Part shown: piece by piece, positions 1 through 64,000 of the stretch | Numbering within the stretch: position 1 is the first letter of the stretch | Layout: every line of letters begins with the position of its first letter | Source of the DNA: a virus | Strand: one strand, 5' to 3' | Virus record (IMG/VR): IMGVR_UViG_3300009528_000013 | Coordinates: 53,771 to 117,770 of that record | Length of the DNA stretch: 64,000 bases | Notes under the pieces: model-generated | Database searches by the model: none | Told to the model about the DNA's origin: nothing | What the model saw: the letters and a program-made list of their open reading frames with translations, nothing else | Position numbers and translations under genes: made by a program

Positions 1-1
1 T

Positions 2-535
2 GAGCCGATAGTCGTTGAAATTTGGGTTGAAAAAAAGGAGCCGGATTATTTTTCGATTGCAATTAAGATCGGTCAGACTGTCAATTTGTTAATCGAGAAA
101 GCTTTCACGAAGGCGATGGATTTGTTGTGGAGAGTGCCCCCCGAAGAAATGAAAAACTGGGTCCCCGGCTATCGCCGGAGCGCAGAATTCGATAGTGGTG
201 TTCTTAAAATGGAGACTGTGCCGGATGAGCTACGCAAAGGGCGATTTGTCTGGTTTGTCACCGATGAGCCCGAGATAGATGTTGAAAAAATGAATAAGCA
301 ACTTAGCATTGAGAAGATGAAGCACCCCTTTCCGAAGCTCACCAACAAAAAGGTCTCCGATCTTGAGGAGGGCGAGGGTACGTATCCGCGAAAAGGTGGA
401 AGATTACGGGGCGTTAGCGTCGGCAGAGATGAGGATGGGTACTACGTTTTCACACATCGGTCGCGATCGAAATCGTATCCTTCTGTGAAAGATATTCCCG
501 ATAGGGTGGTTCAGCAGGTCGAATCCACTGGTTAA
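2..535 (+). CDS. 5'-truncated head-region protein, C-terminal part (uncharacterised)
   Basis: Frame of ORF 86..535 is open back to base 2 (EPIVVEIWVEKKEPDY...); ends GVSVGRDEDGYYVFTHRSRSKSYP...VESTG; directly upstream of the head polyprotein. Confidence 0.7.
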   Translation, partial: EPIVVEIWVEKKEPDYFSIAIKIGQTVNLLIEKAFTKAMDLLWRVPPEEMKNWVPGYRRSAEFDSGVLKMETVPDELRKGRFVWFVTDEPEIDVEKMNKQLSIEKMKHPFPKLTNKKVSDLEEGEGTYPRKGGRLRGVSVGRDEDGYYVFTHRSRSKSYPSVKDIPDRVVQQVESTG

Positions 536-544
536 GGAGAAGAG

Positions 545-3500
545 ATGGGGAGAGTCAAATATCGAGCCAAAATTCTGAAAATCGAGGGGGACAATGTTCA
601 CTTCTCCATTCCAACTGAAGTTTTCGCACGGACAATTCCCGACTTCGAAGGTTTCGATCTAGCTGACCCCTTAACGCTGAAGGCCGATTTTCTTGACATC
701 GAGAAGATATTCTATTTGGGAAGCAAGGGGAGACTAAAGAATCAATTTGCGAAATTGGTTCCGGAGGATGTCAAAACAATTTTCGATCCAATGTGTGGGA
801 CTGCTCTGTTTTTAGCGGAGATGGCGAAGCAAGGAAAGAGGATCATTGCAAACGATTACTCGACGGCGCCTTTTTATACCGCCCGGGCGATGTTTTTGAA
901 AAATAAGCCGAACGAAGAAGAGTTCAAAGCATTTCTTAAATCTGTAAATGAAGTCGAGGGGTACTATTTTCAAAATGCAAAAAAACTCTTTCCAATCCTG
1001 GCTGGTAGGAAGCATGCTCAGAAGTTTATAGATGGATATATCCTTCGGGCGAGGGAGGCGAAGTTTGGACATTACTATCTTGGAGTGTTGTCTGCCTGCC
1101 TCTTGAATTGGTTTGGGTCGTTTGGCGGACCGTATCGAAAATGGAGTTTTGCAGAATTCAAATCCAAGCTCGGATTTTACGCGAAGCAACTACGTTCTTT
1201 CGAAATCGAGGGGACAGTTACCAATTTAGACGCCTTGACGATGGAGATTCCCTCGGTCGATATGATTTACTTCGATCCACCGTACTCGGAAAAACTGTTC
1301 AAGTACATCACAAAGTTTGGAAAGTTGAATGCGATTCTACTTCAGAAGGATTGGGATAAGAAAGAAGTTACCCAGGATCAGGTACAGGCGCTTGCTGAAA
1401 AGTTGGCCGGGCATTGCAAATATCTCTTTGTTTCGACTAGTCCCGCCTGTCCGATCAAATGGAAAGCGCTTTTTGAAAGAACGAAGCGCCAGGCCAGTCA
1501 GAAACGCTTCGCTCTGACTGGTTCCGGAGCAATCGCAGCCAGCTTACCATCAGCACAGCAGAACAAAAGAAGAATGTCGGAGATCCTCTGGGTCTCCGTT
1601 CGGAAGTCGGAGGGAGAGGAACAAGAAAAAGCAGAGATTGAAAAAGCGAAAGCCGATCCCTTTAGCGTTTACCCCGACGAGAGCGGGGACTACAGTTATA
1701 TGATGCACACTCACGCGAGAGGGCGATCGGTCCACGCGGATTTGCGAATTCAAAGCCTGGGAAAGGAGTTCTTGGTCGGATGGACCCTAATGATTCAAAG
1801 AGAAGGTGCGATCAAAGAACCGATTCTCTCGATGGGCGATTTGAGAAAGATCAATGCCGATTCTACGAAATACTACAAAATCAATTTGCAGACGGGCGAG
1901 TGGGCGGAGAGAGAGAAGAAAAGTACGAAACCAGGAACGACAGTTCGAGTCGAATTGGTTGCGACTCGCAAATCTCCGGAACCGAAAAGTTGGATGACAT
2001 TTGAAGGTGTCGTTAAACCAGGAGTCCTCGGAGCGACGAAGGAATTTCCCGGGGTATTTGTTATTGTCGATCGGGGGAAGGCGGAGTACCTTTCGCAAAA
2101 GCCGTGGCTCCACGAATATTTTTTTGATGGGAAGGTTCTTAAGAAGGGACGATTCTTTTTCCGTCAGCTTCGAGCCTGGAAGACGAAAAAATCTGATGAT
2201 GAGCCCGATCAACAGGAGATTCTCGGCAGCGAAGTGTTGTGGAATCACATAGCGGATCTGAACAGCCGGGCTTTTGCAGTTTTGAAGGGTGAGGGAATGA
2301 CCGATGAGGAGATCCGGCAATGGATCGAACCGCAATTGATTGAGGTCATGAAAGAAATGGGTCTGCCCGCGGAATCGGAAGTTTCAGTCGATGATCCGAT
2401 GGATAGGGGACTGAAAGAAGAAGATATTCTGAAAGCTTTCGTCATTCCGCCCGGCAAGGAAGAAGGTCTGGGTCCAGAGCTCGGGTGGCTTTGTATCAAT
2501 CCCGACGATCAGATTCCTTACGTCCTTTCGAACCGAGCCATCGAGCAGGGTTTCCTTCCACCGCCGACCATTAGTGCGCTTCCGAAGCATTGGAGAAAAC
2601 ACGTTAAGACGGAAGAAGAGTATTGGACGGTGAAGGATAAGCCGAAGGCATTCGAAATGCGAAAGGTTTTGGTCAAAAGATGGAAAGAGGAAGGGATCCT
2701 GAGTAAAGCTCAGAAGGGGGACCGGGATCCTTTTGGGAAATCTGTCGAGAAGGAAGCGCCGGTCGAGGTTCTCTGGGTCGGGTCGAGAAGAGACGAATGG
2801 GAAGCAATCGAGAAAGCTCGTCATCGCCATGACACGTGTATGGAATGCTCTCATAAGCCGGTACTCGAGATTATCTGGGCAAATGGTCACGGGCACGCTT
2901 GGTTCTGCTGGCCTTGCTTTGTGAAGTGGCTTGGGAAGGAGACCAATCCGTGGTCCGGAAAAGGCGATGACGTTGATTATGTGAAGCTCGTCAAAGACGG
3001 CGAGGCAGCGAAAAAATTTGCCGACAATCGGAATCCGAACATTAAAGAGCAACTGGCGGAGTATTTTGCGAGTGAAGAGATCAAAGGTGCTGCTAAAGAG
3101 TTTGAAGTTTTTCTTGAACGACTTAAATCCGAGAAGGATTCCAAACCCGAGTCTGTCGGAGTTTCGAAAGCTGCCGTGACCGAATTTCGATTCACGTATC
3201 AGTTTTGGAAGGGTCCGAAGGTTGTCCGGGAGGGTCCGACACGTGAAAGATTCTTGCTCTGGATCAAAACCGGAGAAAAGTACTTGATTTTTAAGCTGAA
3301 TGATAATATATTAGAGGCTGACGAGACTGGCGGAATGATTCGGGAAGATAATTGGGGCAATGAAGAGTACCGGAAGACTGGCTATGTCAAGCCCGGGACT
3401 CCCCTGAATCCGACGACGGATACTCCATCGTTCATTCGACTTTTGGGTTCTGGGAAAGCGATTATGCTGATCGACAAGCCTGAGTTGAAAAAGATTCAGT

Positions 3501-3598
3501 TTAAGGGCAAGAAACTGAAAGGAGTGTTTCTCTTTAAGCGTGCGGAGGATCATTGGTACGTCGAGAGAACGCCAGCAGAGCCTGGCGGTGAGACTTGA
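545..3598 (+). CDS. Multidomain head-region protein: D12-class DNA adenine methyltransferase, LigD 3'-phosphoesterase-like domain, Cys/His Zn-finger-like domain, second degenerate phosphoesterase-like domain
   Basis: YLGSKGRL, FDPMCGT (motif I) and IYFDPPY (motif IV); HTHARGRSVHADLR...GWTL...FEGVVKPG...G resembles the LigD PE domain; CMEC...HAWFCWPC; C-terminal PGTPLNPT...FKGKKLKGVF. Confidence 0.8.
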   Translation: MGRVKYRAKILKIEGDNVHFSIPTEVFARTIPDFEGFDLADPLTLKADFLDIEKIFYLGSKGRLKNQFAKLVPEDVKTIFDPMCGTALFLAEMAKQGKRIIANDYSTAPFYTARAMFLKNKPNEEEFKAFLKSVNEVEGYYFQNAKKLFPILAGRKHAQKFIDGYILRAREAKFGHYYLGVLSACLLNWFGSFGGPYRKWSFAEFKSKLGFYAKQLRSFEIEGTVTNLDALTMEIPSVDMIYFDPPYSEKLFKYITKFGKLNAILLQKDWDKKEVTQDQVQALAEKLAGHCKYLFVSTSPACPIKWKALFERTKRQASQKRFALTGSGAIAASLPSAQQNKRRMSEILWVSVRKSEGEEQEKAEIEKAKADPFSVYPDESGDYSYMMHTHARGRSVHADLRIQSLGKEFLVGWTLMIQREGAIKEPILSMGDLRKINADSTKYYKINLQTGEWAEREKKSTKPGTTVRVELVATRKSPEPKSWMTFEGVVKPGVLGATKEFPGVFVIVDRGKAEYLSQKPWLHEYFFDGKVLKKGRFFFRQLRAWKTKKSDDEPDQQEILGSEVLWNHIADLNSRAFAVLKGEGMTDEEIRQWIEPQLIEVMKEMGLPAESEVSVDDPMDRGLKEEDILKAFVIPPGKEEGLGPELGWLCINPDDQIPYVLSNRAIEQGFLPPPTISALPKHWRKHVKTEEEYWTVKDKPKAFEMRKVLVKRWKEEGILSKAQKGDRDPFGKSVEKEAPVEVLWVGSRRDEWEAIEKARHRHDTCMECSHKPVLEIIWANGHGHAWFCWPCFVKWLGKETNPWSGKGDDVDYVKLVKDGEAAKKFADNRNPNIKEQLAEYFASEEIKGAAKEFEVFLERLKSEKDSKPESVGVSKAAVTEFRFTYQFWKGPKVVREGPTRERFLLWIKTGEKYLIFKLNDNILEADETGGMIREDNWGNEEYRKTGYVKPGTPLNPTTDTPSFIRLLGSGKAIMLIDKPELKKIQFKGKKLKGVFLFKRAEDHWYVERTPAEPGGET

Positions 3599-3611
3599 GG
3601 AGGTTTTGAGA

Positions 3612-5033
3612 GTGGACAAGAAGCTGATTCAGAAAAACTTATCGTTTAAGGACCCGATTCAGAAGGACCACTACAAGGAGTACGAAAAAGAAGGAAAGTG
3701 GTACGTCGAAGCCCTTGCTTCGACCGATGAAATCGACAGTGAAAACTTTAGGATGACTAAGCCTGCTTTGGAGGACTTGGTTAGGGATGCTCGCGTCTTA
3801 ACCACTGTTCTCCATAATCATCTGAAAGATGAAGAGATCGGAGCAATCGAGGAGGCAAAGGTCGTCTTGGTTCAAAAAGAACCGGAGATTTGGGGTGCAT
3901 GGCTTAAAATTCTGATTTCGAAGACTGTTCCTGATATCTGGCAGAAGATCAAAGAGAAGGTTCTGAATAAGCTTTCGATCAAGGGGATAGCTGAGTCGCG
4001 CTCGACGCAGGACAAACGCCGAGGGATTATCGAGGAGGCAATTGCTTACGAAGGTGCCGAGGTCTCGATAGTTTCAGTCCCGACGCTGAAGACTGCTGAA
4101 ATCCTGTCTTACTATGTCGAGAAAATGAAGAGGAACGGAGGAGGACTTCCAATGGAAATCAAGGATCTGGAGAAGATCGGCTTAGGTCCTGCGAAAGAGG
4201 CGATCCGGGATCTGCTTGGGCTCACGGCAGAGGATGAGCAATGGGGCAATATCGAGAAGATCATGGATCTGATCGAGGTCGAGGTCAAGAAAGACGAGGG
4301 CGGTGGCGAGGAGGAGGTTGAGAACGACCTGAAGAGTCAGATCGGGAAGGTTCTGACTGCCCTGAAGAATCTGCGTGGCCAAGTGGAAGGGGGTACCCAG
4401 AAGCTCGTTGACGACGTGATCGCCTTGGTCGAAGCTGTGGAAACAAAATATCCTGCCCCACAGCAGAAGTCGAAAGAGGAAGAGGACGCTGTGAGGATAG
4501 CCGCGGAGAAGGCCATAAAGGATGCAAAGGACGCCGCACTTCAGAAGTCCAGGGAGATCGCTGCGGGGATGACAGAAGGCCTGGAGAAGCAAATCGCCGA
4601 TCTTCCCGAAGCAGATCGTGGCCCTCTCACTGCTGTTCTCAATACGCTGAAGGAGCTTTCAAAAGCGGTTGAGAAGGGAGAGGGAGAGAAGAAGGAGAAG
4701 GGGAAAGGGGGGGAGGAGAAGAAAAAGTCCACCGACGAGGTCGTCAATGCCATCGAGGAGACTCTGCAGGAGGTTCAAAAGAGCGTTAAGGACGCCGCCT
4801 CCCAGATCGAGAGCGATCGGCTCGTTGAGATGGCCGAGCAGGTGGTCACAATGAAGACGGAAGTGGAAAAACTTTCGCAAGTAATGTCAAAGCTTCCCAT
4901 TCGAAAGGGTTTGACGAGAGAAGGGGAGCGGCGAGATCAGGAGAAGAAGCCTTTCACCGAGGATAAGGCGTATCAGGACTTGGAGCCTCGGGATAAGCTC
5001 GGGTTCCTGTTTGGGAAGTTGGAGGGGAAGTAG
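3612..5033 (+). CDS. HK97-type prohead protease fused to coiled-coil scaffold
   Basis: GAGGAGG SD then GTG at 3612; VLHNH, LSIKG and EVSIVSVP motifs; long E/K-rich helical C-terminus; directly before the capsid gene. Confidence 0.85.
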   Translation: MDKKLIQKNLSFKDPIQKDHYKEYEKEGKWYVEALASTDEIDSENFRMTKPALEDLVRDARVLTTVLHNHLKDEEIGAIEEAKVVLVQKEPEIWGAWLKILISKTVPDIWQKIKEKVLNKLSIKGIAESRSTQDKRRGIIEEAIAYEGAEVSIVSVPTLKTAEILSYYVEKMKRNGGGLPMEIKDLEKIGLGPAKEAIRDLLGLTAEDEQWGNIEKIMDLIEVEVKKDEGGGEEEVENDLKSQIGKVLTALKNLRGQVEGGTQKLVDDVIALVEAVETKYPAPQQKSKEEEDAVRIAAEKAIKDAKDAALQKSREIAAGMTEGLEKQIADLPEADRGPLTAVLNTLKELSKAVEKGEGEKKEKGKGGEEKKKSTDEVVNAIEETLQEVQKSVKDAASQIESDRLVEMAEQVVTMKTEVEKLSQVMSKLPIRKGLTREGERRDQEKKPFTEDKAYQDLEPRDKLGFLFGKLEGK

Positions 5034-5108
5034 CGCGGATATGCGTTTCTCCCCGTCAGTCAGTTATTTTCAGAAGTAACTCACAACAATCGATAGGAGT
5101 CTGGTGAG

Positions 5109-6254
5109 ATGGATCAGATCGAGAAAGCGTTGAAGTTAAGCGATGTCGATGTCTTGGTTCCAAAAGAGATCGACAGGGTGATCCAACACCTGGCAACATT
5201 CGACAATCCGATTCGCGCGAACATGCCCAGACGGACAGGTTCGGGCAAATCCTGGATTCTCGTGCAGAGGACTCCTGCTACTGACAATAAGATTGCCTTC
5301 TACAGCCCCGATACGAAGACATTTACCACCGGCGGAAAGGGCACCTACGCCGATCAGGAATTCACGTATCGGACCATTGGCGTCAACGGTGAGATCATGC
5401 GTACCGCAGTTCTCGCCACCAAGGATCAGCTTGATCTGAAGACCGAGGAGATTGAACAGAGGATTCTGGAGTTCAAGAACAAGGAAGAGTGGTGCATGAT
5501 CTGGGCGAAGCATTTCGCGGCTCCGAACGAGAATTACGAGTACGACGGGATCGACACGTTGATCACCGACGCTCGGACTCTTCGGATAGCGAATACCGCG
5601 GTCGGGGCGGCACTCACTCTCGCCAAGATGGATGAGTTCATCGACAAGTGCGCACCGTTTAAGCCGAAGATGCTGATTATGTCGTTGGCTGCTCGGCGTC
5701 AGTTGTCGAGCGCACTTCAGCCGCAGCAGATGTTCCTGGACATGATGGACGTGAAGGGCGGATTCCGGGTACCCTCGTACCTCGAAATTCCGATCTTTAC
5801 CTCTTCGAATGTCCCGGATACGATCGGTCTCAATGCTGATGGGTACGCCGCGCAACGGTTGGTGTCAACCTACGTCTCCGGGACTCAGTTCACCATTGTC
5901 GGTGATGTGAGTCTGGACTATAAGGTTGGGGCCACGGTCAACATGGATTGCGGGGCAGACGGCATCATCGCCGCTACCATCTCGGTTGTCTCTTATTCAT
6001 CGCCGAATACGACGGTGACTATCAGCGCGTCACTCGCAACGACCAATCTGTTGACCACGATCATCACCGGATCTACGACGACTCTCTTCGCGCTTAACTG
6101 GGATTTTCTGTGGGTCGGTGAGCGCCAGAAGCTGACGTATGAAGAGATCAAGCTTTCGAGTCAGTACACGAGTTTCGACATCTTCGAGGACGTTACCGTC
6201 GTGTTGTCGAATCCTCTGCCTCAAGCCAAGCTGACCGGAGTTAAGATCGGCTAA
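5109..6254 (+). CDS. Major capsid protein (HK97 fold)
   Basis: Position after protease/scaffold; 381 aa; VPKEIDRVI...NPIRANMPR, EEWCMIW...YDGIDTLI pattern of HK97-fold capsids. Confidence 0.85.
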   Translation: MDQIEKALKLSDVDVLVPKEIDRVIQHLATFDNPIRANMPRRTGSGKSWILVQRTPATDNKIAFYSPDTKTFTTGGKGTYADQEFTYRTIGVNGEIMRTAVLATKDQLDLKTEEIEQRILEFKNKEEWCMIWAKHFAAPNENYEYDGIDTLITDARTLRIANTAVGAALTLAKMDEFIDKCAPFKPKMLIMSLAARRQLSSALQPQQMFLDMMDVKGGFRVPSYLEIPIFTSSNVPDTIGLNADGYAAQRLVSTYVSGTQFTIVGDVSLDYKVGATVNMDCGADGIIAATISVVSYSSPNTTVTISASLATTNLLTTIITGSTTTLFALNWDFLWVGERQKLTYEEIKLSSQYTSFDIFEDVTVVLSNPLPQAKLTGVKIG

Positions 6255-6275
6255 GCGCAGGTCCTGAATTTTACT

Positions 6276-6319
6276 GAAGAGACGTTTTGGAAGACGAAAC
6301 TTCTACGAGTCTCTTCTTT
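6276..6319 (+). terminator. Stem-loop after the capsid gene (putative terminator/attenuator or mRNA stabiliser)
   Basis: GAAGAGAC (6276-6283) pairs with GTCTCTTC (6309-6316), inner GAAG/CTTC stem, followed by TTT. Confidence 0.5.
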
Positions 6320-6333
6320 GTGGAGGATTTGAG

Positions 6334-6807
6334 ATGAGAATGTATTCTGAGAAGTTTTCAAAGATCGCCTGGTTTCAGATTTGGACTTACGATGAAGTCG
6401 TAACTGTCGAGAAAGGTTATGCCAAGGTTACTCATCCGAATTCGATCATCGCTCTGAAAACGCCTCGGAAGGGGAGTTTCGTGGAAGTGCCGGAAGTACC
6501 GGAAGTCCTGCCGGACGCTGAAAACACCGAAGTTGAGACGGCTGAGACCGAGACGATTGAAGTCGAGACGGCTGAGACCGAGACGGCTGAAGTCGAGACG
6601 ATTGAAGTCGAGACGATTGAAGTCGAGACGGCTGAAGGGGAGACGCCAAGTCCCATGACATTTGAGTTGGATGAGTCGCCCGAAGAGAAAAGTGATGATC
6701 AGAGTCAAGCCGAACCTCCGACCGAGGAGACCGCCTTGACCGTAGAGGATGTCGAGGTACTGGTAACGAGGTCGGGACGCCCCGGGCGAAAGAAAAGGAA
6801 GAGGTAA
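6334..6807 (+). CDS. Acidic, Thr-rich repeat protein with basic C-terminal tail (possible head accessory protein)
   Basis: GGAGG SD; EVETA/ETETI pentapeptide repeats; ends RSGRPGRKKRKR. Confidence 0.7.
   Translation: MRMYSEKFSKIAWFQIWTYDEVVTVEKGYAKVTHPNSIIALKTPRKGSFVEVPEVPEVLPDAENTEVETAETETIEVETAETETAEVETIEVETIEVETAEGETPSPMTFELDESPEEKSDDQSQAEPPTEETALTVEDVEVLVTRSGRPGRKKRKR
6529..6648 (+). repeat. In-frame 15-bp tandem repeat, 8 degenerate units (E-[VTG]-E-T-[AIP])
   Basis: Units such as GAAGTCGAGACGGCT, GAGACCGAGACGATT and GAAGTCGAGACGATT. Confidence 0.9.
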
Positions 6808-6819
6808 GCGGAGGCGGTA

Positions 6820-7353
6820 ATGGCGATTGTATCTCTTGAAGAGGTCATTCAATTCCTAAATATGACAGAGAGCTTCAAATTGACGATGGTTACTGAAGCG
6901 ATCAATGAACTGATCCCAGATCTTTGCGGAAGAGTTTTCGATTTAGCTACTTACACCGAGAAAATCTTCTTGCGCTTTCCGAATCTCGTTCTACGTCTCA
7001 GTAACTATCCGGTTGTTTCCATAACATCTTTGACGAATAAGGCCGGAACTACTGTCACACCACTCGATGAAGATCTTGCGGCGGGACTGGTGATGTTGCA
7101 AACGGACTACTGGGATGGTATTAGTTCCGATGCGACTATTCCGACAGATATTTTCGACATAACATATCCTGCGGGGTATACTACTATCCCAAAGATGTTG
7201 AAGATCGCTGCCTTTGCCATTATCGAAGATCGGATGGAGATCGGCGATACCAGCATCACGAAACAGAAATTGGACGATCGTTCCTTCGAGCGTAAGCGTG
7301 CATTGCCTCCGCTCGCCATAGAGATTTTGGTACGGTACGGCATGGTGATTTGA
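6820..7353 (+). CDS. Head-tail connector/adaptor protein (gp6/gp15-like)
   Basis: VSLEEVIQFL...ITYPAGYTTIPKMLKIAAFAII pattern; canonical position. Confidence 0.75.
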   Translation: MAIVSLEEVIQFLNMTESFKLTMVTEAINELIPDLCGRVFDLATYTEKIFLRFPNLVLRLSNYPVVSITSLTNKAGTTVTPLDEDLAAGLVMLQTDYWDGISSDATIPTDIFDITYPAGYTTIPKMLKIAAFAIIEDRMEIGDTSITKQKLDDRSFERKRALPPLAIEILVRYGMVI

Positions 7354-7354
7354 A

Positions 7355-7942
7355 ATGCTGAAGCCCTTTTTTAAGACAAAGATCACGCTTCTCCATCGCC
7401 GCTTCGAAATTTACGACGGCCCAGTCCAAAGCACCCTCCCATTTTCAGCGATACCAGCCGGTTCTTGTCTTGCCTTCACGTTGTCAGAAGCGAAGACCTT
7501 GACATTCGATATAACCGGAAAAAAGAATTCGACACCTGTTTCCGAATCGGTTGCCCTCACAGCAGAAGTTGAGAACCGGGGCTTCCAGCTATTCGATACC
7601 TTAGATTCGATTGCAGCGACTGGCGATTTGGGTGGAAACGTTAAAGTATATCCTTTGCGGGGAGATGGTTCTCCGGCCACCGGATCCGAAACCGGAGAAG
7701 ATATTTTGGTGGATAAGTCTGCCGATCCTTATACAATTTCCGTCGAGGTCCCGGGCGAAGCCCGCGCGCTACGTCAACGGTTTAAGTATTTTTTTCCAAA
7801 TAGGGATGATATTGTAGAGGGACTTGAATTTTTAGATAGTGGAGTGAAATATAAAGTTGAATCGGTTGTTCCGATCAGGGGCTTTCCGAATTTCGTTTCG
7901 CATTTGAAAGTGGTGGTCAGCCGGGAACCTTACGAACTCTGA
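7355..7942 (+). CDS. Putative head-closure protein with inserted beta domain
   Basis: Position after adaptor; C-terminal DIVEG...GVKYKVESV...SHLKVVV resembles head-closure proteins. Confidence 0.5.
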   Translation: MLKPFFKTKITLLHRRFEIYDGPVQSTLPFSAIPAGSCLAFTLSEAKTLTFDITGKKNSTPVSESVALTAEVENRGFQLFDTLDSIAATGDLGGNVKVYPLRGDGSPATGSETGEDILVDKSADPYTISVEVPGEARALRQRFKYFFPNRDDIVEGLEFLDSGVKYKVESVVPIRGFPNFVSHLKVVVSREPYEL

Positions 7943-7945
7943 GGT

Positions 7946-10210
7946 GTGAAATTGAAAATTGATATTTTGGTTCCAACGAGAAATGGTCTGAGCGATTCTG
8001 TGCAGATGTTCGATTCTTTACAGAGGACAACCAGCCGGTACCGTTTAACCATAATTGATTCGGAGAGTTCAGACGGAACTCCAGAGTTCTTTGAAAGCCA
8101 GAGTATCCGGGTTCTGAGAGTTCGTGACCGAGGTTTCGGGCACGCCATAAACACGGGTCTGGAAATAGTTGAAAGCAATGTTTTTGTTCTTTTGAACAAT
8201 GATATAGTTCTTACCGAAGGGTGGCTCGAAGGCTTGCTCGATACGAAAGAACGAGCCGGGAAGAGCGTTGGTTTTGTGGGTCCGGTAAGCAATTACGCCA
8301 AGAATCATCAGAAGGTCGTGGTACCTGAGAGGGGGGCGCTCGAAGACTTTTCGAGAAAGCACCGGTCGGAACATGCTGGCATGATTACAGAAATCGGAAC
8401 TCTCGGATTTTTCTGCACCCTGCTTGATTCTGAGATGATCAATGAGGTCGGAGAGCTTGAAGAGTGGGGGCCGGGTGGTTTCGAGGACGATGACTATCAA
8501 ATTCGGGCGTGGGAAAAAGGCTGGAAAACGTTACTGAACAAAGAGGTCTTCATTTTTCACCGCGGAGGGCAGACCTTTCAGCGGGAATTTGGAGGTCAAG
8601 AACGGGTCTTTGATAACCGATTTCGGTACTACGAAAAGCATTACCGGCCGGAGCCGAAGATCGTTGCAATTTACCGGGTGCATAATGACAGAGATAATTT
8701 CATTGATTCCTTAGAACAGACTTCGAAGCAAGTTGATGTGATTTACGTTTTCGATGATCGGTCCGACCCTCCGTTACGTGAGATTATTCAACATTTTCCA
8801 AAAATCAAGAGGTACTACTACAAGGAGCCGGACCAGGGATTCGATGAATACGCAGATCGGATGGTCCTGTTGGGGTGGTTGGAAGGATGTGGTTGCGATT
8901 GGGCATTGGCTTTGGACTCCGACGAGCAGCTTGAAGGATATGTTACCTTTCAAAAGCTCCACGACCTCGTTCGAGTTCCAGATCCCTCAATTCGGCAGAT
9001 TATTTTTCCTGAGATCACCTTCTGGAATCGTACCCATTATCGGAATGACGGTCTCTGGGCCGATATGACGAGAGGAAAACTTTTCCGTATCGGGCCAGAA
9101 ATGAGTTTGAGCCGACACGGAAACAGACAGTCCTTGCCAGGGCTACACTGTTCATCGTTCCCCTTGTACCCGGAGGATTGCCGAAGAGGTACTACTCTTC
9201 GAGTTTTGCATTACGGATACAATTCGGAAGAACAGCGGGAAAGGAAGTTTGAATTTTACCAGGATGGAGACCAAGAGAAGAATGTCAATTGGATCGGTGC
9301 TCCTGACTACTCGCATCTCCGCGATGAGAGTCGGATGCTTCTCGTAAAATATGTACCGGGAGTACACGCCTCTCTGAACATCTTAGCTAGACTGGAGGAT
9401 TTAGCCGATCTCTCCGAAGTGCTACTCGAATCTTGGGGAGCGTTTCAACAACGATTGATTTATCTCGATCGGGATCCAGAGTTTTTTGTCGAACCCGATC
9501 ATCGGAGCCCAATTCTTCCCGACATCGATCAACTTAAAAAGCTTTTCCAGGTCGAAGTAATCTTCGGGAAATGCAAAGACTTTTCGGCTAAGCGAAATCT
9601 TCTTCTTTCGCAGTCGCAAGAAGATTGGGTTTTTTCTCTCGATACGGATGAACGATTTGAGGGCTGGCCGATCCTTCGAAAGTTGCTCGACTTTCCTACG
9701 GATGCCTGGATGTTTTGGGTCCAGAATCTTAGAAAGGACGGGCGGCATACGATTACCGAGCGTGTGCGGCTGTTTCATTTAGATAATCGGGTTCGTTGGT
9801 CGGGAGCGATTCATGAGCATATCGAAGTATCGGGAGCGGTCTCAGTTTCGCCCGTGGGAATTGTGCATCTGGGCTTTCTCAAAGAGGAAGAATTTCTTCA
9901 AGAAAAACTGCGAGACTACGAGGCAAAGATTCGTTCCGAATTAGAAAAAACTCCGAATGATCCGATCCTGCTTTTTTCATTGGCTCTTCATCTCCGAGAG
10001 AAGGGAGAAGACGGAGTAGTCGAGTTGTTGAGAAAAGCAATTCGGCTTGATCCGAAATTTGTTCAGGCAAGAACAGAATTGGGTTTGATTCTTCTTCGAG
10101 AGTCCCGGGATCACATTTCTTCAGCGGTGGACATTATGCCGGATTCTTATCCTCTGAAACAAAGCTACCAGACCTTACTTGGGAGCGTCAATGATTTCAC
10201 TCAGGATTAA
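7946..10210 (+). CDS. Triple GT2/GT-A glycosyltransferase with C-terminal TPR-like repeat
   Basis: Module 1 ILVPTRN...IIDSESSDGT...LLNNDIV...FEDDDY; module 2 VFDDRSD...LDSDE; module 3 DFSAKRN...LDTDERF...IHEHI; helical TPR-like end. Confidence 0.9.
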   Translation: MKLKIDILVPTRNGLSDSVQMFDSLQRTTSRYRLTIIDSESSDGTPEFFESQSIRVLRVRDRGFGHAINTGLEIVESNVFVLLNNDIVLTEGWLEGLLDTKERAGKSVGFVGPVSNYAKNHQKVVVPERGALEDFSRKHRSEHAGMITEIGTLGFFCTLLDSEMINEVGELEEWGPGGFEDDDYQIRAWEKGWKTLLNKEVFIFHRGGQTFQREFGGQERVFDNRFRYYEKHYRPEPKIVAIYRVHNDRDNFIDSLEQTSKQVDVIYVFDDRSDPPLREIIQHFPKIKRYYYKEPDQGFDEYADRMVLLGWLEGCGCDWALALDSDEQLEGYVTFQKLHDLVRVPDPSIRQIIFPEITFWNRTHYRNDGLWADMTRGKLFRIGPEMSLSRHGNRQSLPGLHCSSFPLYPEDCRRGTTLRVLHYGYNSEEQRERKFEFYQDGDQEKNVNWIGAPDYSHLRDESRMLLVKYVPGVHASLNILARLEDLADLSEVLLESWGAFQQRLIYLDRDPEFFVEPDHRSPILPDIDQLKKLFQVEVIFGKCKDFSAKRNLLLSQSQEDWVFSLDTDERFEGWPILRKLLDFPTDAWMFWVQNLRKDGRHTITERVRLFHLDNRVRWSGAIHEHIEVSGAVSVSPVGIVHLGFLKEEEFLQEKLRDYEAKIRSELEKTPNDPILLFSLALHLREKGEDGVVELLRKAIRLDPKFVQARTELGLILLRESRDHISSAVDIMPDSYPLKQSYQTLLGSVNDFTQD

Positions 10211-10712
10211 AGATCGTGCAACGCCCTATCTGAAGCAAGTTTATGGGCAAGAGATGAACCGAGTCATCAGGAACCTTTCGACAGCCGCTGACTTTATTCT
10301 GGAGAAGTTCCAGGATGCCACTTCGCCGAGTCCAAATTATAGTTTAGCCCAGCTTAAAGCGATGGGGTATCCTTACGGAATTTTACCAACAGTAAAACCC
10401 CGATCACCGATTCCTCATGCTCCTGAGTGGCTAATCAACCGGCAAACCGGGCAGCTTAACCGAGACTTGGCCGTTTTCCCGATTAACGTAACTGCCGAAT
10501 CAATTTGGATTCAGATCGGAGTAAAGAGAGGTTCGAAGACCGAAAAATACGGGCCGATGGTCATTCTCGGTACATCAAAAATGGTCGGAAGAAATTTTAT
10601 GATGGAGTCAGTGATGGGCAATCTTCAGATTATCCGCAAGCTGATGCTCCGAACCAGAATAAGGAAGGGAGCCGCGTGGAAAATAAAGACAGGGGCCCCG
10701 TGGCGTGATTAA
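10191..10712 (+). CDS. Neck/tail-completion protein (HK97 gp10-like)
   Basis: GGGAG SD and ATG at 10191; R-TG-L...YGPMVILGTSKMVGRNF motif. Confidence 0.7.
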   Translation: MISLRIKDRATPYLKQVYGQEMNRVIRNLSTAADFILEKFQDATSPSPNYSLAQLKAMGYPYGILPTVKPRSPIPHAPEWLINRQTGQLNRDLAVFPINVTAESIWIQIGVKRGSKTEKYGPMVILGTSKMVGRNFMMESVMGNLQIIRKLMLRTRIRKGAAWKIKTGAPWRD

Positions 10713-10727
10713 GATGGAGGTTCTCCC

Positions 10728-11120
10728 GTGGAAGGGACATGGAAAAAGAATCTCATTCAAATGCTGGTTCAGACAACCTCAATCCGGGATCAAGTCGGAT
10801 GGAGAGTTTACCCCGCTCGACTCGCGAGCGTTCAGGATCCGAAGTTTCCATGTATTAACTTTGAAACTGAAGGGGGCGCTTTTCCCTATCGAGGTGCTCC
10901 GTACTCAACTTTTTCAATTCGCTTTTGGTTTTACACCGAAGAATCAATGGGGGCCGCGCATAAATTATATGCGCTTGGAGATGCAGTCTTGAGAAACTCT
11001 ATCATCGTTGGCGAGGAAATGTCGGCTGTTTTGGATCCAGCGTCAAGACCAGTTGAAATTTCCGAGTCTGATTTGTTTTGTGAAACAGTCAACTATTTTG
11101 GGAGAGCAATTCATGGCTGA
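10728..11120 (+). CDS. Tail terminator (DUF3168/gp17-like)
   Basis: GGAGG SD and GTG; VGWRVYP...FPCINF motif; precedes the tail tube gene. Confidence 0.7.
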   Translation: MEGTWKKNLIQMLVQTTSIRDQVGWRVYPARLASVQDPKFPCINFETEGGAFPYRGAPYSTFSIRFWFYTEESMGAAHKLYALGDAVLRNSIIVGEEMSAVLDPASRPVEISESDLFCETVNYFGRAIHG

Positions 11121-11343
11121 AAATGAGTTGAAAGTAGGTACGCTGCCGTGGAAATGTGAGAATTGCAAAGCAAAACTTGGGATGCTTGATGTCGGTCGGA
11201 GTGTTCTGACGATCAAAGTCAAAGATGCTTACATCTGGGTCAGGAACGGGGATGTCTCGATGACTTGCCGGAATTGCGGATCCATCAATACGCTGGAGCA
11301 AGAGTCAGAACAAAGAGTTTCAGAGGAGTCAAAGGAGGGATAA
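11113..11343 (+). CDS. Small zinc-ribbon protein (Mu Com-like)
   Basis: WKCENCKAKLG...IKV...MTCRNCGSIN: two CxxC pairs. Confidence 0.6.
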   Translation: MAENELKVGTLPWKCENCKAKLGMLDVGRSVLTIKVKDAYIWVRNGDVSMTCRNCGSINTLEQESEQRVSEESKEG

Positions 11344-11346
11344 GAG

Positions 11347-11931
11347 ATGGGTGTCTTTAATATGCCGACCGTCGATGACAAACAGCTATCCTTCGGACCA
11401 GGAGTAGTCTCAATGGCTTTGGCTGGTGTAACGCCGACAGGTGACGTGGGTGCTGTTGATGTTGGAATGGTTTTGACTCATTCGGTCGATGCGCTGGATG
11501 CTTTGCAGGGATCGCCAAGAAGGATCGTTGCGAGTTTCCGGCAAGCCGAAGGAGTTACGTTCGCTTTCACCGGGCTTCAATGGAATCTCGCCAATATGAA
11601 GATGTACGTCGGTGGCGGAGAGTACACTGCAGCAGCATCGGATGAAACCTTTGGCTTCGGCGGTTCGTTGCGCTTTACCGAAGTATCGATGATATTGCGA
11701 CATCAGATGCCGCCGAATGTCGGAAAAACGGTTGGGGATACCATTGAGATCCGGATCTGGAAAGCACGCTCAATTGGCGATATGCCGATCGCTTTCTCCG
11801 AGGATTTACACACTTTCCCAGTCAGTTTCCAGGCGCTTGATGCAGGTTACGAGTGGGGGAACGATACGTGTCCGGCGATAACTGGTGACGAGCGGTACTA
11901 CCGGATGAATCGAGTTGTTGCACCTACATAA
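11347..11931 (+). CDS. Major tail tube protein
   Basis: LSFGPGVV...DVGAV...FTGLQWNLANM...FPVSFQAL pattern; located before chaperones and tape measure. Confidence 0.75.
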   Translation: MGVFNMPTVDDKQLSFGPGVVSMALAGVTPTGDVGAVDVGMVLTHSVDALDALQGSPRRIVASFRQAEGVTFAFTGLQWNLANMKMYVGGGEYTAAASDETFGFGGSLRFTEVSMILRHQMPPNVGKTVGDTIEIRIWKARSIGDMPIAFSEDLHTFPVSFQALDAGYEWGNDTCPAITGDERYYRMNRVVAPT

Positions 11932-12020
11932 AGCGTGGTAGTCACACAAATAGCAAACGACAGGCAACTCTAAATTTGGTTCAGGTCAGAGAGGCCGGAA
12001 AGAACCGAAAGGAGGTCAGC

Positions 12021-12461
12021 ATGTCGGGTCCCACAGTAGTGGCCGACGAGAAAGGTACCGACGAGAAGGACGAAGCTCAAATCTGGGGTGAGATTCCGGA
12101 GAAAGTCAAACTCACAACGATCGGTGGAGAAGAGATTGAGGTAGTTTTGAGATTTCCTGCGAAGAAAGAGCTTCAAGTTATCGCCGCGATTCGCAAGGAA
12201 ACTAAGAAAGCAGGATCGGAAGTTGAGAAGCTGGTGAATGAGGACCTGAACACCGTAGAGATGATCAATTTGGCGTTGGCGTACATCCCGGAGCTATCGA
12301 TTCAAGTGGCTGCACTCCTGATGGAAAGAGAAAAGACCTGGGTTGAAGAAAACCTGTCTTTCGCTTCTATCGCAAAGGTGGTGAAGCCTTTTTTTATGAG
12401 TTGGCTCGGCATCTTAGACCGGAAAACTCTGGAGACATTTCTACAGTTCGGTCTAAGTTAG
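12021..12461 (+). CDS. Tail assembly chaperone (gpG-like)
   Basis: GGAGG SD and ATG at 12021; acidic helical protein between tube and tape measure genes. Confidence 0.75.
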   Translation: MSGPTVVADEKGTDEKDEAQIWGEIPEKVKLTTIGGEEIEVVLRFPAKKELQVIAAIRKETKKAGSEVEKLVNEDLNTVEMINLALAYIPELSIQVAALLMEREKTWVEENLSFASIAKVVKPFFMSWLGILDRKTLETFLQFGLS

Positions 12462-12688
12462 GGATATCGAAAGTGCTCTGGTATTTTTCTTCGGAATTTG
12501 GATGGACGGTTGACGAGACTCTGAAGCGGACAATTGATGAGCTCGAATTGTTGCTCGAAGCAGGACTCGAGGTCGTTCACAGTGAATCTGGACAACAGCC
12601 CCGGAAACCGACTTTCCAAGCCTCAGATCCGGGTCAATTAGCAGCATTTGTGAGTCAGGTCGGAATTCAGATTCATCAGGAGGGATGA
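12389..12688 (+). CDS. gpT-like extension reached by -1 ribosomal frameshift at T-TTT-TTT (12389-12395)
   Basis: Zero frame reads CCT TTT TTT ATG; the -1 frame is open from 12347 to the stop at 12688 and encodes SEFGWTVDETLKRTIDELELLL. Confidence 0.75.
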   Translation, partial: FFYELARHLRPENSGDISTVRSKLGISKVLWYFSSEFGWTVDETLKRTIDELELLLEAGLEVVHSESGQQPRKPTFQASDPGQLAAFVSQVGIQIHQEG

Positions 12689-12689
12689 A

Positions 12690-15600
12690 ATGCCCGATCC
12701 GCAGGGTCTCGAAGCGACAGGAATAGCGCTTGGAACGCTTGCTATCACTTTACTGGCCCGAACGAAAGCTTTTCGGGATCAGATGGCTAAAGCGTTAAAT
12801 GCGCTGAAGAAGTTCAACGCCGAAGCTTCGAAACAGAAAGCGGCTTTCGCTGGAATGGCGAAAGCCGTTAGTGCATCGGTACGAGAGACAACGAGTGCGG
12901 TCACTGCCGGAACGAAGCAAACTCAGAGCGCAATGTCTGCGGTTAGCAAGCAGTACAAAACTTCCTCGGATCAGGCGCAAGCTTCTGGCAGGAAGACTCG
13001 CACCTCGGTTCAACAAACAGCCAGTACGATGGATAAGGCTGGAAAGCAGATGATATCCCGGGGCAAACAACAACTGGGCGCGATCATCTCATTTCAGGAG
13101 GGGGTCGCAAAGTTTATTAAATTGAACGTGAGATGGTTTGTGGTTTGGCGAAGTTTCTGGTTTTTGTGGTCGAAATTGCAAGATGCCTTAGAGAATATCA
13201 ATGTGCTGATGCATGAAACCTCATTGGCTCTTCGAACTGGTGCGGATGCCTTGAGTAACGAGGTCGAACTGCTGGTTAAACGGAATGCTCTAACCCGGGA
13301 AGCGATCCGGTTCACCGCGCAGCATACAAAAAGTCTCCGGGATTATATCAAGTCATTCTACTATCTGACGACCGCCGGCCTAGCTTGGAACGTTGCACAA
13401 GAGACGATTGATACCACGATGGAGACTGCCATCGCGCTCGATGAAGATGCCATTCAAACAACTCGAACGCTGACTTCGTTGTATAATGTCTTCGGAAAGA
13501 CGCTGACCACTGCTCGGACGCCAGTTGCGAAGATGCAGAAGATTTCGGCGATCCTAACCGCCACTTTTAGGCAACAAGACATTGAAATGGCGGATTACAA
13601 CAAGGCAATGACTTACGTCGGCGCTTTAAGTAAGACTGCCGGAGTTTCGTTAGAGGTTTTAGTTGCTTCGCTTGGAGTCTTAGGAACGCACTTTGTTAAA
13701 AGCTCGAAGGGTGGGACTGCTTTAGCTCGTACTTTCGCTCGACTGCTGAGGTATCCGGAGCGCCTTGCAAAAGTCACTGGCTTTGCTTTTGATCCGTCTA
13801 GGCCTCTGCAATTTGAACAAGCGGTGAGGTTGATTGGCCAGGAGCTTCGCAAGTCGTCTTCAGATACTGATGAATTTGCGGTCAGTACTCAGAAAGCTGC
13901 TGAGATGATTGATCTCTTGGGTTTACGTGGGATTCGAGTGATTACACTGGCTGAGAACTTTGAGAAGCTGGCCGAACAGATTCGGATAAACAGAGAAGCA
14001 ACTTATGATCTGGTCGAATCGATGGTTGCGCTGGTCGAATCCGACCCCTCCGCACAATTAAAAATACTCGGCAATGCCGTTTCGATGAACATTACAGCGA
14101 TGGTTCGGGGTGCGATTCAGACCCAAACGTTCTCGGGGCAACTTGCTTCTCTTAACAAGGTTCTTTTAAGAGCCATCGATTTGTCCGAAGATCTCGGTCG
14201 TGCGGTGGGAATGCTGCTAGGTTCTATAGAGAAAATTCCCGTGGCGCTGATTGCTTGGCGCCTGTCCTCTGGAAAAGCAATCGCTCCGACATCGGCGCTC
14301 GGAAAATGGGTTGATAGGCTTGGATTAAGTTTGCTCTTGGTAGGGAGAGCGTTCACTCGGACTAAGGTAAATCAGAGAGTGATCGGTCTTGGAGCGGCAA
14401 TGAAAGGCATTGTTGGGAACTTTACAAAGTTTGTCCCGGCGATTGGCCGAGTATTAGGAAGGCTTGGAAAATTCGCGGGTTGGTTCGGAATAGCAATTGG
14501 TGCGATGGGTGCTTTCGGTGTGGCCTGGGATGCGATAACTGGAAAATTTACGAAGAAGTCTATGCAGTTTGCTTTCGAAGAGGTAGCGATTCAGAAGGGT
14601 TTGCTTTCGAAGATTGCCTCCTTTCTTAGTCTTCGAAATCTTTCCTATCGGATTGCAAATTACAAGTTGATGAAAATGTGGGAGAAGAGAAGGGATGCCT
14701 ATGCAAAGGAGTTGGATAAGGAAGAATTGACTGAGACCGAGCACGCGCAAAGGATGCAGGAATACATGATCCGTACTTGGTCAATTTGGCTTGGAGTCGA
14801 AGAAACGCAACTGAGGAAGAGAATGGGTCTGATTACGGAGGCCGACGAAGAACTGATGGGCGAGCGAGTTCGTATCGAAGGTGAAACTCTACAGGAACTC
14901 CGAAAACTACAACAGTCCGGTTTAGAAAATCAGCTTTACGCTTTAGATCAGCGCATCATGGTCATGAAGGCAAAGGAAGCTGATGCCAGTCTGATCGAAA
15001 CTTATTTTACTACAAAAAGAGAGGCAATCTTTTCAAAGGCTTTGAAGGGACTCAGTGAAAAGTATCGTAAAGCTTGGGATGCAATGCGACAGACTCAGAA
15101 AACCTCGTTAGACAGACAGCTTGAGGATTCTCGGGCGGCAGGATCCGAGCTTGAAAAAATATACGCTCTGAATCTGTTAATCCGGGCTCGAATGCAGTAC
15201 GAAGCAGGAACTGCAGAAGCGGATATAATTTCCGATGCGATGAAAGCGCTGGAAAATGAAACGCTTGAAGGAATGAACGCGATAGAAATGGCTCGGATAC
15301 AAGCAAGGCACTACGGTTTGGATGACCTGTATGAATTGCTTCAGGAGTCGGCGGACAAAGAAAAATTACTTCAGGTCAATAAAGGGATCGCCCTGCTCCA
15401 GATTGAAAAGAAGGCGCTTAAAGAGTTGACAGGTCTTTTGAAGGAGCAGACAAACTTTCGCCACGGGAAATTGATCGCGGGCGGCAAAAAAGACCTGGTA
15501 GCCTTGAAACAGAATTACGAAAAACGGAAGACGGCGGCCGCAGAAGAGGTTGCAGAAATTACTGAATCTAGAGAAGCGAGTCAAAGTGCACAGACGGCTG

Positions 15601-17222
15601 CAACCAAAGCGCATCAAAAGGCATTGACCAAGCTTACCGTACAAAACGAAATTGAACGTTCTGAAATTGAAGCACATTGGGCGAAGAAAAGAGCAGATCT
15701 CCGAGCGAAAAATACCGTCGAAAATTACCGTCAGACTGTCACAGCGTGGCAAAACATTGCGAAAAGAATCGGTGACATTCATCGGAAGCATCTGGATAAT
15801 ATCGAAAAACAGCGCGCGGTGAGTACTGAAAAAGAGATTACCGATGCGGACGAAAGGAAAAAAGTTCTTGAGAAGTTAGACGAGGATGAGGTTGTAAGCA
15901 CGATCTGGCGCGATGTGGCGCTCTATAAGGCAAGGTTTAAGGAAGCTGAGGCCTATTTCAAGTATCTGCTTAGAGTCAAGCAGCACGTAGTCAAGGCACT
16001 TACGGAAGATGACCAGGAGATGGCCGATTCGAGCAGTCGTGCCTGGATAAGTATCATGGCTGGTATGACCGGTGCTTCGGAAGATTACTTGAAACGAATT
16101 GGAACATTTTCAGACATGGTAAAAAGGATATTCAGTAGGCTCTATCAGGATTTGGAAAATGTGATTTCCTCCTCACTTCAGAAGATGATCGGGTTAGAAG
16201 ATGAATACAGTCGAGAATCTCTGGAATTGATTGCGGAAAGAAACGAAGAGCGGAAACAGAGACTCAGAGATGATCTTGAAGAGGGAAAAATCAATCGTGA
16301 ACGATATTACCTCGAACTCGATGAAATGGATCGGAAGTTTACTGAGGAAGTCGAAAATCGGCGCAGGGGCTTCACAAAAAATATGGGTGAACTGTGGAAG
16401 AGCCTACAAAGAACTGCGTTGGCGGAATTTTCTAAACTGATAGTTGGAATCATTGCAGAGAGCATGAAGAAACTGGCGGTCGAGAAGGGGATCACTAAAG
16501 CGGTAGTTTCTGAACAGACGGCACAAGGAGTCTCTAAGCTCTGGAATTGGTTCACAGGGCTCGGCCCGATTGGAATGGTTATCGGTGCGGGTGTCGTCGC
16601 CGGTTTCATTGCAAAAATGACCGGGTTGGTTAAGTTTGCTAAAGGTGGGGTTGTCAAAAAGCGAACCGCTGCTCTCATTGGTGAGGAAGGCCCGGAAGCC
16701 GTGATCCCTTTAGAGAGGAGAAAAGGGAAGCTCGGAGTTTCGGAGCGCGGGCGAGAGATTCTTCAGCCGCTTCTCGGTCTTTTTGCCAAAGGCGGGATCA
16801 TCAAGAAAAAAACGGCTGCTCTCATTGGCGAGGAAGGCCCAGAAGCTGTAATTCCATTGACGCGGAAAGCGGGGAGACTGGGAATTTCGGAACGAGGGCG
16901 AGAGATTCTTCAGCCGCTTCTCGGTCTTGAAGAGACGATTCCATCGCTGCTTCGGTCCGCTGCTCAAACTGAAGGTTTGATTCGATTAAGTCCCGAGGCG
17001 ACTGCTGCTCTTGGTGCAAGATCAAGACCGGCTTCTATGAAAACGGAACAGAAGGTAGATATTAGCGTGACTTTTGAAGGCGATACGATTGACTTTACTG
17101 GTAGCGTTCCGATGATCAACGACATAACCACGATTGACAAAGTTTATGAAGATATTTGGTTGCCTGCGAAGCGGCGCAGGATCGAGCGTTTGAAGGAGAC
17201 GATTGCGGAGGTAATCGAATGA
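12690..17222 (+). CDS. Tape measure protein (TP901-like core)
   Basis: 1510 aa helical protein; MTYVGALSKTAGVSLE...SKGGTAL core; C-terminal FAKGG...GEEGPEAVIPL. Confidence 0.92.
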   Translation: MPDPQGLEATGIALGTLAITLLARTKAFRDQMAKALNALKKFNAEASKQKAAFAGMAKAVSASVRETTSAVTAGTKQTQSAMSAVSKQYKTSSDQAQASGRKTRTSVQQTASTMDKAGKQMISRGKQQLGAIISFQEGVAKFIKLNVRWFVVWRSFWFLWSKLQDALENINVLMHETSLALRTGADALSNEVELLVKRNALTREAIRFTAQHTKSLRDYIKSFYYLTTAGLAWNVAQETIDTTMETAIALDEDAIQTTRTLTSLYNVFGKTLTTARTPVAKMQKISAILTATFRQQDIEMADYNKAMTYVGALSKTAGVSLEVLVASLGVLGTHFVKSSKGGTALARTFARLLRYPERLAKVTGFAFDPSRPLQFEQAVRLIGQELRKSSSDTDEFAVSTQKAAEMIDLLGLRGIRVITLAENFEKLAEQIRINREATYDLVESMVALVESDPSAQLKILGNAVSMNITAMVRGAIQTQTFSGQLASLNKVLLRAIDLSEDLGRAVGMLLGSIEKIPVALIAWRLSSGKAIAPTSALGKWVDRLGLSLLLVGRAFTRTKVNQRVIGLGAAMKGIVGNFTKFVPAIGRVLGRLGKFAGWFGIAIGAMGAFGVAWDAITGKFTKKSMQFAFEEVAIQKGLLSKIASFLSLRNLSYRIANYKLMKMWEKRRDAYAKELDKEELTETEHAQRMQEYMIRTWSIWLGVEETQLRKRMGLITEADEELMGERVRIEGETLQELRKLQQSGLENQLYALDQRIMVMKAKEADASLIETYFTTKREAIFSKALKGLSEKYRKAWDAMRQTQKTSLDRQLEDSRAAGSELEKIYALNLLIRARMQYEAGTAEADIISDAMKALENETLEGMNAIEMARIQARHYGLDDLYELLQESADKEKLLQVNKGIALLQIEKKALKELTGLLKEQTNFRHGKLIAGGKKDLVALKQNYEKRKTAAAEEVAEITESREASQSAQTAATKAHQKALTKLTVQNEIERSEIEAHWAKKRADLRAKNTVENYRQTVTAWQNIAKRIGDIHRKHLDNIEKQRAVSTEKEITDADERKKVLEKLDEDEVVSTIWRDVALYKARFKEAEAYFKYLLRVKQHVVKALTEDDQEMADSSSRAWISIMAGMTGASEDYLKRIGTFSDMVKRIFSRLYQDLENVISSSLQKMIGLEDEYSRESLELIAERNEERKQRLRDDLEEGKINRERYYLELDEMDRKFTEEVENRRRGFTKNMGELWKSLQRTALAEFSKLIVGIIAESMKKLAVEKGITKAVVSEQTAQGVSKLWNWFTGLGPIGMVIGAGVVAGFIAKMTGLVKFAKGGVVKKRTAALIGEEGPEAVIPLERRKGKLGVSERGREILQPLLGLFAKGGIIKKKTAALIGEEGPEAVIPLTRKAGRLGISERGREILQPLLGLEETIPSLLRSAAQTEGLIRLSPEATAALGARSRPASMKTEQKVDISVTFEGDTIDFTGSVPMINDITTIDKVYEDIWLPAKRRRIERLKETIAEVIE
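16635..16928 (+). repeat. In-frame 147-bp (49-aa) tandem duplication in the tape measure C-terminus
   Basis: FAKGGVVKKRTAALIGEEGPEAVIPLERRKGKLGVSERGREILQPLLGL followed by FAKGGIIKKKTAALIGEEGPEAVIPLTRKAGRLGISERGREILQPLLGL. Confidence 0.9.
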
Positions 17223-19531
17223 AGATCGGTGGAGCGGATGCTGAGATAGCTTGGGTAGACTTTGGACCAAGTCCGAATTCGGCGGACAGTCTGGATGATA
17301 CGGAGATCGAAGGGGGTTGGTATCTTGAGCAAACTGATGGGGGTACTTATGTAAGTGCAGGGTACCACGTCTCTCGTTGTGTTTGCTCGAAAATTATCGT
17401 ACCCCTCGATTCAGTGATTAAGAAAATAAGTCTTTTGATTTCATTAGTTGATGACCCTGATTTGATTTTCGCAAAACTTTGGCTGGATGAGAGTGGGGTA
17501 CCAGCAGATACTGTAGATCCAGCTTGGACGTCACCCGGTCCTCCACTCTATGGCCCCTTTCCGAAAGCTTGGTACACTTGGGATTTAGATTTCGCTGTAA
17601 CTACGGGTCCGATTTGGGTTGGGGCTTTATACCGAAGTAACACAGGGGGTAACACGGCGAAGATCTATATGAAAGGATCTGGAGGAACGGGTACTTGGCA
17701 GGCGATCTATGGAGGATCGTGGTCATTCTATTCTGGTAGTGAACTAGCCTACAAAGTTCAAACCGATCCTCCGACCCAACTTCAAATCGAACTTGCCGGA
17801 ACGCCCGGTGATTATGTTGAAACTGGAAAATTTACCAGCGGAGCGGTCGATTTAGGAGACGAGGTTCAGTTGAGTTCTGTGAAATGGACTTCTCAGGAAC
17901 CAAGTCCGACAGCGATTGATACCGTTCCACCTCCACCTAAGACAATTTCTGTTCGAGCTTCCAATGTCGTCCCGACCATTAAAAAAGGAGGCGGGGCTTG
18001 GGCGGATAAGGATGTGCCGGATATAGCAGATCCCGAGTGGGGAGGAACTGCGACCTATGATTTGCTTGCGACGATTTCGGTTGGCGATGCTCCACGCGGA
18101 GTTGCATGCGATGAAGCCGTGGGAAAGACCTTCGTTGTAAATCGGACTTCTGATACAGTTTCTGTAATCAGCACCGCTTCAAATTCCGTGGTTGCAACTA
18201 TCGGAGTAGGAACTAATCCCGAAGGAGTTGCCTGCGATGAAACTGCAGTAAAGGCGTTTGTGGTGAATTCGGGATCGAGTTCTGTATCTGTTATCCATGC
18301 GGCTTCGAATACTATTAGTGCCACGATCAGCGTAGGATCTAATCCTCAAGCTGTTGCCTGCGATGAGACCGCAGGGAAGACCTTTGTGGCCGCCAGTGGA
18401 GTTGCACCACTCACAGTTTATCCAACTGGGGATTCTTGGACTGATACTCTCAATCCAGGGGGCAATTATGGTGGAGATCCGGAATTAGATGTTGCGAATA
18501 ATACTCATCTGTCGAGGCAGAAAAACGCATTTATCCGCTTTCCGGTTGGTGAGGGAATAACATCTGCCGTTCTTCGTATATATGCTAACGGAGTTGGAAT
18601 TGGATCGCATCTGATTTCCATTGGCCGGGTTCTGGCAGATTGGGAGGAATATACTATAACTTGGAATAATCAGCCTGCGGTTGCTGGGTACACATCGTTT
18701 TGGGTCAATACGGCAGGATGGTACGAGATAAATTTAACTTCTTTGGCACAGGGATGGAGTGAAGGGACGTATCTGAATTATGGTATTAGACTCTCAACAG
18801 GTCCTCCTCTCCAGTACGACCGATGGGCCGAGTTTGATGCTCGCAACGCAGGGAATCCACCAGAGCTAGTTCTTATGTATTTGCCTAAAGTCTCTGTGAT
18901 CCATACCGCTTCGAACACGATCAGTGCAACAATTTTCGTTGGAACTACTGCTTCGGGAGTTGCATGTGACGAGACAGCGGGAAAGACATTCGTATCGAAT
19001 TCTGGAGATGATTCTGTGTCGGTGATCCACACACCGTCAAACTCAATCAGCGCTACGATCAGTGTGGGATCTAATCCCCGCGGTGTCGCTTGCGACGAGA
19101 CCGTAGAGAAAACTTTTGTGGCGAATTATGATGACAATACTGTGTCGGTGATTCACACACCGTCAAATACAGTCAGCGCTACGGTCAATGTAGGATCTAA
19201 TCCTCGCGATGTAGTTTGTGATGAGGGGGTCGGAAAAACTTTCGTAACCAATAGTGGGAATGATTGTGTTTCAGTAGTTGATAGTTCGAGTAATCTTGTT
19301 GTTGGAACGATCAGTATCGGCGACGGTCCTTATGGTATTGATTGCGATGAATCGGCCGGAAAGATATTTGCAGCAAACAACGGAGACGATTCAGTTTCAG
19401 TTATTTCAGATGTTGAGGAAATCAATTATACTCTTCCCTTCGCGGAATACGAATCCGGAGGCTACGCAGAAGATAGTGAACGCAAGCGCTACGTTCAATT
19501 TCGTGCAACTTTTTGGGGCGATACGACTTGA
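17219..19531 (+). CDS. Tail-associated protein with 7-bladed YVTN-type beta-propeller and inserted DNRLRE-like domain (candidate receptor-binding protein)
   Basis: ATG overlaps the tape measure stop; seven repeats of TIxVGxxPxGVACDETxGKTFVxN; DSW...NYGG...FIRF...ITWNNQP...NYGIRL...FDARN insert. Confidence 0.75.
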   Translation: MKIGGADAEIAWVDFGPSPNSADSLDDTEIEGGWYLEQTDGGTYVSAGYHVSRCVCSKIIVPLDSVIKKISLLISLVDDPDLIFAKLWLDESGVPADTVDPAWTSPGPPLYGPFPKAWYTWDLDFAVTTGPIWVGALYRSNTGGNTAKIYMKGSGGTGTWQAIYGGSWSFYSGSELAYKVQTDPPTQLQIELAGTPGDYVETGKFTSGAVDLGDEVQLSSVKWTSQEPSPTAIDTVPPPPKTISVRASNVVPTIKKGGGAWADKDVPDIADPEWGGTATYDLLATISVGDAPRGVACDEAVGKTFVVNRTSDTVSVISTASNSVVATIGVGTNPEGVACDETAVKAFVVNSGSSSVSVIHAASNTISATISVGSNPQAVACDETAGKTFVAASGVAPLTVYPTGDSWTDTLNPGGNYGGDPELDVANNTHLSRQKNAFIRFPVGEGITSAVLRIYANGVGIGSHLISIGRVLADWEEYTITWNNQPAVAGYTSFWVNTAGWYEINLTSLAQGWSEGTYLNYGIRLSTGPPLQYDRWAEFDARNAGNPPELVLMYLPKVSVIHTASNTISATIFVGTTASGVACDETAGKTFVSNSGDDSVSVIHTPSNSISATISVGSNPRGVACDETVEKTFVANYDDNTVSVIHTPSNTVSATVNVGSNPRDVVCDEGVGKTFVTNSGNDCVSVVDSSSNLVVGTISIGDGPYGIDCDESAGKIFAANNGDDSVSVISDVEEINYTLPFAEYESGGYAEDSERKRYVQFRATFWGDTT

Positions 19532-19575
19532 TTTTGAGGATTGAGTTTTCAAATTCTCAAGAAAGGGAGGATCAG

Positions 19576-20064
19576 ATGAGAGACCGAACGGGGTTTAGCG
19601 AAGAAGTCGCAACCACAGTTCTTAGGTCGAGAGATGATGGACAACACGTTGAAGAGTGCTGTGCGTTTCGGGGAAAGGTCGAGCTTGAGATTCGGCGACA
19701 GGATGGTCGGGTTGAGAAGATGGTATTCTCAAATACCATTCAAGCAGCGTTCCTGAACGCTGTCGCAAATGCACTGGGCGGCGGATCGATGGCCGCTGTG
19801 GATGCGATGGATTTCTATTACGACGGAGCGTGGGGTCACGCGCAAGCAACTTCCATCGATGGAGGAGGAGCCGGTACCGAGGCTTGGATACGTTGGAAGG
19901 CCACATTGACGGCGACGGGAAGCATTTCAGTGACGCCGGTTCGTTTGGGAGTTCTCAATGGATCATGGACGACCACCTACAGCGAGGTTGCGATCACGGC
20001 TGTAGCGCTCACGTCAGGAGATTCGCTTATCGTGAAATGGACGATTACCGCCGCAGTATCGTAG
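19576..20064 (+). CDS. Hypothetical tail protein
   Basis: GGGAGG SD and ATG at 19576; beta-rich, ends GDSLIVKWTIT. Confidence 0.65.
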   Translation: MRDRTGFSEEVATTVLRSRDDGQHVEECCAFRGKVELEIRRQDGRVEKMVFSNTIQAAFLNAVANALGGGSMAAVDAMDFYYDGAWGHAQATSIDGGGAGTEAWIRWKATLTATGSISVTPVRLGVLNGSWTTTYSEVAITAVALTSGDSLIVKWTITAAVS

Positions 20065-20101
20065 TCCGGCCACGGTATTGTAGTCTGAGGAGATCGAGGA
20101 T

Positions 20102-22012
20102 GTGGCTGCACAGACTCCAGAGTTACGATCATTCTATTTTCAGGCTCAGCTTGTTGTAGAGATTGAGGAGTCTGTGCAGTTTTCCGAGGAGGTGTATCGA
20201 CCTCAGTACTTTGAAGAAATCGAAGAATCTGTACTGCTTTCCGAGGAAATAAATGTACTGTATGCAGGGATTGAAGAGTCAATTATATTCTCGGAGGAGA
20301 TCGATCTTACCGCAGATAATAGTCGTGATATTGATGAGACCATCCTGTTTTCTGAGGAAGTTTCGCTGACAACTGGTTTTACTCCGCGCCTGCTTACTTT
20401 TTATTTTCAAGCGAAGTTTGAGATAGCAATTGAGGAATCCGTATGGTTTTCTGAGGAAGTAAATCCACTCCTCGCGGCTGTTTCTGAATCGGTTTTCTTT
20501 TCCGAAGAGATCATTGCCAACAAAATTCCCCGTATTGATGAGACTGTCCTGTTTTCTGAGGAAGTCGAAGCAATATGTACAAAGACACCGAGACTGTTAT
20601 CGTTTTGGTTCTTTGGAACTGAAGCTCTTCAGATTGAAACGATCTACTTCCCTGAAGATTTAGAAATCTGGACTGATGGAGTTCTCCTGATTTCCGAATC
20701 AATCGTATTCGGAGAAGCGGTTGAACGCGAGCTGCCGAGGGAAATTTTCGAAGAAGTTCTTTTGAGCGAAAGTCTTGAGGTTCAGGTCGTAGGACTGACC
20801 ATTGAAGAAGAATTTGTTTTTTCCGAAGACATTTTTCCTCCCGAGATTGTTAAAATTATCGAGGAATCGGTTTCTTTTACTGAAGACGTTGTTCATATTC
20901 CATCACTTCTTCGAGAAACCATTGAATTTGAAGAACTTTTAGTTCGTCAAATTATACCTTCCCCGATCGAAGAACAGGTTCTCTTTTCAGAAGAGCTTGA
21001 GCTAAGACAAACAATCTCAGAGACAATTGTTTTCTCTGAGGGAGTTTACCCGAGTCAAGTCGGACCGATCCCCGAATCGGTATATTTACAAGAATCTATA
21101 ACATTAGATATTGTCCAGTCAACCTCTGATCAATTTTATCTTCATGAGGAAGTAAAGCTTCAGATTCTGAGAATTTGCAATGAGCAAATTTTTTTCTCAG
21201 AAAGCGTTGAATCAGCGTATGGTATCCAAGAGTCAATCTTCTTTTCCGAAGAGATTTATCAAAGTCGACTCAGCCTTGATGAAACATTCAATCTTACTGA
21301 ACAGGTTCAGCGCGGTATTCCTGTAAATCTTTCAGAATCAATTTACTTTGAAGAAGAGGTTGTTCGGCAGGTTGAAATCAGCGAAGCGATTGTCTTTACG
21401 GAAGAACTCTGGAACAATCTCCGATTGATTGATGAAGAGATTGTCTTTTCTGAAGTTCTCCTAAGAGAAATTCATATTTGGATCGGTCCTCATAAAACCC
21501 AAGTTGATCTTTTCGAGGATCTGGTTTTCTCCGAAGTAACATCTTTCTCTAAAACCGAAGCGATATCCGAGCAGGTTCTTTTTACCGAAGAAGTTGAATC
21601 AATTTTCAAGGAGGGGGTTCCCGGGCCTTCGCCCTTCGCAAGAAAAGCAGTTGCAGCACCGGAGCCACCAGTTGAAGCCGTATCTTATCCTGTTGAGGAA
21701 GTACCACCAGTTAAAGCTGTATCTTATCCTGTTGCGAAAGTACCACCAGTTGTTAAACGAGCGTACCCGAGTGCGGAACCGGTACCCCTTGCAAAGCGGG
21801 TACCACCAGCAGTCGCAGTACCACAGCCAGTTGTTAAACGAGTGTACCCAAGTGCGAAACCGGCACCTCTTCCAAGACGAGTACCGCCAGCAGTTGCTCC
21901 GGAAGTTTTCATGGAGGCCCCGCCGCCACCGAAGGTACAAGTCGAGAGAATGAAAACGAGAACCGTTCGAATGAGAATCACCGACAATGTGTCACGATAT
22001 AGGGTGAAATAA
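20102..22012 (+). CDS. Highly acidic repeat protein (about 25 IxESxxFSEEV-like repeats) with Pro/Val/Ala-rich C-terminus
   Basis: GGAG SD and GTG; repeats read directly from the translation; located in the tail module. Confidence 0.75.
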   Translation: MAAQTPELRSFYFQAQLVVEIEESVQFSEEVYRPQYFEEIEESVLLSEEINVLYAGIEESIIFSEEIDLTADNSRDIDETILFSEEVSLTTGFTPRLLTFYFQAKFEIAIEESVWFSEEVNPLLAAVSESVFFSEEIIANKIPRIDETVLFSEEVEAICTKTPRLLSFWFFGTEALQIETIYFPEDLEIWTDGVLLISESIVFGEAVERELPREIFEEVLLSESLEVQVVGLTIEEEFVFSEDIFPPEIVKIIEESVSFTEDVVHIPSLLRETIEFEELLVRQIIPSPIEEQVLFSEELELRQTISETIVFSEGVYPSQVGPIPESVYLQESITLDIVQSTSDQFYLHEEVKLQILRICNEQIFFSESVESAYGIQESIFFSEEIYQSRLSLDETFNLTEQVQRGIPVNLSESIYFEEEVVRQVEISEAIVFTEELWNNLRLIDEEIVFSEVLLREIHIWIGPHKTQVDLFEDLVFSEVTSFSKTEAISEQVLFTEEVESIFKEGVPGPSPFARKAVAAPEPPVEAVSYPVEEVPPVKAVSYPVAKVPPVVKRAYPSAEPVPLAKRVPPAVAVPQPVVKRVYPSAKPAPLPRRVPPAVAPEVFMEAPPPPKVQVERMKTRTVRMRITDNVSRYRVK

Positions 22013-22768
22013 TTGCGACCAGGCGGAACAGATGCGAGCTATCTCAGTCTTATGCGAAAAGAATCCGGTGTCGAGATTATTTCAGATGTCGAGATTTTGA
22101 GGGAAGGCTACTGGCCGATTACGCAGGTCGATAGCTCGACTCAATTTCGAGTCGCGGGCGATGCAACCGCGCTATTTGTATCGGGAAATTCAATTCAGTT
22201 GTCTACGAAGAAATTTTCCGAGACAGAAGTCATCTTATCAGTTACCTTTTCGACTTCGGAAACAATTTTCGTTTTGTCGAGCGGATCGGTTTCGGCTTCC
22301 GATCTCGGGGCCCGCGTTTCAAGAATTTTTCTGGTCTCAGATCGTATCTTGAAAGAGTCGATGGGAGATGTTTCGGAGTCTATCGAGGGCTCAACTCTAA
22401 ATTTGTTCCAGTCTTCGACTTTCAATTGTAAGTTGGATAATGCGGACAAGTATTTTCTAGACGCAGAATTAAATACCGGGATCCTGTGGAATGGCGCTGA
22501 ACTTTTGGAATCGACTGCGATAGCCGAAACACAGGTCACTTTCACTAATTGTACTTTGATAGTGAATGTCTTCAAAGGTGGTGTGTTGACCGTTCTGTCG
22601 GGAGATGGGAAAAATCGGGAATATCCCATTCTTTCGAATACCTCCGGAGCGGTTGTGGTCGTTGGAACCCTACTTACCGATGGAGCATCGGTTGGCGATG
22701 CTTTTCTCGTAAGTTTGGGAGTCTGGTTCAATTTGAAATTCTATGCAGGTTTGAGGGCGGCGGCATGA
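22013..22768 (+). CDS. Tail-tip protein, N-terminal part (possibly a single gene with the next ORF)
   Basis: Beta-rich; ends NLKFYAGL; 4-bp ATGA overlap with the next ORF; start codon uncertain. Confidence 0.6.
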   Translation: MRPGGTDASYLSLMRKESGVEIISDVEILREGYWPITQVDSSTQFRVAGDATALFVSGNSIQLSTKKFSETEVILSVTFSTSETIFVLSSGSVSASDLGARVSRIFLVSDRILKESMGDVSESIEGSTLNLFQSSTFNCKLDNADKYFLDAELNTGILWNGAELLESTAIAETQVTFTNCTLIVNVFKGGVLTVLSGDGKNREYPILSNTSGAVVVVGTLLTDGASVGDAFLVSLGVWFNLKFYAGLRAAA

Positions 22769-25700
22769 GCAAATTCTTGCGATACTCAGGAATCATTCAA
22801 CCCATTGCGATTCAAGATGCTCTCCGTGAGAGAACGATCCAGATCGAGAGTTACGACTTCTTGAAGCGGATGGAACAGTTTCCCGCCGCACTGGTCTCTG
22901 AGGAGTTCGGTGCTTTTTTCAGAATCCCCGGTGTCGATCTGAAGGCTTACGTCGAAGGACCGAATAGGCCTGCTACGAGCGTCCGGGAATTCAGCTTCAA
23001 ATTCCCCTCTACAAAAACGAAGCTCAAATCCCGCCGAGGATCCAAAGCGGAAGAAGGGGAAGCTGGATCGCGTGGGTTGCCTGAAGTATCAGTGGTGAAC
23101 ATAAGTGCAGATACTACGGATGGAATCAAAGTCCTGAAATACAGATCGTGGGGTTGGTTTCAGTGGGATCAGGGCCCCTGGGTCCGGAAGGATTTGGGAG
23201 ATCAATCTACGATTGCAGCCTGGGATGACTCGACCATCGAATGTTCTTTTGCAGGGTTTACGCAAGACGATAATATCGAAGTTTTTCTGATTATCGGTCA
23301 GTCAGTTATCAAGCGTGGTGGAATTGAGATCATCTTCGACAGTGGGAATCCTGTCTATCTGGGTGCTCCGTTCACCTTCATCATCCGGGAGGATGTGGGA
23401 GGAACGCTCTACGACATCTCGCAGAGTTGTATGGTTCAGCAGCAAGAATCCGAAACAGCGCTTGGAGCCTCAACGGATACTCTTTATATCAGTGCTGTTG
23501 AGAAGTTTCGGGGGATCACCTTCGAGTTCGATGAATTTCTAACCGGAGCAACTCTGACCTTCGAGTACTCTCAGGGATCCTTCGCGGCTTGGGGCGACCT
23601 CAGTAGCTATATGACGGACGGAACGAGCGATTTTAGTCAGGACGGGACCATAACGATCACTCCACCGTTTAACTGGACCAAGGCCGGACAAAAGGTCGGT
23701 GAGGACGGCGGAGATGACATCGTTGTCGAGAGATTTTGGCTGAAGATCACAGTCTCAGCTTGGGGAAGCGGAACCGCAAAAATCAGATATTTGACGAGAC
23801 GGTATTTAGCAGTTGGTCAAGACGGAGATGCGATTGAGATCGGAGTCAATTTCGAGCAAATCGAGGAGACGGATGACGAGAGGGTAACTGAAGACGTAAT
23901 CATTCGACCGAGTGATTCGGATTCCTCGGTTTTTGTACCGGCGACTTGGAAAAAAAATCTCCCGGTTGAACTCCTTCTTGGAAGTGGATCCGGGTCAGAT
24001 CCTTCATCTTCGCTATTGGCCGCCTCGGGCTTCTCTGCAAGTTGTCGAGAGGTCGAACAACTGAGCTATACGACTTCGAAACCACAATTCTCCATCTGGG
24101 GAATTCCTCCTTATCCAGCGTACCCGGGTGAAGCTCGTTGTCTTTGTGAAGGCGAGGATCTCGGTAGCGCCGGACGTGTGATTTTGATTGGAATCGGGAA
24201 AGAGGTCTGGAAAGTTACCGAACACACGGGATTTGAATTTGTCTTCAAACTCCGGGATTATTATTCTACGAGCTTGAGTAAGCCATTTGACGTTGAAATT
24301 CGGAGAATGGATTACGATGACGCTTACAATGCCGTCTTCGGAGTGGCATGGAAGCGATATAACAACACCGAATATCGGCCAGTTACCGATGTCCAGGCTG
24401 ATGCGAAAAAGGGGAGATGTACCCCGGCGATTCTCTTTCGCTACGACTTTGATACCGGTGTTTTGGAACAACAGGTGATTGGAGAGCCCATCGCAGAATG
24501 GGAGACCGCGGAGTCTCGTTTCCTCTCCGGCGAGGTTTTTCATCGTAATGGAACAGGAAATCAGAATGGGTGGCCCTGGTGGGAGATTGGTGGCACTCCT
24601 CAGCACGAGACGACGGGAGGAGAAATGATCGCTGTCCCTGAACCGGGGCACTATTCTTCGATCATGTATCCAATTTTTGTCGGACAAATCAATCGTCACG
24701 TCTCCTTGCGCCGAGCGACAAAGTTGATTGAAACGCACGTTTTATACTGGGGCGATCAGTATGACATCGAGCGTTTTCAGTACGGTGACTTAGTGGCGGG
24801 CGAAGATGAATTTGCTCATGGTCGGTTTGCTCTTACTTCTCCGGGGTTTTATTATCGGGTAGTTTGGACTGGAGCACTTGAAACGTCTACGATTGACGAT
24901 GTGCACCTCCGTTTCACTTTTGGACAACCGGGCGTCGTAGTTTGGAGTCCGTATTATCGTAGCTATATCTATCACGATTTTGATTCCAGTCAAACTCTGG
25001 GTGAGCAGAATTACATTGCGGAGGCGGACTACTCGGCTTCCGCATGGAGTCTTGATCGGTACTTTGATCTGGACACCCAAGATCGACAGATCTGCTGCGG
25101 CGCATTGAAAGAGAATTCCGGAACTCCCACTGCCCCAGAAATAATCTATGGGTCGATGGTGTGGAATGATACAAATGTCTCCTTCGTACCTCAGAAGTCC
25201 GATGCTTATGTGACCCGCCATAATCTGAGAACCGGCGCGGGGGCAACCATCTTTCATTCCGCGTCCTCCTCAGTAAGTGGTACGATGTCGGGTCAGGAAG
25301 AAACTTGTACTCCGATTGGTCTGGGATATGACCCCGATCAGGATGTGATTCATCTGACCTTTTTTGATCGGGACACTCTTCGCTATCACTATGCGGTCTT
25401 CGAGGATACTCCGGCCGGCGCAAAGTATTCGATTCAAACTGGATCCAATTTCAGTTTTGACTGGTATCGTCCAATCAAATGTTTTACCTTCCACGACGGG
25501 AAGATGTATGCCGTCTGTACCGATGATCGATTTCAGATTGAAGATGCCTTCCTGATCGAAATTACGTGGAGTAGCCCCGACATTACGATCCGAAAAATTG
25601 GTGTGCTCCGCTCCGGTGATTACTCAGCCGAATCTTTGGTCTGGGTTGGAGACATTCTCTATGGGCTCTCGAAGCCCTCTGGGACGATGTGGTCTTACGG

Positions 25701-26247
25701 AACGAGTTGGGTTCCGAGGGTGCAACTCGCTGATTTTGGGGATGATAATTGTCGGCAGGCTGCAACGAAGCTCAGTCAAGCTGCAAATGCGATTCTTAGA
25801 GTAGATCCTGATCGAGTTGCGATTGTTGAAAAGCGGGAGACTGTTCCTGGTAGTTCTTCAACGCTAGAAGATGAGTTGGTCGAGGTGAAGCCCGAAAAAA
25901 CATGGAAGTTTATTTACGATGGTTGCGCGGTGAGTTGGTCTTTTCAGGAATTAAAGGGTACCGAGTCTTGGGGTTTGACAGGACGTAATCAGAGAGTTCT
26001 GAAGATCTCTAATCCACTTGTTCAGGATCGGCATTTTGCAGAGAAGTTGGCGGAGATTTACGGGAAATACTTCTTCAAGGAGCGGACTCTGCTTCCGATC
26101 ACCGCGAAATATCTTCCGCATTTCGAGCGAGAAGATCTTCTGAAAATTATTTCGAAAGGAGTTGATCCAAGTAAGAGTCGAAGTATCGTCTCCTTTCGAT
26201 TACGTAACTCAAACGGGCAAACAGAAATGGGGTTAGTCGAGCAATGA
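22765..26247 (+). CDS. Large tail-tip/central fibre (Tal or gpJ-like) protein
   Basis: Begins YSGIIQ...TIQIESYDFLKRM; ends ISNPLVQ...AEKLAE...LPHFEREDLLKI, as in tail hub proteins; about 1160 aa. Confidence 0.65.
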   Translation: MSKFLRYSGIIQPIAIQDALRERTIQIESYDFLKRMEQFPAALVSEEFGAFFRIPGVDLKAYVEGPNRPATSVREFSFKFPSTKTKLKSRRGSKAEEGEAGSRGLPEVSVVNISADTTDGIKVLKYRSWGWFQWDQGPWVRKDLGDQSTIAAWDDSTIECSFAGFTQDDNIEVFLIIGQSVIKRGGIEIIFDSGNPVYLGAPFTFIIREDVGGTLYDISQSCMVQQQESETALGASTDTLYISAVEKFRGITFEFDEFLTGATLTFEYSQGSFAAWGDLSSYMTDGTSDFSQDGTITITPPFNWTKAGQKVGEDGGDDIVVERFWLKITVSAWGSGTAKIRYLTRRYLAVGQDGDAIEIGVNFEQIEETDDERVTEDVIIRPSDSDSSVFVPATWKKNLPVELLLGSGSGSDPSSSLLAASGFSASCREVEQLSYTTSKPQFSIWGIPPYPAYPGEARCLCEGEDLGSAGRVILIGIGKEVWKVTEHTGFEFVFKLRDYYSTSLSKPFDVEIRRMDYDDAYNAVFGVAWKRYNNTEYRPVTDVQADAKKGRCTPAILFRYDFDTGVLEQQVIGEPIAEWETAESRFLSGEVFHRNGTGNQNGWPWWEIGGTPQHETTGGEMIAVPEPGHYSSIMYPIFVGQINRHVSLRRATKLIETHVLYWGDQYDIERFQYGDLVAGEDEFAHGRFALTSPGFYYRVVWTGALETSTIDDVHLRFTFGQPGVVVWSPYYRSYIYHDFDSSQTLGEQNYIAEADYSASAWSLDRYFDLDTQDRQICCGALKENSGTPTAPEIIYGSMVWNDTNVSFVPQKSDAYVTRHNLRTGAGATIFHSASSSVSGTMSGQEETCTPIGLGYDPDQDVIHLTFFDRDTLRYHYAVFEDTPAGAKYSIQTGSNFSFDWYRPIKCFTFHDGKMYAVCTDDRFQIEDAFLIEITWSSPDITIRKIGVLRSGDYSAESLVWVGDILYGLSKPSGTMWSYGTSWVPRVQLADFGDDNCRQAATKLSQAANAILRVDPDRVAIVEKRETVPGSSSTLEDELVEVKPEKTWKFIYDGCAVSWSFQELKGTESWGLTGRNQRVLKISNPLVQDRHFAEKLAEIYGKYFFKERTLLPITAKYLPHFEREDLLKIISKGVDPSKSRSIVSFRLRNSNGQTEMGLVEQ

Positions 26248-27098
26248 ATCTGGTCGTAGGTGGAACGGGCCCGTGCGTCTTTTATCTTGCGAGCACGGAA
26301 GTATTTATTACAAATTGGAATTTCGAAGTCAACCTGACTGATTGGACGGGAAAGCCCGCTGCGGGCAATATCGCCCGAATCGAAGATGTTTTAACGTTCT
26401 GGGGCGAGTACTCGATGAAGGTCGATGCGAGCAGTGATCTGAATGCCTATGCCCTTACGACAGTCGAGACTTCGGCAGAGCTTTGGGGAAGGTCATTTAT
26501 CCTGGAGTTTGCAATCCGCACCGATGTCGACCGGGATATTAAAATCTTGATCAAGGACGTTGATGATTACCAAACGTTCAATCAAACATTTACTGCCGAG
26601 AGCGGGAAGTTCACACATTATTTCTATTACTTCGTCTTTCTGCCGTTGGGCAGTCCTGTGATTGGGCCAACTGAAATTGAAGTTCGACTCTACGGAACCG
26701 ATACTATGCTCGGGCTTTCGTATTTTGATAACGTAAATCTCTATGAGGTCACGGAGAAAATAAATCTTCGAGTTCCGGAGGTTTTTGAGTCTGTTTTTGG
26801 GAAGGAGTTGGAAGCACGATTTGAACTTTTATCGGGTCGAACTCAGGAATATCTCCGAGGATGGCGCTTCCAAGCGAGTATGGCTTACGAGTATTTGACA
26901 AAAGTAGAAGAAGAGAAGCGCACGAGGATCTCGGACAGTGACCTAATGGTCTTCCAGCCGCACGACGACAACGAGTTCATGGTGGTTTCCAGGTGGAACG
27001 GAGATTTTGCGAGAACCTATTTCGGTGATATTTATGTGGGGCATACGGGAAGTATCAACTTAATCGGAGCGCATCTTCTAAACAAATCTCCAGTTTAG
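26244..27098 (+). CDS. Putative distal tail (Dit-like) protein with N-terminal carbohydrate-binding-like beta sandwich
   Basis: NWNFE...WTG...GEYSMKV...YFDNVNL CBM-like pattern; C-terminal RFELLSGR...GWRFQASMAYEYL. Confidence 0.45.
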   Translation: MNLVVGGTGPCVFYLASTEVFITNWNFEVNLTDWTGKPAAGNIARIEDVLTFWGEYSMKVDASSDLNAYALTTVETSAELWGRSFILEFAIRTDVDRDIKILIKDVDDYQTFNQTFTAESGKFTHYFYYFVFLPLGSPVIGPTEIEVRLYGTDTMLGLSYFDNVNLYEVTEKINLRVPEVFESVFGKELEARFELLSGRTQEYLRGWRFQASMAYEYLTKVEEEKRTRISDSDLMVFQPHDDNEFMVVSRWNGDFARTYFGDIYVGHTGSINLIGAHLLNKSPV

Positions 27099-27118
27099 AA
27101 AAGAAAGGAGCAACCACA

Positions 27119-27577
27119 ATGTCGGAAGGCGAAGTTGCGAAGAGAGATGACAATCGGGTCCCCGTAGAACTTCTCCTCGACCCGGATGGAAAACCCCGGC
27201 AGCGGCGGGGATCAATTTTCGGCGGGGGACTTACCCGGGTCGACGCAAACGAGCATTACCGGGCGTACCATATCAGCCTCGATGCGAACGTGCCCTGGGC
27301 CAATGCGGTACATATCGACGTTGGAACAGATCTTCAGGCGAGGTACGGCGCTGATGGGCGAATCAGAGCGCAGGCAGGTTTCATTATCACGGACCAGGAT
27401 ATCCAGGTTCGTTTCAATGGATTGACCGAAGACGAGATTCGAATTGACGTGACGACTTGGGGCAAAATCTTTGAGCTTTCAGTAGGTGATCTCGGAGTCT
27501 ACGATATTTATCTTGCGAATTACCTACCGAGCGGTGCTGCGCCGGCAGCGGCCGTTTTTATCTTTGTTTCAGGATAG
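27119..27577 (+). CDS. Hypothetical protein
   Basis: AAGGAG SD; tightly packed in the operon. Confidence 0.65.
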   Translation: MSEGEVAKRDDNRVPVELLLDPDGKPRQRRGSIFGGGLTRVDANEHYRAYHISLDANVPWANAVHIDVGTDLQARYGADGRIRAQAGFIITDQDIQVRFNGLTEDEIRIDVTTWGKIFELSVGDLGVYDIYLANYLPSGAAPAAAVFIFVSG

Positions 27578-27586
27578 GAGGAACTG

Positions 27587-28555
27587 ATGCCGCGTACAAG
27601 GGATGTCCCGGATTCCAGAACTATGTCTGAAGAGATTCAACTTTTCAATGCTGGTTTCAGAACCGGAAAAGGAAAGCAGTCCGCAGTTCTGGTGAAACGA
27701 TTTCGGGGTCTTGGCGATGTCTTGCAGGTTTTACCTGCTTTGAAGGCATTGAAGGGAAAGTACGGACCGAAGACGAAACTGGTCTTCGGGACTTCACCAA
27801 TCTTCTTTCCGTTGCTTCGACGATTCGATTTCATCGACCGTTTGGTGAATGAAAAGCAGGCCGAGGTGAAAGGACGATACGACCTGGTAGTCGATCTCCA
27901 GAACAAAGTTGATTTTCTTCCAATCTGCTGCGAAGCACCGAGGCAAGATCTCTTTGCGAGATTACTGGAGCTAAATCCTCAATGTTACTGTCCGCGGTTC
28001 GACTTTCCGATTTTGAAGAGCGAAATTGTAAAGGCAAGAACAATTCTGCAAAGGGCAGGTTGGCGAGGTGAAAAGTTGTTCGGTTTACACCTGATGGCAT
28101 ATTCCGCTATTCGAACCTGGCCCGTGGAACGCAATCTTGAATTGGTTGAGCGGTTATCGGACCGAGAGGGATGGAAGATTTTGATTTTGGAGAGTCATGC
28201 AGTCCGAGAGCAATTTCGGAAATTCGATCACGTAATTGTGCCTGACAAGACCGCCTTGATCGATCTGTTGGGGTTGCTCTCGTTTTGTGAGTATCTCGTT
28301 TGTCCAGATTCGGGCATTATGCACCTGGCAGGCCTTCTCCAAATTCCTTCGGTCGCCTTATTCGGACCGATCCCACCGGAGTTTCGGATCGGGTACTATC
28401 CCAAAACTACCGGTCTCAGTTTAAGAGTTGACTGCAATCCATGTTGGGACTGGCAGACGCATGCTTGTCATAAGCGGCCTCATTATCGCCAGTGTCTCAA
28501 GAAGATCACCGTTGAAATGGTGATTAACACATTGGAGGATATTGGATGTTTCTGA
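27587..28555 (+). CDS. GT9-family glycosyltransferase (heptosyltransferase-like)
   Basis: RFRGLGDVL...DLVVDLQ...RTWP...LVCPDSGIMHLAGLLQIPSVALFGP. Confidence 0.9.
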   Translation: MPRTRDVPDSRTMSEEIQLFNAGFRTGKGKQSAVLVKRFRGLGDVLQVLPALKALKGKYGPKTKLVFGTSPIFFPLLRRFDFIDRLVNEKQAEVKGRYDLVVDLQNKVDFLPICCEAPRQDLFARLLELNPQCYCPRFDFPILKSEIVKARTILQRAGWRGEKLFGLHLMAYSAIRTWPVERNLELVERLSDREGWKILILESHAVREQFRKFDHVIVPDKTALIDLLGLLSFCEYLVCPDSGIMHLAGLLQIPSVALFGPIPPEFRIGYYPKTTGLSLRVDCNPCWDWQTHACHKRPHYRQCLKKITVEMVINTLEDIGCF

Positions 28556-29541
28556 CAGCTCGAGTACTGTTCCTGAACGAAGAGGACTATATCTGGTACG
28601 TTCTAAAGTCGATGTACGATGCTGTCGATGCAATTGTGATCGTCGAAGGATGTATCGGAGAGTACGGAAGGATTGAGGGTTTTTATTCCAAATCCGGACT
28701 CTCGATAGATCGTAGCTCCGAGGAGATTGAACGATTCATCGCCAACGACGATCCGGATGGAAAGGTTTGGAATTACAAATACGGTTTTGCGAAAAACTAC
28801 GCGGAATTGGCAAACCATGCAGTGGATCTTTTTCCACGAGAGACCACTCATTTCCTCAACGTAGATGCGGATGAATGTTACAAGGCGTTGGACATTTTGC
28901 GAGTTCGGCAGATGTTCTCGGATCATCCGAGATTGTGTGGCGTTGCTGTGGATCGGATCCATTTTTATCTGGACTTCTGGACTCGCCGGATTTCAAAGAA
29001 AATGGGCAAATTGGAACCGACTGGCGGAACGATGTTCAGAAAGTTCTATCCAGGAGAGTACTATCCCGAGAAAAGCGCTGAACACAATCCTTACTTCGAG
29101 GGCGAACCTCTGATAAATTGGTGGCTACCTTGGATTGCTCAAGATGACATCGAAACAGGAATCAAAGATGCACAGGAACAAGGGCTCGATGGAATTACAT
29201 TGCGAAAGCGGGTAATTCCACAGTATCATTACGGGTGGGTTCGGAAACGTGAAAAGATGATCGAGCGGGTTCTTCAGACGTATCGCAGATCTGATGCGTA
29301 TTCCGGGCTGAATGTTCGGGCTGAATCTTCGGATCAGGAGCTAACCGAGTTCATCGAAACGTATAATCCGATCTGGACGGGGATCTTGCCCGATGAAGAT
29401 GTTCTTCAAAAATTTCCTCCATCGAAGGTCAATCGGATCCGATGCGACCAAATCTTGTGGGAGGCAGTGGGAGAGCATCCGCTTCCAATGAAAGATCATC
29501 CCTTCTTCGGCATGCAGAGGAGGGACTTCGGATGGCTTTGA
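28546..29541 (+). CDS. GT-A-fold glycosyltransferase, paralogue 1 of 4
   Basis: LNEEDYIWYVLKSMYDAVDAIVIVEG; DxD motif NVDADE; HYGWVR. Confidence 0.8.
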   Translation: MFLTARVLFLNEEDYIWYVLKSMYDAVDAIVIVEGCIGEYGRIEGFYSKSGLSIDRSSEEIERFIANDDPDGKVWNYKYGFAKNYAELANHAVDLFPRETTHFLNVDADECYKALDILRVRQMFSDHPRLCGVAVDRIHFYLDFWTRRISKKMGKLEPTGGTMFRKFYPGEYYPEKSAEHNPYFEGEPLINWWLPWIAQDDIETGIKDAQEQGLDGITLRKRVIPQYHYGWVRKREKMIERVLQTYRRSDAYSGLNVRAESSDQELTEFIETYNPIWTGILPDEDVLQKFPPSKVNRIRCDQILWEAVGEHPLPMKDHPFFGMQRRDFGWL

Positions 29542-30533
29542 AACTTACAGCATTGATGATTGTAATAAATGAAGAGGATTGGGTCTGGTGGTCGCTGAGA
29601 TCGATCTACGATGTAGTGGATCATATCGTCATAGTGGAAGGTGTGGCTAAAGATAAATGGAAGGAATTTGGTTCTTTCGATCGGTTTGGATTGTCACTTG
29701 ATAATACGGAGGGAGAGATTGAGAGGTTTATCGAAGAATACGATTCGGAAGGTAAGATTAAGTATATCCAGGCTGGATTCCAGCCGACGATTGGAACGCT
29801 GAGAGAGCTTGCTTTACGGGAGTGCCCGAAGGATACGGATTATATTTTAGTGGCAGATGCGGATCATCTGTATGATGAGTCGCAACTTCAGCAGGTTAAG
29901 AGTCTCTGTGAACAGTATCCAAACATTCGAGTCGTCTATTCCGATCAATTGATCTTCTTTCTGGATATGCACCATGTTCTCCAGATCAATGAAGAATACA
30001 AGCGGCCGTATGGTCATCATTTGGCGTGTCTCTTCTACCGATACGATGAGCGATTGAGATATAAGGGGGAGATTTCTTTTTTCGATAACCAGTTTGAACC
30101 GGAGGGCTGGTTGCATCCGATCCTCGAGGTTCGCCCCGATCAGTTGGAAGGAACGAAAGATGATGTCGCAGTATATCCGCCGATGTTTCAGTTCTGGCAT
30201 TTTGGATGGGTTGGGCGTAGAATGGCGATAGAGGCGCATCTGCTGAAGACGACTTGGTCGAGAGTGCTCAGGTTGCAATGGCTTCTGAAACACGATCCAG
30301 AGAAAGTCACGGATACGGACCGAAACTATTGGATGCCATTTATAGATATGAGTGCCGAGGAGATCTTGGATTATCACCGATTGTATCACAAGATCTGGAC
30401 AGGTATTTTCGATGACAAAGTTGGAGAGCGAGTTGTTCCGTATTTAGGTAAGTATCCGATGGATCAGATGCTTCGCAGTCATCCATTTTTTGGAAAGAGT
30501 AAGCATTGGTTTGGACTGGAAGAAGGACTATAA
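29532..30533 (+). CDS. GT-A-fold glycosyltransferase, paralogue 2 of 4
   Basis: INEEDWVWWSLRSIYDVVDHIVIVEG; VADADH; HFGW. Confidence 0.8.
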   Translation: MALKLTALMIVINEEDWVWWSLRSIYDVVDHIVIVEGVAKDKWKEFGSFDRFGLSLDNTEGEIERFIEEYDSEGKIKYIQAGFQPTIGTLRELALRECPKDTDYILVADADHLYDESQLQQVKSLCEQYPNIRVVYSDQLIFFLDMHHVLQINEEYKRPYGHHLACLFYRYDERLRYKGEISFFDNQFEPEGWLHPILEVRPDQLEGTKDDVAVYPPMFQFWHFGWVGRRMAIEAHLLKTTWSRVLRLQWLLKHDPEKVTDTDRNYWMPFIDMSAEEILDYHRLYHKIWTGIFDDKVGERVVPYLGKYPMDQMLRSHPFFGKSKHWFGLEEGL

Positions 30534-30539
30534 AGGAAA

Positions 30540-30649
30540 GTTTAAGAGCGCTATCCATCAAAATAAGGATTGAAATAAGAGTTCGTATCCCGCTGTCGAT
30601 TACATCGCAGTAGTTTAAGAACGCTATCCATTAAAACAAGGATTGAAAC
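30540..30649 (+). CRISPR. Cas-less CRISPR mini-array: repeat (30540-30576), spacer (30577-30612), repeat (30613-30649)
   Basis: R1 GTTTAAGAGCGCTATCCATCAAAATAAGGATTGAAAT and R2 GTTTAAGAACGCTATCCATTAAAACAAGGATTGAAAC (37 bp, 4 mismatches); ATCC/GGAT stem kept in both; 3' ATTGAAA(C/T) handle typical of Cas6-processed type I/III repeats; 36-nt spacer. Confidence 0.88.
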
Positions 30650-30681
30650 ATCGTTCACTGGCAGCATCAGGAGATGATATA

Positions 30682-31677
30682 GTGAAAATTGGTTGTCACA
30701 TGCTTACTCTCAATGACCAGCCTTATGTTTACTGGGCCTTAAAATCATCATATCCGGCAGTCGATTACATCGCCGTTGTTGAGGGTGCGATCACGCACGA
30801 TGTTTTCCATAATAAGTACGACCACGTTCCTGCAACAAGTGAGGGGCTATCGTTGGATAATACTGGCGAGGAAGTCCAAAGGTTCATTGCCAATGACGAT
30901 CCCGAAGGGAAGGTGCATTATGAACAAGTTGGCTTTGTGCACAGTTGGGAGGATCTTCGGAACAAAGCGCACTCGATGTTGCCCGAGGATACCGACATCG
31001 AACTCATTCAGGATGGGGATTGTCTCTTTAAGCCAAGAAATATTCTGAAGGCAAAAAAAGTCTTAAAGACATATCCCCAAGTTTATGAAGTGGCGGAATA
31101 CTGTTGGTCATTTATCTGGGACTTCCGGCACGTCCTACATACTGGAATAGAACGAAAGGATTATTGGCGTTGGTGTTTTTTCAGGTATAACCCGACGATG
31201 TATTTTGAAAGAGAACGAACAATTTGGTTCGGTGACGGGAGTACCAGTGAACGAACCAAGATTGACTGGATTGATTTTTTGCGTCTTCGTGAATATGAGT
31301 ACGGAGATCAGAAATACATTGTTTACAGTCCCGACTTGCTGGACGTATTCCACTTTGGAAATGTCCAGTTGAAGGAGCGAATGGAAGTTCAGCTCATGCG
31401 GAAGTTTTTCGCTCCACAGACGATGGAGAAGAACCGTCTCGTACTTCCTGATCGGCGACGGGAGACGCTGATGGACTGGCTGAGGATGTACCACAAATTC
31501 TATACCAAGGTCTTAGATACCGATGTTGAACATGTGGATGAGTTCAAGGGATCGTATCCTCTCGATGGGCTGATTCAGAAACATCCTTATTTCGATAAAC
31601 CGGAAGAGTGGTTCAGACACGAGGACCCCGAGGGTGATCAGAGGTCTCCTTTCTACGATTTGAAATGGTGGGACTGA
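30682..31677 (+). CDS. GT-A-fold glycosyltransferase, paralogue 3 of 4 (carries the spacer-like site)
   Basis: GGAG SD and GTG at 30682; LNDQPYVYWALKSSYPAVDYIAVVEG; IQDGDC; HFGN. Confidence 0.8.
   Translation: MKIGCHMLTLNDQPYVYWALKSSYPAVDYIAVVEGAITHDVFHNKYDHVPATSEGLSLDNTGEEVQRFIANDDPEGKVHYEQVGFVHSWEDLRNKAHSMLPEDTDIELIQDGDCLFKPRNILKAKKVLKTYPQVYEVAEYCWSFIWDFRHVLHTGIERKDYWRWCFFRYNPTMYFERERTIWFGDGSTSERTKIDWIDFLRLREYEYGDQKYIVYSPDLLDVFHFGNVQLKERMEVQLMRKFFAPQTMEKNRLVLPDRRRETLMDWLRMYHKFYTKVLDTDVEHVDEFKGSYPLDGLIQKHPYFDKPEEWFRHEDPEGDQRSPFYDLKWWD
30742..30777 (+). other. Synonymously diverged protospacer-like site matching the mini-array spacer
   Basis: AAATCATCATATCCGGCAGTCGATTACATCGCCGTT versus spacer AAGAGTTCGTATCCCGCTGTCGATTACATCGCAGTA: 27/36 identical; both encode KSSYPAVDYIAV; 5' flank TTA. 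Confidence 0.9.
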
Positions 31678-31697
31678 ATTGTTGAAGAGGTACCCGC

Positions 31698-31904
31698 ATG
31701 TCGAAAGATCTGGGAGTAAGTGATCGAGCGAAGTCGATATTAGATATTCAAAAGAAAGTCTTGCGGGACTTGAATCGTTTAAGTAAACTGGTCGAAGTAT
31801 TAAGCGAAGAGGAGCTTCAAGAAGTCGAAACTGAAATGCAGGAATTTCTTCGAGAGGCGCAAGTAAGACTCTGGTCACTGCAAGGAAAGCTCTGGGGTAT
31901 ATAA
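31698..31904 (+). CDS. Small coiled-coil hypothetical protein
   Basis: GAGG SD; fills the operon gap; heptad-like pattern. Confidence 0.6.
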   Translation: MSKDLGVSDRAKSILDIQKKVLRDLNRLSKLVEVLSEEELQEVETEMQEFLREAQVRLWSLQGKLWGI

Positions 31905-31910
31905 TTTTAA

Positions 31911-32414
31911 ATGAGGCTTAAACTGGACATCGGAGGAGGCGCACGGCGGAATGAGTGGGTTGTAATCGATCTTGACCGATCGCTCCGACCCGATGTCGTA
32001 GCCGATGCGCAATTTCTTCCATTTCAGGATACAGTTGCCGATGAACTCTGGGCGTCCCATATTCTGGAGCATTTTCGTCAGGAGTCTTCGATTGTTATCC
32101 TTCAAGAGTGGAATCGTGTACTGAAGGCAGAAGGCAAAATTACGGTCTATGTTCCCAATGCTCTTGAGGCCTTCCATCGTTGGACTCATGGAGAATGTGA
32201 GTACGAGTGGCTTAACATAGTGATTTTTGGATATGATCCCGATGCCAGTCCCTTTATGGCGCACAAATGTATGTTCTGGCGAGGGTCCCTAAGAAATTTG
32301 TTGAATCGAGCAGATTTTGTATCTCTCGAATATCTCGTAGCGCGAGGCGAAGCAAGGGGAACGTGGGAAGAATTCGGATACAGAGGAGTTAAGAGCAGAG
32401 AAAGGACATACTGA
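31911..32414 (+). CDS. Class I SAM-dependent methyltransferase (small-molecule/glycan type)
   Basis: LDIGGG, DVVADAQFLPF, ASHILEH. Confidence 0.85.
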   Translation: MRLKLDIGGGARRNEWVVIDLDRSLRPDVVADAQFLPFQDTVADELWASHILEHFRQESSIVILQEWNRVLKAEGKITVYVPNALEAFHRWTHGECEYEWLNIVIFGYDPDASPFMAHKCMFWRGSLRNLLNRADFVSLEYLVARGEARGTWEEFGYRGVKSRERTY

Positions 32415-32415
32415 A

Positions 32416-33045
32416 ATGGTTCAGCGAATACTGGCGCTGAGTCCACATACCGACGATTGCGAATTCGGTTGTGGTGGTAGTCTGGCTCGATTTCTCGCTG
32501 AAGATAAAGAAGTCTTCTATGTGGCTTTCTCATCTGCCGAGAAATCTGTTCCACCCGAGTTGCCAAAAGGGATTCTCCGAGAGGAAGTTAAAAAGGCAAC
32601 CGCTGCGCTTGGGATTACAAGAGAGAATCTGATTCTTTTCGATTACGAAGTCCGGGATTTCCCTGCTCATCGTCAAAGTATTCTCGAAGATATGATCGAA
32701 CTGAGAGACGTAATCGAACCGGATTTGGTCTTTCTGCCCTCGGCAGATGATACACATCAGGATCATCAGGTTATTGCAGCCGAAGGATTCCGCGCCTTCA
32801 AGAAATCAACTCTTCTTGGATACGAAATTCCCTGGAACAACTTATCCTTCAGGACAGAATGTTTCATCTTTCTGGAGGAGCAATTCATCGAGTTGAAGAT
32901 CCGAGCGTTGAAATGCTACTTCTCACAGTTGGGAAGGGATTACATCAATGAAGATTTTATCCGGAGTCTCGTTCGCGCACGAGGTGGTCAGATCGGGACT
33001 CAATACGCGGAGGCCTTCAATGCAATTCACTGGATTATCCGATAG
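32416..33045 (+). CDS. PIG-L/LmbE-family deacetylase
   Basis: SPHTDDCEFGCGG and HQDH metal-binding motifs. Confidence 0.9.
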   Translation: MVQRILALSPHTDDCEFGCGGSLARFLAEDKEVFYVAFSSAEKSVPPELPKGILREEVKKATAALGITRENLILFDYEVRDFPAHRQSILEDMIELRDVIEPDLVFLPSADDTHQDHQVIAAEGFRAFKKSTLLGYEIPWNNLSFRTECFIFLEEQFIELKIRALKCYFSQLGRDYINEDFIRSLVRARGGQIGTQYAEAFNAIHWIIR

Positions 33046-33679
33046 AAATTTGAAGTACTATACAGACCGGTTCAGGAAACTTGGTGATTCTCCAGAGACT
33101 TTCTGGAATAGCCAGGAGTCGCAAGAGGTAAGATTCCGAGCGCTGACTCGGATCGGAGATCTCGATACTAGATCGATTTTGGACGTTGGATGTGGAACGG
33201 GAGATTTTCTCAAATTTCTGATCGAAGAAGAGTATCAGATCGCTCGGTACTTGGGTTGCGATCTCGTTGAAGCGGCGATTCAAATTGCCCGAAAGAAACA
33301 CCCATGCCATAGCTTTTTGATATTCGACGTGCGCGGGCTGAATTTCGATGACCAATTTGATTTCGTCTTTGGATCGGGATTGTTTGCCTTAGATGAAAAA
33401 GACTGGCATGCTAGGGTGATTGAGATTGTGACAAAGATGTACGCCCTCTGTCGGATTGGGGTCGGGGTAAATTTTCTGAGCAAGTTCGGGCTGGGCCGGG
33501 ACCTCGATTCCTTTTATTCGGATCCAGGCGAGATATTCACACTTCTTACAAAAGAGATTTCTCCGCGAGGGGCCTTTTTAGATCACACCTACAAAGAAAA
33601 TGACTTCACGATCTTTCTTTATCGGCCGGATTTCACCAAGTATCCCCAAGCTCTTGAAACCAATCGAAGAAGGTCCTGA
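33020..33679 (+). CDS. Class I SAM-dependent methyltransferase
   Basis: GGAGG SD and ATG at 33020; WNSQESQEVRF, ILDVGCGTGD, YLGCDL, FDFVFGSG. Confidence 0.85.
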   Translation: MQFTGLSDRNLKYYTDRFRKLGDSPETFWNSQESQEVRFRALTRIGDLDTRSILDVGCGTGDFLKFLIEEEYQIARYLGCDLVEAAIQIARKKHPCHSFLIFDVRGLNFDDQFDFVFGSGLFALDEKDWHARVIEIVTKMYALCRIGVGVNFLSKFGLGRDLDSFYSDPGEIFTLLTKEISPRGAFLDHTYKENDFTIFLYRPDFTKYPQALETNRRRS

Positions 33680-33691
33680 GAGGAGGTACTG

Positions 33692-34411
33692 ATGAGTTGC
33701 ACCGTCGCCATACACCAGCCCAACTTTGCTCCCTGGCTCGGCTATTTTTACAAGATGGCACACTGCGATATCTTCGTCTTTCTGGACGATGTTCCATTTT
33801 CAAAGGGTAGCTTCACCAATCGTTGCAGCATCTGGACGCCGAGGGGACCCCAATGGCTCACCGTTCCCATTCGGACGAAGGGGCGCTCCGGGCAGAAGAT
33901 TCAGAGTGTCGAGATAGTGAATACTCCGTGGCGACCGAAAATGGTGCGGACGCTTCAGCAGAATTATGGCAAGGCGGAGTACTTTGAGCGTTGGTTTCCG
34001 GTCATCGAGTGCGTACTACGAAGGCCTTACGAAAAGCTCTGTGATCTGAACATAGAGTTGATTCAGGTTCTTGCGAGAGTGTTCGGAATCGGATCTGAGT
34101 TCATCCTTGCTTCCGATTTGAAAGTTCAAGCGACGAAAGAGAACAGGATCATTGAAATCTTGAGAGCTGTCGGAGGCAGTGAATATCTCTCGGGTAACGG
34201 AGCGAGGAGTTATCAAATCGCTGAGAATTTCGAGGATTCCGGATTTCGCCTGACGTATTCGAGCTTTCAACAATTCGAGTACCCTCAACTCGGAAATGAG
34301 TTCATCCCCGGGTTGTCCATTCTTGATCTATTTTTTAATTGTGGTACAGACAGCATCCGGTATCTCAAAAGAGGGACAAATGAAGCTCACAGTTCAGATG
34401 GTGGTGATTAA
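33692..34411 (+). CDS. wbqC: WbqC-like family protein
   Basis: AIHQPNFAPWLGYFYK...FVFLDDV...WLTVP...YLSG...YPQ...FIPGLSILDLFFN signature. Confidence 0.9.
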   Translation: MSCTVAIHQPNFAPWLGYFYKMAHCDIFVFLDDVPFSKGSFTNRCSIWTPRGPQWLTVPIRTKGRSGQKIQSVEIVNTPWRPKMVRTLQQNYGKAEYFERWFPVIECVLRRPYEKLCDLNIELIQVLARVFGIGSEFILASDLKVQATKENRIIEILRAVGGSEYLSGNGARSYQIAENFEDSGFRLTYSSFQQFEYPQLGNEFIPGLSILDLFFNCGTDSIRYLKRGTNEAHSSDGGD

Positions 34412-35351
34412 CGAAGAGGATTACGTTTACTTCGCGCTGAAGTCGATCTATGATGTGGTCGAAGAGATCGTCATCGTGGAGGGCGCCGCCCGAAATCGAT
34501 ATGGAAGAGAGGCAATCGAGCAAGGGTTTTTAACCGAAGAAGGTCTCTCAACCGACGGTACACAGGCGGAGATTCAACGCATGCTCGATGAAGACGCAGA
34601 TCATAAGATCAAGTACATCCGGTACGGTTGGCAGCAATCGGTAAATGACTTGCGAAGACATTGCCATCAGAATGTCAGTTCGAATACAGATTATTGTTTA
34701 ATCTTGGATTCGGACGCGGTGTATCGACCAAGAGAGATCCAATGTCTCCGGAATCTGGTAATCGGATATCCTTCAATCTGGATGATCGCGGCGAAAGAGT
34801 TGATGTTTTTCCTCGATTTGAATCATATCCTCACAGTCGGAGAAGATTATCTTCAGATGTGTAACTATATCGACTCCGGGCTTTTTTGGAAATATCTCCC
34901 CGACATTGAGATTCTTGGACAACGACCTTATCGACTTGGCCAGAAAATGGAATTGGGTCTTCGGCGTACTCGATTCCAAGAATTAAAAACGCTTGACAAG
35001 AAAGGCGAAAAACTATATCTTTTCGAGCCGGCCGGTCTCTTTGATATTCTACACTTCGGATGGGTGCATACTCCGGAGAAAATGGAACGACATATTCTGC
35101 GATGGGCGCATGCGACTCGAAACCTGGTTGCACGAGGCGGTGGCGACGAAAGAATGAAGCGATGGTGTGCACCGATCCTTGAATCGAACGACGGAGAAAT
35201 CATGGAGTACTATCAAACGTATCATAAAATCTGGACTGGAATTTACGATGAGTCGGTCGAAGAACATCTCGAAAAATTTACTGGGACTTATCCTGTGGTT
35301 ATGTTGGAGCATCCGTACTATGGAAAGAGTGCTGAGGAATTGGGATGGTAA
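34380..35351 (+). CDS. GT-A-fold glycosyltransferase, paralogue 4 of 4
   Basis: INEEDYVYFALKSIYDVVEEIVIVEG; ILDSDA; HFGWVH. Confidence 0.8.
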   Translation: MKLTVQMVVINEEDYVYFALKSIYDVVEEIVIVEGAARNRYGREAIEQGFLTEEGLSTDGTQAEIQRMLDEDADHKIKYIRYGWQQSVNDLRRHCHQNVSSNTDYCLILDSDAVYRPREIQCLRNLVIGYPSIWMIAAKELMFFLDLNHILTVGEDYLQMCNYIDSGLFWKYLPDIEILGQRPYRLGQKMELGLRRTRFQELKTLDKKGEKLYLFEPAGLFDILHFGWVHTPEKMERHILRWAHATRNLVARGGGDERMKRWCAPILESNDGEIMEYYQTYHKIWTGIYDESVEEHLEKFTGTYPVVMLEHPYYGKSAEELGW

Positions 35352-35983
35352 CGCTTGCCGATCTGGGACCGAGAGCGAAAGAGCATCGTCCGCGCTGGAC
35401 GAGAGATGAAATTGCTTTAGATTACGGAATCTGGGAAGATGATCGCGTACTGGATATTGGATGCGGTCCGGGTGCTCCTCGGGTTCAGCTTACTGAATCG
35501 GCATTCCCCCGGGCGGATGTACTGGTCGATATGAATCCTGATCTGATTCCGGTATATCAAGGTCGGAAGTTTTTGCTGTCCGGAGTTGAGGCGCTGCCCT
35601 TCAGGAGCGAAAGCTTTGATTTTATCTGGTGTTCTCATATCCTTGAACATATTCTCGATCCAAAAGCGGCCTGCGAAGAATTGATGCGAATCGGTGCACG
35701 TGGCCGGATCAAGACGCCATCGCCTTTCAAAGAGATGCTTCATCCTCTACCATACCACTACTGGTTGGTTTCTTTTTATACGAATACTTTGGTTTTTGAA
35801 AAGAAGCCGACTTTCCTTTCTTCTGCATTATGGAACGAAGTAATCGATAGTTCTGCCGTGAAGGCCTGGAAGGATTATGTTCTATTCGCAAATGCAAAAA
35901 AAAGCCGTGTTAATCTTCCTCACCGATTCCGGGAGACTGTTTTCGATTGGGTAGGTGAATTCCGAGTAGAAGTATATCAATGA
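35345..35983 (+). CDS. Class I SAM-dependent methyltransferase
   Basis: VLDIGCG, VEALPFRSESFDFIWCSHILEH. Confidence 0.85.
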   Translation: MVTLADLGPRAKEHRPRWTRDEIALDYGIWEDDRVLDIGCGPGAPRVQLTESAFPRADVLVDMNPDLIPVYQGRKFLLSGVEALPFRSESFDFIWCSHILEHILDPKAACEELMRIGARGRIKTPSPFKEMLHPLPYHYWLVSFYTNTLVFEKKPTFLSSALWNEVIDSSAVKAWKDYVLFANAKKSRVNLPHRFRETVFDWVGEFRVEVYQ

Positions 35984-35996
35984 AAGAAGGATTCCG

Positions 35997-37130
35997 ATGG
36001 AGCATAAACTGAAGGTATTATTCGATGCTGGCGGGTTGTGGCAGTTTGTTCCAAAGAGATTTAAGGCAATCATGTCGCAACGGTTTAGCTGTAATTTTCT
36101 TGACCGTGAGCATCCACGAGATTATGTCCAAAGGAGCTTGGCGAAATGGGCGGATGTAATTTTTGTGGATTGGGGATTGGCGTGGGCGCAGTTTTATCTG
36201 GAGAATTTTCCAGAGAAGCGGATTATTGTACGAACGCATCGCGGCGATGTCTGGCATGAGAATTCACCGTTCTACTATTGGGAGAATGCCTCCGCAGTTC
36301 TGTTCATGAGTAATCATTACAGGAATCTTTTCCTTGAGAATTGTGTTGCAAATGTTCTGGATGATATGCAGGAACGATGTATAACTGTACCCAGATTGGT
36401 AGATGAACAGCACTGGCGGTTTTTGAATGATTTCATAAATCAGCGTGACTATGGTCGGAGATTAGGTATGTTGGGCCGGTGTATTCCACGGAAACGAGTT
36501 GTCGAATTTGCTAAATTGCTCGATGGGCCATTAGCAATGGAATATCCAATATCTAATCGTTGGACGGAAGCGAATTGTCTTTCACCGAATTTTTCGTTGA
36601 GCTTGCTTGGTTTTGAGGAAAATGATCGAACACACTTTCCAGATTACATTGCTGAACTTGAGTCTGTAGTTCGATCTTCGGATCGTATCCAGGTTCTTGA
36701 CCATGTGAGTGGAGATGCGGTTATAAAGTGGTTTGCTGATATTGATTTTGTAATCAGTTTCTCTGAGGATGAAAGTTGGCACGCTGCAATTACGGAAGGA
36801 ATGCTCTGCGGGTGCGTGCCGGTGATATTTAATTGGCCAGGTGCGGATGAGATGCACCCAGTGGAGTGCATTTTTCAAGACGATGTGGAGTTGGTGAATT
36901 ATTTGAAAAAGCAATCCCCGCCATTGAGGTATGTGGATGGGTATGGGTGGTTGCCCAAAGTCCAAAAAAAGCGAATTAGTAGATCTGCGTGGGCGCGTAC
37001 ATGGTGCTTGGAACGTTACAGCCTGGAAGACGTAACAGATCTATATGCCGATATTATCAAGGGAGATGAAGTTCCATTAGATCTGAATCCGCAGGATATT
37101 ATCCCATTTCGGAAAAGTCAGCAACGATGA
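35997..37130 (+). CDS. GT-B (GT4-like) glycosyltransferase
   Basis: ADVIFVDW, LGMLGRCIPRK, DFVISFSEDESWHAAITEGMLCGCVPVI (ExxxxxxxE motif). Confidence 0.8.
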   Translation: MEHKLKVLFDAGGLWQFVPKRFKAIMSQRFSCNFLDREHPRDYVQRSLAKWADVIFVDWGLAWAQFYLENFPEKRIIVRTHRGDVWHENSPFYYWENASAVLFMSNHYRNLFLENCVANVLDDMQERCITVPRLVDEQHWRFLNDFINQRDYGRRLGMLGRCIPRKRVVEFAKLLDGPLAMEYPISNRWTEANCLSPNFSLSLLGFEENDRTHFPDYIAELESVVRSSDRIQVLDHVSGDAVIKWFADIDFVISFSEDESWHAAITEGMLCGCVPVIFNWPGADEMHPVECIFQDDVELVNYLKKQSPPLRYVDGYGWLPKVQKKRISRSAWARTWCLERYSLEDVTDLYADIIKGDEVPLDLNPQDIIPFRKSQQR

Positions 37131-37630
37131 AAAACTATATTGCAAAAAAATGCCTTGCTTTTTCAGACGTTTTACGTTATTTTCTATTCTTGGAATCTGG
37201 GAAAACGATCCGAGATGATCGAGTATTAGAGCAACTTGTTCGTAGTCAATGCTTCCACAATAGACAGGTGAATCCCTTTGGAGTCTGGACGCTTGGCTAC
37301 AAGACCGATAGGAGAAATGAGCAGATTGTCGAATGGGTCGAGATCAGTCTGTCTACGAAGGAACTCTGCGTGACCGCCGTGGATCCGATTTGGAATCCGC
37401 TCTTGAGAAAGTGGAATGGGAATCTTCGAGATTGTAGCAAACGGATTACTCATGGGACCGGTTCAATTCACCCAGAGAAACAAAAGATTACGGTTGTGCA
37501 GAAATTTTCTGAGAAGTTGAACGGAGAATTCGAAGTCATTGATGGCTTTCACCGGTCTATGCTGATGCTCAGCGAAGGAACCGAGAAGATAGATGCAATT
37601 GTTGGTTTAACCGAAGCGACTTATTTTTGA
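37127..37630 (+). CDS. Hypothetical protein with ParB/Srx-like motif
   Basis: C-terminal FEVIDGFHRS...IDAIV. Confidence 0.55.
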   Translation: MKNYIAKKCLAFSDVLRYFLFLESGKTIRDDRVLEQLVRSQCFHNRQVNPFGVWTLGYKTDRRNEQIVEWVEISLSTKELCVTAVDPIWNPLLRKWNGNLRDCSKRITHGTGSIHPEKQKITVVQKFSEKLNGEFEVIDGFHRSMLMLSEGTEKIDAIVGLTEATYF

Positions 37631-37641
37631 GGAGGAGAAAA

Positions 37642-38448
37642 ATGCCTGAGCTGATCGAAGTCCATTGTCCCTTACACGACCATCGAACGAAGTCCGAATT
37701 TCTGTTCGAATGCCCGCCGAACAACTGGGCTCAGGAACAGCCATTAAAAGTCGAGCGGTGCGAAGAATGCGGGCTGCTTTTTTTCAACCCGAACATCTCC
37801 GCGGCGGATCGAAAGGCGTATCATAAAAAAGAGTACTACATCGCCGATCCCAAAGGGTGCATCGGGTACCCGAATTACATCGAGGAAGATCACCTCGGAG
37901 CGAAGATTTACTTCGGGAAGCTTACTCTCTCTTGGTTCAATAGACGTTGGAAAGACAAAACCCGGAAGCCCTGTTCGTTGATCGATTTCGGGTGCGCCAC
38001 CGGGCACATGAGCAAACCGTATTTCGATCGGGGATGGAGAGTCGTTGGAATCGAGTTCTCTAAGTGGGCAGTGGATTGGGGCAGAGAGCATTTGGGCCTG
38101 GAACTCCGGTGTCAGGACATGGACGAACTCGTTCTGGACAATGAAGAGATTTTCGATTGTGTGCTGCTCTGGGATAGTCTGGAACATTCGCAGCATCCTC
38201 GGAAATTGCTTCGGAAGATCTTTACGCACAGTTCGGAAAATATGCTCATGATTATCCAAATGCCGGATACTGCGAAGTACGGAGATGATCCTCTGCATCC
38301 CTTCTGGTCGTTGTACCAGCATTGTTTCCACTACGATCATTCCACGCTGAATCTTTTGCTGAAGTTGGAGGGGTTTAAGACATCCCGGAAACTCCCATCG
38401 TCGCAGATGGATGAGATGTTGGTCATTGCCGAAAAGATAAAGGAGTAG
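37642..38448 (+). CDS. Class I SAM-dependent methyltransferase with N-terminal Zn-binding region
   Basis: CPLH...CEECGLLFFNP; LIDFGCATG; VGIEFS; WDSLEH. Confidence 0.85.
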   Translation: MPELIEVHCPLHDHRTKSEFLFECPPNNWAQEQPLKVERCEECGLLFFNPNISAADRKAYHKKEYYIADPKGCIGYPNYIEEDHLGAKIYFGKLTLSWFNRRWKDKTRKPCSLIDFGCATGHMSKPYFDRGWRVVGIEFSKWAVDWGREHLGLELRCQDMDELVLDNEEIFDCVLLWDSLEHSQHPRKLLRKIFTHSSENMLMIIQMPDTAKYGDDPLHPFWSLYQHCFHYDHSTLNLLLKLEGFKTSRKLPSSQMDEMLVIAEKIKE

Positions 38449-38451
38449 GCT

Positions 38452-39600
38452 ATGATTCAAAAATGGACCGTTGATCAGTTTGGAGTTGCAGTCGCTGGCG
38501 TTTTGACGAAATTCAAGGATCATATCTTCGACCTTGATCCAGATTTGGTCCAGCTTCCATTGCACCTGAATAGTCCCTCTCCCGAAGATTGTGCAGCAGT
38601 CATCGATTCGGACACGAGGCTGATCGGTAAGTTCATTCTGCCGGTGGGCGTGAACAACGTTCCCCACGCGGCCTTCAAGGAAGTGTTGGAGAAATATCGG
38701 GGCCTCATTCGGATTTGGGATTTCGGAGGAGAGCCAGAGACTCGTCCCGATCAGCCAGGGTGCCGGTTCTCGGGGGACGAGGAGGAATTCGTTCGTCAGG
38801 TTCGGACGTTCTACGAGATGGGCAAAAAGATCGATCCTGAAAACGTAATCGGAGGCTGCGGGTGGATTACTCCGACGTTCAATGGCAGCTTTGGGAATGA
38901 GGATCGAAGTCAGTTTTTCGAGAACTGTTTTGCACTTGGGATTGGACAGGTGCTAGACTTTATCAGCCTGAATTTCTATACTTACGGATACGGAGGAACA
39001 AAGAATATCCTTCAGGGGATTTCGAAAGTCAATGAGATTCTCGCCTGGTACCGCGTTGAGAAACCTGTCGTCGTCGCAGAATGCGGAGTTCCCTGTACCG
39101 GAGATCCAAAATTCCTTCACATTATCCAGACCCCAGAGCGTCAGGCGATTTCTCTCGTCAAACAACACGTGCTTTTCAATTCGGTCGGGATCGATTACGC
39201 GATCTGGTTTGCCCTGAAACATCTGGGGTGGGGTCTGTTAGACACGAGAGGGAAGCCGAGGCCGTCTTATTATGCGATGCGAACGATCAAGGATTTCTTG
39301 AAGGGAGCGATCTTCAAAACGCAGATGAAAGCGTATCCCAGTCGAACAGTCGAGGAACGTTGGTGCACCGACAAGATCAACTGGTTCGTTTTCGAAAGAG
39401 ATGACAAGGAGATCCACGTAATCTGGACTACGGAAAGACTGGAGATGGATCGAGAGTTTCCATTTAAGGACGTTTCTGTTTTCGGTGTAATTGGGCAACC
39501 GATTGATGTATCGGGAGGATCGATTCGATTGACCGACTCGCCTCTCTATTTTATTGCGGACCCGGGCGAGCTTCATTCGTATAATTTCCTGCTTCTCTGA
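38452..39600 (+). CDS. Clan GH-A-like TIM-barrel glycoside hydrolase
   Basis: WDFGGEPE (acid/base position), DFISLNFY, KPVVVAECG (nucleophile position), WGLL...KPRPSYYAM. Confidence 0.7.
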   Translation: MIQKWTVDQFGVAVAGVLTKFKDHIFDLDPDLVQLPLHLNSPSPEDCAAVIDSDTRLIGKFILPVGVNNVPHAAFKEVLEKYRGLIRIWDFGGEPETRPDQPGCRFSGDEEEFVRQVRTFYEMGKKIDPENVIGGCGWITPTFNGSFGNEDRSQFFENCFALGIGQVLDFISLNFYTYGYGGTKNILQGISKVNEILAWYRVEKPVVVAECGVPCTGDPKFLHIIQTPERQAISLVKQHVLFNSVGIDYAIWFALKHLGWGLLDTRGKPRPSYYAMRTIKDFLKGAIFKTQMKAYPSRTVEERWCTDKINWFVFERDDKEIHVIWTTERLEMDREFPFKDVSVFGVIGQPIDVSGGSIRLTDSPLYFIADPGELHSYNFLLL

Positions 39601-39616
39601 TCGGGGGTGAACGAAT

Positions 39617-40009
39617 ATGGCAGCGATAGTTGAGGCTACAATCGACGTAGGAGGTGGTCCTTACGGAGTAGGTTGTGATGAGACTGCTGAAAAAACTTTC
39701 GTTGCGAATTATGGTGATGATACAATCTCCGTCATTCATACACCATCGAATACCGTGAGCGCAACTATCGGGGTAGGGGCAGGCCCTTACAGAGTCGCTT
39801 GCGATGAGGCTGCAGGGAAAACATTCATAACGAATTGGAACGATGATAGTGTCTCAGTAATTCACACGGGATCCGATACGGTAAGCGCAACGATTGGAGT
39901 GGGTGTTCAGCCTGCTGGTGTTGCCTGTGATGAGACTGTTGGAAAGACCTTTGTGGTGAATTATGGACCGGATACAGTCTCCGTAATCACCGGGTACAAC
40001 GGGTGTTAA
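39617..40009 (+). CDS. Three-repeat YVTN-type beta-propeller protein
   Basis: Three TIxVGxxPxxVxCDExxxKTFxxN repeats; ends GYNGC. Confidence 0.8.
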   Translation: MAAIVEATIDVGGGPYGVGCDETAEKTFVANYGDDTISVIHTPSNTVSATIGVGAGPYRVACDEAAGKTFITNWNDDSVSVIHTGSDTVSATIGVGVQPAGVACDETVGKTFVVNYGPDTVSVITGYNGC

Positions 40010-40024
40010 ACTAAGAAAGGACTT

Positions 40025-41977
40025 TTGAAATTGAACTCGAAAGATCTGACTCAGGAGCCGATTGTCGATATTATTATCCCGTACTGGAATCAGAATGGCC
40101 TGACAAAGCAATGTATTCGCAGCATCTTCTCTTACGTCCGGGTACCCTATAAACTGACCTTGATCGATAATGGCAGCGATGTCTTCGATCAAGACCTCTT
40201 TGAGATGGAAAGGTCCGGAGTACGGTTCATCCACAACAAGGAGAATCTCGGATTTGTCAAGGCTGTAAATCAAGGCTTGAAAGAATCGGTTGCTCCATTC
40301 GCTTGTTTTATGAACAACGATATGGTCGCAACCGAATTTTGTTTCGAGCGGATGTTAGCTCATCTCGAAGCGCATCCTGAAGTCGGCGCAGTGGGACCCT
40401 GTTCGAACTTCGTGATGTGGAAACAGGCGGCTCAGTTAGCCGGTGATACTGGAAAACTGACTCCGGAAGAGATCAATGATGCCGCCCAGGAGAATTACGA
40501 AAAGTGTAAAGGGCAACTTCTCGATACCAAACTGCTCATTGGGATTTGTGTTCTGATGCGGCGGGAGGTTCTGGAGGAGGTTGGCCTTTTGGATGAAGCC
40601 TTCGGAATCGGTTGCAGCGATGACTTTGACTATTCCATTCGAATACGAAAAGCTGGCTGGAGACTCGGAGTCGCCCGAGACGTTTTCATATATCATTACG
40701 GACATCAAACCTTCGAGGAATTGAAGAAAGATCCGGAATTTGATTTCGATAAGCAGTTGACCGGTAATCAATCGATATTGAGAGAAAAGTGGGGAGATGA
40801 AGAGGTCGATGATCTTTTTGAGGAAGACAACAGCTTGGGTTTCTGCCTGATTGTGAAGGATGAAGAGAAGACCTTGCCAAGATGTTTAGAAAATTTGAAA
40901 GAAGTCGCGGATGAAATTGTAATCGTGGATACCGGCTCGACCGACCGAACGAAGGAAGTTGCAAGGGAATACACCGATAAGATCTTCGACTACGAGTGGG
41001 GTGACGATTTTTCCGCTGCGAGGAACTTTGCATTTTCTAAAGCCGAATCGGGATGGATTTGCTGGCTTGATGCCGACGATTACGTCCAAAAAGAGCAAGC
41101 TGATGCGATTAAGAATCTGACGCTAAATTCCAATGGAACAACCGCCTTTGCTTTCCCGACGCATTGCCTCGGAGACACTGGCGAATTACTTCTGATCAAC
41201 ACTCGAATTCGTCTGGTCAAAAACCGGAGAAGCTATCGCTTTCGCAGTCGTCTGCATGAGACCCTTGATTTAAGGGGAGATGATTTTCAGAAAGTCAATC
41301 TTCCTATAATTCATGGCGGACCGGAGATTGCAAAGTTCAAGGATAAAAGTGGACAGCACGATTTCAATATCCGGATTCTCTTGAGGGAAATCGAAGAGAA
41401 ACCGGAGGATCTCTTTGTGAATTTCAACCTCGCCCGGGCTTACAAGGGAGCGGGTCGAATTCAAGATGCAGAGACCAGGTACAAATTGGTTATGACATTG
41501 GATAAGTTTAAGAGCAACTTCAGATACCTGGCGGCTCTGGGCTTAGCCGAGTTGTATCTGGATGAGAAGGAGTACGATGAGGCGATTGATTATGGGTATG
41601 AGGCGATCAAATGCACGAATCTGCGAGCTGAGCCGTTTGCGGTTATTGGATTGGCGTACTTCTACAAAAAAGTCTTTCACAAAGCGGCAGCAGCTTTTGA
41701 AAATGCGCTTCAGTTGAAGCCGCAATTCGATACTTTCATTCCTTTGGATCTGGGTGTGTACAACTATAAGTCGTGGGTGAATCTCGGTAGCTGTCATTTC
41801 AATCTTGGACAACTCGATAAGGCAGAAGAATGCTACGAGAAGGCCTTGAATTACAATCCGCTGTTGGAGGACGCGAGAAGAAATCTGGCTATCGTCCGCG
41901 ATGCAAAACAAAATCAGAATCTGAAGCTTATACGGTCAGATTCTGAGGAGGTGAGGCAACATGGCAATCGTGGTTGA
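40025..41977 (+). CDS. Double GT2 glycosyltransferase with TPR repeats
   Basis: IIIPYWN...IDNGS...NNDM...SDDFDY; CLIVKDEE...VDTGSTD...DFSAARN...LDADD...LHE; several TPR helical pairs. Confidence 0.9.
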   Translation: MKLNSKDLTQEPIVDIIIPYWNQNGLTKQCIRSIFSYVRVPYKLTLIDNGSDVFDQDLFEMERSGVRFIHNKENLGFVKAVNQGLKESVAPFACFMNNDMVATEFCFERMLAHLEAHPEVGAVGPCSNFVMWKQAAQLAGDTGKLTPEEINDAAQENYEKCKGQLLDTKLLIGICVLMRREVLEEVGLLDEAFGIGCSDDFDYSIRIRKAGWRLGVARDVFIYHYGHQTFEELKKDPEFDFDKQLTGNQSILREKWGDEEVDDLFEEDNSLGFCLIVKDEEKTLPRCLENLKEVADEIVIVDTGSTDRTKEVAREYTDKIFDYEWGDDFSAARNFAFSKAESGWICWLDADDYVQKEQADAIKNLTLNSNGTTAFAFPTHCLGDTGELLLINTRIRLVKNRRSYRFRSRLHETLDLRGDDFQKVNLPIIHGGPEIAKFKDKSGQHDFNIRILLREIEEKPEDLFVNFNLARAYKGAGRIQDAETRYKLVMTLDKFKSNFRYLAALGLAELYLDEKEYDEAIDYGYEAIKCTNLRAEPFAVIGLAYFYKKVFHKAAAAFENALQLKPQFDTFIPLDLGVYNYKSWVNLGSCHFNLGQLDKAEECYEKALNYNPLLEDARRNLAIVRDAKQNQNLKLIRSDSEEVRQHGNRG

Positions 41978-42863
41978 AGCGACAATAGGAGTTGGAACTT
42001 CTCCGCTCTTGCTCGCTTGTGACGAAATACTTGGAAAGGTATTTGTGGCAAATTCAGGTTCGGATAACATATCCGTTATCCATGCTACGTCTAACACTGT
42101 TTCAGCCACTATCGGAGTAGGGATTACGCCTACTGGAGTGGCGTGTGATGAAACGGCGGAAAAGACGTTTGTAACGAATCGATCAGGATCGACTACAGAT
42201 ACAGTATCGGTGATTCATACGCCATCGAACACTGTTTCAGCTACCGTAATTGTAGGAAAACATCCCGATGGCGTTGATTGCGACGAGAGTGCCGGGAAGA
42301 CGTATATTGCACTTCACAGTTGGGCCGCAGTCACCGTTATTCATACTCCCACGAATACGGTTTCTGCGACAATTCTTGTGGGAAGCAGCAACCCTGGAAT
42401 TGCGTGTGATGAGTCAGCAGGTAAAGTTTTTTCGGTTAGTCGTGATGCGACAGTATCTGTGATTCACACCGCATCAGATACTGTTTCCGCTACAATAAAT
42501 GTGGGAGTCCAGTCTCACAGAGTTGCTGTTGACGAAAACGCCGGGAAGGCCTTTGTAACAAATCGTGATTCGAATTCGGTCTCTGTGATTCACATCGCAT
42601 CGAATACTGTTTCAGCCACTATTGGAGTTGGAGTTGAGCCATACGGCGTAGCTTGTGATGAGACTGCCGGAAAAGTATTCGTAGCTAATTCTGGTTCGGA
42701 CACGGTATCCATTATCCATACCGCGTCGAATACAGTTTCGGCGACTATTGATGTCGGGGATGTCCCTTACGGAGTTATTTGCGATGAGAGTTTAGAGAAA
42801 GCTTTTGTGACAAATAATGCTGACGGAACCGTTTCTGTTATCAGCGGATACAATGGATGCTGA
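41961..42863 (+). CDS. Seven-bladed YVTN-type beta-propeller protein
   Basis: Seven repeats of the same CDE-containing subtype; ends GYNGC. Confidence 0.85.
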   Translation: MAIVVEATIGVGTSPLLLACDEILGKVFVANSGSDNISVIHATSNTVSATIGVGITPTGVACDETAEKTFVTNRSGSTTDTVSVIHTPSNTVSATVIVGKHPDGVDCDESAGKTYIALHSWAAVTVIHTPTNTVSATILVGSSNPGIACDESAGKVFSVSRDATVSVIHTASDTVSATINVGVQSHRVAVDENAGKAFVTNRDSNSVSVIHIASNTVSATIGVGVEPYGVACDETAGKVFVANSGSDTVSIIHTASNTVSATIDVGDVPYGVICDESLEKAFVTNNADGTVSVISGYNGC

Positions 42864-42874
42864 AGGAGGATCTG

Positions 42875-44227
42875 ATGGAAGTTATTACCCGAGCTGCGCC
42901 GACTCTGAGTGGGAGTTTGCATTTGGGGACGCTCTACAACGCTCTTCTGAATTATGCCTTTGCCAAGCGAGAGGGAGGGTTATTTTATCTTAGATTGGAT
43001 GGACAGAAGGTGGGCGACCAGCGAAGAAAGATTGGCGATGACCTCATCCGGGATCTCGAAACTTTCGGATTATGTCCGGACAGGATCATTTGGCAGTGCG
43101 ATAGCAGAGGATGGTACCGACAGCAGATCGAGGAAATCGCAAGCGATCCGAGAGTATATTTCTGCGATTGCACGGCCGGCGATATTTTTGAGCGCACCCG
43201 ATTTGACCAATCGAACTTGAAGGCTCTGATCCGAGAAGAAAAATATCCCGGTCCTTGCGAGATTCAGCGGATAAAAGTGTTCGACGCCAACCGAGCGGAG
43301 ACCCGTCGAGACGTGGCGTTGGGCCAAAAGGTACAAGCCAGCACCGAAGCAAAGGGATATGAAGCTCAAAACGTCACAGACGGTTCGGAAAGATCCTGGA
43401 AGGCGTATGAAGTCGGTGCGCTGTGCGACCCTCCCCGTGATACTCACTTAACTATCGATCTTGGTCAAGAAGTTTGGGTCGGAGCGGTAGAAGTGCTGTG
43501 GAATTTTTACCCGGTGAAATCTTACAGGCTTCGCATTCCAGATGGACTGTGTATCGGGGGACTTGTCTCTATAACCCGAGAAAATAACTTCTGCGTCTCA
43601 TCGAGAACGAATGGCGCTTACGAGGGCGCCGTCGCCGACCAGCTCTCGTTTGCTCCGGTCAAGACTCGTTTTATTACGCTTGAGGTAAATGAACTGTGCC
43701 ACGAGATCAAGCGCGAGTACTACTACGACGATCATTGCAGAGATCTACAAAAGAAAGGTAATCTGCGTAACGCTCGAACCGTTCTTAGAGTTCGGTCCGA
43801 AGCTCCGCTTGACGTTGCGATTTATTTCAACAGAATTCCGGATCTTTGTTTCACTTCGGCATTAGACGATCAGAAGGCCGGGATCACACACTCGATCAGA
43901 GGATCGGACATCGCACCCTTCACAATGTTGGAAAGAGAAGCCGGAAAGCTTATCGGATACGTGGCGAACAATCTCTTTCATGGGATGGTGGTCGATCGCA
44001 GACAAGTCAAATTGAGCAAATTCATCGGAAGCCCACCTGCAATTAAAAAACTGGAAAGCGGATCGACTCCAAATGAAGTACTTACGAATCTTGCTCGGAG
44101 CGCAGGAATCATTTCGTGGAAATCCGATCTGCTTGGTCTGCCCGATTTAGTCGAGGCAATCGACTTTGAGAGGGCATTTTCCGGACTCGGCCTGAAGCCC
44201 AACTTTGAGTACCGCGCCGACTGGTAA
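42875..44227 (+). CDS. GluRS/GluQ-like class I aminoacyl-tRNA synthetase paralogue with inserted F5/8 type C (discoidin-like) domain
   Basis: GGAGG SD; RAAPTLSGSLHLGT (HIGH), YFCDC...YYYDDHCR Zn knuckle, DDQKAGITHSIRGSD, KLSK (KMSKS); insert VQAS...AQNVTDG...W...LTIDLG; no anticodon-binding domain. Confidence 0.85.
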   Translation: MEVITRAAPTLSGSLHLGTLYNALLNYAFAKREGGLFYLRLDGQKVGDQRRKIGDDLIRDLETFGLCPDRIIWQCDSRGWYRQQIEEIASDPRVYFCDCTAGDIFERTRFDQSNLKALIREEKYPGPCEIQRIKVFDANRAETRRDVALGQKVQASTEAKGYEAQNVTDGSERSWKAYEVGALCDPPRDTHLTIDLGQEVWVGAVEVLWNFYPVKSYRLRIPDGLCIGGLVSITRENNFCVSSRTNGAYEGAVADQLSFAPVKTRFITLEVNELCHEIKREYYYDDHCRDLQKKGNLRNARTVLRVRSEAPLDVAIYFNRIPDLCFTSALDDQKAGITHSIRGSDIAPFTMLEREAGKLIGYVANNLFHGMVVDRRQVKLSKFIGSPPAIKKLESGSTPNEVLTNLARSAGIISWKSDLLGLPDLVEAIDFERAFSGLGLKPNFEYRADW

Positions 44228-44243
44228 AGACCCTGAAAACGAT

Positions 44244-44567
44244 ATGCTTTACGGACTCAAAGAAAAACCAGGATGCGTCTTTTGTGAGATCGGAGCTAAA
44301 AGAACCCCGGCTACGATATATTTTGAAACCGAATTTGCAATGGCGATCAAGGACATCAAGTCCGATGATATCCTTTTGATTCCGAAGAAACATATCGAAT
44401 GCACTCCGAAAAATCTGGCGATGGCTGCCAGTCTGCTTTTGCAACTCCCGGTAATGATGAAACTGGACAAATTTGAAGTAGTGACTCATATCGGGTGGCA
44501 CGTGACTATCAATCATCTGCATATTCGCATTCGAAGGAAAGATAACGTAAAAAAATTTTGGGAATAA
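44244..44567 (+). CDS. HIT-family nucleotide hydrolase-like protein (third His replaced)
   Basis: CVFCEI...IYFE...AIKDI...LLIPKKHI; NHLHIR in place of HxHxH. Confidence 0.7.
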   Translation: MLYGLKEKPGCVFCEIGAKRTPATIYFETEFAMAIKDIKSDDILLIPKKHIECTPKNLAMAASLLLQLPVMMKLDKFEVVTHIGWHVTINHLHIRIRRKDNVKKFWE

Positions 44568-44596
44568 AAAAAAGCCCGGGCGGCGATTGCCCGAGC
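44566..44596 (-). terminator. Rho-independent terminator at the operon convergence point
   Basis: Minus strand GCTCGGGC-AATCGCC-GCCCGGGC followed by 8 T. Confidence 0.85.
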
Positions 44597-44694
44597 TAAT
44601 TTTATGGTCCTTCTGTGGACTCAAGAGCGATGATTTGTCCACCAGCCGAGGAAGAAGCATATCAATCCCACAGGCACAATCCGTCATGCATTTA

Positions 44695-44844
44695 TCACGA
44701 TTCTCCTTCCTTTGTTCGAGTCTTTCCATCCGCTCTCCATCTGGCCAGCCGGCCTACAACCAGGCCAAATAAAAAACAGGCGATCCCATTGCCTACGATC
44801 ACGAGCCACGAGAAATTACTGATCACTGACTTCTCCTCGATCAT
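44695..44844 (-). CDS. Small single-TM protein (holin-like candidate)
   Basis: ATGA overlap with the amidase stop; hydrophobic FSWLVIVGNGIACFLFGLVVG followed by a basic tail. Confidence 0.45.
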   Translation of the reverse strand: MIEEKSVISNFSWLVIVGNGIACFLFGLVVGRLARWRADGKTRTKEGES

Positions 44845-45443
44845 TGCAGCGCTTCTACAAAGTTCCAGATTCCCAGAGCGTGTCCCCATGCGATTCTCGG
44901 AACAAGTGACCCTTCTTTCAGGGCGATCGCCACGGGATCGTGAGTGATAAACGCCGCTTCCGTCAGAATAGCGGCAGGCTTCGTATTTCGAAGAAATGCC
45001 AGCGTATGATTCGAACGAATGCGTCGATTGCGAAAACCAAGAGTCTTTACGAGTGCTACCTGAAGATGTTGCGCGGCCAGATTCCCAATCGCAGATCCGG
45101 GATAATACCAGACCTCGGTGCCATTGATCGCTGCATCGATGGCCGGCGTCTCTACACCGACCGATGGCGAAGGCGCATTCAAATGAATCTCGATGGCGAG
45201 TTCGATGAACTCCCGCTTATGTTCCGCATTGATGATCTGAATTTTCTCCTCCAGTGAACAGGAGGAAATCGTAACCACCTCAACCGAACTGTACTCGAGC
45301 ATTGACCAAAGCGTGAATCCGATCTGCTTGACCGCCTCGAATTCAGTCAATCCGGTACTCTTGTTTATCGCACCCGGGTCGTAAAGAAGCTCACCGAATT
45401 CGTTGTTTCCGTACCCATGACCAATAGACATTGCAATCCTCAT
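44841..45443 (-). CDS. N-acetylmuramoyl-L-alanine amidase (Amidase_3), putative endolysin
   Basis: SIGHG, E, EIHLNA, GTEVWY, PAAILTEAAFIT. Confidence 0.9.
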   Translation of the reverse strand: MRIAMSIGHGYGNNEFGELLYDPGAINKSTGLTEFEAVKQIGFTLWSMLEYSSVEVVTISSCSLEEKIQIINAEHKREFIELAIEIHLNAPSPSVGVETPAIDAAINGTEVWYYPGSAIGNLAAQHLQVALVKTLGFRNRRIRSNHTLAFLRNTKPAAILTEAAFITHDPVAIALKEGSLVPRIAWGHALGIWNFVEALQ

Positions 45444-45748
45444 TTTTTCCTCGCTTTCTCTACCAGCTTGTTCCACTCCGCTAACTTCCTATTTGCGATT
45501 GCCTTCTTTGACTTGGTGGCGTCGAAGTCTTCCTTCCCCCGCGCGCGTTCAAATCTCTTCCAACAATTCAGACAGGTATTTTCATCCTTCAGATAAACAT
45601 TTTCCTCCATTTCCTGAACGTCCCAATCCGGAGATTCAGTAGTCGGCCAAGGAGTACACCCCGCTCTCTTGGTTTTTTCGTTGACAATATGAATCTTTGT
45701 CTTATCCCACTTACTCTTCCCGGATGTTCTTTTTACGAGGACTTTCAT
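45440..45748 (-). CDS. Hypothetical protein
   Basis: ATGA-coupled to both neighbours; HIV...AGC...CLNC pattern. Confidence 0.6.
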   Translation of the reverse strand: MKVLVKRTSGKSKWDKTKIHIVNEKTKRAGCTPWPTTESPDWDVQEMEENVYLKDENTCLNCWKRFERARGKEDFDATKSKKAIANRKLAEWNKLVEKARKK

Positions 45749-46611
45749 TCGGAAGGCTCCTGTTCTTTTCGGTATTTGTAATCCTTCCAGGCATCAGTGA
45801 TTGTCTTGTACGTCCTGTAATAATGCAGATTGATGAAGCGTCTAAATGATCTGGTATATTCAGTTCTTGAGTAGAGCATTGGATAAGGAGTCAGACCGTG
45901 ATCGTTGATGACCTGACACCGGTGAAGATCTTCCTCCATAGTCGTGTCGAAACCGATCAACACGTACACCAGATTGTTGACGGATCGCAGGTGATATTCT
46001 TTGAGTAACTTCAATCCCCTGATGATCTTTGGTTCATCTGTTATCCGATCCCAAGCAAAATGAATTCCGGTATAGAAATTCGTTTGCTTGAGCGCTTCCG
46101 CTTGCTCGTGATCTACGAGTCTGAGATCGTACCCATTTTCATCGATAACAGTCAGACCGGCGTCCCAGATTTCTTCAAAGGTCTCCCTCCATTGGGGATC
46201 GCTGAAAGTGTTGTTGTTCAGAAGACATATCTTTCGAAATCTGGGTTCGTGGAATTCCCAAATCGAATGATGGACCCGGGGATTACGCTGTTTCGGTACG
46301 ACGCAGAACTTACATCTGCGCGGGCAATACGACCAAGTATAGCCCAGAGAATAATCCATATTCGGGAACAGATCGTAATCGGGTCTTTCCATCTCACAGG
46401 GTGATCGATTATACGGACTGATGGCCGGCCCCCCTTCCAGATCACAGTTGTATTTGAGAGATGAAGTAAAAAGCCAGGATCCATAGGAAACATCCGTTGG
46501 CCGGAGAGGTTGATTCAGAGCTACCTCATCGCCCTGCTTTTTATGGTAAGTCGAAATCTTCATCAACGCCAGATTATGACGCGGCGCGTCTGTTAGGAGA
46601 TTGACTTTCAT
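45745..46611 (-). CDS. Radical SAM protein (phage type)
   Basis: CPRRCKFC (CxxxCxxC); NLALMKIS; YVLIGFD. Confidence 0.88.
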   Translation of the reverse strand: MKVNLLTDAPRHNLALMKISTYHKKQGDEVALNQPLRPTDVSYGSWLFTSSLKYNCDLEGGPAISPYNRSPCEMERPDYDLFPNMDYSLGYTWSYCPRRCKFCVVPKQRNPRVHHSIWEFHEPRFRKICLLNNNTFSDPQWRETFEEIWDAGLTVIDENGYDLRLVDHEQAEALKQTNFYTGIHFAWDRITDEPKIIRGLKLLKEYHLRSVNNLVYVLIGFDTTMEEDLHRCQVINDHGLTPYPMLYSRTEYTRSFRRFINLHYYRTYKTITDAWKDYKYRKEQEPSE

Positions 46612-46835
46612 TTGGGACTCACCTTCTGACAACTTTCTTCCTTCTCAAACACCGTCACCGGTTTGATCGCGATAACACCCGATGAGAAGAGATAGGGCTT
46701 ATCGAAATCCTCTTGAAGATGCAAATCTTGCGCCAGAATATGAAAATGTTCCGAGAGAAGTCTAAACGCATCATCCAAAGCTCTTGCCTGAAAACAGACA
46801 TCGGCTTTCATTCTAAACTTGATCAACATACGCAT
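46608..46835 (-). CDS. Hypothetical protein
   Basis: GAAGGAG SD; coupled to the radical SAM gene. Confidence 0.5.
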   Translation of the reverse strand: MRMLIKFRMKADVCFQARALDDAFRLLSEHFHILAQDLHLQEDFDKPYLFSSGVIAIKPVTVFEKEESCQKVSPK

Positions 46836-46859
46836 CTCCTTCCCACAATGCTTGAGACA

Positions 46860-47069
46860 TCATAACTTTCCAAAATAGCTCTTTTCTTGCCTCAGTTTGA
46901 CTATAAGGGGGATATCATCGAGCACTCTAATCAACTCTTCGCCGATTCGAAGAACGGGGACGGAACGGTTTCTGGGAAAGGGTAAATCATTCACCTGTTC
47001 ATAGTAATCGATCTTTCTCAATTTCTTTTCCCCGGAAATCCGTACTTCCATCACGTCATCTTGTTCCAT
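46860..47069 (-). CDS. Hypothetical protein
   Basis: GAGGAAGGA SD upstream of ATG 47069. Confidence 0.5.
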   Translation of the reverse strand: MEQDDVMEVRISGEKKLRKIDYYEQVNDLPFPRNRSVPVLRIGEELIRVLDDIPLIVKLRQEKSYFGKL

Positions 47070-47079
47070 TCCTTCCTCT

Positions 47080-49224
47080 CTAAAGCTTTCCAATCGCGGC
47101 AACCCCGTCTTCTTCTTTGACCTCGAAGATTTCCGAAGTTCTAAGAAGCTCGGGGTCGTAAGTCGCAACTATGATCTGTGGGTACACTTCCCGTAGCTTA
47201 TCAAGGACTCCCGAAACGTTCAATGAAATCCTGCGGTCCGTCTTGCTCGTTGGCTCATCCCAAAAACAAAACCCGAGATTGCCTTCATTTTTCATCTGAT
47301 TGTAGTAAAGCAAACCCGCTCGTTGGGCAATCGATACGCCCTGAGTTTCACCTCCGCTCAACTCATTCACATCAAGCTCCACCCCGTTGATCTCGCATTG
47401 GATTCCTAAGCTCTCTCGGATCTCGTCCTTTTTTGTCTTCAGCAGTTTTTCCATCACGAACGAAAGTTTGATGTCTTTCCCAGTATTGGCGAAAACAATA
47501 TCGAGGTATTCCTGAATGATATGTTCAAAAAGATCGAGCTCATTCTTAAGTAACAGCGCCTGGGCCCCTCTTCGGGAAAAGCCTTCTTCAAGAATGCCCC
47601 AGATTTCCATCTCGGCGTCAGAGATTAAAATCTCTTTTCCGATCTCTTCGACCTGCCCCTTAATTTGGTGGATCTCTTCGACATTTTGCTCGGCGATAGT
47701 CAGGCTTCGCCGAGTGTTCTGAAGCTTTCCTTTCAAAACCGAGTTCGTTTCTTTAGCTTCCGACCACCGTTTTCGGAGTTGATCTAACAACTCCGGGAAC
47801 TCTCTCGCCTTTGGATCGATCTGGATCTCTGCCGAATCTTCCTTCAATTTCACAATGCGATCGGCCAGTTGTTTTTGTTCTCGCAATAACGATTCGTGAG
47901 TTGTTTTCCGAAGCTCAATGGACTGCTTCAATTCTAATAGTTCACGTTCTTTGTCTTCGAGATCAGCGAATCGCTCAAGCTTTCCCAATGTAATCGAAAC
48001 CGCTCCTTCACGGGCCCGGACAATTTCTCCTGCCGCATCCATTTCTCCGTCGATCCCGTCCAGCGCCTTCGCCAAATCGGGCAGCGCCCGTTTGGCTTCG
48101 GCAGCGTCTTTCACGAATGGACAGATCTTCTGGAGGTCCTCGTCGCAGGGAACGTCGTCCAGGGTCGAAATGGCCTTCCGAAGATTTTGGAATATCCCAA
48201 ACTTCTCAATACGTCTTGACTCGATCCTTCGCAAATTCTGTTCCGCCTCGATGCGTTTATTTTGAAGCTCCTGAAGCTCCTTTTGAAGATCGGCTTTCTC
48301 TCTCTTCTCGGTCCTTAACAACTGCAATTGGTGCGGATCGAAGGTCTCCTCGACGTAAGCTTCGATTTCTTTCGTGACTTGATCGAGACGTTTCTGCTCG
48401 GTTTCCTGTTCTTTACTCAATCGAGTCAGCGTCTCAAGCTGAAATTGAACTTCGACGAATGCCACCTTCAGGTCGCTACCCTCCTTCGAAATTCTCGCAA
48501 GTTCGGCGTTCGACTCGGCGAGAACCAGATCTTGTCGTGCGATGTCCTTCCGGATATCGAGAATCGGGACAGCCTGTTTCCCCGAGATCTCTACGAAGCG
48601 ATCTTGGACGAAAGAAAGTCTTTGCTTCACCTTTCGGTTTCGATCTTCTTCCATCTGACGCTCTGATTTCGAGGCCTCGTGGAGTGAGTCGAATTCGGCA
48701 AAGAGCAGCGGTGAAAGCAACGTTCCGAGGATCTCTCTCCGCTCTTCTTGACTGGCCGTGAGCAGAGACGCTCCTGTCTGAGCGGCAAAGTTAGTGACCA
48801 GGAAGACCTCGTAAGGCGGGAAAAGCGGATCCAGAATCTTCTTCGCATCGGAAATCTTCCCGGAGCTAATCTGAACCCATTCCCCTTCCCGATCTTCAGA
48901 GATAAAGACTCGATGTTCGGATCCGGTGACGTTCTCACCCTGCATCCAAGTTCGGGCGATCTTTAGTCTTCGTCCACCCTCTCCATTCTCAGCGACCACC
49001 GCCTCAATTGAACACTTTCCCCTCCAAGATCGAGATGCCGATTGATAGACATTCGCATCCCTGGAAGGACTTATGCCGTAGATCGCAAGAGGAACCGCTT
49101 CGATCAACGAGGTTTTTCCACTTCCCGAATCACCGACAAAAGTTAAGATCGGGACATCCGGGAAGTTGAACTCGGTCTCCGCGTGATTTGCTATCTTTAG
49201 AAGCTTGATATTCTCGATACGCAA
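47080..49224 (-). CDS. sbcC: SbcC/Rad50-like SMC ATPase
   Basis: Walker A GDSGSGKTS, coiled coils with central C...CPF hook region, LSGGE signature, Walker B FWDEP. Confidence 0.88.
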   Translation of the reverse strand: MRIENIKLLKIANHAETEFNFPDVPILTFVGDSGSGKTSLIEAVPLAIYGISPSRDANVYQSASRSWRGKCSIEAVVAENGEGGRRLKIARTWMQGENVTGSEHRVFISEDREGEWVQISSGKISDAKKILDPLFPPYEVFLVTNFAAQTGASLLTASQEERREILGTLLSPLLFAEFDSLHEASKSERQMEEDRNRKVKQRLSFVQDRFVEISGKQAVPILDIRKDIARQDLVLAESNAELARISKEGSDLKVAFVEVQFQLETLTRLSKEQETEQKRLDQVTKEIEAYVEETFDPHQLQLLRTEKREKADLQKELQELQNKRIEAEQNLRRIESRRIEKFGIFQNLRKAISTLDDVPCDEDLQKICPFVKDAAEAKRALPDLAKALDGIDGEMDAAGEIVRAREGAVSITLGKLERFADLEDKERELLELKQSIELRKTTHESLLREQKQLADRIVKLKEDSAEIQIDPKAREFPELLDQLRKRWSEAKETNSVLKGKLQNTRRSLTIAEQNVEEIHQIKGQVEEIGKEILISDAEMEIWGILEEGFSRRGAQALLLKNELDLFEHIIQEYLDIVFANTGKDIKLSFVMEKLLKTKKDEIRESLGIQCEINGVELDVNELSGGETQGVSIAQRAGLLYYNQMKNEGNLGFCFWDEPTSKTDRRISLNVSGVLDKLREVYPQIIVATYDPELLRTSEIFEVKEEDGVAAIGKL

Positions 49225-49478
49225 TTTAAGTCTCCTTCATTTCCCAGCGATAGATAGATATCATCCGCTCTTTTCATCGCCAACATTACTGCTGTTCTCG
49301 CCAAAACGATTGCATTCTCCCTCGCCGCTCTCTTCCGTCGCCCCCAAGGTTTTTTCATCTTTGCCGTTGAAAGATATATCTCCATTTCCTTATCGACCGC
49401 CCTCCACGACTTCGATAGTGCCTCTATCTCCGCCCTTTGTTCTTCCGTAGCATTCTCTATAATGGGGAATTCAAACAT
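49197..49478 (-). CDS. Hypothetical protein
   Basis: GAGG SD and ATG; helical. Confidence 0.5.
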   Translation of the reverse strand: MFEFPIIENATEEQRAEIEALSKSWRAVDKEMEIYLSTAKMKKPWGRRKRAARENAIVLARTAVMLAMKRADDIYLSLGNEGDLNCVSRISSF

Positions 49479-49488
49479 AGTCAACCTC

Positions 49489-50283
49489 TCATGAGTCAGG
49501 ATAAAGTTTACGCAACTCAACCACAAACTGATTCGCATCCATTCCATCGCCAAAGTAGTAATCGTCCCAGTTCTCAGGCTTCATCTCTAATCCACCGCCT
49601 GATCTCCTAAGTCCGGCAATTCCCATATCCCATTGTTCTTGTGCAGGCATTGTGTCCCAAGCATCCCAATTCTTTTCCCCATCGACCCACTGGGGATCGC
49701 TAAGAACGGGAACAAAGCCTGCGACCTCTTCGTTTGGAAATGAATTGCAAACGCTGTAACTGGTGACAACCGGAGACGAATCATCTTCCTTCAACAATTT
49801 GATCACCGATTCCCAACCCGCATCGCCATGAAAGAATTCAAATGCTCTGCCTTGTCTGATGATGTCAGCGAGCCATCTTCGATTAGGCCCCTCAACGTAG
49901 GCATGTATTTCACTCTGAGCGTGTAGCCGGACACCGAGTCGAACTGGATCGGAACCCAAATAATATGTGGTATTCAGTTGCAGAGTGAACAAATTGACTT
50001 TCTTTTCTCCGAACATCACCGTACCTTCTGCCAACCGGAAATACAAAGCGGCATCTTCAGCGAAGCAATCTCTTCTTAAAGCGTAATGATCTTCCGGGAA
50101 GATATTGCGAAGAATAGATTGTCTTCCTGTGCTTTCATCTGCGAGAAGCCGGAAAACTGCCCAAGTTACATCCGCACAGAAAAGGTTGCCAAAATACGCT
50201 CGCTCCGAGCCTCTTACTCCGGCTCTTTTGAGGAGGCCAGTTACACCGCTCTTGTCAATTGAATGAAACCAAATCCTTGACAT
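49489..50283 (-). CDS. Hypothetical protein
   Basis: AAGGA SD; 264-aa open frame in operon orientation. Confidence 0.7.
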   Translation of the reverse strand: MSRIWFHSIDKSGVTGLLKRAGVRGSERAYFGNLFCADVTWAVFRLLADESTGRQSILRNIFPEDHYALRRDCFAEDAALYFRLAEGTVMFGEKKVNLFTLQLNTTYYLGSDPVRLGVRLHAQSEIHAYVEGPNRRWLADIIRQGRAFEFFHGDAGWESVIKLLKEDDSSPVVTSYSVCNSFPNEEVAGFVPVLSDPQWVDGEKNWDAWDTMPAQEQWDMGIAGLRRSGGGLEMKPENWDDYYFGDGMDANQFVVELRKLYPDS

Positions 50284-50843
50284 CTTGGTTTTCCTTTCGT
50301 GGAAAGTCAACTTTTCTCAACTGGCTCTTCCATAAATATCTACTTCGGGTGTGTTCTCTTTGCTGCCCCAGAAAGATTGGCCACAAGCACAACACGTCCA
50401 TATACCTCCGCTATGTTGCCACCGTTGAGAGGAAGGATGCTGACAAATTAACTTCTCGTTGCGCTCTGAACCGTGTACCGCAACTCCTTCATTGGTTATT
50501 TGAAGACTGATCTTTAGCATACCAATTTTTCCTTGTTTTGGGGGTAAAAAGGAAGCTTGGAGGGGTCAAGTCAAGCCGCATTGCCACCATCCTGCCCTTG
50601 AAAGCCATTTTAGGTGTCAACCCACCACCCGTCCTATTTGAGGGGCTTAAAATCCATTTGGGCATTTCCACGGGACCTCTCGTGTCTTCCCCTTCCATCC
50701 GGTTTGTTTGCAATCTCCAAACCCTACTCGGTATGATCCGTTCTCCGACTCCGAATCATTGACAGAAGCTCGGGAATTGCCCGTATACAGTACGCGGCAT
50801 CCGCTAAGATCTCCATCATCGCACCGTTATCGACAACCAGCGG

Positions 50844-51146
50844 TTAGTGAAGACCGCGCAGTCTCATTGGCGATTGCGCGATCGTTGTAATTATAGTCCC
50901 AGGATGCCCCCCTGGTTTCATACACCTTTCGAAACTTTCGAGTTGCCGTTCATTCGCCACGATCACAGATACGCGCTCTCGTTGAGCCAGCCACGCCAGC
51001 ATAGTCGTTGTTCCGGTCTGACGAGAAGCCTCAAATGCCCTAAGAAGCATTTGGGGAACGTTCCGACTCGCTATGCGGTGGAGTTCTTCGAACCACTTCT
51101 GCTTTTTCCTTTCTTCAGTGCCCTCTCGAAAAAGATTGTCCGACAT
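50844..51146 (-). CDS. Hypothetical protein
   Basis: Open frame in operon orientation; SRQTGTTT resembles a degenerate P-loop. Confidence 0.45.
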   Translation of the reverse strand: MSDNLFREGTEERKKQKWFEELHRIASRNVPQMLLRAFEASRQTGTTTMLAWLAQRERVSVIVANERQLESFERCMKPGGHPGTIITTIAQSPMRLRGLH

Positions 51147-51161
51147 AGTTGCCCCCTTTCA

Positions 51162-51362
51162 CTACTCTTCGCTTAAAAAATCTCCCCAACTACAATGACA
51201 TGCTCTGCACCCACATTCACCCTTGCACGGTTTCGGGCATTCCGGTTTACAGGTACAAGCTTCCCAGAATTCGCTCTCAGAAGGATCGAGAAAAGAGTCT
51301 TTATAGATTCCCACTGGCGGATACGGATACCGTTTCTTTCCTTCTTCGGTTGGAATACCCAT
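51162..51362 (-). CDS. Small Cys-rich protein
   Basis: GGAG/AAGGA SD; CTCKPECPKPCKGECGCRACHC. Confidence 0.55.
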   Translation of the reverse strand: MGIPTEEGKKRYPYPPVGIYKDSFLDPSESEFWEACTCKPECPKPCKGECGCRACHCSWGDFLSEE

Positions 51363-51366
51363 TCCT

Positions 51367-51588
51367 TCAATCTCCTGATGGAAAATACTTATCGGCCAAT
51401 TGGCGAACGATGCTGATGTTGTACTCCGATGCCTCGATGTACCATTGCCGATCTTCGGGATCGTAATCACGCTCTGAAGATGAAATCTGAAACTTTAAGT
51501 CGGCGATGAAGCCCTTCCAATTGCTGAACTGAAAGTCCGCGTCGGTGAGGCTGAGTATAAGAAAACCGGCGCTCCGATTCCAGAGCAT
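51367..51588 (-). CDS. Hypothetical protein
   Basis: AAGGA SD; RDYDPEDRQWYI motif. Confidence 0.5.
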   Translation of the reverse strand: MLWNRSAGFLILSLTDADFQFSNWKGFIADLKFQISSSERDYDPEDRQWYIEASEYNISIVRQLADKYFPSGD

Positions 51589-51605
51589 TTGATTCTTTCC
51601 TTTGC

Positions 51606-51989
51606 TTAGAAACCTAATGTCCAGGTTATAGTGACGGTATCCCCAGGATCCACTGAGATCCAGGGCGAAAGCCTCTTCCAGAACATCTTCTTCCGGATCT
51701 GTACACCTATCTGTCGGATTTCGGTTCGCTTCGGGACACTGAACTCCACCTTTATCTCCATATGGAATCCATTGTCCGCGATTTCCACACCCACCTTCGT
51801 TAATTCGAGTTCGTAGGGGCGTCCACCAATCGACTTCCTCGTCCATAACTTGAATTCTCGATAGCCGCTCAGGAGGATCTCTATGGCTTCGATTTCCTTC
51901 TCTACGAGTGCTATACCTTGCCGTAGCTTTGCCTTGCCCTTATAGCACGCGCAATCCAAATAATGGTTGAGACAGGTTTCACAATGCAT
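51606..51989 (-). CDS. Hypothetical protein
   Basis: GGGAGG SD; N-terminal CETC...CAC. Confidence 0.55.
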   Translation of the reverse strand: MHCETCLNHYLDCACYKGKAKLRQGIALVEKEIEAIEILLSGYREFKLWTRKSIGGRPYELELTKVGVEIADNGFHMEIKVEFSVPKRTEIRQIGVQIRKKMFWKRLSPWISVDPGDTVTITWTLGF

Positions 51990-52013
51990 GCCACTTTCCC
52001 TCCCAGTTTCCGA

Positions 52014-52232
52014 TCAAAGGTTGCCGGGTTTGATTCTCTCGGTCGGATCCCATCTGCCTCCAAACCAAACTCCCATCGGTTCTCCTAAAGAACTCAATCT
52101 GGTTTCGTCGTCCAGCTAGATTCTTACAGAGCCTGGCGAGCTTAGCCATTCCCGTTTCTCATCCCACTCTTTCGCCTCGACGCGAACAACCATTCTTCCA
52201 ACCAACTTCCGTCTGACCTCTTCTAGATTCAT
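52014..52232 (-). pseudogene. Small gene interrupted by an in-frame TAG at codon 39 (52116-52118)
   Basis: GAGGAG SD and ATG at 52232; MNLEEVRRKLVGR...SVRI*LDDETRL...KPGNL ends at TGA 52014-52016 and fills the gap between neighbours. Confidence 0.5.
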
Positions 52233-52242
52233 CGTGGTCTCC

Positions 52243-53175
52243 TCATTTATCCGATTCCAGATAGGGCCACTCTTTTCCGACTGCCAACCGGCTTTTTTCC
52301 TCTTGCTCTTGCTCTTGCTCTTGCTCTTTCTCCTTCCTCAATCGTTCTCGTGCATCCTCAAAGAACGGTTCGGCAAACTTGGAAGTCCACGTCCGCTCAT
52401 CGAAGCTCCGCTCTGTCAAGGACTTCAGGAAGCCCTCGAAGTCTCCGAAGTAAGAGCCGTAAATGTGATAGCTGTCTGCGATCCAGACGAGTTGCCCGGG
52501 TCTGATCACTCGTTCAAGCCCTGCGCTCACACGCTCTGCTATGACACGCTGAAGATCGGTGAAGGCGAATAGATTCATAAAAGCCGCCTTGTACGCATCA
52601 TTGCTGCGGATATGTACGTTACAAATAAGCTCATCGCCCACGATCCTGAACCAGATCCTCTGGAGACACGGGGCGAACTCATCCTGAGGGTCGCACCAGA
52701 CTTTCCATGTGACAACTTGAGCCCGTCTGGTATATGGAGCTTCTATAAGCTTCTCAACCACCAGGTCAAGTTGATTGATCGTCCGTGGACGAAGGAGAAC
52801 GCCGCACTCGCTCTCTTTGTGCAGTGGGAGGTCATACTTCGCCAAGCGCCCGTGGTAAGTATGAGACCAGCCACCTTCAGTACGACTGACCCAGTGGTCG
52901 TGTACGCCATAGACCACCTCCTGCCGGTAGGTTTCCAGATCTTCCAATCCCCCTGGGAATGCTCGATGGATTCGAGGTTCCTTCCGGGGCTCCCTCACCA
53001 CCATAATCATCGTGCAGTCCCGGCTCGGTGGATCTCCTTCCTTATCGTATTCTGTCCGAATGGCCGCACCTTCCTCCCAACATGCGATCACCGACCGCTC
53101 CCACACCTCCGGGAGTGTCGACCCGACAATTTTCAATACAGGAATGCCGCTATCGATTGGAGTAGATTTCATCAA
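52243..53175 (-). CDS. thyA: Thymidylate synthase (ThyA family, archaeal-like subtype)
   Basis: TYHGRL, TRRAQ, PCLQ (catalytic Cys), HIRSNDAYKAAFMN, SYHIY. Confidence 0.85.
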   Translation of the reverse strand: MMKSTPIDSGIPVLKIVGSTLPEVWERSVIACWEEGAAIRTEYDKEGDPPSRDCTMIMVVREPRKEPRIHRAFPGGLEDLETYRQEVVYGVHDHWVSRTEGGWSHTYHGRLAKYDLPLHKESECGVLLRPRTINQLDLVVEKLIEAPYTRRAQVVTWKVWCDPQDEFAPCLQRIWFRIVGDELICNVHIRSNDAYKAAFMNLFAFTDLQRVIAERVSAGLERVIRPGQLVWIADSYHIYGSYFGDFEGFLKSLTERSFDERTWTSKFAEPFFEDARERLRKEKEQEQEQEQEEKSRLAVGKEWPYLESDK

Positions 53176-53223
53176 TCTTTCCTCCTACTATGTTGTCCTT
53201 CGGTGAATGTTTAACTCGAATGC

Positions 53224-53595
53224 TCAGACAGTCATTATGAAAGGCTGACCTTCACAAAATTCTTGAATCTCCCTAACAGCGTCCATCGCTGTCGGGAAGG
53301 CATCTTTCATCGGATACTGTTCCCGGTTCCATCCTTCGCGCACTTTAGCCCGGGCGAAGACATCATTGATTTGCGGAGTACTGTCAACGAAGACTCTCAT
53401 TCCCCTCTTTGGCAGATAATCGGGCGTCACCTTATCGTAATGCCAATGGACATGTTGCATATCTCCACCGCACTTCGAGCAGGGAATCATAAACGGTGTT
53501 ACCCCATCCCGGGCGTTCCAGAGAGTCTCCTCGCATCCGTACCTCCCGCATTTGTACCTCATCAGACAAAATGCTTCCGCATGGTTGTATTCCAT
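53224..53595 (-). CDS. Hypothetical zinc-ribbon protein
   Basis: YKCGRYGC...WNARDGVTPFMIPCSKCGG; GAGGAG SD. Confidence 0.6.
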   Translation of the reverse strand: MEYNHAEAFCLMRYKCGRYGCEETLWNARDGVTPFMIPCSKCGGDMQHVHWHYDKVTPDYLPKRGMRVFVDSTPQINDVFARAKVREGWNREQYPMKDAFPTAMDAVREIQEFCEGQPFIMTV

Positions 53596-53608
53596 CGCCC
53601 CCATCTCC

Positions 53609-53896
53609 TCAATTATTGTTCGGTCGCTCCGGCAAAAGTTGCCAGTGAGAAATCTCGTTATTACGCAGGATTCCAGCATCGAATAGCCATTCGTCATCGT
53701 TCACAAACTTTCCCGCTCTGAATTTACCTACGCCACTAAACTTCTCAATGTACATGAAAACCCCCGAACCAGGATGCGGCAATCGTCTATTTGTACTGAT
53801 CCACTTCTTTTTCCCGAGGAGCAGAAAAACGAGGATCGAGAGTACGATTAAGATGAGTGCTAAAGCTAAAGCCCACCATTCTGTATGACTCATCAC
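53609..53896 (-). CDS. DUF551-like protein with N-terminal TM helix
   Basis: WISTNRRLP...ISHWQLLPERP; hydrophobic N-terminus. Confidence 0.6.
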   Translation of the reverse strand: MMSHTEWWALALALILIVLSILVFLLLGKKKWISTNRRLPHPGSGVFMYIEKFSGVGKFRAGKFVNDDEWLFDAGILRNNEISHWQLLPERPNNN

Positions 53897-53905
53897 AGAT
53901 CCTTT

Positions 53906-54178
53906 CTATTCATCGGATGACACCGACTTAACCATCTTCCAGAGCGACTTCATCGATCTCCAAAGCTGATCGCCCGCGAGTTGAGAAATCGGCATGACAT
54001 CTACACCCTCCCCCGATACTTTTACGATGAAGTACGTTGTCTTATGGTCAATAGCAAATTCAGCGAAAATCTCCCTCAATTGTTCGATGGGAAGGGGAGG
54101 ATCTGATTCTATGGATTCTGTTGTAGTCGATGCAACTTGGCCGTCTTCAGTTCCGAACGGAAAGATGATTTTATTCAT
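53906..54178 (-). CDS. Hypothetical protein
   Basis: ATG overlaps the upstream stop region; GGAG SD. Confidence 0.5.
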   Translation of the reverse strand: MNKIIFPFGTEDGQVASTTTESIESDPPLPIEQLREIFAEFAIDHKTTYFIVKVSGEGVDVMPISQLAGDQLWRSMKSLWKMVKSVSSDE

Positions 54179-54560
54179 TACCTTCTTCTCCAACGCCTTC
54201 ATCTGCATAATGTCCGTACTCTGGACTCGTATGGACCACGGATTTGTCCTGACCATAACAGATTGGGATAGTCTTCGCCTCGGGAGGCAGAGGAAAAAGT
54301 GATATGCGAAGATAAGAAAGTTGCCTCTCTAACATCTTGACGAGTACTCTATTCCAAGTCCCACCTGGTAGAGATCGCAAAGCCTCTACGATTTTCTCAG
54401 CATCACGGTCATATAACTCCGCGTGTTCTTTTAACTCCTTGAAATCGGGAAGTTCACCAGCGATCAGAATGGAAACGTCTGGAATTATCTGATTTCCGAT
54501 CGAGCCCGCTTTATATATGGGGACTTCCTTTACGTTTTCCATAAACTTTTCCTTTCCCAT
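54171..54560 (-). CDS. Hypothetical protein
   Basis: Open frame in operon orientation, coupled to neighbours. Confidence 0.55.
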   Translation of the reverse strand: MGKEKFMENVKEVPIYKAGSIGNQIIPDVSILIAGELPDFKELKEHAELYDRDAEKIVEALRSLPGGTWNRVLVKMLERQLSYLRISLFPLPPEAKTIPICYGQDKSVVHTSPEYGHYADEGVGEEGNE

Positions 54561-55051
54561 TTGTAATCGAGGATTTGACCCGAAGTGGAGATAGAGCAGG
54601 TCCGAGGAGGGCCCTCACAAAACGGCCGGAAGATGACCACGATGCTCGACAAATTAGCTCGTCTGGACATTCCATTCGAACTGAAGTGTAATCTGTTCTT
54701 CACAAATCTGATTTCATCGGATCTCATAACGCAATTATGCCACATCACAGTATCGGTTGATTTACCGGAGATCAGGGCTACGACGAGTCCACCCTTCCGA
54801 GTCGTTAGATAAGCTTTCGCCATCCATTTGACTATATCTTTGTCATACGGCGGATTCAGCCAAATAATTTCCTCTGACCAATCCCGTCTCAAGCCATCTT
54901 CTTTCTTGGTAAAGAACCTCTGGCATTTCGTATTCTCTGGGGTGGCACAGACATCCAAAGTGAAATGGAATTCCCGATCCAGAGTCTCAAAGAAATCTTG
55001 CGGGGTTTCCCATTCGGTGGTCGATGTTCTCTTACTTCTGATCTTTGGCAT
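54530..55051 (-). CDS. Phage N6-adenine DNA methyltransferase (PF05869-like)
   Basis: EWETPQDFF...FTLDVCA...DGL...W...WLNPPY; start codon approximate. Confidence 0.9.
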   Translation of the reverse strand: MPKIRSKRTSTTEWETPQDFFETLDREFHFTLDVCATPENTKCQRFFTKKEDGLRRDWSEEIIWLNPPYDKDIVKWMAKAYLTTRKGGLVVALISGKSTDTVMWHNCVMRSDEIRFVKNRLHFSSNGMSRRANLSSIVVIFRPFCEGPPRTCSISTSGQILDYKWERKSLWKT

Positions 55052-55274
55052 CGTAAGCACAATCAATTTTACCTTTCGCAAGCTCCCACCAACCTGCCTT
55101 GATTGGGGAGGATGAACATTTGGCAAGGGCAATCTCGATCTCCCTTAATTCCCAGGGATGGAGGTGTCGCGTAGTCTCACAGTGTTCGCACTTATACAAG
55201 CCCGCATCCTTCCAATTCCCATCTCGTGTCGGACACAATTCGGTCCGCATCAATCTAAAACGATGTTTTCTCAT
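55032..55274 (-). CDS. Small hypothetical zinc-ribbon protein
   Basis: YKCEHCE; coupled to neighbours. Confidence 0.45.
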   Translation of the reverse strand: MRKHRFRLMRTELCPTRDGNWKDAGLYKCEHCETTRHLHPWELREIEIALAKCSSSPIKAGWWELAKGKIDCAYDAKDQK

Positions 55275-55612
55275 TCTGCCTGCTCTTCAGGATACTCACC
55301 AATAACAGCCTGATACCACGCTTGACCCTGTTTGGCCCAGAGGAGGAGACGTCGCTCAGCTTCAGCAATCGCATCCTCCAGGACAGTGGTATTGAGCCAA
55401 TAACCCTTGCCGCCAAACCCAAAAGTCCAACCATCCGCCGTAAACATCCCAAACCCATAAGGATGAGATCGGACAATGAACTCATATCCGCCACAGATAT
55501 GAGCAGTGGCCGTGACCATCGTTGGAAGTTTGGGGTTCACAACTTCATACTCCACCTCATAGGTGAAGACTGAGACGATCCTCGTTGGGTTTTCCATCAA
55601 ATTCCTTCTCAT
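55271..55612 (-). CDS. Hypothetical protein
   Basis: Open frame in operon orientation. Confidence 0.55.
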   Translation of the reverse strand: MRRNLMENPTRIVSVFTYEVEYEVVNPKLPTMVTATAHICGGYEFIVRSHPYGFGMFTADGWTFGFGGKGYWLNTTVLEDAIAEAERRLLLWAKQGQAWYQAVIGEYPEEQAE

Positions 55613-55626
55613 AGTCTTCTCTTTTA

Positions 55627-56454
55627 TTAAATTGCTACCTTCAAATCCAGAGCAAGCCGACCCCAGACTTTTTTGATCCTGTGAGTGGCAATCTTACAGT
55701 ACACTTTGCTGACATCACAAGCAATCCACCGCCGCTTCAACTTCTCGGCCTCTAAAGCGGTCGTACCGGAACCTACCATCGGATCAAAGACCAAATCACC
55801 CGGATTCGACCAGCTTCGGATATGATCGCGGGCAAGGGCTTCAGGGAAAATCGCCGGGTGTTCGTATGCAATCTCATCTTTGGTCGTAAAACCGTACCCT
55901 GAATTGATCTGCCAGATGTTAAATCGGATGCCGAATTTCTTGTACGGAACTTTGTTATCTCTTTTGTCGAGTGTCCCATCCCTGTTCCGAAAGGAAGTTC
56001 GCCCCCAGGATCCCGGCCATTTGTTCGGCCGATCCATCAGAAGATTTACAGTCTTTGGCTTCCCCCTGCTGAAGATGAACATAAACTCAAAAACCTGATG
56101 ATACCGAATAAACTCAGGGTGAGTCGGCCCATTCTTCTGGTAAATCATTGTGTCGTGTAATTTGAAACCGAGATCCATAAAGTAAAGAGCCTGCCGAAAG
56201 CTTACTCCAGATTCCGATCCATCGATAATCTCGTCACCCACGACCCATACGACGACGCCTCCGGGAGCGGTGATCCTATAGAGTTCTTTTACAATTTTCC
56301 CGAAGTTGAAGGAATAACCATGATATTCTCTGAGCTTCCCATACGGAGGCGATGTGACAGTTAGATCAACCAATCCGGTTGCCATTTCAGTCATTATCGA
56401 TAAGCAATCGTCGCAGTAAAGTCGACCCAAATTAGTTTGAAAGAATTGATTCAC
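55627..56454 (-). CDS. Beta-class amino DNA methyltransferase (N4-C or N6-A; SPPY suggests m4C)
   Basis: DLTVTSPPY precedes HPAIFP...VFDPMVGSGTT. Confidence 0.92.
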   Translation of the reverse strand: MNQFFQTNLGRLYCDDCLSIMTEMATGLVDLTVTSPPYGKLREYHGYSFNFGKIVKELYRITAPGGVVVWVVGDEIIDGSESGVSFRQALYFMDLGFKLHDTMIYQKNGPTHPEFIRYHQVFEFMFIFSRGKPKTVNLLMDRPNKWPGSWGRTSFRNRDGTLDKRDNKVPYKKFGIRFNIWQINSGYGFTTKDEIAYEHPAIFPEALARDHIRSWSNPGDLVFDPMVGSGTTALEAEKLKRRWIACDVSKVYCKIATHRIKKVWGRLALDLKVAI

Positions 56455-56768
56455 CTTCCCGATCCCTCTCTACCAACCCTGATTGTGAAATCCCATCGGT
56501 CACGAATCTCGTGCGGAAATTTTTTCCAATCGATGGTCCGTCTGAGAAATTTCGTCCAGATGTAGTTTAAGATTTTTCGATAAGACCATCGCCATCTTTG
56601 AGGAACAAGGACCTCTCGATAAGTGCAAAAAGGATCGGAAATCCAGATTTCCCCAACATCGGCAAATTGCCCAAGCATTTCTCTACAAGCTACCTCCGAC
56701 AATTCGTTGAATGAAGTACGACCATGAGGCAGAGAGAAATCTCTTCTCCATGGTGCCAAACGAATCAC
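56451..56768 (-). CDS. Hypothetical protein
   Basis: Coupled to the MTase gene. Confidence 0.5.
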   Translation of the reverse strand: MIRLAPWRRDFSLPHGRTSFNELSEVACREMLGQFADVGEIWISDPFCTYREVLVPQRWRWSYRKILNYIWTKFLRRTIDWKKFPHEIRDRWDFTIRVGREGSGR

Positions 56769-56771
56769 TTC

Positions 56772-57026
56772 TTACTGAATTTTCGATGTGGCAACTTCAG
56801 CATTAGCATCCTCGAAAGAGATAGCCGGAATCTCATAATGGGCGATTTTGATGATATGCTCTCGGCAGTTATTAACCTTTCCATAGAAAATTCTATCGAG
56901 ATCTGGAAGCACCCAAACGAATTCTTTCGAGGAACCAATAAGCCTAACTTCTGAAGGGCATTTTATCCTTCCTCTTACCCAGGTCAGCAGGACAAGATTC
57001 AGCTTATGCAGAACGATTTGAATCAT
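56772..57026 (-). CDS. Hypothetical protein
   Basis: ATGA-coupled to sbcD. Confidence 0.45.
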   Translation of the reverse strand: MIQIVLHKLNLVLLTWVRGRIKCPSEVRLIGSSKEFVWVLPDLDRIFYGKVNNCREHIIKIAHYEIPAISFEDANAEVATSKIQ

Positions 57027-58081
57027 CTCTCTTTCCCCTTCCCGATGGTATTTTTCCGAAGATCTCCGGCTCGTGTCAAAACGATCTTTTGCTTTTCGGG
57101 TTTAACGCCTTTGATTTTGAGCCACTCTCCCAAAATCGCAATCGGAGAATCTTCGAGAGTGATCTGATCAGATCCCCTTTTAACAGATCTCTTTTTCTGT
57201 TTCGTCTCGAAATGCAAAGAAAGAAGCTCTTTTTCCTTTGCCATCCTCCGAAGAATCTGCGTATCCTCGGACCCGAAATGCGAATCCAGGATAATTCTCA
57301 GATTCCATTGTCCGGCCGGAAGCTCAAGCTCTTTAAGGGCCTCGGCAACTTCAAGAAGTCGTCCCGGGAAACGAACGGTTTTGAACCTTGGTGCAATGAT
57401 GTCAACCGTCTGGACTCCCTTTTCAGAATCCCAAAGAAGATAACCTGCAGGATTCCCCTCATCGCCAAACGTCCTTTGGAAGAGAGCGCCGGTGTACCCC
57501 GCGAAGACGACTTCTGGATAGCCCTTTCGAGGATCGAAAAATACTCGACGATGGATTCCTCCGAAGAAGTAATACTTTGCGCCGGACTCCAGGAAATTTC
57601 CAATCGAGAAATCCGAAGGTCGATACATCCGATAATCGCTTGAAACTTTGACGTTCCGCAAGAAGCCGTGATAGAAGACTGCATTATGGTCCGAGCTCAG
57701 GGCTTTCAAATCCTTCACGGTCGAAGGCAAGAACATACAGGACTCGTGATACAAATCTATCCCGGTGACGGATTCGATAACCTTGCAGCCCCGAAGCTCG
57801 GAGAAATAAATCAGCGGCGTCGCACGAAAGGGATTCGACATCTCATGGTCGCCCAGGATAAAGTAGATTGGGACCGAGTCTCGCCGGATAGGTTCTAAAC
57901 TCTCGATCAGGAACCGAAACAGTTCCGGTGAGCAACTCTGCGAATCCAAAAAATCTCCAAGGAAGACTAAAAAATCTACCGGAAGGCCGGCAATATGCAA
58001 CATCAAATCCTGAAAGATTGTTCGGTGGATGTCGCTTGTCCGATTGCTGAAATGCGTATCGCTGATGATTGCCACTCTCAT
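57023..58081 (-). CDS. sbcD: SbcD/Mre11-like metallophosphoesterase nuclease
   Basis: ISDTHF, LGDFLD, LGDHE, YHG, GGIH; C-terminal capping domain. Confidence 0.85.
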   Translation of the reverse strand: MRVAIISDTHFSNRTSDIHRTIFQDLMLHIAGLPVDFLVFLGDFLDSQSCSPELFRFLIESLEPIRRDSVPIYFILGDHEMSNPFRATPLIYFSELRGCKVIESVTGIDLYHESCMFLPSTVKDLKALSSDHNAVFYHGFLRNVKVSSDYRMYRPSDFSIGNFLESGAKYYFFGGIHRRVFFDPRKGYPEVVFAGYTGALFQRTFGDEGNPAGYLLWDSEKGVQTVDIIAPRFKTVRFPGRLLEVAEALKELELPAGQWNLRIILDSHFGSEDTQILRRMAKEKELLSLHFETKQKKRSVKRGSDQITLEDSPIAILGEWLKIKGVKPEKQKIVLTRAGDLRKNTIGKGKER

Positions 58082-58389
58082 GAGACTTCCCCCGGTTTGC
58101 GAACTAAATCCGCAACTTTTTTTCTCAGATTGTCAAGGGAATCTCTTCGAAGATCTGCGAGCCAGGCCGAAGCGACCTGTTTCCATCCTTCATCGGGATC
58201 GGCGATCTTGAATCCGAGTCGGATCCCTGCGACAAGATTATCCGTGCCGGAAAGCGTGTCGTAGTACCGGCATGCGGCTTCCAACAGTTCCTCCTGGCTG
58301 GCTGTCATCACGTCCTCGACAGTCACGATCCTCGTCTTCCGATCCTCCCGATCTTCAGCGGTCGAATATTCCTCTGTGTGCTCTCCCAT
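58078..58389 (-). CDS. Hypothetical protein
   Basis: AAGGAGG SD and ATG at 58389. Confidence 0.55.
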   Translation of the reverse strand: MGEHTEEYSTAEDREDRKTRIVTVEDVMTASQEELLEAACRYYDTLSGTDNLVAGIRLGFKIADPDEGWKQVASAWLADLRRDSLDNLRKKVADLVRKPGEVS

Positions 58390-58549
58390 TGTCCATTCCT
58401 CCTTTTGGAAAGGGGTTTTCATCGAAAAATGATGTTTGCGAAGCAAATCCATCTCTTCTGAATTGGCAAACTCGATAAAAGCAAGCTAAGCACGCTCAAT
58501 GCTTTCAGAGAACCATTTCATCTGTTCCGAGAATAAACGGCAGGAGGCA

Positions 58550-61273
58550 TTAAAACGGCGGTTCATCTCCGGTTGCTTGTCGCAATTCTCGGAGCAACTG
58601 GATGAACGCGGGAGTTTTTTCATAATAGCCTCGCTTTCTAACGAGCGCACGATTTCGAATGAGTTTGGATACGAAAAGTTTTGCCGTGCTTCGGTCCGAA
58701 GCAAGTAGATCCTCGAAGTCGGAAAGTAAGAATTGGGGGTATCTCAAGAGATCATTGGCTAAATTCTGCCGGTGTGATTCACCAACGGCTTCTTGAATCT
58801 CTTCCGGGTCTTCGATTTTATTTTCCTGTCTTTTCAACATCGCATATTCATTGTATAAGCAAGACGATGAATCCCAAATATCATACAAAAACTCCCGGAC
58901 ATATTGAACATGCCTCGGCTGAACAATGATTTTCTCTTCACTCTCATCAGTAGAAAACAGCCGTGCCGCGACAGCGACAGCTAATTTTGCAATGACGATG
59001 TGCTGCTCGCCGGATTTGACAATTGCGATCGGTGAACGATATTTTTCAAGAATCTCGGTGGAGACCATATAGATCAGTTTTTCGGCCTCGGGGTCGAAGA
59101 CGATCTGTTCGGGCGAACGTGTCCAGGCCCACAACAACAATTCCCTGCAAAGATCGGATGTATAAACATGCTCTTGCTTTTCCCGGAGGTACATCGGGAT
59201 CTGTGTCATATCCACTTCACCCTCTTGGGCGAAGACAACCAGATCGAAACGGGCGATGTCGCTTGGCTGCTCCACCAGATCCAACACAGCTTCGATTCCA
59301 AAAGAATACGAAGAAAGAGTCCGATCGCCCATAGGATTTGAAATCCATACCAATCGAGTTTGAGCCAACGTCGATTGACTTTCGATCTTTATGATCTCCG
59401 CAACACCCTCCGAGCGAATTCGGGACAATGCCGGAAGTACATGCCTGTCCATCTTTTGAAAATCATCGATCAACACAATCCCTTTGTGGTTAAGAGGAAT
59501 AATGCCCCATTGTAATTGCCACTGCCTTCCGATCTGAGCAACGCCGCCCTTTAGACCTGCAATCGTTGCCGATTCCGAGCCACAATAGCATCCGATCCCA
59601 TAGTGCCGAACCATCGCTCTCGCTGTCTCGGATTTCCCCTGTCGAGAATCGCCGATAATCAGTGCCTCGACCCAGCCCTTCGGGACAAATCTCCCGGCGA
59701 ACCGGAAGGTAATTGGAGAAAAAAAGACAAAATCCAGAACCTGCATAATCTCCGAGCGCCCAAAGATCAATGTTACATTGGACTCGAAGTCTCGGTAGAT
59801 CTCCATTAGCTTACCGGAAACATCATCGGATCGGAAAATCTCCAACGGTTTGCTTCGGTGAAACAAATTCAGGACGCCAGCTTCTTGTTCAGCTTTCTCA
59901 ATCAGAAGGGTTGCGTACTGAAGTTTCGGCTCCGGAACAACGATCCCCTGAAGACGGCAAATGGTATTCGATCGTACTCCAGAACCAACGTAATAAACTT
60001 GATGGGTGATGTACTCTCCTGAAGTGGAGAAGAGGTCCGCCGGTAAGAGTCTCAGTGATTCAACGTTCTGATATTCTAAATACTCTACCTGAACGAAACA
60101 TTTTTTGGGATGAACTACTTGGCTCCTGATAATTGCTTCAACGGTTTTTTTAGGATTTTCGATCATTTGGAGATAGACTGGATTGGATGGATAGAGTTCC
60201 AGATCGAAATCGCCGGCGCCGAGGTTGCAAAGTGCACATGCCAATTTTGTTCCTTCGCTCCGTTTACAACTCATGCGGATCTTCTTTGGAACGAGAAACG
60301 GAACCATATTTTTGCCGGAAATCTTTGCGGTTACTGAGACTTTTCTGTTCCAGTACCTGCTTAGACTCAAATCTTCAATTTTAATTTCTTCAATCACTTC
60401 TTTTAAGAGCGCATCGAACTGTTCTTTGGGATGTCCTTGAAGAAAGAAATCCGTAAAATCCCCGCCCTTTCCAAGATCTTCGGGAAGTTCTATGATCCGA
60501 ACTTCCTTTGCAAAGAGCAGTAGCGATGCCTTCAGTTTTGCAGCACCATCAATTCCAGCTTTGTCCAGATCGTAGCAGATCGAGATAATCTTCCCCCGCA
60601 GCATCGGCAGATATTCGCCCGGTATTTTTGTCCCCTCTCCGGTGGTCAATGTTACTGCGTAATATCCGAGTTGGTTTCCGAGCAGACAGTCCATTTCGCC
60701 TGCGAGAAAAAGAATATGCTCCTGATTCAGATTCTCGATAGGAAAAATTCGAGCCCGCCCGTGACCATCAACTGAAATACACTTTGGTTTCGAACTGAAG
60801 GAGTACTTCCGAAAATTTAAGATTCTATCCTCTGCATCGGGGACCGGAATAATAATCCGATTCCCTTCCAAACCAAGTTGAAACCGCTCGATGGTGGAAC
60901 TGTCGAGCAGTCTCTTTTCCTTGAGAAGTAGGAGATGTCTCTCGGACAGAAGGAGATTTTCGTGGTACTTCTCCACATCGGCGAGAGGAAGGAAGGGAGC
61001 TACTTTTTTCTCCTCCCCTTCCTCCCTCTCTTCTTCTGCCTTCGCCTTTCGTTCCTCGATCAGAGACGCTACGTCGAAACCTTCAACGTCTGACTCAAAT
61101 CGTTCGAAGGTCCCACCCCAACCGCAACCAAAACAATGAGCCAGATTACGATCAAGATCGAGAGAAAGCGAAGCAGTAGAATCATCGTGGAATGGACAAT
61201 GGACAAGGATGTCCTTCGATTTCTTCTTCTCCTTCAGTTCGGGAAAGTACTTCAGCCAATCTGCTAAAGCCAT
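58550..61273 (-). CDS. Primase (CHC2 zinc finger and TOPRIM) fused to MCM-family AAA+ helicase
   Basis: CPFHDD...HCFGC; LAGEMDC...ICYDLD...DFTD; GDSRQGKS, ATIAGLKGGV, VLIDDFQKM, ARFDL. Confidence 0.85.
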   Translation of the reverse strand: MALADWLKYFPELKEKKKSKDILVHCPFHDDSTASLSLDLDRNLAHCFGCGWGGTFERFESDVEGFDVASLIEERKAKAEEEREEGEEKKVAPFLPLADVEKYHENLLLSERHLLLLKEKRLLDSSTIERFQLGLEGNRIIIPVPDAEDRILNFRKYSFSSKPKCISVDGHGRARIFPIENLNQEHILFLAGEMDCLLGNQLGYYAVTLTTGEGTKIPGEYLPMLRGKIISICYDLDKAGIDGAAKLKASLLLFAKEVRIIELPEDLGKGGDFTDFFLQGHPKEQFDALLKEVIEEIKIEDLSLSRYWNRKVSVTAKISGKNMVPFLVPKKIRMSCKRSEGTKLACALCNLGAGDFDLELYPSNPVYLQMIENPKKTVEAIIRSQVVHPKKCFVQVEYLEYQNVESLRLLPADLFSTSGEYITHQVYYVGSGVRSNTICRLQGIVVPEPKLQYATLLIEKAEQEAGVLNLFHRSKPLEIFRSDDVSGKLMEIYRDFESNVTLIFGRSEIMQVLDFVFFSPITFRFAGRFVPKGWVEALIIGDSRQGKSETARAMVRHYGIGCYCGSESATIAGLKGGVAQIGRQWQLQWGIIPLNHKGIVLIDDFQKMDRHVLPALSRIRSEGVAEIIKIESQSTLAQTRLVWISNPMGDRTLSSYSFGIEAVLDLVEQPSDIARFDLVVFAQEGEVDMTQIPMYLREKQEHVYTSDLCRELLLWAWTRSPEQIVFDPEAEKLIYMVSTEILEKYRSPIAIVKSGEQHIVIAKLAVAVAARLFSTDESEEKIIVQPRHVQYVREFLYDIWDSSSCLYNEYAMLKRQENKIEDPEEIQEAVGESHRQNLANDLLRYPQFLLSDFEDLLASDRSTAKLFVSKLIRNRALVRKRGYYEKTPAFIQLLRELRQATGDEPPF

Positions 61274-61291
61274 CAGCTTGCTCCTTCCCGA

Positions 61292-62257
61292 TCAGAAAGG
61301 TAAATCATCCTTACCCTGTTTGCCCTCTCTGTCAGCGCCGGTGCCGGTGCCCGATTCAGGAGCCGATTCCTCCGAACTGGTCTCCTCTTCAACGGCCTCC
61401 TCTTCGAGTACGAATTCATCAACCCCGATCGGTACCGCTCTCATGCTGCCGAGATAGCTGTCCCTCTTCTTTCTGGCACCGCGATACTCAGCCAGGGAAA
61501 GCTCTCTGAGCTTTTCGAACACGAGGACCGAGAATTCCTGAACCCCATCTTCCTGCAGGTCCAGCGTGAATTTCGTCTCGCACCTATTCTTCTGGATACC
61601 CTGGTCCGAAAGTGCCACGAGGTACTGTCGCAGAGCCTTCAAAGACTTCGGCGGAACGGAAAGCACGTAGGGGATCTCGTGATCTATCTGCTGCAGGAAG
61701 ATACGCTTCCGCATCCTGCAGGCCTTCCCTCTGGTCGGCTGTCCTTGAGGATCGACAGCCGAACCCCACACGTTCCACTGGCACTTTGCACACGTCTCGG
61801 CCTGGGGCTTCGGCGATTCAGGATCCGGTCGAATCCAATCGCGCGAAGCGCATTCCGGGGGAACTCGCTCGGTGTCCTCCTTCGGTTCCCACCAAGCCCT
61901 CGCCGGGAGGATCTCGATCGTAATGCCCTGCACGCTCTCCAGCTTCTCCCCATTCGGTGTTTCGAACATCGCCGCCGAGTGAAGAATCTTGATCTGAGGG
62001 AACTCCGGCTCTTCGCCTTCAAGATTCGCCTGGAGATCTTCGGCAAGCTCCCTGAGTACTTCCAGGCGCTCGTCCTCGGGTAGCTCCAAGAGTTCCTTCC
62101 TCAACTCCTCGCTGATCATGAGATCAGAGATTACCAGATCAGAATCGGTGCCCTCTTTTACCGGCATAAGCTCGAAGGCAAGCTTGCCCGTTCCTTCGGG
62201 AGCTTCAGCTTTCGAGTCTTCCGGTTTTTGTCCCTTCTCAGCTACGTCTTTCGACAT
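61292..62257 (-). CDS. Putative single-stranded DNA-binding/recombination protein
   Basis: PPECASRD...CAKCQWNVWGS...GKACR pattern; acidic C-terminus ending DDLPF as in SSBs. Confidence 0.6.
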   Translation of the reverse strand: MSKDVAEKGQKPEDSKAEAPEGTGKLAFELMPVKEGTDSDLVISDLMISEELRKELLELPEDERLEVLRELAEDLQANLEGEEPEFPQIKILHSAAMFETPNGEKLESVQGITIEILPARAWWEPKEDTERVPPECASRDWIRPDPESPKPQAETCAKCQWNVWGSAVDPQGQPTRGKACRMRKRIFLQQIDHEIPYVLSVPPKSLKALRQYLVALSDQGIQKNRCETKFTLDLQEDGVQEFSVLVFEKLRELSLAEYRGARKKRDSYLGSMRAVPIGVDEFVLEEEAVEEETSSEESAPESGTGTGADREGKQGKDDLPF

Positions 62258-62340
62258 CGGTACGCCTCCATTGGGGTTTGAGATGAGAAATTGACTTCCC
62301 ATAGAAGATCGGTTCTTCGCTTATTCGCCTCCTTTCCGAT

Positions 62341-62769
62341 TTAGGTTTTTGAATTATGAGAATTGTCTCTCAATCGAAATGTCGGTCTTTCGTAAATTCT
62401 GATGGTATCGGGGACATTAACAAACGGTTCCAACAACTTGGCAAGCCTCTTTTGAGTCGTCGAAGTTAGATCAGGAACCAGAAACTCGGAAAGCGACTTT
62501 CCAAAGTGTCGCTGAAGAAATCTATCCACCTTCTGAAAGTTTTTCTTTGCGACTGAGGCATAGGTCGCCGAACCCACGCTGACGGTCCCGTGCTGAGTTC
62601 GGATTGTCTTCTCACCGAGCAGCCAGATCACTTCCTCGAAGTATTCCAATTCCCGCTTCTGTTTTTTCAGCGCTTCCTCGGCTGTGGCGACTCGCTTTCG
62701 GGCTTCGACGTACTCAAAAATCAGTTCTTCAGTCAGTTCATCGGTAGGCTCTTCGGTCGGCTTGCTCAT
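62341..62769 (-). CDS. Hypothetical protein (coiled coil plus TxxGTV motif)
   Basis: Open frame; TIRTQHGTVSV pattern common in phage replication modules. Confidence 0.6.
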   Translation of the reverse strand: MSKPTEEPTDELTEELIFEYVEARKRVATAEEALKKQKRELEYFEEVIWLLGEKTIRTQHGTVSVGSATYASVAKKNFQKVDRFLQRHFGKSLSEFLVPDLTSTTQKRLAKLLEPFVNVPDTIRIYERPTFRLRDNSHNSKT

Positions 62770-63148
62770 CAGAAGTCCCTCCAGAATTAAGATCGTCTAT
62801 CGCCGAGCCAATCGCTTTGCGGATCACATCCCGGACGTTGAACGGAGCTTGGAGATCGATGTAATCGAATGCACCCTGAGCCAGGGTCTTGATCAGCCAC
62901 CAAACGTTCATCTTACCAGTGACCGTAGTGAATCTTACCTCGGAATTCGCTTTCAGCGCCGCCTGAAGGAGCTTGGGTGAACCGGGGCGAAGAACATCGC
63001 TGAGAATGATTTCGTGTTCTCCTTTATTTACTTCTTCGAGTGCATCCGCCAGGTTATCCGCCTCGGTGATCTCCAGGTTAAACGACTCGGCATCCTTCCG
63101 CAATTGCTTTCTCAACTTCTCACAATCTGAAATGATCAGAGCTTTCAT
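62738..63148 (-). CDS. Stand-alone response-regulator receiver-like domain (atypical)
   Basis: MKALIISD, EIILSDV (phospho-Asp position), VTG, GAFDYI; invariant Lys absent. Confidence 0.7.
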   Translation of the reverse strand: MKALIISDCEKLRKQLRKDAESFNLEITEADNLADALEEVNKGEHEIILSDVLRPGSPKLLQAALKANSEVRFTTVTGKMNVWWLIKTLAQGAFDYIDLQAPFNVRDVIRKAIGSAIDDLNSGGTSDEQADRRAYR

Positions 63149-63322
63149 CAGTCTTATCTCCAATATGTTTTCATGTGGCGACAAGTCCAACAAATCACAA
63201 ATAGAAAATGCCTACCCCAGAAAGTAGTCTCATAGAACCATTTCGCCTTATGACCCTCTTTGAAGGGACAATTTTTCATCACAAAAGCGCCATTCGCCGA
63301 TTCTGTTATGCTGGCAAGCATA

Positions 63323-63775
63323 TCACCTGTCATCATTATCTTTTCCTCCGCTCAGTGCATTTATCAAGTTTACAGTGTATTCGTCAGATCTAGTCCAAAC
63401 TTTAGAAGTCACGAATTTCGGTTCCAGAAAATCTATCTCCGTGAGTGCACTATCAACGTGTAACCACCAGGGTTCTCTCCAGGAGAAAAAGATAGTCTTT
63501 TTTGCGTCTTCCAAATAAACCGCCAACAGAGATATTGCTCCGTTGTTGTAATACTCTCGGAGCCAATGTTTTTGAGTCTCGGTCAGCTTATTCTTCAGTA
63601 CGACTCGATCGTTTCGACCCAAATGCCCTATTTTCGCTTCGATGAGATATGCCCGCGACAGGTAGCACCCCTCTAGATCCGGCAGTCCGGCAGTCCCATA
63701 AGGTCCTCCATGATTACGGTGAAAGCAACCGCGGAGATTCTTCTTCAACATTCTGACAAAATCAGCTTCTTTCAT
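63323..63775 (-). CDS. VRR-NUC / PD-(D/E)xK nuclease (Holliday junction resolvase-like)
   Basis: MKEADF...GLPDL...IEAK...LTETQKHWL. Confidence 0.8.
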   Translation of the reverse strand: MKEADFVRMLKKNLRGCFHRNHGGPYGTAGLPDLEGCYLSRAYLIEAKIGHLGRNDRVVLKNKLTETQKHWLREYYNNGAISLLAVYLEDAKKTIFFSWREPWWLHVDSALTEIDFLEPKFVTSKVWTRSDEYTVNLINALSGGKDNDDR

Positions 63776-63999
63776 TGAATCTCGCCTTTCAAAATCCGTC
63801 GTACTCTCGTGAGATGCCTCGACCTAAAGTTCGGATTCCCATTGTACGCGGCGATTGCCAGCATATCGGTCGCCAGCCAAGGCAGCCTCCGCTTCTCAAC
63901 TTGTCTCCGGCAGTCCTTCAAATAGGACAAACTAAAACGGATGTTATTCTCTGGATCTAACAGAAATCGAATCTGCGCTCTTCGATTGCGCGGAAACTC
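63772..63999 (-). CDS. 5'-truncated lytic transglycosylase (SLT domain), C-terminal part
   Basis: Own translation of the minus strand: LLDPENNIRFSLSYLK...LAIAAYNGNP...LTRVRRIL; not in the supplied ORF track because the start lies outside the window. Confidence 0.7.
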   Translation of the reverse strand, partial: EFPRNRRAQIRFLLDPENNIRFSLSYLKDCRRQVEKRRLPWLATDMLAIAAYNGNPNFRSRHLTRVRRILKGEIQ

Positions 64000-64000
64000 A

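Follow-up and report, generated by a model that had tools for sequence, protein, structure and literature searches.

Between the second and third of three tandem glycosyltransferase genes, an uncultured phage carries a CRISPR mini-array whose only spacer is a synonymous version of a segment of the gene just downstream. We favor, at a probability of roughly 0.6, the reading that the phage borrows the Cas proteins of its host, most likely those of a type I-B system, against related phages, its own allele having been silently recoded. The DNA analyzed here (the window) comprises the last 64 kb, at the 3′ end, of an IMG/VR virus record of 117,770 bp with an estimated completeness of 87%. PHROGs matches to a primase/helicase and to a tape measure protein indicate a tailed phage.

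Re-reading of the window bore out the coordinates and letters originally given for the repeats, the spacer and the match in the downstream gene. The array consists of repeat R1 (30540-30576), a 36-nt spacer (30577-30612) and repeat R2 (30613-30649), all on the + strand, with the spacer in the sense orientation relative to the glycosyltransferase genes. R1, a member of direct repeat family D1 ending ATTGAAAT, and R2, ending ATTGAAAC, are each 37 nt long, start 73 nt apart and are identical at 33/37 positions. Both cover positions 1-37 of the Rfam model CRISPR-DR7 (RF01320) on the + strand and score above its gathering cut-off of 37 bits (37.8 bits for R1; 50.5 bits, E 2e-9, for R2), confirming them as a genuine pair of Cas6-type CRISPR repeats. 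The ATCC/GGAT stem singled out earlier as conserved is present, but it is the 5-bp stem of the DR7 model. In the entire 117,770-bp record, R1 and R2 are the only sites within 3 mismatches of the repeat, and the repeat core gave 0 chance matches in 100 shuffles. Neither cas6 nor cas1 was found in the 117.8-kb record and no cas3 above the cut-off, the best match to the cas3 core being a generic helicase at 12.7 bits; the Cas-less character first claimed for the window is thus valid for the whole record.

The array occupies the 148-nt gap between the stop codon of the second glycosyltransferase gene (GT2, stop at 30533) and the start codon of the third (GT3, GTG 30682). Since GT1 and GT2 overlap, whereas the array fills the gap between GT2 and GT3, the array seems to have been inserted into an operon with otherwise little space between genes. 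Only a 6-nt linker (30534-30539, + strand) without leader or promoter separates the GT2 stop from R1, and no promoter-like site was found upstream of R1. Behind R2, a 32-nt stretch (30650-30681, + strand) leads to the start of GT3 and holds the ribosome-binding site GGAG (30670-30673), the real start being GTG 30682 and not TTG 30643 inside R2. The longest GT3 open reading frame begins at that TTG, so gene callers may annotate an N-terminal extension overlapping the array. Translation of the array as protein was ruled out, the spacer being flanked by stop codons in the GT3 frame.

The resident homologue of the spacer lies at 30742-30777 (+ strand) inside GT3 (30682-31677, + strand) and is identical to it at 27/36 positions, a match that at this level or better is expected 1e-4 times by chance on both strands of the whole 117.8-kb genome. 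Spacer and resident site both translate to KSSYPAVDYIAV in the GT3 frame, although they differ at spacer positions 3, 4, 5, 6, 9, 15, 18, 33 and 36, with a switch of serine codon family (AGT versus TCA) at positions 4-6. The original observation that all nine mismatches are synonymous was confirmed, and when nine substitutions were drawn at random 2,000,000 times, no draw was equally silent. This shows that the spacer descends from a protein-coding GT3 allele and that the guide was acquired from such an allele. The longest uninterrupted match to GT3 spans 14 nt (positions 19-32), and the homology begins and stops exactly at the borders of the 36-nt spacer, as canonical spacer uptake would give. 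An origin as a piece of a longer duplicated gene fragment was ruled out by these same borders, and copying from the paralogues GT1 or GT2 was ruled out by their different peptides.

GT3 relatives other than this record were absent from IMG/VR in single-protein and alignment searches, and one metagenome scan yielded two informative contigs, L045 and L046. Contig L045 (SDBU01002100.1) is colinear with window positions 23974-38275 at 72-77% nucleotide identity, with only 45-55% of four-fold sites identical, and it carries the same cassette directly 5′ of its own GT3. Compared from the 9-nt end of GT2 through R1, the spacer and R2 to the ribosome-binding site, the two cassettes are identical at 151 of 157-160 positions (~95%), which departs from the coding average at p < 1e-9 and from neutral sites at ~1e-31. 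The L045 spacer (7896-7931) is 34/36 identical to that of the window, with changes at positions 15 and 18, the latter a flipped-out position in type I complexes. In the stretch 30650-30681 we found 3 substituted positions and a 1-nt indel, while the coding DNA just after it is ~73-78% identical, so that identity has fallen to background once GT3 starts and before the target site is reached. The end of high identity at this point means that the conservation reflects purifying selection on the cassette, not a recent conversion tract, and the comparison shows the entire cassette, spacer included, to be under such selection. The same comparison bears on the idea that the array is a relic devoid of present function, left behind when the phage once recombined with a host array. 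Recombination with host arrays has been proposed in the literature as a source of mini-arrays, and the lack of leader and cas genes would suit a relic, but a non-coding cassette that stays ~95% identical across two phages, against ~50% at neutral sites, disfavors it so strongly that we give it the smallest probability of all the readings considered.

In the second contig, L046, whose GT3 is 69% identical to that of the window, GT2 and GT3 overlap and there is no array, which marks an empty site. The array site is therefore polymorphic among relatives, being occupied in the window and in L045 and empty in L046. Three extra genes, encoding a small ORF, a SIS-domain protein and a dual-specificity phosphatase, lie between GT2 and the array in L045 (L045:6593-7839). 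On its left side the conserved cassette of the window begins with the last codons and stop of GT2 (GGACTATAA, 30525-30533), and these 9 nt persist before R1 of L045 as non-coding DNA, a remnant that points to an older GT2-array-GT3 arrangement.

The spacer was compared with three DNA alleles (resident, L045 and L046), among which the resident allele is closest at 27/36, followed by L045 (25-26/36) and L046 (22/36). A pattern covering every synonymous version of the 12-residue peptide retrieved no spacer-matching allele from IMG/VR, and none was found in GenBank phages by protein and DNA search or in contigs L045 and L046. A perfect hit of the 36-mer in IMG/VR had been anticipated, and nothing matched. 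Of the proposal that the spacer came from a relative's allele of this glycosyltransferase, descent from GT3 is upheld, while none of the three alleles read is a closer natural source than the resident one; judged from these alleles, the source may have been a relative or the lineage's own ancestor. In the latter case the spacer would derive from the ancestral GT3 and the resident gene would have been recoded under self-targeting pressure, with no rival at the origin. This would agree with the resident allele being the closest one known, and with the differences at positions 3-6 and 33, five in all, which occur in both carriers and are thus older than the carriers' split. Yet a foreign source allele would account just as well for the changes common to both carriers, a guide that matched its own carrier perfectly would be lethal wherever the host could use it, and the serine change from AGT to TCA is unreachable by single silent steps, and we consider a self-derived spacer unlikely.

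Whatever its source, the guide should leave the resident allele unharmed. Mismatch positions 3-5 fall in the type I seed, and positions 6, 18 and 36 are flipped out. Given what is established about the seed pairing that type I systems require, the resident allele should not be bound. The three seed mismatches suggest that the resident allele should be immune and should escape targeting, in agreement with the original proposal that synonymous divergence spares it. The site in L045 has 10 mismatches, which likewise include seed positions 3-5. Immediately 5′ of the resident homologue, the PAM-side triplet TTA (30739-30741, + strand), a leucine codon, is a candidate PAM and is identical at all three alleles read (window, L045 and L046). 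A crRNA from this array would have the same sense as the GT3 mRNA, which fits type I DNA targeting and not type III RNA targeting, and no other seed match of the spacer was found within the phage genome. The orientation and the seed also weigh on a very improbable alternative, in which the crRNA or the cutting by Cas6 tunes the phage's own GT3 through CreA-like interference or operon processing. The cassette sits directly on the 5′ untranslated region of GT3, the 32 nt that hold the ribosome-binding site share its conservation, and the 14-nt match at positions 19-32 is uninterrupted, all of which would be compatible with such a role. Known regulatory cr-like RNAs (CreA, CreR, Cracr), however, pair with a promoter via a PAM-proximal seed and are mismatched distally, and here the pattern is reversed, with a seed broken at positions 3-5 and a distal match within the open reading frame; the shared sense of crRNA and mRNA and the lack of another seed match in the phage speak against it as well.

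Under the favored reading, in which host Cas proteins are turned against related phages, the array would probably be co-transcribed with the glycan operon, as the two point the same way. A host Cas6-type system would cut the transcript 8 nt before the end of each repeat and thereby free one crRNA with a ATTGAAAT handle, which should steer the Cascade-Cas3 of the host onto the DNA of co-infecting relatives still bearing the guide's allele, while nine silent differences, the serine codon-family switch among them, would spare the carrier. The guide lies 93 nt from the immune allele, and we infer that only killer/immunity pairs linked this tightly survive frequent phage recombination; the linkage would have been selected because recombination would otherwise make self-targeting genomes. 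The targeted peptide belongs to the best conserved segments of the glycosyltransferase family and the target lies in an invariant nucleotide-sugar-binding segment, so a rival could escape by silent changes only. A spacer frozen across deep divergence would nevertheless be unexpected if rivals escape quickly, and this keeps a share of probability, low in each case, with the self-derived origin considered above and with the homing and anti-CRISPR roles considered below.

Free-standing homing endonucleases of the T4 type place a killer beside the gene that is cut in relatives, the resident copy being protected by silent polymorphisms. By analogy, the Cas3 of the host might destroy a sensitive rival at GT3, and repair from the carrier genome might copy the array with the immune allele into that rival. 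As in the T4-type case, the same site is occupied or empty among relatives, and the short distance from the guide to its immunized target, together with the 9-nt GT2-end remnant that L045 keeps before R1 though three other genes now intervene, would agree with movement of this kind. In contrast to the T4-type elements, there is no nuclease gene here (that of the host would serve), and a co-conversion tract from the array through the target is not seen between window and L045, where identity drops from ~95% to ~73-78% at the GT3 start, short of a target that a recent event must have co-converted. No sensitive allele is known, and Cas3 degrades DNA processively without making a clean break. We accordingly hold CRISPR-guided homing to be improbable, and we are just as doubtful of the broader view that killer and immunity form a selfish, protein-free unit in this cassette that can spread by repair copying, a natural CRISPR gene drive among phages. 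Such a pair may remove both rivals and recombinants that have lost the immune allele. If true, it would explain why virus mini-arrays so often adjoin their targets, a proximity noted as unexplained in PMC6858448.

Repeats of the same family form another mini-array in this phage, also Cas-less and leaderless, at ~16,780-16,943 of the record on the minus strand, outside the window and 36.8 kb before its start. One complete repeat of 36 nt separates its two spacers, of 34 and 33 nt; a truncated repeat precedes the 34-nt spacer and a decayed one follows the 33-nt spacer. Neither at the nucleotide nor at the peptide level do these spacers match anything in the phage, L045 or L046, nor did they match IMG/VR, and they were rejected as recoded copies of phage genes on the first of these grounds.

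Two separate repeat clusters in one phage would be in keeping with an RNA-based anti-CRISPR, in which the repeats serve as decoys (Racr) or the array yields a viral crRNA-like regulator (Cracr/crlRNA) and the GT3 origin of the spacer is incidental. Such RNAs would soak up Cas6, Cas7 and Cas5 of the host or direct Cascade to a host cas or toxin promoter. Roles of this kind have been documented for phage repeat units and mini-arrays, with type I-B examples among Clostridium phages, and any crRNA made by a phage vies for Cas proteins with those of the host. The present array resembles Racr (PMC10651486) in having phage CRISPR repeats without cas genes that would engage host Cas, and it resembles the viral crRNA-like regulators (bioRxiv 10.1101/2024.10.29.618823; 10.1101/2023.03.03.530964) in having repeats without cas. 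It differs in that Racr is a solitary repeat behind a promoter, whereas here two full repeats enclose a 36-nt spacer, with no promoter-like site, and in that the guide seeds of crRNA-like regulators match host cas or toxin promoters, whereas this guide is plainly an allele of the phage gene GT3. No seed match was found in the fetched cas loci, which exclude those of the true host. A decoy would moreover leave the letters of the spacer unconstrained, yet 34/36 of them are kept against ~50% at neutral sites, and an anti-CRISPR function has in our view a small chance of being correct.

To relate the phage repeat to cellular CRISPR systems, 185,579 species genomes were scanned exactly with the repeat core, which gave 41 loci. 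Many of these are arrays in which 20-109 units recur every 73-74 nt. DR7-type arrays occurred in MAGs of Cloacimonadota, Bacteroidales and Cyclobacteriaceae and in MAGs labelled Desulfobacterales; the 3′ half of the repeat (stem, loop and ATTGAAAC handle) is common across these phyla and the 5′ half is variable. In the arrays L004-L044, which come from MAGs assigned to five phyla or more, the 3′ 26 nt are near-identical and the 5′ 11 nt vary freely. Identical arrays also occurred on short contigs from the same samples (GMC2/GMC3) that had been binned into different phyla, which makes the binning of those contigs doubtful. In a Cloacimonas MAG (L037) the array comes directly after cas5b, cas3, cas1 and cas4 and shares their strand, which marks a type I-B locus. 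Judged by this gene content, the type I-B link holds for a relative of the phage repeat; the repeat hints that the phage's host uses a type I-B system.

The nearest full-length match to R2 (35/37) is a single isolated unit at MAG locus L024, and several MAGs have long arrays that match R2 at 33/37. Matching the repeat to host arrays, originally suggested as a way to host and subtype, has thus provided the family and a type I-B neighbor but not the exact host array, 33-35/37 being the best agreement. The unit in L024 (L024:5207-5243) belongs to a 6.1-Mb MAG labelled delta proteobacterium and lies beside IS630-like transposase fragments, and that genome holds no further copy of the repeat within 3 mismatches. 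Genome G001 has one solitary repeat unit only, next to transposase fragments. Arrays within 3 mismatches of the phage repeat were absent from 400 genomes of the G001 phylum and, apart from G002 itself, from 168 genomes of the G002 phylum. When 978 spacers from the fetched DR7-type arrays were compared with the phage, only chance matches of 15-16 nt appeared. The sole IMG/VR match to the repeat core (L003) was rejected on reading as an AT-rich chance match.

The premise that virus-borne mini-arrays borrowing host Cas are already known is supported by PMC6858448, PMC7099407 and PMC11656645, and reviews and a model paper restate this mini-array layout. Leaderless phage mini-arrays target adjacent genes of close relatives (Faure et al. 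2019, via PMC6858448), and mini-array spacers match regions near the arrays while the orthologous loci of the carrier are mutated (Medvedeva et al. 2019, PMC6858448). As summarized in PMC6858448, PMC7099407 and PMC11656645, the (pro)phage arrays of Faure et al. share with ours a single spacer, host-type repeats, the lack of cas genes and leader, and a spacer corresponding to an adjacent gene whose carrier copy differs. Set against that summary, the array and spacer described here persist across phages with near-saturated neutral sites, the target allele was not found, and two such arrays occur in one uncultured phage whose genome reaches at least 118 kb. The portoglobovirus pair SPV1 and SPV2 likewise has intergenic arrays with nearby targets and mutated orthologous sites in the carrier, and its arrays are thought to act via host Cas in superinfection exclusion (PMC6858448). 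In SPV arrays, however, the leaders resemble those of the host and spacers turn over from strain to strain (SPV1 versus SPV2, PMC6858448), whereas the present array is leaderless with a frozen spacer (34/36), and the SPV hosts are Sulfolobales, whereas the hosts here would be bacterial with a type I-B-like system.

The mini-array layout is thus already described, and what is added here is the conservation in L045, the empty site in L046 and the second array. If the favored reading is correct, the phage provides a clear case, from a phage of bacteria, of one virus turning host CRISPR on another, together with evidence usually missing elsewhere, namely that selection has kept array and guide through deep divergence. 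It also sharpens the literature's open question of why mini-arrays adjoin their targets, which the occupied and empty relatives make testable.

The gene adjoining the array had been called a glycosyltransferase. This is sustained by a GT-A fold and a DxD motif, the assignment being made by fold only, as GT3 hits no Pfam family and a PDB sequence profile reaches only E 0.36. A protein search returned 12 orthologues of GT3 (57-100% identity), likewise without a Pfam hit in any, in which the DxD (D111-x-D113) is invariant. An AlphaFold model of moderate confidence (pLDDT 65.7) gave Foldseek matches to SunS/ThuS, RmlT, SpsA and TarP with E values down to 8e-8, and structure prediction and fold search thus identify GT3, the source gene of the spacer allele, as a GT-A-fold glycosyltransferase. 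The first of the three GT-A-like paralogues, GT1 (28546-29541, + strand), was taken from the ORF list, is 27% identical to GT3 and has N-terminal and DxD columns in common with it in the alignment; the second, GT2 (29532-30533, + strand), has a sub-threshold match to Pfam Glycos_transf_2 (E 6e-4). Around the array, window positions 27587-44567 hold a long one-strand run of glycan-related genes, which includes the three tandem GT-A paralogues as well as genes for a GT9 heptosyltransferase-like protein, a PIG-L deacetylase and methyltransferases. An N-terminal nucleotide-sugar motif is common to all three paralogues, yet the spacer came from the third alone.

Follow-up and report, generated by a model that had tools for sequence, protein, structure and literature searches.

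A cas-less, leaderless mini-CRISPR array of a tailed phage carries a synonymous variant of the adjoining GT2-like gene and may act in competition between related phages

The window analysed here is the 3' 64 kb of the 117,770-bp IMG/VR virus record IMGVR_UViG_3300009528_000013, whose completeness is estimated at 87%. A tape-measure gene at 12690-17222 of the window indicated that the record is a tailed phage. A repeat-spacer-repeat unit of 110 nt sits between two paralogous GT2-like genes, P0002 and P0001. The features of the locus are given below in window coordinates; L003 is a relative from a metagenome that carries the same array.

29442..30533, plus strand: upstream paralogous GT2-like gene P0002, 30% identical to P0001
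30527..30539, plus strand: left flank of the cassette (GGACTATAAAGGA..), conserved in the alignment of the window with L003
30540..30576, plus strand: CRISPR repeat 1 (R1), 37 nt, 3' end ATTGAAAT; Rfam RF01320 CRISPR-DR7, 37.8 bits
30577..30612, plus strand: single spacer, 36 nt, frame 1 reading KSSYPAVDYIAV; 34/36 nt identical to the L003 spacer
30613..30649, plus strand: CRISPR repeat 2 (R2), 37 nt, 3' end ATTGAAAC; Rfam RF01320 CRISPR-DR7, 50.5 bits
30650..30681, plus strand: conserved trailer with the ribosome-binding site (GGAG) of P0001, about 90% identical to L003
30682..31677, plus strand: GT2-like gene P0001, 331 aa by translation, GTG start; the guide presumably targets its homologue in another phage
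30739..30741, plus strand: TTA, read from the sequence as the 5' flank of the protospacer-like site (candidate PAM position for a type I effector)
30742..30777, plus strand: resident protospacer-like site, P0001 codons 21-32, 27/36 nt identical to the spacer

Both repeats scored above the Rfam gathering threshold of CRISPR-DR7 (37 bits) on the plus strand, R1 being slightly degenerate in this phage, and they were the only full copies of the repeat at three or fewer mismatches in the whole virus record. Searches of the 117.8-kb record (87% complete) with the Cas6, Cas4 and Cas1 families gave no match, and a Cas3 family search returned a sole sub-threshold match of 12.7 bits, to a generic helicase. 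Thus, the single-spacer CRISPR unit without cas genes that had been proposed from the sequence is real. No open reading frame runs through the 110-bp unit, as R1 has stops in the spacer frame and the list of open reading frames shows none, so the unit encodes no site-specific nuclease of its own. The array begins 6 nt past the P0002 stop codon, and a promoter search at the array found nothing above background; it therefore has no leader and is presumably transcribed along with the surrounding operon. The left flank at 30527-30539 gives P0002 its final codons and stop, and in L003 it follows a different gene. In a folding test R1 and R2 were essentially unstructured, with z-scores near 0, and a hairpin structure was rejected as a feature of the repeats.

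The array lies inside a co-directional phage glycosylation cluster (window 27587-33045) downstream of the tail genes. Besides paralogous GT2-like genes, of which there are at least two, the cluster contains a GT9 heptosyltransferase-like gene, a methyltransferase and a PIG-L deacetylase; next to the GT2-like paralogues stands a third ORF, equal to them in size, whose L003 counterpart has the same N-terminal motif. The record also holds a second cas-less mini-array of the same repeat class, on the minus strand about 36.8 kb before the window start (G000:C1:16804-16943), with a partial first repeat, an intact middle one and a degenerate last one. Its two spacers, of 34 and 33 nt, matched nothing in the phage's own genome at the nucleotide or peptide level.

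The single spacer of the array resembles a site in the gene next to it. The protospacer-like site starts 92 bp after the end of R2 and shares 27 of its 36 nt with the spacer; spacer positions 3, 4, 5, 6, 9, 15, 18, 33 and 36 are mismatched, so that five of the nine mismatches lie within the first 9 nt, at the PAM-proximal end, and positions 19-32 (GTCGATTACATCGC) form 14 identical consecutive nucleotides. The sequence-only reading had reported the end of R2, the position of the site, the spacing, the five of nine mismatches in the first 9 nt, the run of 14 identical nucleotides, the TTA flank and a guide sense to the mRNA, and all of these were confirmed. With the array read on the plus strand, the spacer runs sense to the P0001 mRNA. 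Read in frame, it encodes exactly residues 21-32 of the P0001 protein: all nine mismatches are synonymous and are spread over seven differing codons, including a switch of serine codon family (AGT versus TCA). A chance match was rejected, as the next-best match of the spacer in the 117.8-kb genome was 22/36 and none of 300,000 simulated random sets of nine substitutions kept the peptide. Since the differences are all synonymous and the match is beyond chance, we infer that the spacer is a piece, of canonical length, of a diverged homologue of P0001.

P0001 has 11 other homologues (57-81% identity), all from metagenomes, and several of them encode the same 12 residues. The spacer peptide is among others encoded by P0005, P0006 and P0010, indicating that diverged alleles encoding it exist. 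Relatives of P0001 were found neither in IMG/VR, by a single-protein search and an alignment search, nor among GenBank phages by DNA or protein. A metagenome scan yielded three loci, of which L003 and L004 were usable and the third was a distant relative at 23%; nucleotide comparisons of the site thus cover two relatives. The homologous site in L003 and L004 matched the spacer at 22-28 of 36 nt, and there was no exact spacer match in IMG/VR, so neither source yielded a target allele matching the spacer.

L003 encodes a P0001 homologue with 77% protein identity and has the array in the same position, directly upstream of the gene. L004, whose homologue is 69% identical, has no array, and its two paralogues overlap by ATGA. 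The site has the 5' flank TTA in L003 and CTT in L004. In both carriers the resident site differs from the spacer, by nine mismatches in this phage and ten in L003, both sets including positions 3-6 and 9. This supports the view that the resident site would be protected from the guide by mismatches concentrated at the PAM-proximal end.

It had been proposed from the sequence that the resident target was recoded, and thereby immunised, against the guide. The comparison with the two relatives did not support this. An array-less relative was expected to have a different seed, and L004 instead shares the resident seed (AAATCATC); the K-S-S codons at the site are AAA TCA TCA in the window, AAA TCA TCT in L003 and AAA TCA TCC in L004, against AAG AGT TCG in the spacer. 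The predicted peak of synonymous divergence at the site was also absent. Between the window and L003, 6 of the 12 codons were changed at the site, against a gene mean of 0.43, and 32% of the 12-codon windows of P0001 were as high or higher; divergence at the site was likewise unremarkable in the L004 comparisons. Later recoding of the resident site was rejected on these two grounds. Because the seed is common to the window, L003 and the array-less L004, the resident sequence is the ordinary and probably ancestral state, and the allele that donated the spacer was already mismatched in the seed at acquisition.

The cassette has diverged far less than its surroundings. The array was 96% identical between the window and L003, and the flanking genes were 73-79% identical. 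L003 has one additional nucleotide in R1, two changes in the spacer, both at third-codon positions, and one change in R2, which amounts to 4 differences over 110 nt and about 9 over 155 nt; so few cassette differences have a probability of ~2e-7 at the divergence rate of P0001, and a lower one still when synonymous sites are the reference. Identity was 92-100% over 30550-30657 and 67-83% from the start codon through the target site; the rest of P0001, at 79% nucleotide identity, is at the same level as this region. The stretch of high identity between the two carriers covers 30527-30681 only. It stops at the P0001 start codon, short of the site, and this one carrier pair argues against a recent co-conversion of array and site. 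The most economical reading of these alignments is that this phage and L003 inherited the array vertically from their common ancestor, with purifying selection on repeats and spacer alike, although the cassette alone may have been transferred recently between the carriers.

At L003:4592-5839, three small genes lie between the paralogue and the cassette, in a 1.37-kb block that is absent in the window. They encode 82 aa, 198 aa (SIS-like, read by eye from the translation) and 156 aa (CX5R phosphatase-like). The 13-15 nt to the left of R1 are conserved in the window and L003 despite the different left neighbours, suggesting that the array borders an indel-prone spot.

The 3' core of the repeat was present in two bacterial MAGs. 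One, labelled uncultured delta proteobacterium, has 187 copies of the repeat core in arrays with 34-38-nt spacers, a range that includes the 36 nt of the phage spacer; its repeats match the phage repeat at 33/37 nt, the 3' 25 nt being identical. One of its arrays is directly downstream of genes for Cas8b/Csh1, Cas7/Csh2, Cas3 and Cas4 (type I-B) and Csm1-Csm6 (type III-A). In this locus (L023 and L025, G001:C34:431106-458000), the type I-B genes come first, the type III-A csm genes second and an array of about 82 repeats last, all on one strand, and a single array appears to serve both effector types. Elsewhere, the MAG has another type I operon. When 167 spacers of the MAG were compared with the phage and 33 viral loci, short matches at chance level were all that was found, giving no host link and no derivable PAM. 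Since none of its spacers matches the phage beyond chance, the MAG serves as an example of the system class and is not a shown host; prophage copies were absent from 401 genomes of its order. Type III targeting of the P0001 transcript was rejected, because a guide that is sense to the mRNA is unusable against it. A DNA-targeting type I-B effector is the plausible user of the guide.

Repeats of this class also occur singly or in other settings. In the delta proteobacterium MAG, solitary copies are found at about 10840-10880 of L025 (G001:C34), just upstream of the type I-B cas operon, and at L007:5207-5243 (G001:C30), next to a transposase-like gene; these copies might regulate cas expression in the manner of crRNA-like RNAs. 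A contig of 6.2 kb from a Latescibacterota MAG starts with a five-repeat array of the same class whose repeats differ in the 5' part (L006:1-360), followed by an RNA-ligase-like gene (read by eye from the translation), and this contig could itself be viral. In addition, the 3' 23-24 nt of the repeat class (ATCCAYYAAAAYAAGGATTGAAAC) were found in 30 unrelated IMG/VR contigs (L026-L055), so phages exploiting this CRISPR class are common. Most of the 30 carry solitary repeats with unrelated 5' halves, which are candidates for RNA anti-CRISPRs or half-arrays directed at one widespread CRISPR class, and a few carry mini-arrays. The mini-arrays with the same core in L028 and L051 (mutually identical), L049 and L052 had no near-match in their own neighbourhoods.

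We consider it likely, on balance, that the array turns a host type I-B system against related phages with a particular allele of the neighbouring GT2-like gene. The array itself is probably one of the virus-borne mini-CRISPRs, here without cas genes or leader, that related viruses employ against one another. What we infer is that the array is expressed and processed, which type of effector uses it, that the target allele exists, and why selection favoured the adjacency. The array would be transcribed within the long plus-strand late/glycosylation operon; host Cas6 would cut the repeats, and the crRNA would be loaded into a host effector, for which type I-B Cascade-Cas3 is the likeliest candidate given the sense orientation of the guide. 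This complex would then attack the DNA of co-infecting related phages with a matching GT2-like allele (AAG AGT TCG ...). The carrier's own P0001 would escape because of its nine synonymous differences from the guide, five of them in the first 9 nt, which would have been present already when the spacer was acquired. The array would have come from the common ancestor with L003 and have since been held almost unchanged by selection, and the closeness of guide and resistant allele would be a linkage by which 'weapon' and 'immunity' stay together through recombination between related phages.

The bona fide plus-strand repeats, the canonical spacer, the exact peptide match and the cas-less record tip the balance towards this competition reading. 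Also in its favour are the conservation of the cassette relative to L003, the absence of the array from L004, the encoding of the spacer peptide by several homologues, the second mini-array, the occurrence of the repeat class beside I-B/III-A genes in the MAG, and the pattern known from the literature. Against it stand the lack of a matching protospacer, of a MAG spacer match and of an own leader or promoter, as well as a spacer that stayed near constant over ~21% nucleotide divergence, versus the rapid turnover reported for the viruses SPV1 and SPV2.

The same geometry could arise from a guide-RNA homing or poison-antidote drive, in which host Cas cuts a sensitive allele and repair copies the array together with the resistant allele. 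Homing would spread the 110-bp unit faster than Mendelian inheritance, and it extends the competition reading rather than excluding it. It is consistent with the distance of 92 bp between guide and resistant allele. Type I-E Cas3 degrades DNA toward the PAM-proximal side, and type I-B Cas3 might do the same; the array lies on that side of the site, and gap repair would cross its position if Cas3 resects there. The left neighbour of the cassette also differs between the carriers (a 1.37-kb, three-gene indel), indicating a recombination-active spot, and Medvedeva et al. (2019; PMC6858448) called the proximity of targets and arrays unexplained. However, the carriers show no co-conversion tract, their identity being 67-83% between the start codon and the end of the site; the array-less L004 has the resident seed as well, and the site shows no synonymous peak; no sensitive allele was found; and passive selection for linkage of guide and allele gives the same geometry without active copying. 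We therefore regard homing as unlikely, and correspondingly doubt that the array, with the resistant allele beside it, makes up a selfish module without any protein, which would be a naturally occurring homing element based on guide RNA alone. A full-text literature search found no proposal of such mini-arrays as homing elements.

Three further explanations were weighed. The unit could be an RNA anti-CRISPR or decoy whose repeats soak up host Cas6 and Cas7 and blunt immunity, the spacer being irrelevant. The repeat core in 30 IMG/VR contigs, mostly as solitary repeats, the two such units in this phage and the Racrs known for many CRISPR types (PMC10651486) are in line with this, but a Racr is a solitary repeat, whereas here two full repeats 73 nt apart enclose a canonical spacer; moreover, that spacer is as conserved as the repeats (34/36) and has an exact coding relation to a phage gene, neither of which a decoy needs. 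We judge it quite improbable. An inactive relic without present function, left by an ancient recombination with a host array or by one acquisition event, would account for the absence of a leader, a promoter and a discovered target, and for the slight degeneracy of R1 (37.8 bits, with a 1-nt insertion in L003). Decay would be expected of a neutral relic, yet the non-coding cassette is 94-96% conserved while surrounding synonymous sites diverged in 43% of codons; a relic also seems quite improbable to us. CreA, crlRNA and Cracr RNAs guide Cascade binding without cutting, and a crRNA-like RNA from the array might likewise guide Cascade to the phage's own GT gene or to a host promoter. A guide beside a partially matching site recalls CreTA-type modules, and viral crlRNAs are known (bioRxiv 10.1101/2024.10.29.618823). 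Nevertheless, the complementarity here is PAM-distal, with a seed broken at positions 3-6 and 9, the opposite of regulatory crlRNAs; the site lies within a coding region and not a promoter, and no match to the spacer turned up in the cas loci of the delta proteobacterium MAG. Self-regulation is thus very improbable, and it was rejected because the seed is broken.

The sequence-only reading knew of no description of this exact arrangement, whereas its class is already in the literature (Medvedeva et al., 2019; PMC6858448, citing Faure et al., 2019). The Saccharolobus portogloboviruses SPV1 and SPV2 bear mini-CRISPR arrays with spacers against close relatives, and self-targeting is prevented by point mutations or deletions in the orthologous loci of the carriers (Medvedeva et al., 2019; PMC6858448). 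The array of this phage shares with them one or two spacers, no cas genes, a target (here a presumed one) near the array and a mutated orthologous site in the carrier. Their spacers are directed at related viruses; in this phage such a target is presumed. Their repeats are of the host type; the phage repeats match those of the nearest bacterial arrays at 33/37 nt. The SPV arrays also have promoter-bearing leaders, rapid spacer turnover and matching targets that were found and tested (PMC6858448), while the present array is in a bacterial phage, is leaderless, has a spacer conserved over ~21% nucleotide divergence and had no matching target among those searched. Faure et al. (2019), as cited in PMC6858448, described leaderless phage mini-arrays directed at the adjacent genes of close viral relatives, and a review (PMC11656645) treats viral mini-arrays against adjacent genes of relatives as an established class. 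As far as that citation describes the phage and prophage mini-arrays of Faure et al., they share with ours a leaderless repeat-spacer-repeat structure and a spacer whose counterpart is the adjoining gene in relatives, not the copy in the carrier. Compared with that description, our array differs in that the match is known via the carrier's own diverged copy only and in that the differences are purely synonymous.

Phage mimics of CRISPR repeats that exploit host Cas proteins, namely Racrs (PMC10651486) and Cracrs (bioRxiv 10.1101/2024.10.29.618823), are comparable in that respect. Racrs lack a spacer, whereas the array has a full-length one from phage coding sequence; the short spacer-like parts of Cracrs have their match, at the seed, in host cas or toxin promoters, whereas the match of the array is PAM-distal and in a coding region. 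The array also invites comparison with the homing genes of other phages. Free-standing homing endonuclease genes of T4-like phages are known for intronless homing and marker exclusion. What they would share with the array is the proposed logic only, that is, cutting the neighbouring gene of a competitor and co-converting a resistant allele. Unlike them, the array encodes no nuclease, would need host Cas for cutting and shows no co-conversion tract between the two carriers; it may thus be said to resemble homing elements in idea, not in membership.

A guide beside a variant gene is an arrangement already known, and the locus alone stays within the class of virus-borne mini-arrays. It provides a clean example from a bacterial phage, in which the guide of a mini-array is a purely synonymous variant of the adjoining gene. 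It also bears on the question of why viral guides adjoin their targets, through passive linkage of weapon and immunity or through active homing. Homing, if true, would explain why the targets of mini-arrays adjoin the arrays, the proximity called unexplained in PMC6858448: Cas3 resection toward the array side would lead to gap repair that copies the array and the resistant allele into the competitor. What is unusual about this locus is the near constancy of one guide amid genes that have diverged by about a fifth. On the aligned sequences, this constancy suggests that selection has long acted on one specific guide, rather than that spacers turned over rapidly.

Follow-up and report, generated by a model that had tools for sequence, protein, structure and literature searches.

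Results

A candidate ligase gene in a phage glycan operon. What does a tRNA synthetase-type catalytic domain do near the end of a cluster of sugar genes in a phage genome in which we found no tRNA genes, TGT, or QueC? The gene in question belongs to a 118-kb tailed phage, of which we analyzed a window of 64,000 nucleotides, and it encodes a 450-aa protein (P0001) that we treat as a candidate ligase. Since a carbohydrate-binding domain occupies the region that normally positions tRNA, the ligase probably joins an amino acid to a sugar, not to tRNA. The coordinates of all features are collected in Table 1. We preferred the ATG at 42875 over the longest-ORF start at 42857 because a Shine-Dalgarno sequence lies 5 nt upstream of the former, in agreement with the start called in an earlier sequence-only reading of this DNA. 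Existing annotation of the ligase family consists of a generic tRNA-synt_1c match only, and its members come solely from uncultured phages.

TABLE 1 Features of the ligase gene and its operon (window coordinates; residue numbers refer to P0001)
Feature	Position	Strand	Remarks
Glycan cluster	27587..44567	+	17 kb; ligase gene is penultimate
PIG-L family de-N-acetylase (MshB family)	32416..33045	+	Candidate source of acceptor amine
Clan GH-A (GH5/39/42-like) TIM-barrel partner	38452..39600	+	54 to 58% identical in distant loci
YVTN repeat proteins	41961-42863, 39617-40009		First is directly upstream of ligase; share repeats with tail protein 17156-19531
Shine-Dalgarno AGGAGG	42864..42869	+	5 nt before ATG 42875
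Ligase gene (P0001)	42875..44227	+	GluRS/GluQRS-type catalytic domain only, with CBM32 insert
HIGH motif, HLGT	42920..42931	+	H16 and G18 invariant in 29/29 family members
RLDG at canonical R-I-E-D site	42992..43003	+	D42 invariant; G43 family specific
C97-D-C99, Zn motif first half	43163..43171	+	Invariant
R120-E-E-K-Y124-P-G-P-C128, first Yx3C	43232..43258	+	x24 from CxC; C128 in 21/29
Inserted module, residues 129-283	43259..43723	+	~155 aa, between two Yx3C motifs
CBM32/F5-8 type C beta-sandwich core, residues 142-278	43298..43708	+	From structure comparison, Foldseek, and Pfam
Y284-D-D-H-C288-R289, second Yx3C-R	43724..43741	+	C288 invariant (29/29); Y284 in 28/29
PDLCFTSALDD	43838..43870	+	L324 in 29/29 at Glu-binding Tyr site; S328 invariant
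ITHSIRGSD	43883..43909	+	R342 in 28/29; G343 and D345 invariant, as in GluRS/GluQRS
KMSKS-type motif, KLSK	44009..44020	+	Invariant in family
HIT-like ORF, last in operon	44244..44567	+	CVFCEI, LLIPKKH, NHLHI; weakly supported
Bidirectional intrinsic-terminator-like hairpin	44573..44597		Convergence of + (late/glycan) and - operons

The genes of the cluster are tightly packed and form one operon with tail genes, and no product has a membrane-spanning segment. The cluster contains GT9, GT2-like, GT1-like, and GT2-GT2-TPR genes (about eight glycosyltransferases in all), WbqC, PIG-L, and GH-A genes, five SAM methyltransferases, and two YVTN propeller proteins. The GH-A partner is classed by its GGEPE and AECG motifs and its atlas neighbors; it had no Pfam match, and its best PDB match had an E value of 0.038. 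The HIT-like ORF that closes the operon scored 22.7 bits (versus 24) and was found at none of the other loci in our survey (see below). A 206-aa ORF on the minus strand (44109-44729) was rejected as spurious since it passes through the terminator hairpin. A switch in GC skew coincides with the convergence of the operons at this hairpin.

The catalytic core and its amino acid pocket. The catalytic fold is of the GluRS/GluQRS type. Pfam tRNA-synt_1c (PF00749) matched at 67.7 bits (gathering cutoff, 23.4; E value, 1.1e-18), and the closest PDB match by sequence was H. pylori GluRS1 (E value, 2.7e-32). The AF2 model of the full-length protein (pLDDT, 86; pTM, 0.85) aligned with solved GluRS cores and E. 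coli GluQRS at Z scores of 24 to 25 (rmsd, 2.4 to 2.7; 240 to 274 residues), and 258 of the 290 residues of GluQRS 4a91 were superposed (Z, 24.1). Foldseek matched the model to a solved GluRS fold with an E value of 1e-14. Only about 68 residues follow KLSK, and an anticodon-binding domain is absent from the C terminus in both the sequence and the superposed AF2 model.

Conservation was counted across 29 family members and compared with 51 short GluQRS-like and 62 GluRS relatives. K379, S381, and K382 of KLSK are invariant in the family, as are the key residues of HLGT. Because the adenylation motifs are invariant in all 29 members, the ligase looks, as far as sequence can tell, like an active enzyme. 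The earlier description of HLGT, KLSK, and DD..ITHSIRGSD as intact and of the anticodon domain as missing stood at verified coordinates.

The pocket itself differs from that of either group of relatives. At the P-T-Y site, whose Tyr we take to bind Glu as in the T. thermophilus GluRS structures, all 29 members have Leu (L324 in P0001), versus Tyr in 49 of the 51 GluQRS-like and 52 of the 62 GluRS relatives. At G43, 27 of 29 members have Gly, versus Asp in 47/51 and 60/62, respectively. The changes from RIED to RLDG and from PTY to PDL, first noted in this one protein, are therefore features of the whole family. The position of I346 is Leu or Ile, as in GluQRS-like relatives. Because the pocket is altered yet both arginines are retained, the substrate is probably still Glu-like or acidic, though perhaps not Glu.

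A CBM32-type module in the Zn-binding subdomain. In the full-length AF2 model, residues 142 to 278 matched CBM32/discoidin structures with Z scores of 12 to 14.4 (rmsd, 2.3 to 2.6; 112 to 121 residues). By structure, the scores were 14.4 for 4zxe, 13.6 for 2v72, 12.8 for 7blg, 12.3 for 1eut, and 12.2 for 4lks. The best of these, 4zxe, is a chitosan (GlcN)-binding module, and it ties with other CBM32s. Foldseek on the separately folded insert also returned CBM32 and F5/8C matches, from a model of low confidence (pLDDT, 61.6), so the fold call is based on the full-length model. Comparison of the AF2 model by structure, as proposed in the sequence-only reading, recovered both the GluQRS and the F5/8C folds. 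Pfam F5_F8_type_C (PF00754) scored 20.7 bits on the insert, under the gathering cutoff of 28.2 (E value, 4.6e-4), and two relatives (P0003 and P0011) have a precomputed PF00754 match. W175 is nearly invariant in the family. Discoidin folds bind proteins and lipids as well as sugars.

An F5/8C domain of about 150 aa had been proposed earlier to lie between CDC and YDDHCR; the discoidin fold was confirmed, and the span was refined, as the insert comprises residues 129 to 283. The pZBD of GluRS positions the tRNA acceptor arm, and its Zn motif is defined as CxCx11-28Yx3C (PMC4381286). In the window protein, C97xC99-x24-Y124x3C128 matches this spacing, with C128 present in only 21 of 29 members, and the R-x-E-K-Y-P element at R120 to Y124 is conserved in the family. 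The second Yx3C-R motif precedes R305, a conserved strand Arg, by 17 residues. Because the insert has a Yx3C motif on both sides (Y124-C128 and Y284-C288), the identity of the Zn ligands is ambiguous. In the predicted structure, the CBM32 insert is within the Zn-binding subdomain, where the tRNA acceptor arm would dock. Two members without the insert (P0031 and P0033) fall inside the ligase family, whose chemistry can therefore do without the lectin domain, a point against the reading that we prefer (see below).

A virus-restricted family outside GluQRS and GluRS. The ligase family comprises about 22 clusters at 50% identity and was seen on viral and metagenomic contigs only; a contig scan of 185,579 prokaryote species genomes contained no member. 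In a phage collection, no DNA matched closely and proteins matched only over the N-terminal part, at 31 to 35% identity, and the protein atlas had no match for the ligase. In a quickly built tree, in which the outgroup classes (GluQRS-like, ~300 aa; GluRS) were assigned by length alone, the family came out as a single clade on a long stem (SH-aLRT, 99; stem, 0.58) and fell in neither the GluQRS-like nor the GluRS clade. The GluQRS equivalog model TIGR03838 scored 93.1 bits against a cutoff of 276.7 (E value, 1.8e-26), and the gltX model TIGR00464 scored 62.3 bits against 289.95. The label "GluQ-like" given to this protein at first sight is consequently not supported as a statement of membership. 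The family and GluQRS-like proteins could not be told apart by median pI (6.77 versus 6.76). Searches of the literature on GluQRS and phage, on aaRS-like proteins and polysaccharide, and on WbqC found nothing relevant, and we know of no earlier description of the family.

The closest relatives by architecture are GluQRS/YadB proteins (1nzj and 4a91), with which the ligase shares a catalytic core of about 290 residues, the HIGH and KMSKS motifs, and the lack of an anticodon-binding domain, along with, in the window protein, a candidate CxC...Yx3C Zn motif. Unlike GluQRS, it belongs to a separate clade, has Tyr replaced by Leu and RIED by RLDG, carries a 155-aa CBM32 insert, and is found only in viruses, here in a glycan operon of a genome without the Q pathway or tRNA. 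With bacterial GluRS (6b1p, 2cfo, and 8i9i), it shares the catalytic fold and the place of the Zn-binding subdomain; it differs in the missing anticodon-binding domain, the changed pocket, and the lectin at the acceptor-arm dock. To our knowledge, CBM32s are either appended to glycoside hydrolases or stand-alone, and unlike them (e.g., 4zxe and 2v72, the NanJ CBM32), the phage module sits inside the catalytic domain of a synthetase.

The closest working analogy, which is not one of homology, is MshC (3c8z). This paralogue of class I aaRSs adenylates Cys and forms an amide with the amine of GlcN-Ins in mycothiol synthesis. The amine is exposed by MshB, a PIG-L family deacetylase, and the PIG-L gene of the phage operon mirrors MshB. 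The phage ligase is nonetheless GluRS derived, whereas MshC is CysRS derived and aligns at a Z score of 16.3, the general class I level; MshC also has no lectin insert and acts, in a cellular thiol pathway, on a small pseudo-disaccharide. Similarly, the C-terminal MetRS-like domain of PyrN (9l8v), a hydrazine synthetase, is class I aaRS-like (Z, 15.8), was solved with a Glu-AMP analogue, and acts on a non-tRNA acceptor. It differs in its MetRS lineage, its cupin fusion, and its role in the formation of N-N bonds in natural products.

Gene neighborhoods of homologues. We surveyed 18 related loci, and flanking DNA was at hand for seven independent lineages. In six of the seven (window/L006-8, L001/9, L002/3, L004, L005/12/13, and L011), the homologue lies among glycosyltransferase and sugar-tailoring genes; the flanks in the L014/L015 lineage contained no glycan gene. 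The sequence-only reading had made its proposal depend on such a linkage, which was found in all lineages but this one. In L012, L013, and L018, the gene just before that of the ligase encodes the GH-A protein. Amine-exposing enzymes are PIG-L in the window, a DUF2334/CE4-like protein in L001, and GFO/IDH/MocA plus DegT in L012 and L005. The presence of three different amine-exposing enzyme families in three lineages strengthens the analogy with MshC drawn at the outset.

Which acceptor? The chemistry and context leave several acceptors to be weighed. The first is DNA: the phage may produce 5-hydroxymethyl-pyrimidine DNA that its glycosyltransferases glycosylate, and the ligase may aminoacylate a sugar diol on it, much as GluQRS glutamylates the diol of queuosine-34 in tRNA-Asp. 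Phage GT-A and GT-B enzymes that glycosylate DNA exist, some encoded near ThyS homologues and structural genes (bioRxiv 10.1101/2023.12.21.572611). In GluQRS, amino acid activation needs no tRNA, and the acceptor is a site other than the 3' end (PMC9437257). Because that acceptor is a diol borne on nucleic acid (PMC9437257), ancestry favors a nucleic acid acceptor, which counts against the reading that we prefer. The proteins of the cluster are all cytoplasmic, and the phage has a divergent thymidylate-synthase-family gene (52243-53175, minus strand; 46 bits; PHROG thymidylate synthase). However, this gene is 8 kb away on the opposite strand, in the replication module, and at the other loci a ThyA homologue was absent from within 10 kb of the ligase gene. 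At the site that we read by eye as N177 of E. coli ThyA, it presumably has Asn, which would fit dUMP specificity, and it may be an ordinary TS. A C5-MTase was not found in the phage; a Tet/JBP search of the phage gave no match, but its positive control was silent too. Moreover, the cluster has about eight glycosyltransferases, five non-DNA methyltransferases, and YVTN propellers paralogous to a tail protein, whereas DNA carries mono- to trisaccharides as reported, and an aminoacyl group esterified to a diol would be labile. We regard a DNA-borne glycan as unlikely, with enough in its favor to be kept in mind.

A protein side chain would be another acceptor, in that the ligase could aminoacylate a YVTN propeller or tail protein that the discoidin fold recognizes. 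The precedent is EpmA/PoxA, a LysRS paralogue that aminoacylates a side chain of EF-P, and eukaryotic discoidin domains bind proteins. The repeats shared between the YVTN proteins and the tail protein fit this idea, as do the tail-fiber-like genes that flank the ligase gene in L004. Nevertheless, YVTN proteins occur near the ligase gene in the window's own lineage only. What recurs from lineage to lineage is sugar enzymes (GH-A, GT9, and GT2), and in structure the insert most resembles carbohydrate-binding CBM32s of bacteria. We judge a protein acceptor quite improbable.

The case for a GluQRS-like modifier or charger of host tRNA, with the beta-sandwich binding RNA or protein, draws on the top NCBIfam matches, which are GluQRS models, on the superposition of the full 290-residue GluQRS structure, on I346, and on a candidate Zn motif at GluQRS spacing. 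Against it stand the low score relative to the GluQRS cutoff and the position of the family outside the GluQRS-like clade, Leu in place of the Glu-binding Tyr in every member, and a phage without tRNA, TGT, or QueC; in addition, the gene is consistently found within glycan clusters, here in a late operon, and the insert is at the acceptor-arm site. We consider a tRNA or RNA acceptor very unlikely. Least probable of all is a small-molecule product, an aminoacyl-nucleotide or metabolite ester or amide whose adenylate the downstream HIT protein would process, since the HIT-like ORF directly 3' of the ligase gene scores weakly and is missing from all other loci and the rest of the operon (glycosyltransferases and methyltransferases) is typical of glycan assembly, despite the class I aaRS-like precedents of MshC and PyrN.

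Proposed function. In the reading that we prefer, a GluRS/GluQRS catalytic domain has given rise to a class I adenylate-forming enzyme that is specific to phages and makes a glycan-linked amino acid in the manner of MshB and MshC; we judge this to be about evenly balanced between right and wrong. In such a scheme, ATP would be bound through HLGT and KLSK, and an aminoacyl-AMP would form without tRNA in a pocket that appears remodeled (Tyr to Leu, Asp to Gly, and Glu to Asp) with both arginines retained. The CBM32 domain would hold a sugar, to which the aminoacyl group would then pass. The acceptor would most likely be a free sugar amine of a phage-made glycan or of a nucleotide-sugar precursor, exposed by PIG-L here and by the CE4-like deacetylase or the DegT aminotransferase in relatives. 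A stable amide would result, as it does when MshB and MshC act in turn in the making of mycothiol. The glycan would probably decorate virion proteins built in the cytoplasm; it is from the position of the operon that we infer the virion as its target. The fuller statement, that the family is a virus-restricted third branch of GluRS/GluQRS in which a lectin replaces recognition of the acceptor arm and which acts as an amino acid:glycan ligase, we hold to be slightly less than evenly probable.

Implications. We know of few aaRS paralogues outside translation (GluQRS, MshC, EpmA, and the hydrazine synthetases), each with a new chemistry. The structural comparison shows a route by which a synthetase can be retargeted: the catalytic core stays in place, the anticodon domain is lost, and a lectin takes the dock of the acceptor end. 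If our reading is true, P0001 would be the founding member of such a third branch, the first case of a carbohydrate-binding module inserted into an aaRS paralogue, and the first known enzymatic route by which amino acids are placed on a viral glycan, whether on a virion protein or a DNA base. The activity, if real, would explain amino acid-decorated sugars without ATP-grasp or carrier-protein systems, and it would offer a compact, ATP-driven tool for sugar aminoacylation. Phage-encoded glycans influence immune recognition and host range, and the ligase would add one more tailoring step to them.

Domain architecture of the predicted ligase

We placed the start of the ligase gene at ATG 42875, which has a perfect AGGAGG 5 nt ahead of it and lies immediately past the stop of the upstream gene; that spacing led us to reject the longest-ORF start at ATG 42857. 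The product, P0001, to which residue numbers refer, matched Pfam tRNA-synt_1c (E = 1.1e-18) and, more weakly, F5_F8_type_C over residues 159-278 (E = 4.6e-4; 20.7 bits versus a cut-off of 28.2). All motifs quoted in the sequence-only reading were found where it had placed them.

An AF2 model of P0001 (14 homologues as input; pLDDT 86, pTM 0.85) was compared exhaustively with known structures. The catalytic cores of GluRS scored level with E. coli GluQRS (Z of 24-25), and 4a91 aligned over 258 of 290 residues (rmsd 2.6); P0001 has no anticodon-binding domain. MshC (3c8z; Z, 16.3) and a PyrN domain with a Glu-AMP analogue (9l8v; Z, 15.8) reached the level expected of any class I core. CBM32/discoidin modules matched residues 142-278 as a separate unit, led by a chitosan-binding module (4zxe; Z, 14.4; rmsd, 2.4; 113 of 132 residues) and the NanJ CBM32 (2v72; Z, 13.6), with 7blg (12.8), 1eut (12.3), and 4lks (12.2) following. 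As modeled, the insert thus has the F5/8C/discoidin-type fold earlier proposed for it (Z of 12.2-14.4). Folded in isolation it gave a poor model (pLDDT 61.6), for which Foldseek still returned CBM32 and F5/8C domains.

The GluQRS Zn motif is defined as CxCx11-28Yx3C, and the Zn-binding subdomain of GluRS (pZBD) positions the tRNA acceptor arm (PMC4381286). In P0001, C97xC99 is followed, after a canonical spacing of 24 residues, by Y124-P-G-P-C128. A joint alignment puts the Y...C of relatives, GluQRS-like and GluRS alike, at this position. A second motif, Y284-D-D-H-C288-R, comes after the sandwich, 17 residues from the conserved strand arginine R305; we take the corresponding spacing in E. 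coli GluRS to be about 16, so that 17 looks canonical. Two Yx3C motifs, either of which may supply Zn ligands, thus flank the sandwich (∼155 aa, residues 129-283). C288 was kept in all 29 family members and C128 in 21 of them, and a family-specific R120-x-E-K-Y-P upstream of the insert was nearly invariant, insert-less members included.

Family distribution and active site

A word-indexed search recovered 13 full-length relatives (38 to 87% identity), and an exhaustive HMMER search yielded 22 clusters (50% identity) at E <1e-30. The 18 recovered loci with homologues were all viral or metagenomic; no family member was found in 185,579 prokaryote species (one genome per species scanned) or among the cultured phages of the phage collection searched. 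In a quick maximum likelihood tree of 20 members and 57 relatives, with outgroup classes named by length only, the family formed a single clade (SH-aLRT, 99; stem, 0.58) outside both the ∼300-aa (GluQRS-like) and ∼470-aa (GluRS) clades. As a statement of membership, the earlier label "GluQ-like" is not supported: GluQRS models ranked first in NCBIfam (93 bits, with gltX next at 62), but far under their cut-offs (250-453), and the tree sets the family apart. Two metagenomic clusters of the 22, P0031 (295 aa) and P0033 (290 aa), retained both motif regions and lacked the sandwich; they nest among insert-bearing members, a placement that suggests secondary loss of the insert.

Residues H16 and G18 of HIGH, K379, S381, and K382 of KMSKS, and G343 and D345 were each present in 29 of 29 members, followed by R6 and R342 (28 each), D332 (27), and D331 (26). 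The glutamate-binding changes first noticed in P0001 extend across the family: L324 (29/29) replaces a Tyr found in 49/51 short and 52/62 long relatives, and G43 (27/29) replaces an Asp found in 47/51 and 60/62. D42 (29/29) stands where relatives have a Glu/Asp mixture, S328 is invariant, and E353 takes the place of Gln. In Thermus thermophilus GluRS, the gamma-carboxylate of glutamate is held by that Tyr and the two arginines, and its alpha-amine by the Glu/Asp residue. We infer that P0001 is an active adenylating enzyme and that its pocket, though remodeled, probably still suits an acidic or amide side chain.

Genomic context

The parent record (117,770 bp, ∼87% complete; the window is its right part) encodes a tape-measure protein, primase-helicase, SbcCD, and an Amidase_3 endolysin, and its host is therefore a bacterium, one with peptidoglycan given the endolysin. 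No tRNA genes, TGT, or QueC were found in the phage genome. The ligase gene is penultimate in a plus-strand operon in which head and tail genes precede a glycan cluster of mostly overlapping or closely spaced (<20 nt) genes. These encode a GT9, several GT2-like proteins, a GT1-like protein, a GT2-GT2-TPR fusion, five SAM methyltransferases, PIG-L, WbqC, a GH-A-type protein, and two YVTN propeller proteins, with no membrane-spanning segment in any product. To our knowledge, no function has been established for the WbqC family, on which the literature searched offered nothing useful. The small YVTN proteins share a C-terminal GYNGC, and their repeats (∼40 aa each) are 55 to 65% identical to repeat blocks of a 791-aa protein encoded after the tape-measure gene; they may decorate the virion or serve as acceptors of the glycan. 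Beyond the terminator, the endolysin and phrog_9298 genes begin a convergent minus-strand operon. A 206-aa ORF overlapping the ligase end, the HIT-like ORF, and the hairpin is most likely spurious.

Coordinates of features in the window and in related loci (L-numbers)
Feature	Location	Coordinates	Strand	Remark
791-aa protein	window	17156-19531	+	YVTN repeat blocks
Glycan cluster	window	∼27.6-44.6 kb	+
WbqC-family protein	window	33692-34411	+	strong match, E 1.9e-73
GH-A-type gene	window	38452-39600	+
GH-A-type gene	L001	4927-6063
GH-A-type gene	L002	12971-14116
GH-A-type gene	L012	933-2117
GH-A-type gene	L018	213-1355
Small YVTN protein	window	39617-40009	+	3 repeats
Small YVTN protein	window	41961-42863	+	7 repeats
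Ligase gene	window	42875-44227	+	intact ORF, 450 aa
206-aa ORF	window	44109-44729	-	rejected
HIT-like ORF	window	44244-44567	+	alternative TTG start 44205
Terminator hairpin	window	44573-44597		bidirectional; closes plus-strand operon
Amidase_3 endolysin	window	44841-45476	-
Radical SAM protein	window	45745-46632	-	phrog_9298
ThyA-family gene	window	52243-53175	-
Radical SAM-GT2 ORF	L001	7141-8970	+	B12-binding radical SAM domain fused to GT2

The best-conserved ligase neighbor was the GH-A-type TIM-barrel protein, present at 10 of 19 loci including the window genome, many loci being short. This clan GH-A-type protein carries GGEPE and AECG motifs without a Pfam match, and is 54 to 58% identical where the ligase is only 35 to 37%. 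In L012, L013, and L018, its gene immediately precedes that of the ligase. It may act in trimming or transglycosylation, or as a depolymerase. The proposed linkage to glycosyltransferase clusters was borne out in every lineage with flanking DNA except L014/L015, the only one without glycan genes around the ligase. L001/L009 carry GT9, a methyltransferase, a B12-radical-SAM-GT2 fusion, pyruvyl transferase, GT2, and a DUF2334/CE4-like deacetylase; L002/L003, two GT9, an NAD-dependent epimerase/dehydratase, and GT2; L005/L012/L013, a GFO/IDH/MocA oxidoreductase, DegT aminotransferase, B12-radical-SAM, and two GT2; L011, GT2; and L004, a GH-A-like protein and GT2-TPR, with Laminin_G_3 and Peptidase_S74 tail-fiber-type genes on the ligase flanks. 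Unlike the L001 fusion, the L012 radical SAM enzyme is a gene of its own. PIG-L, the CE4-like deacetylase, and DegT are three unrelated candidates for exposing a sugar amine, in three lineages.

Proposed reaction and alternatives

From fold, motifs, and gene context, we infer the following scheme. The ligase probably generates an aminoacyl-adenylate independently of tRNA and then probably passes the aminoacyl group to a sugar held by the CBM32 module, which now sits in the acceptor-positioning subdomain. Our best guess for the bond is an amide with a sugar that has been de-N-acetylated or transaminated, because amine-exposing partners recur across lineages and because, outside the cell, an ester would be labile; the acceptor may be the completed glycan or else a nucleotide sugar. 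The model is the MshB/MshC route (PMC9437257), the deacetylase and Cys ligase of mycothiol synthesis; the logic is alike, but the ligase here derives from a different synthetase lineage than MshC.

The acceptor could instead be a glycan on hypermodified DNA: DNA glycosylation by phage glycosyltransferases is known (bioRxiv 10.1101/2023.12.21.572611), and a nucleic-acid-borne diol would fit GluQRS ancestry. The phage also has a divergent ThyA-family gene (Pfam, 46 bits, model positions 90-218 only), whose identity bears on DNA hypermodification. By eye, its product has the catalytic Cys and looks dUMP-type, with an Asn at the apparent equivalent of E. coli ThyA N177; it could be an ordinary thymidylate synthase or a dUMP hydroxymethylase. 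However, this gene sits in the replication module, no C5-MTase was found in the genome, the glycan cluster is far bigger than known DNA-glycan pathways, and tail-protein paralogues are interleaved with it. The acceptor could also be a protein, for instance one of the adjacent YVTN proteins, but these accompany the ligase in the window's own lineage only. Alternatively, the product might be a small molecule that is processed by the HIT-like ORF (CVFCEI, LLIPKKH, NHLHI), which comes directly past the ligase gene, 10 nt ahead of the terminator; HIT/HINT enzymes hydrolyze aminoacyl-adenylates, so a functional link is conceivable. This ORF is, however, weakly supported (DcpS_C, E = 1.4e-4, just under cut-off) and absent from every related locus. 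A tRNA- or Q-modifying role is disfavored by the membership tests that came out negative and by the gene context.

We found no description of the ligase family in the literature searched, and PHROGs holds only an unknown-function family matching the ligase N terminus. We thus regard the family as a new, virus-restricted aminoacyl-tRNA synthetase paralogue, predicted to be retargeted to a non-tRNA acceptor, whose inserted lectin domain seems to be unprecedented.
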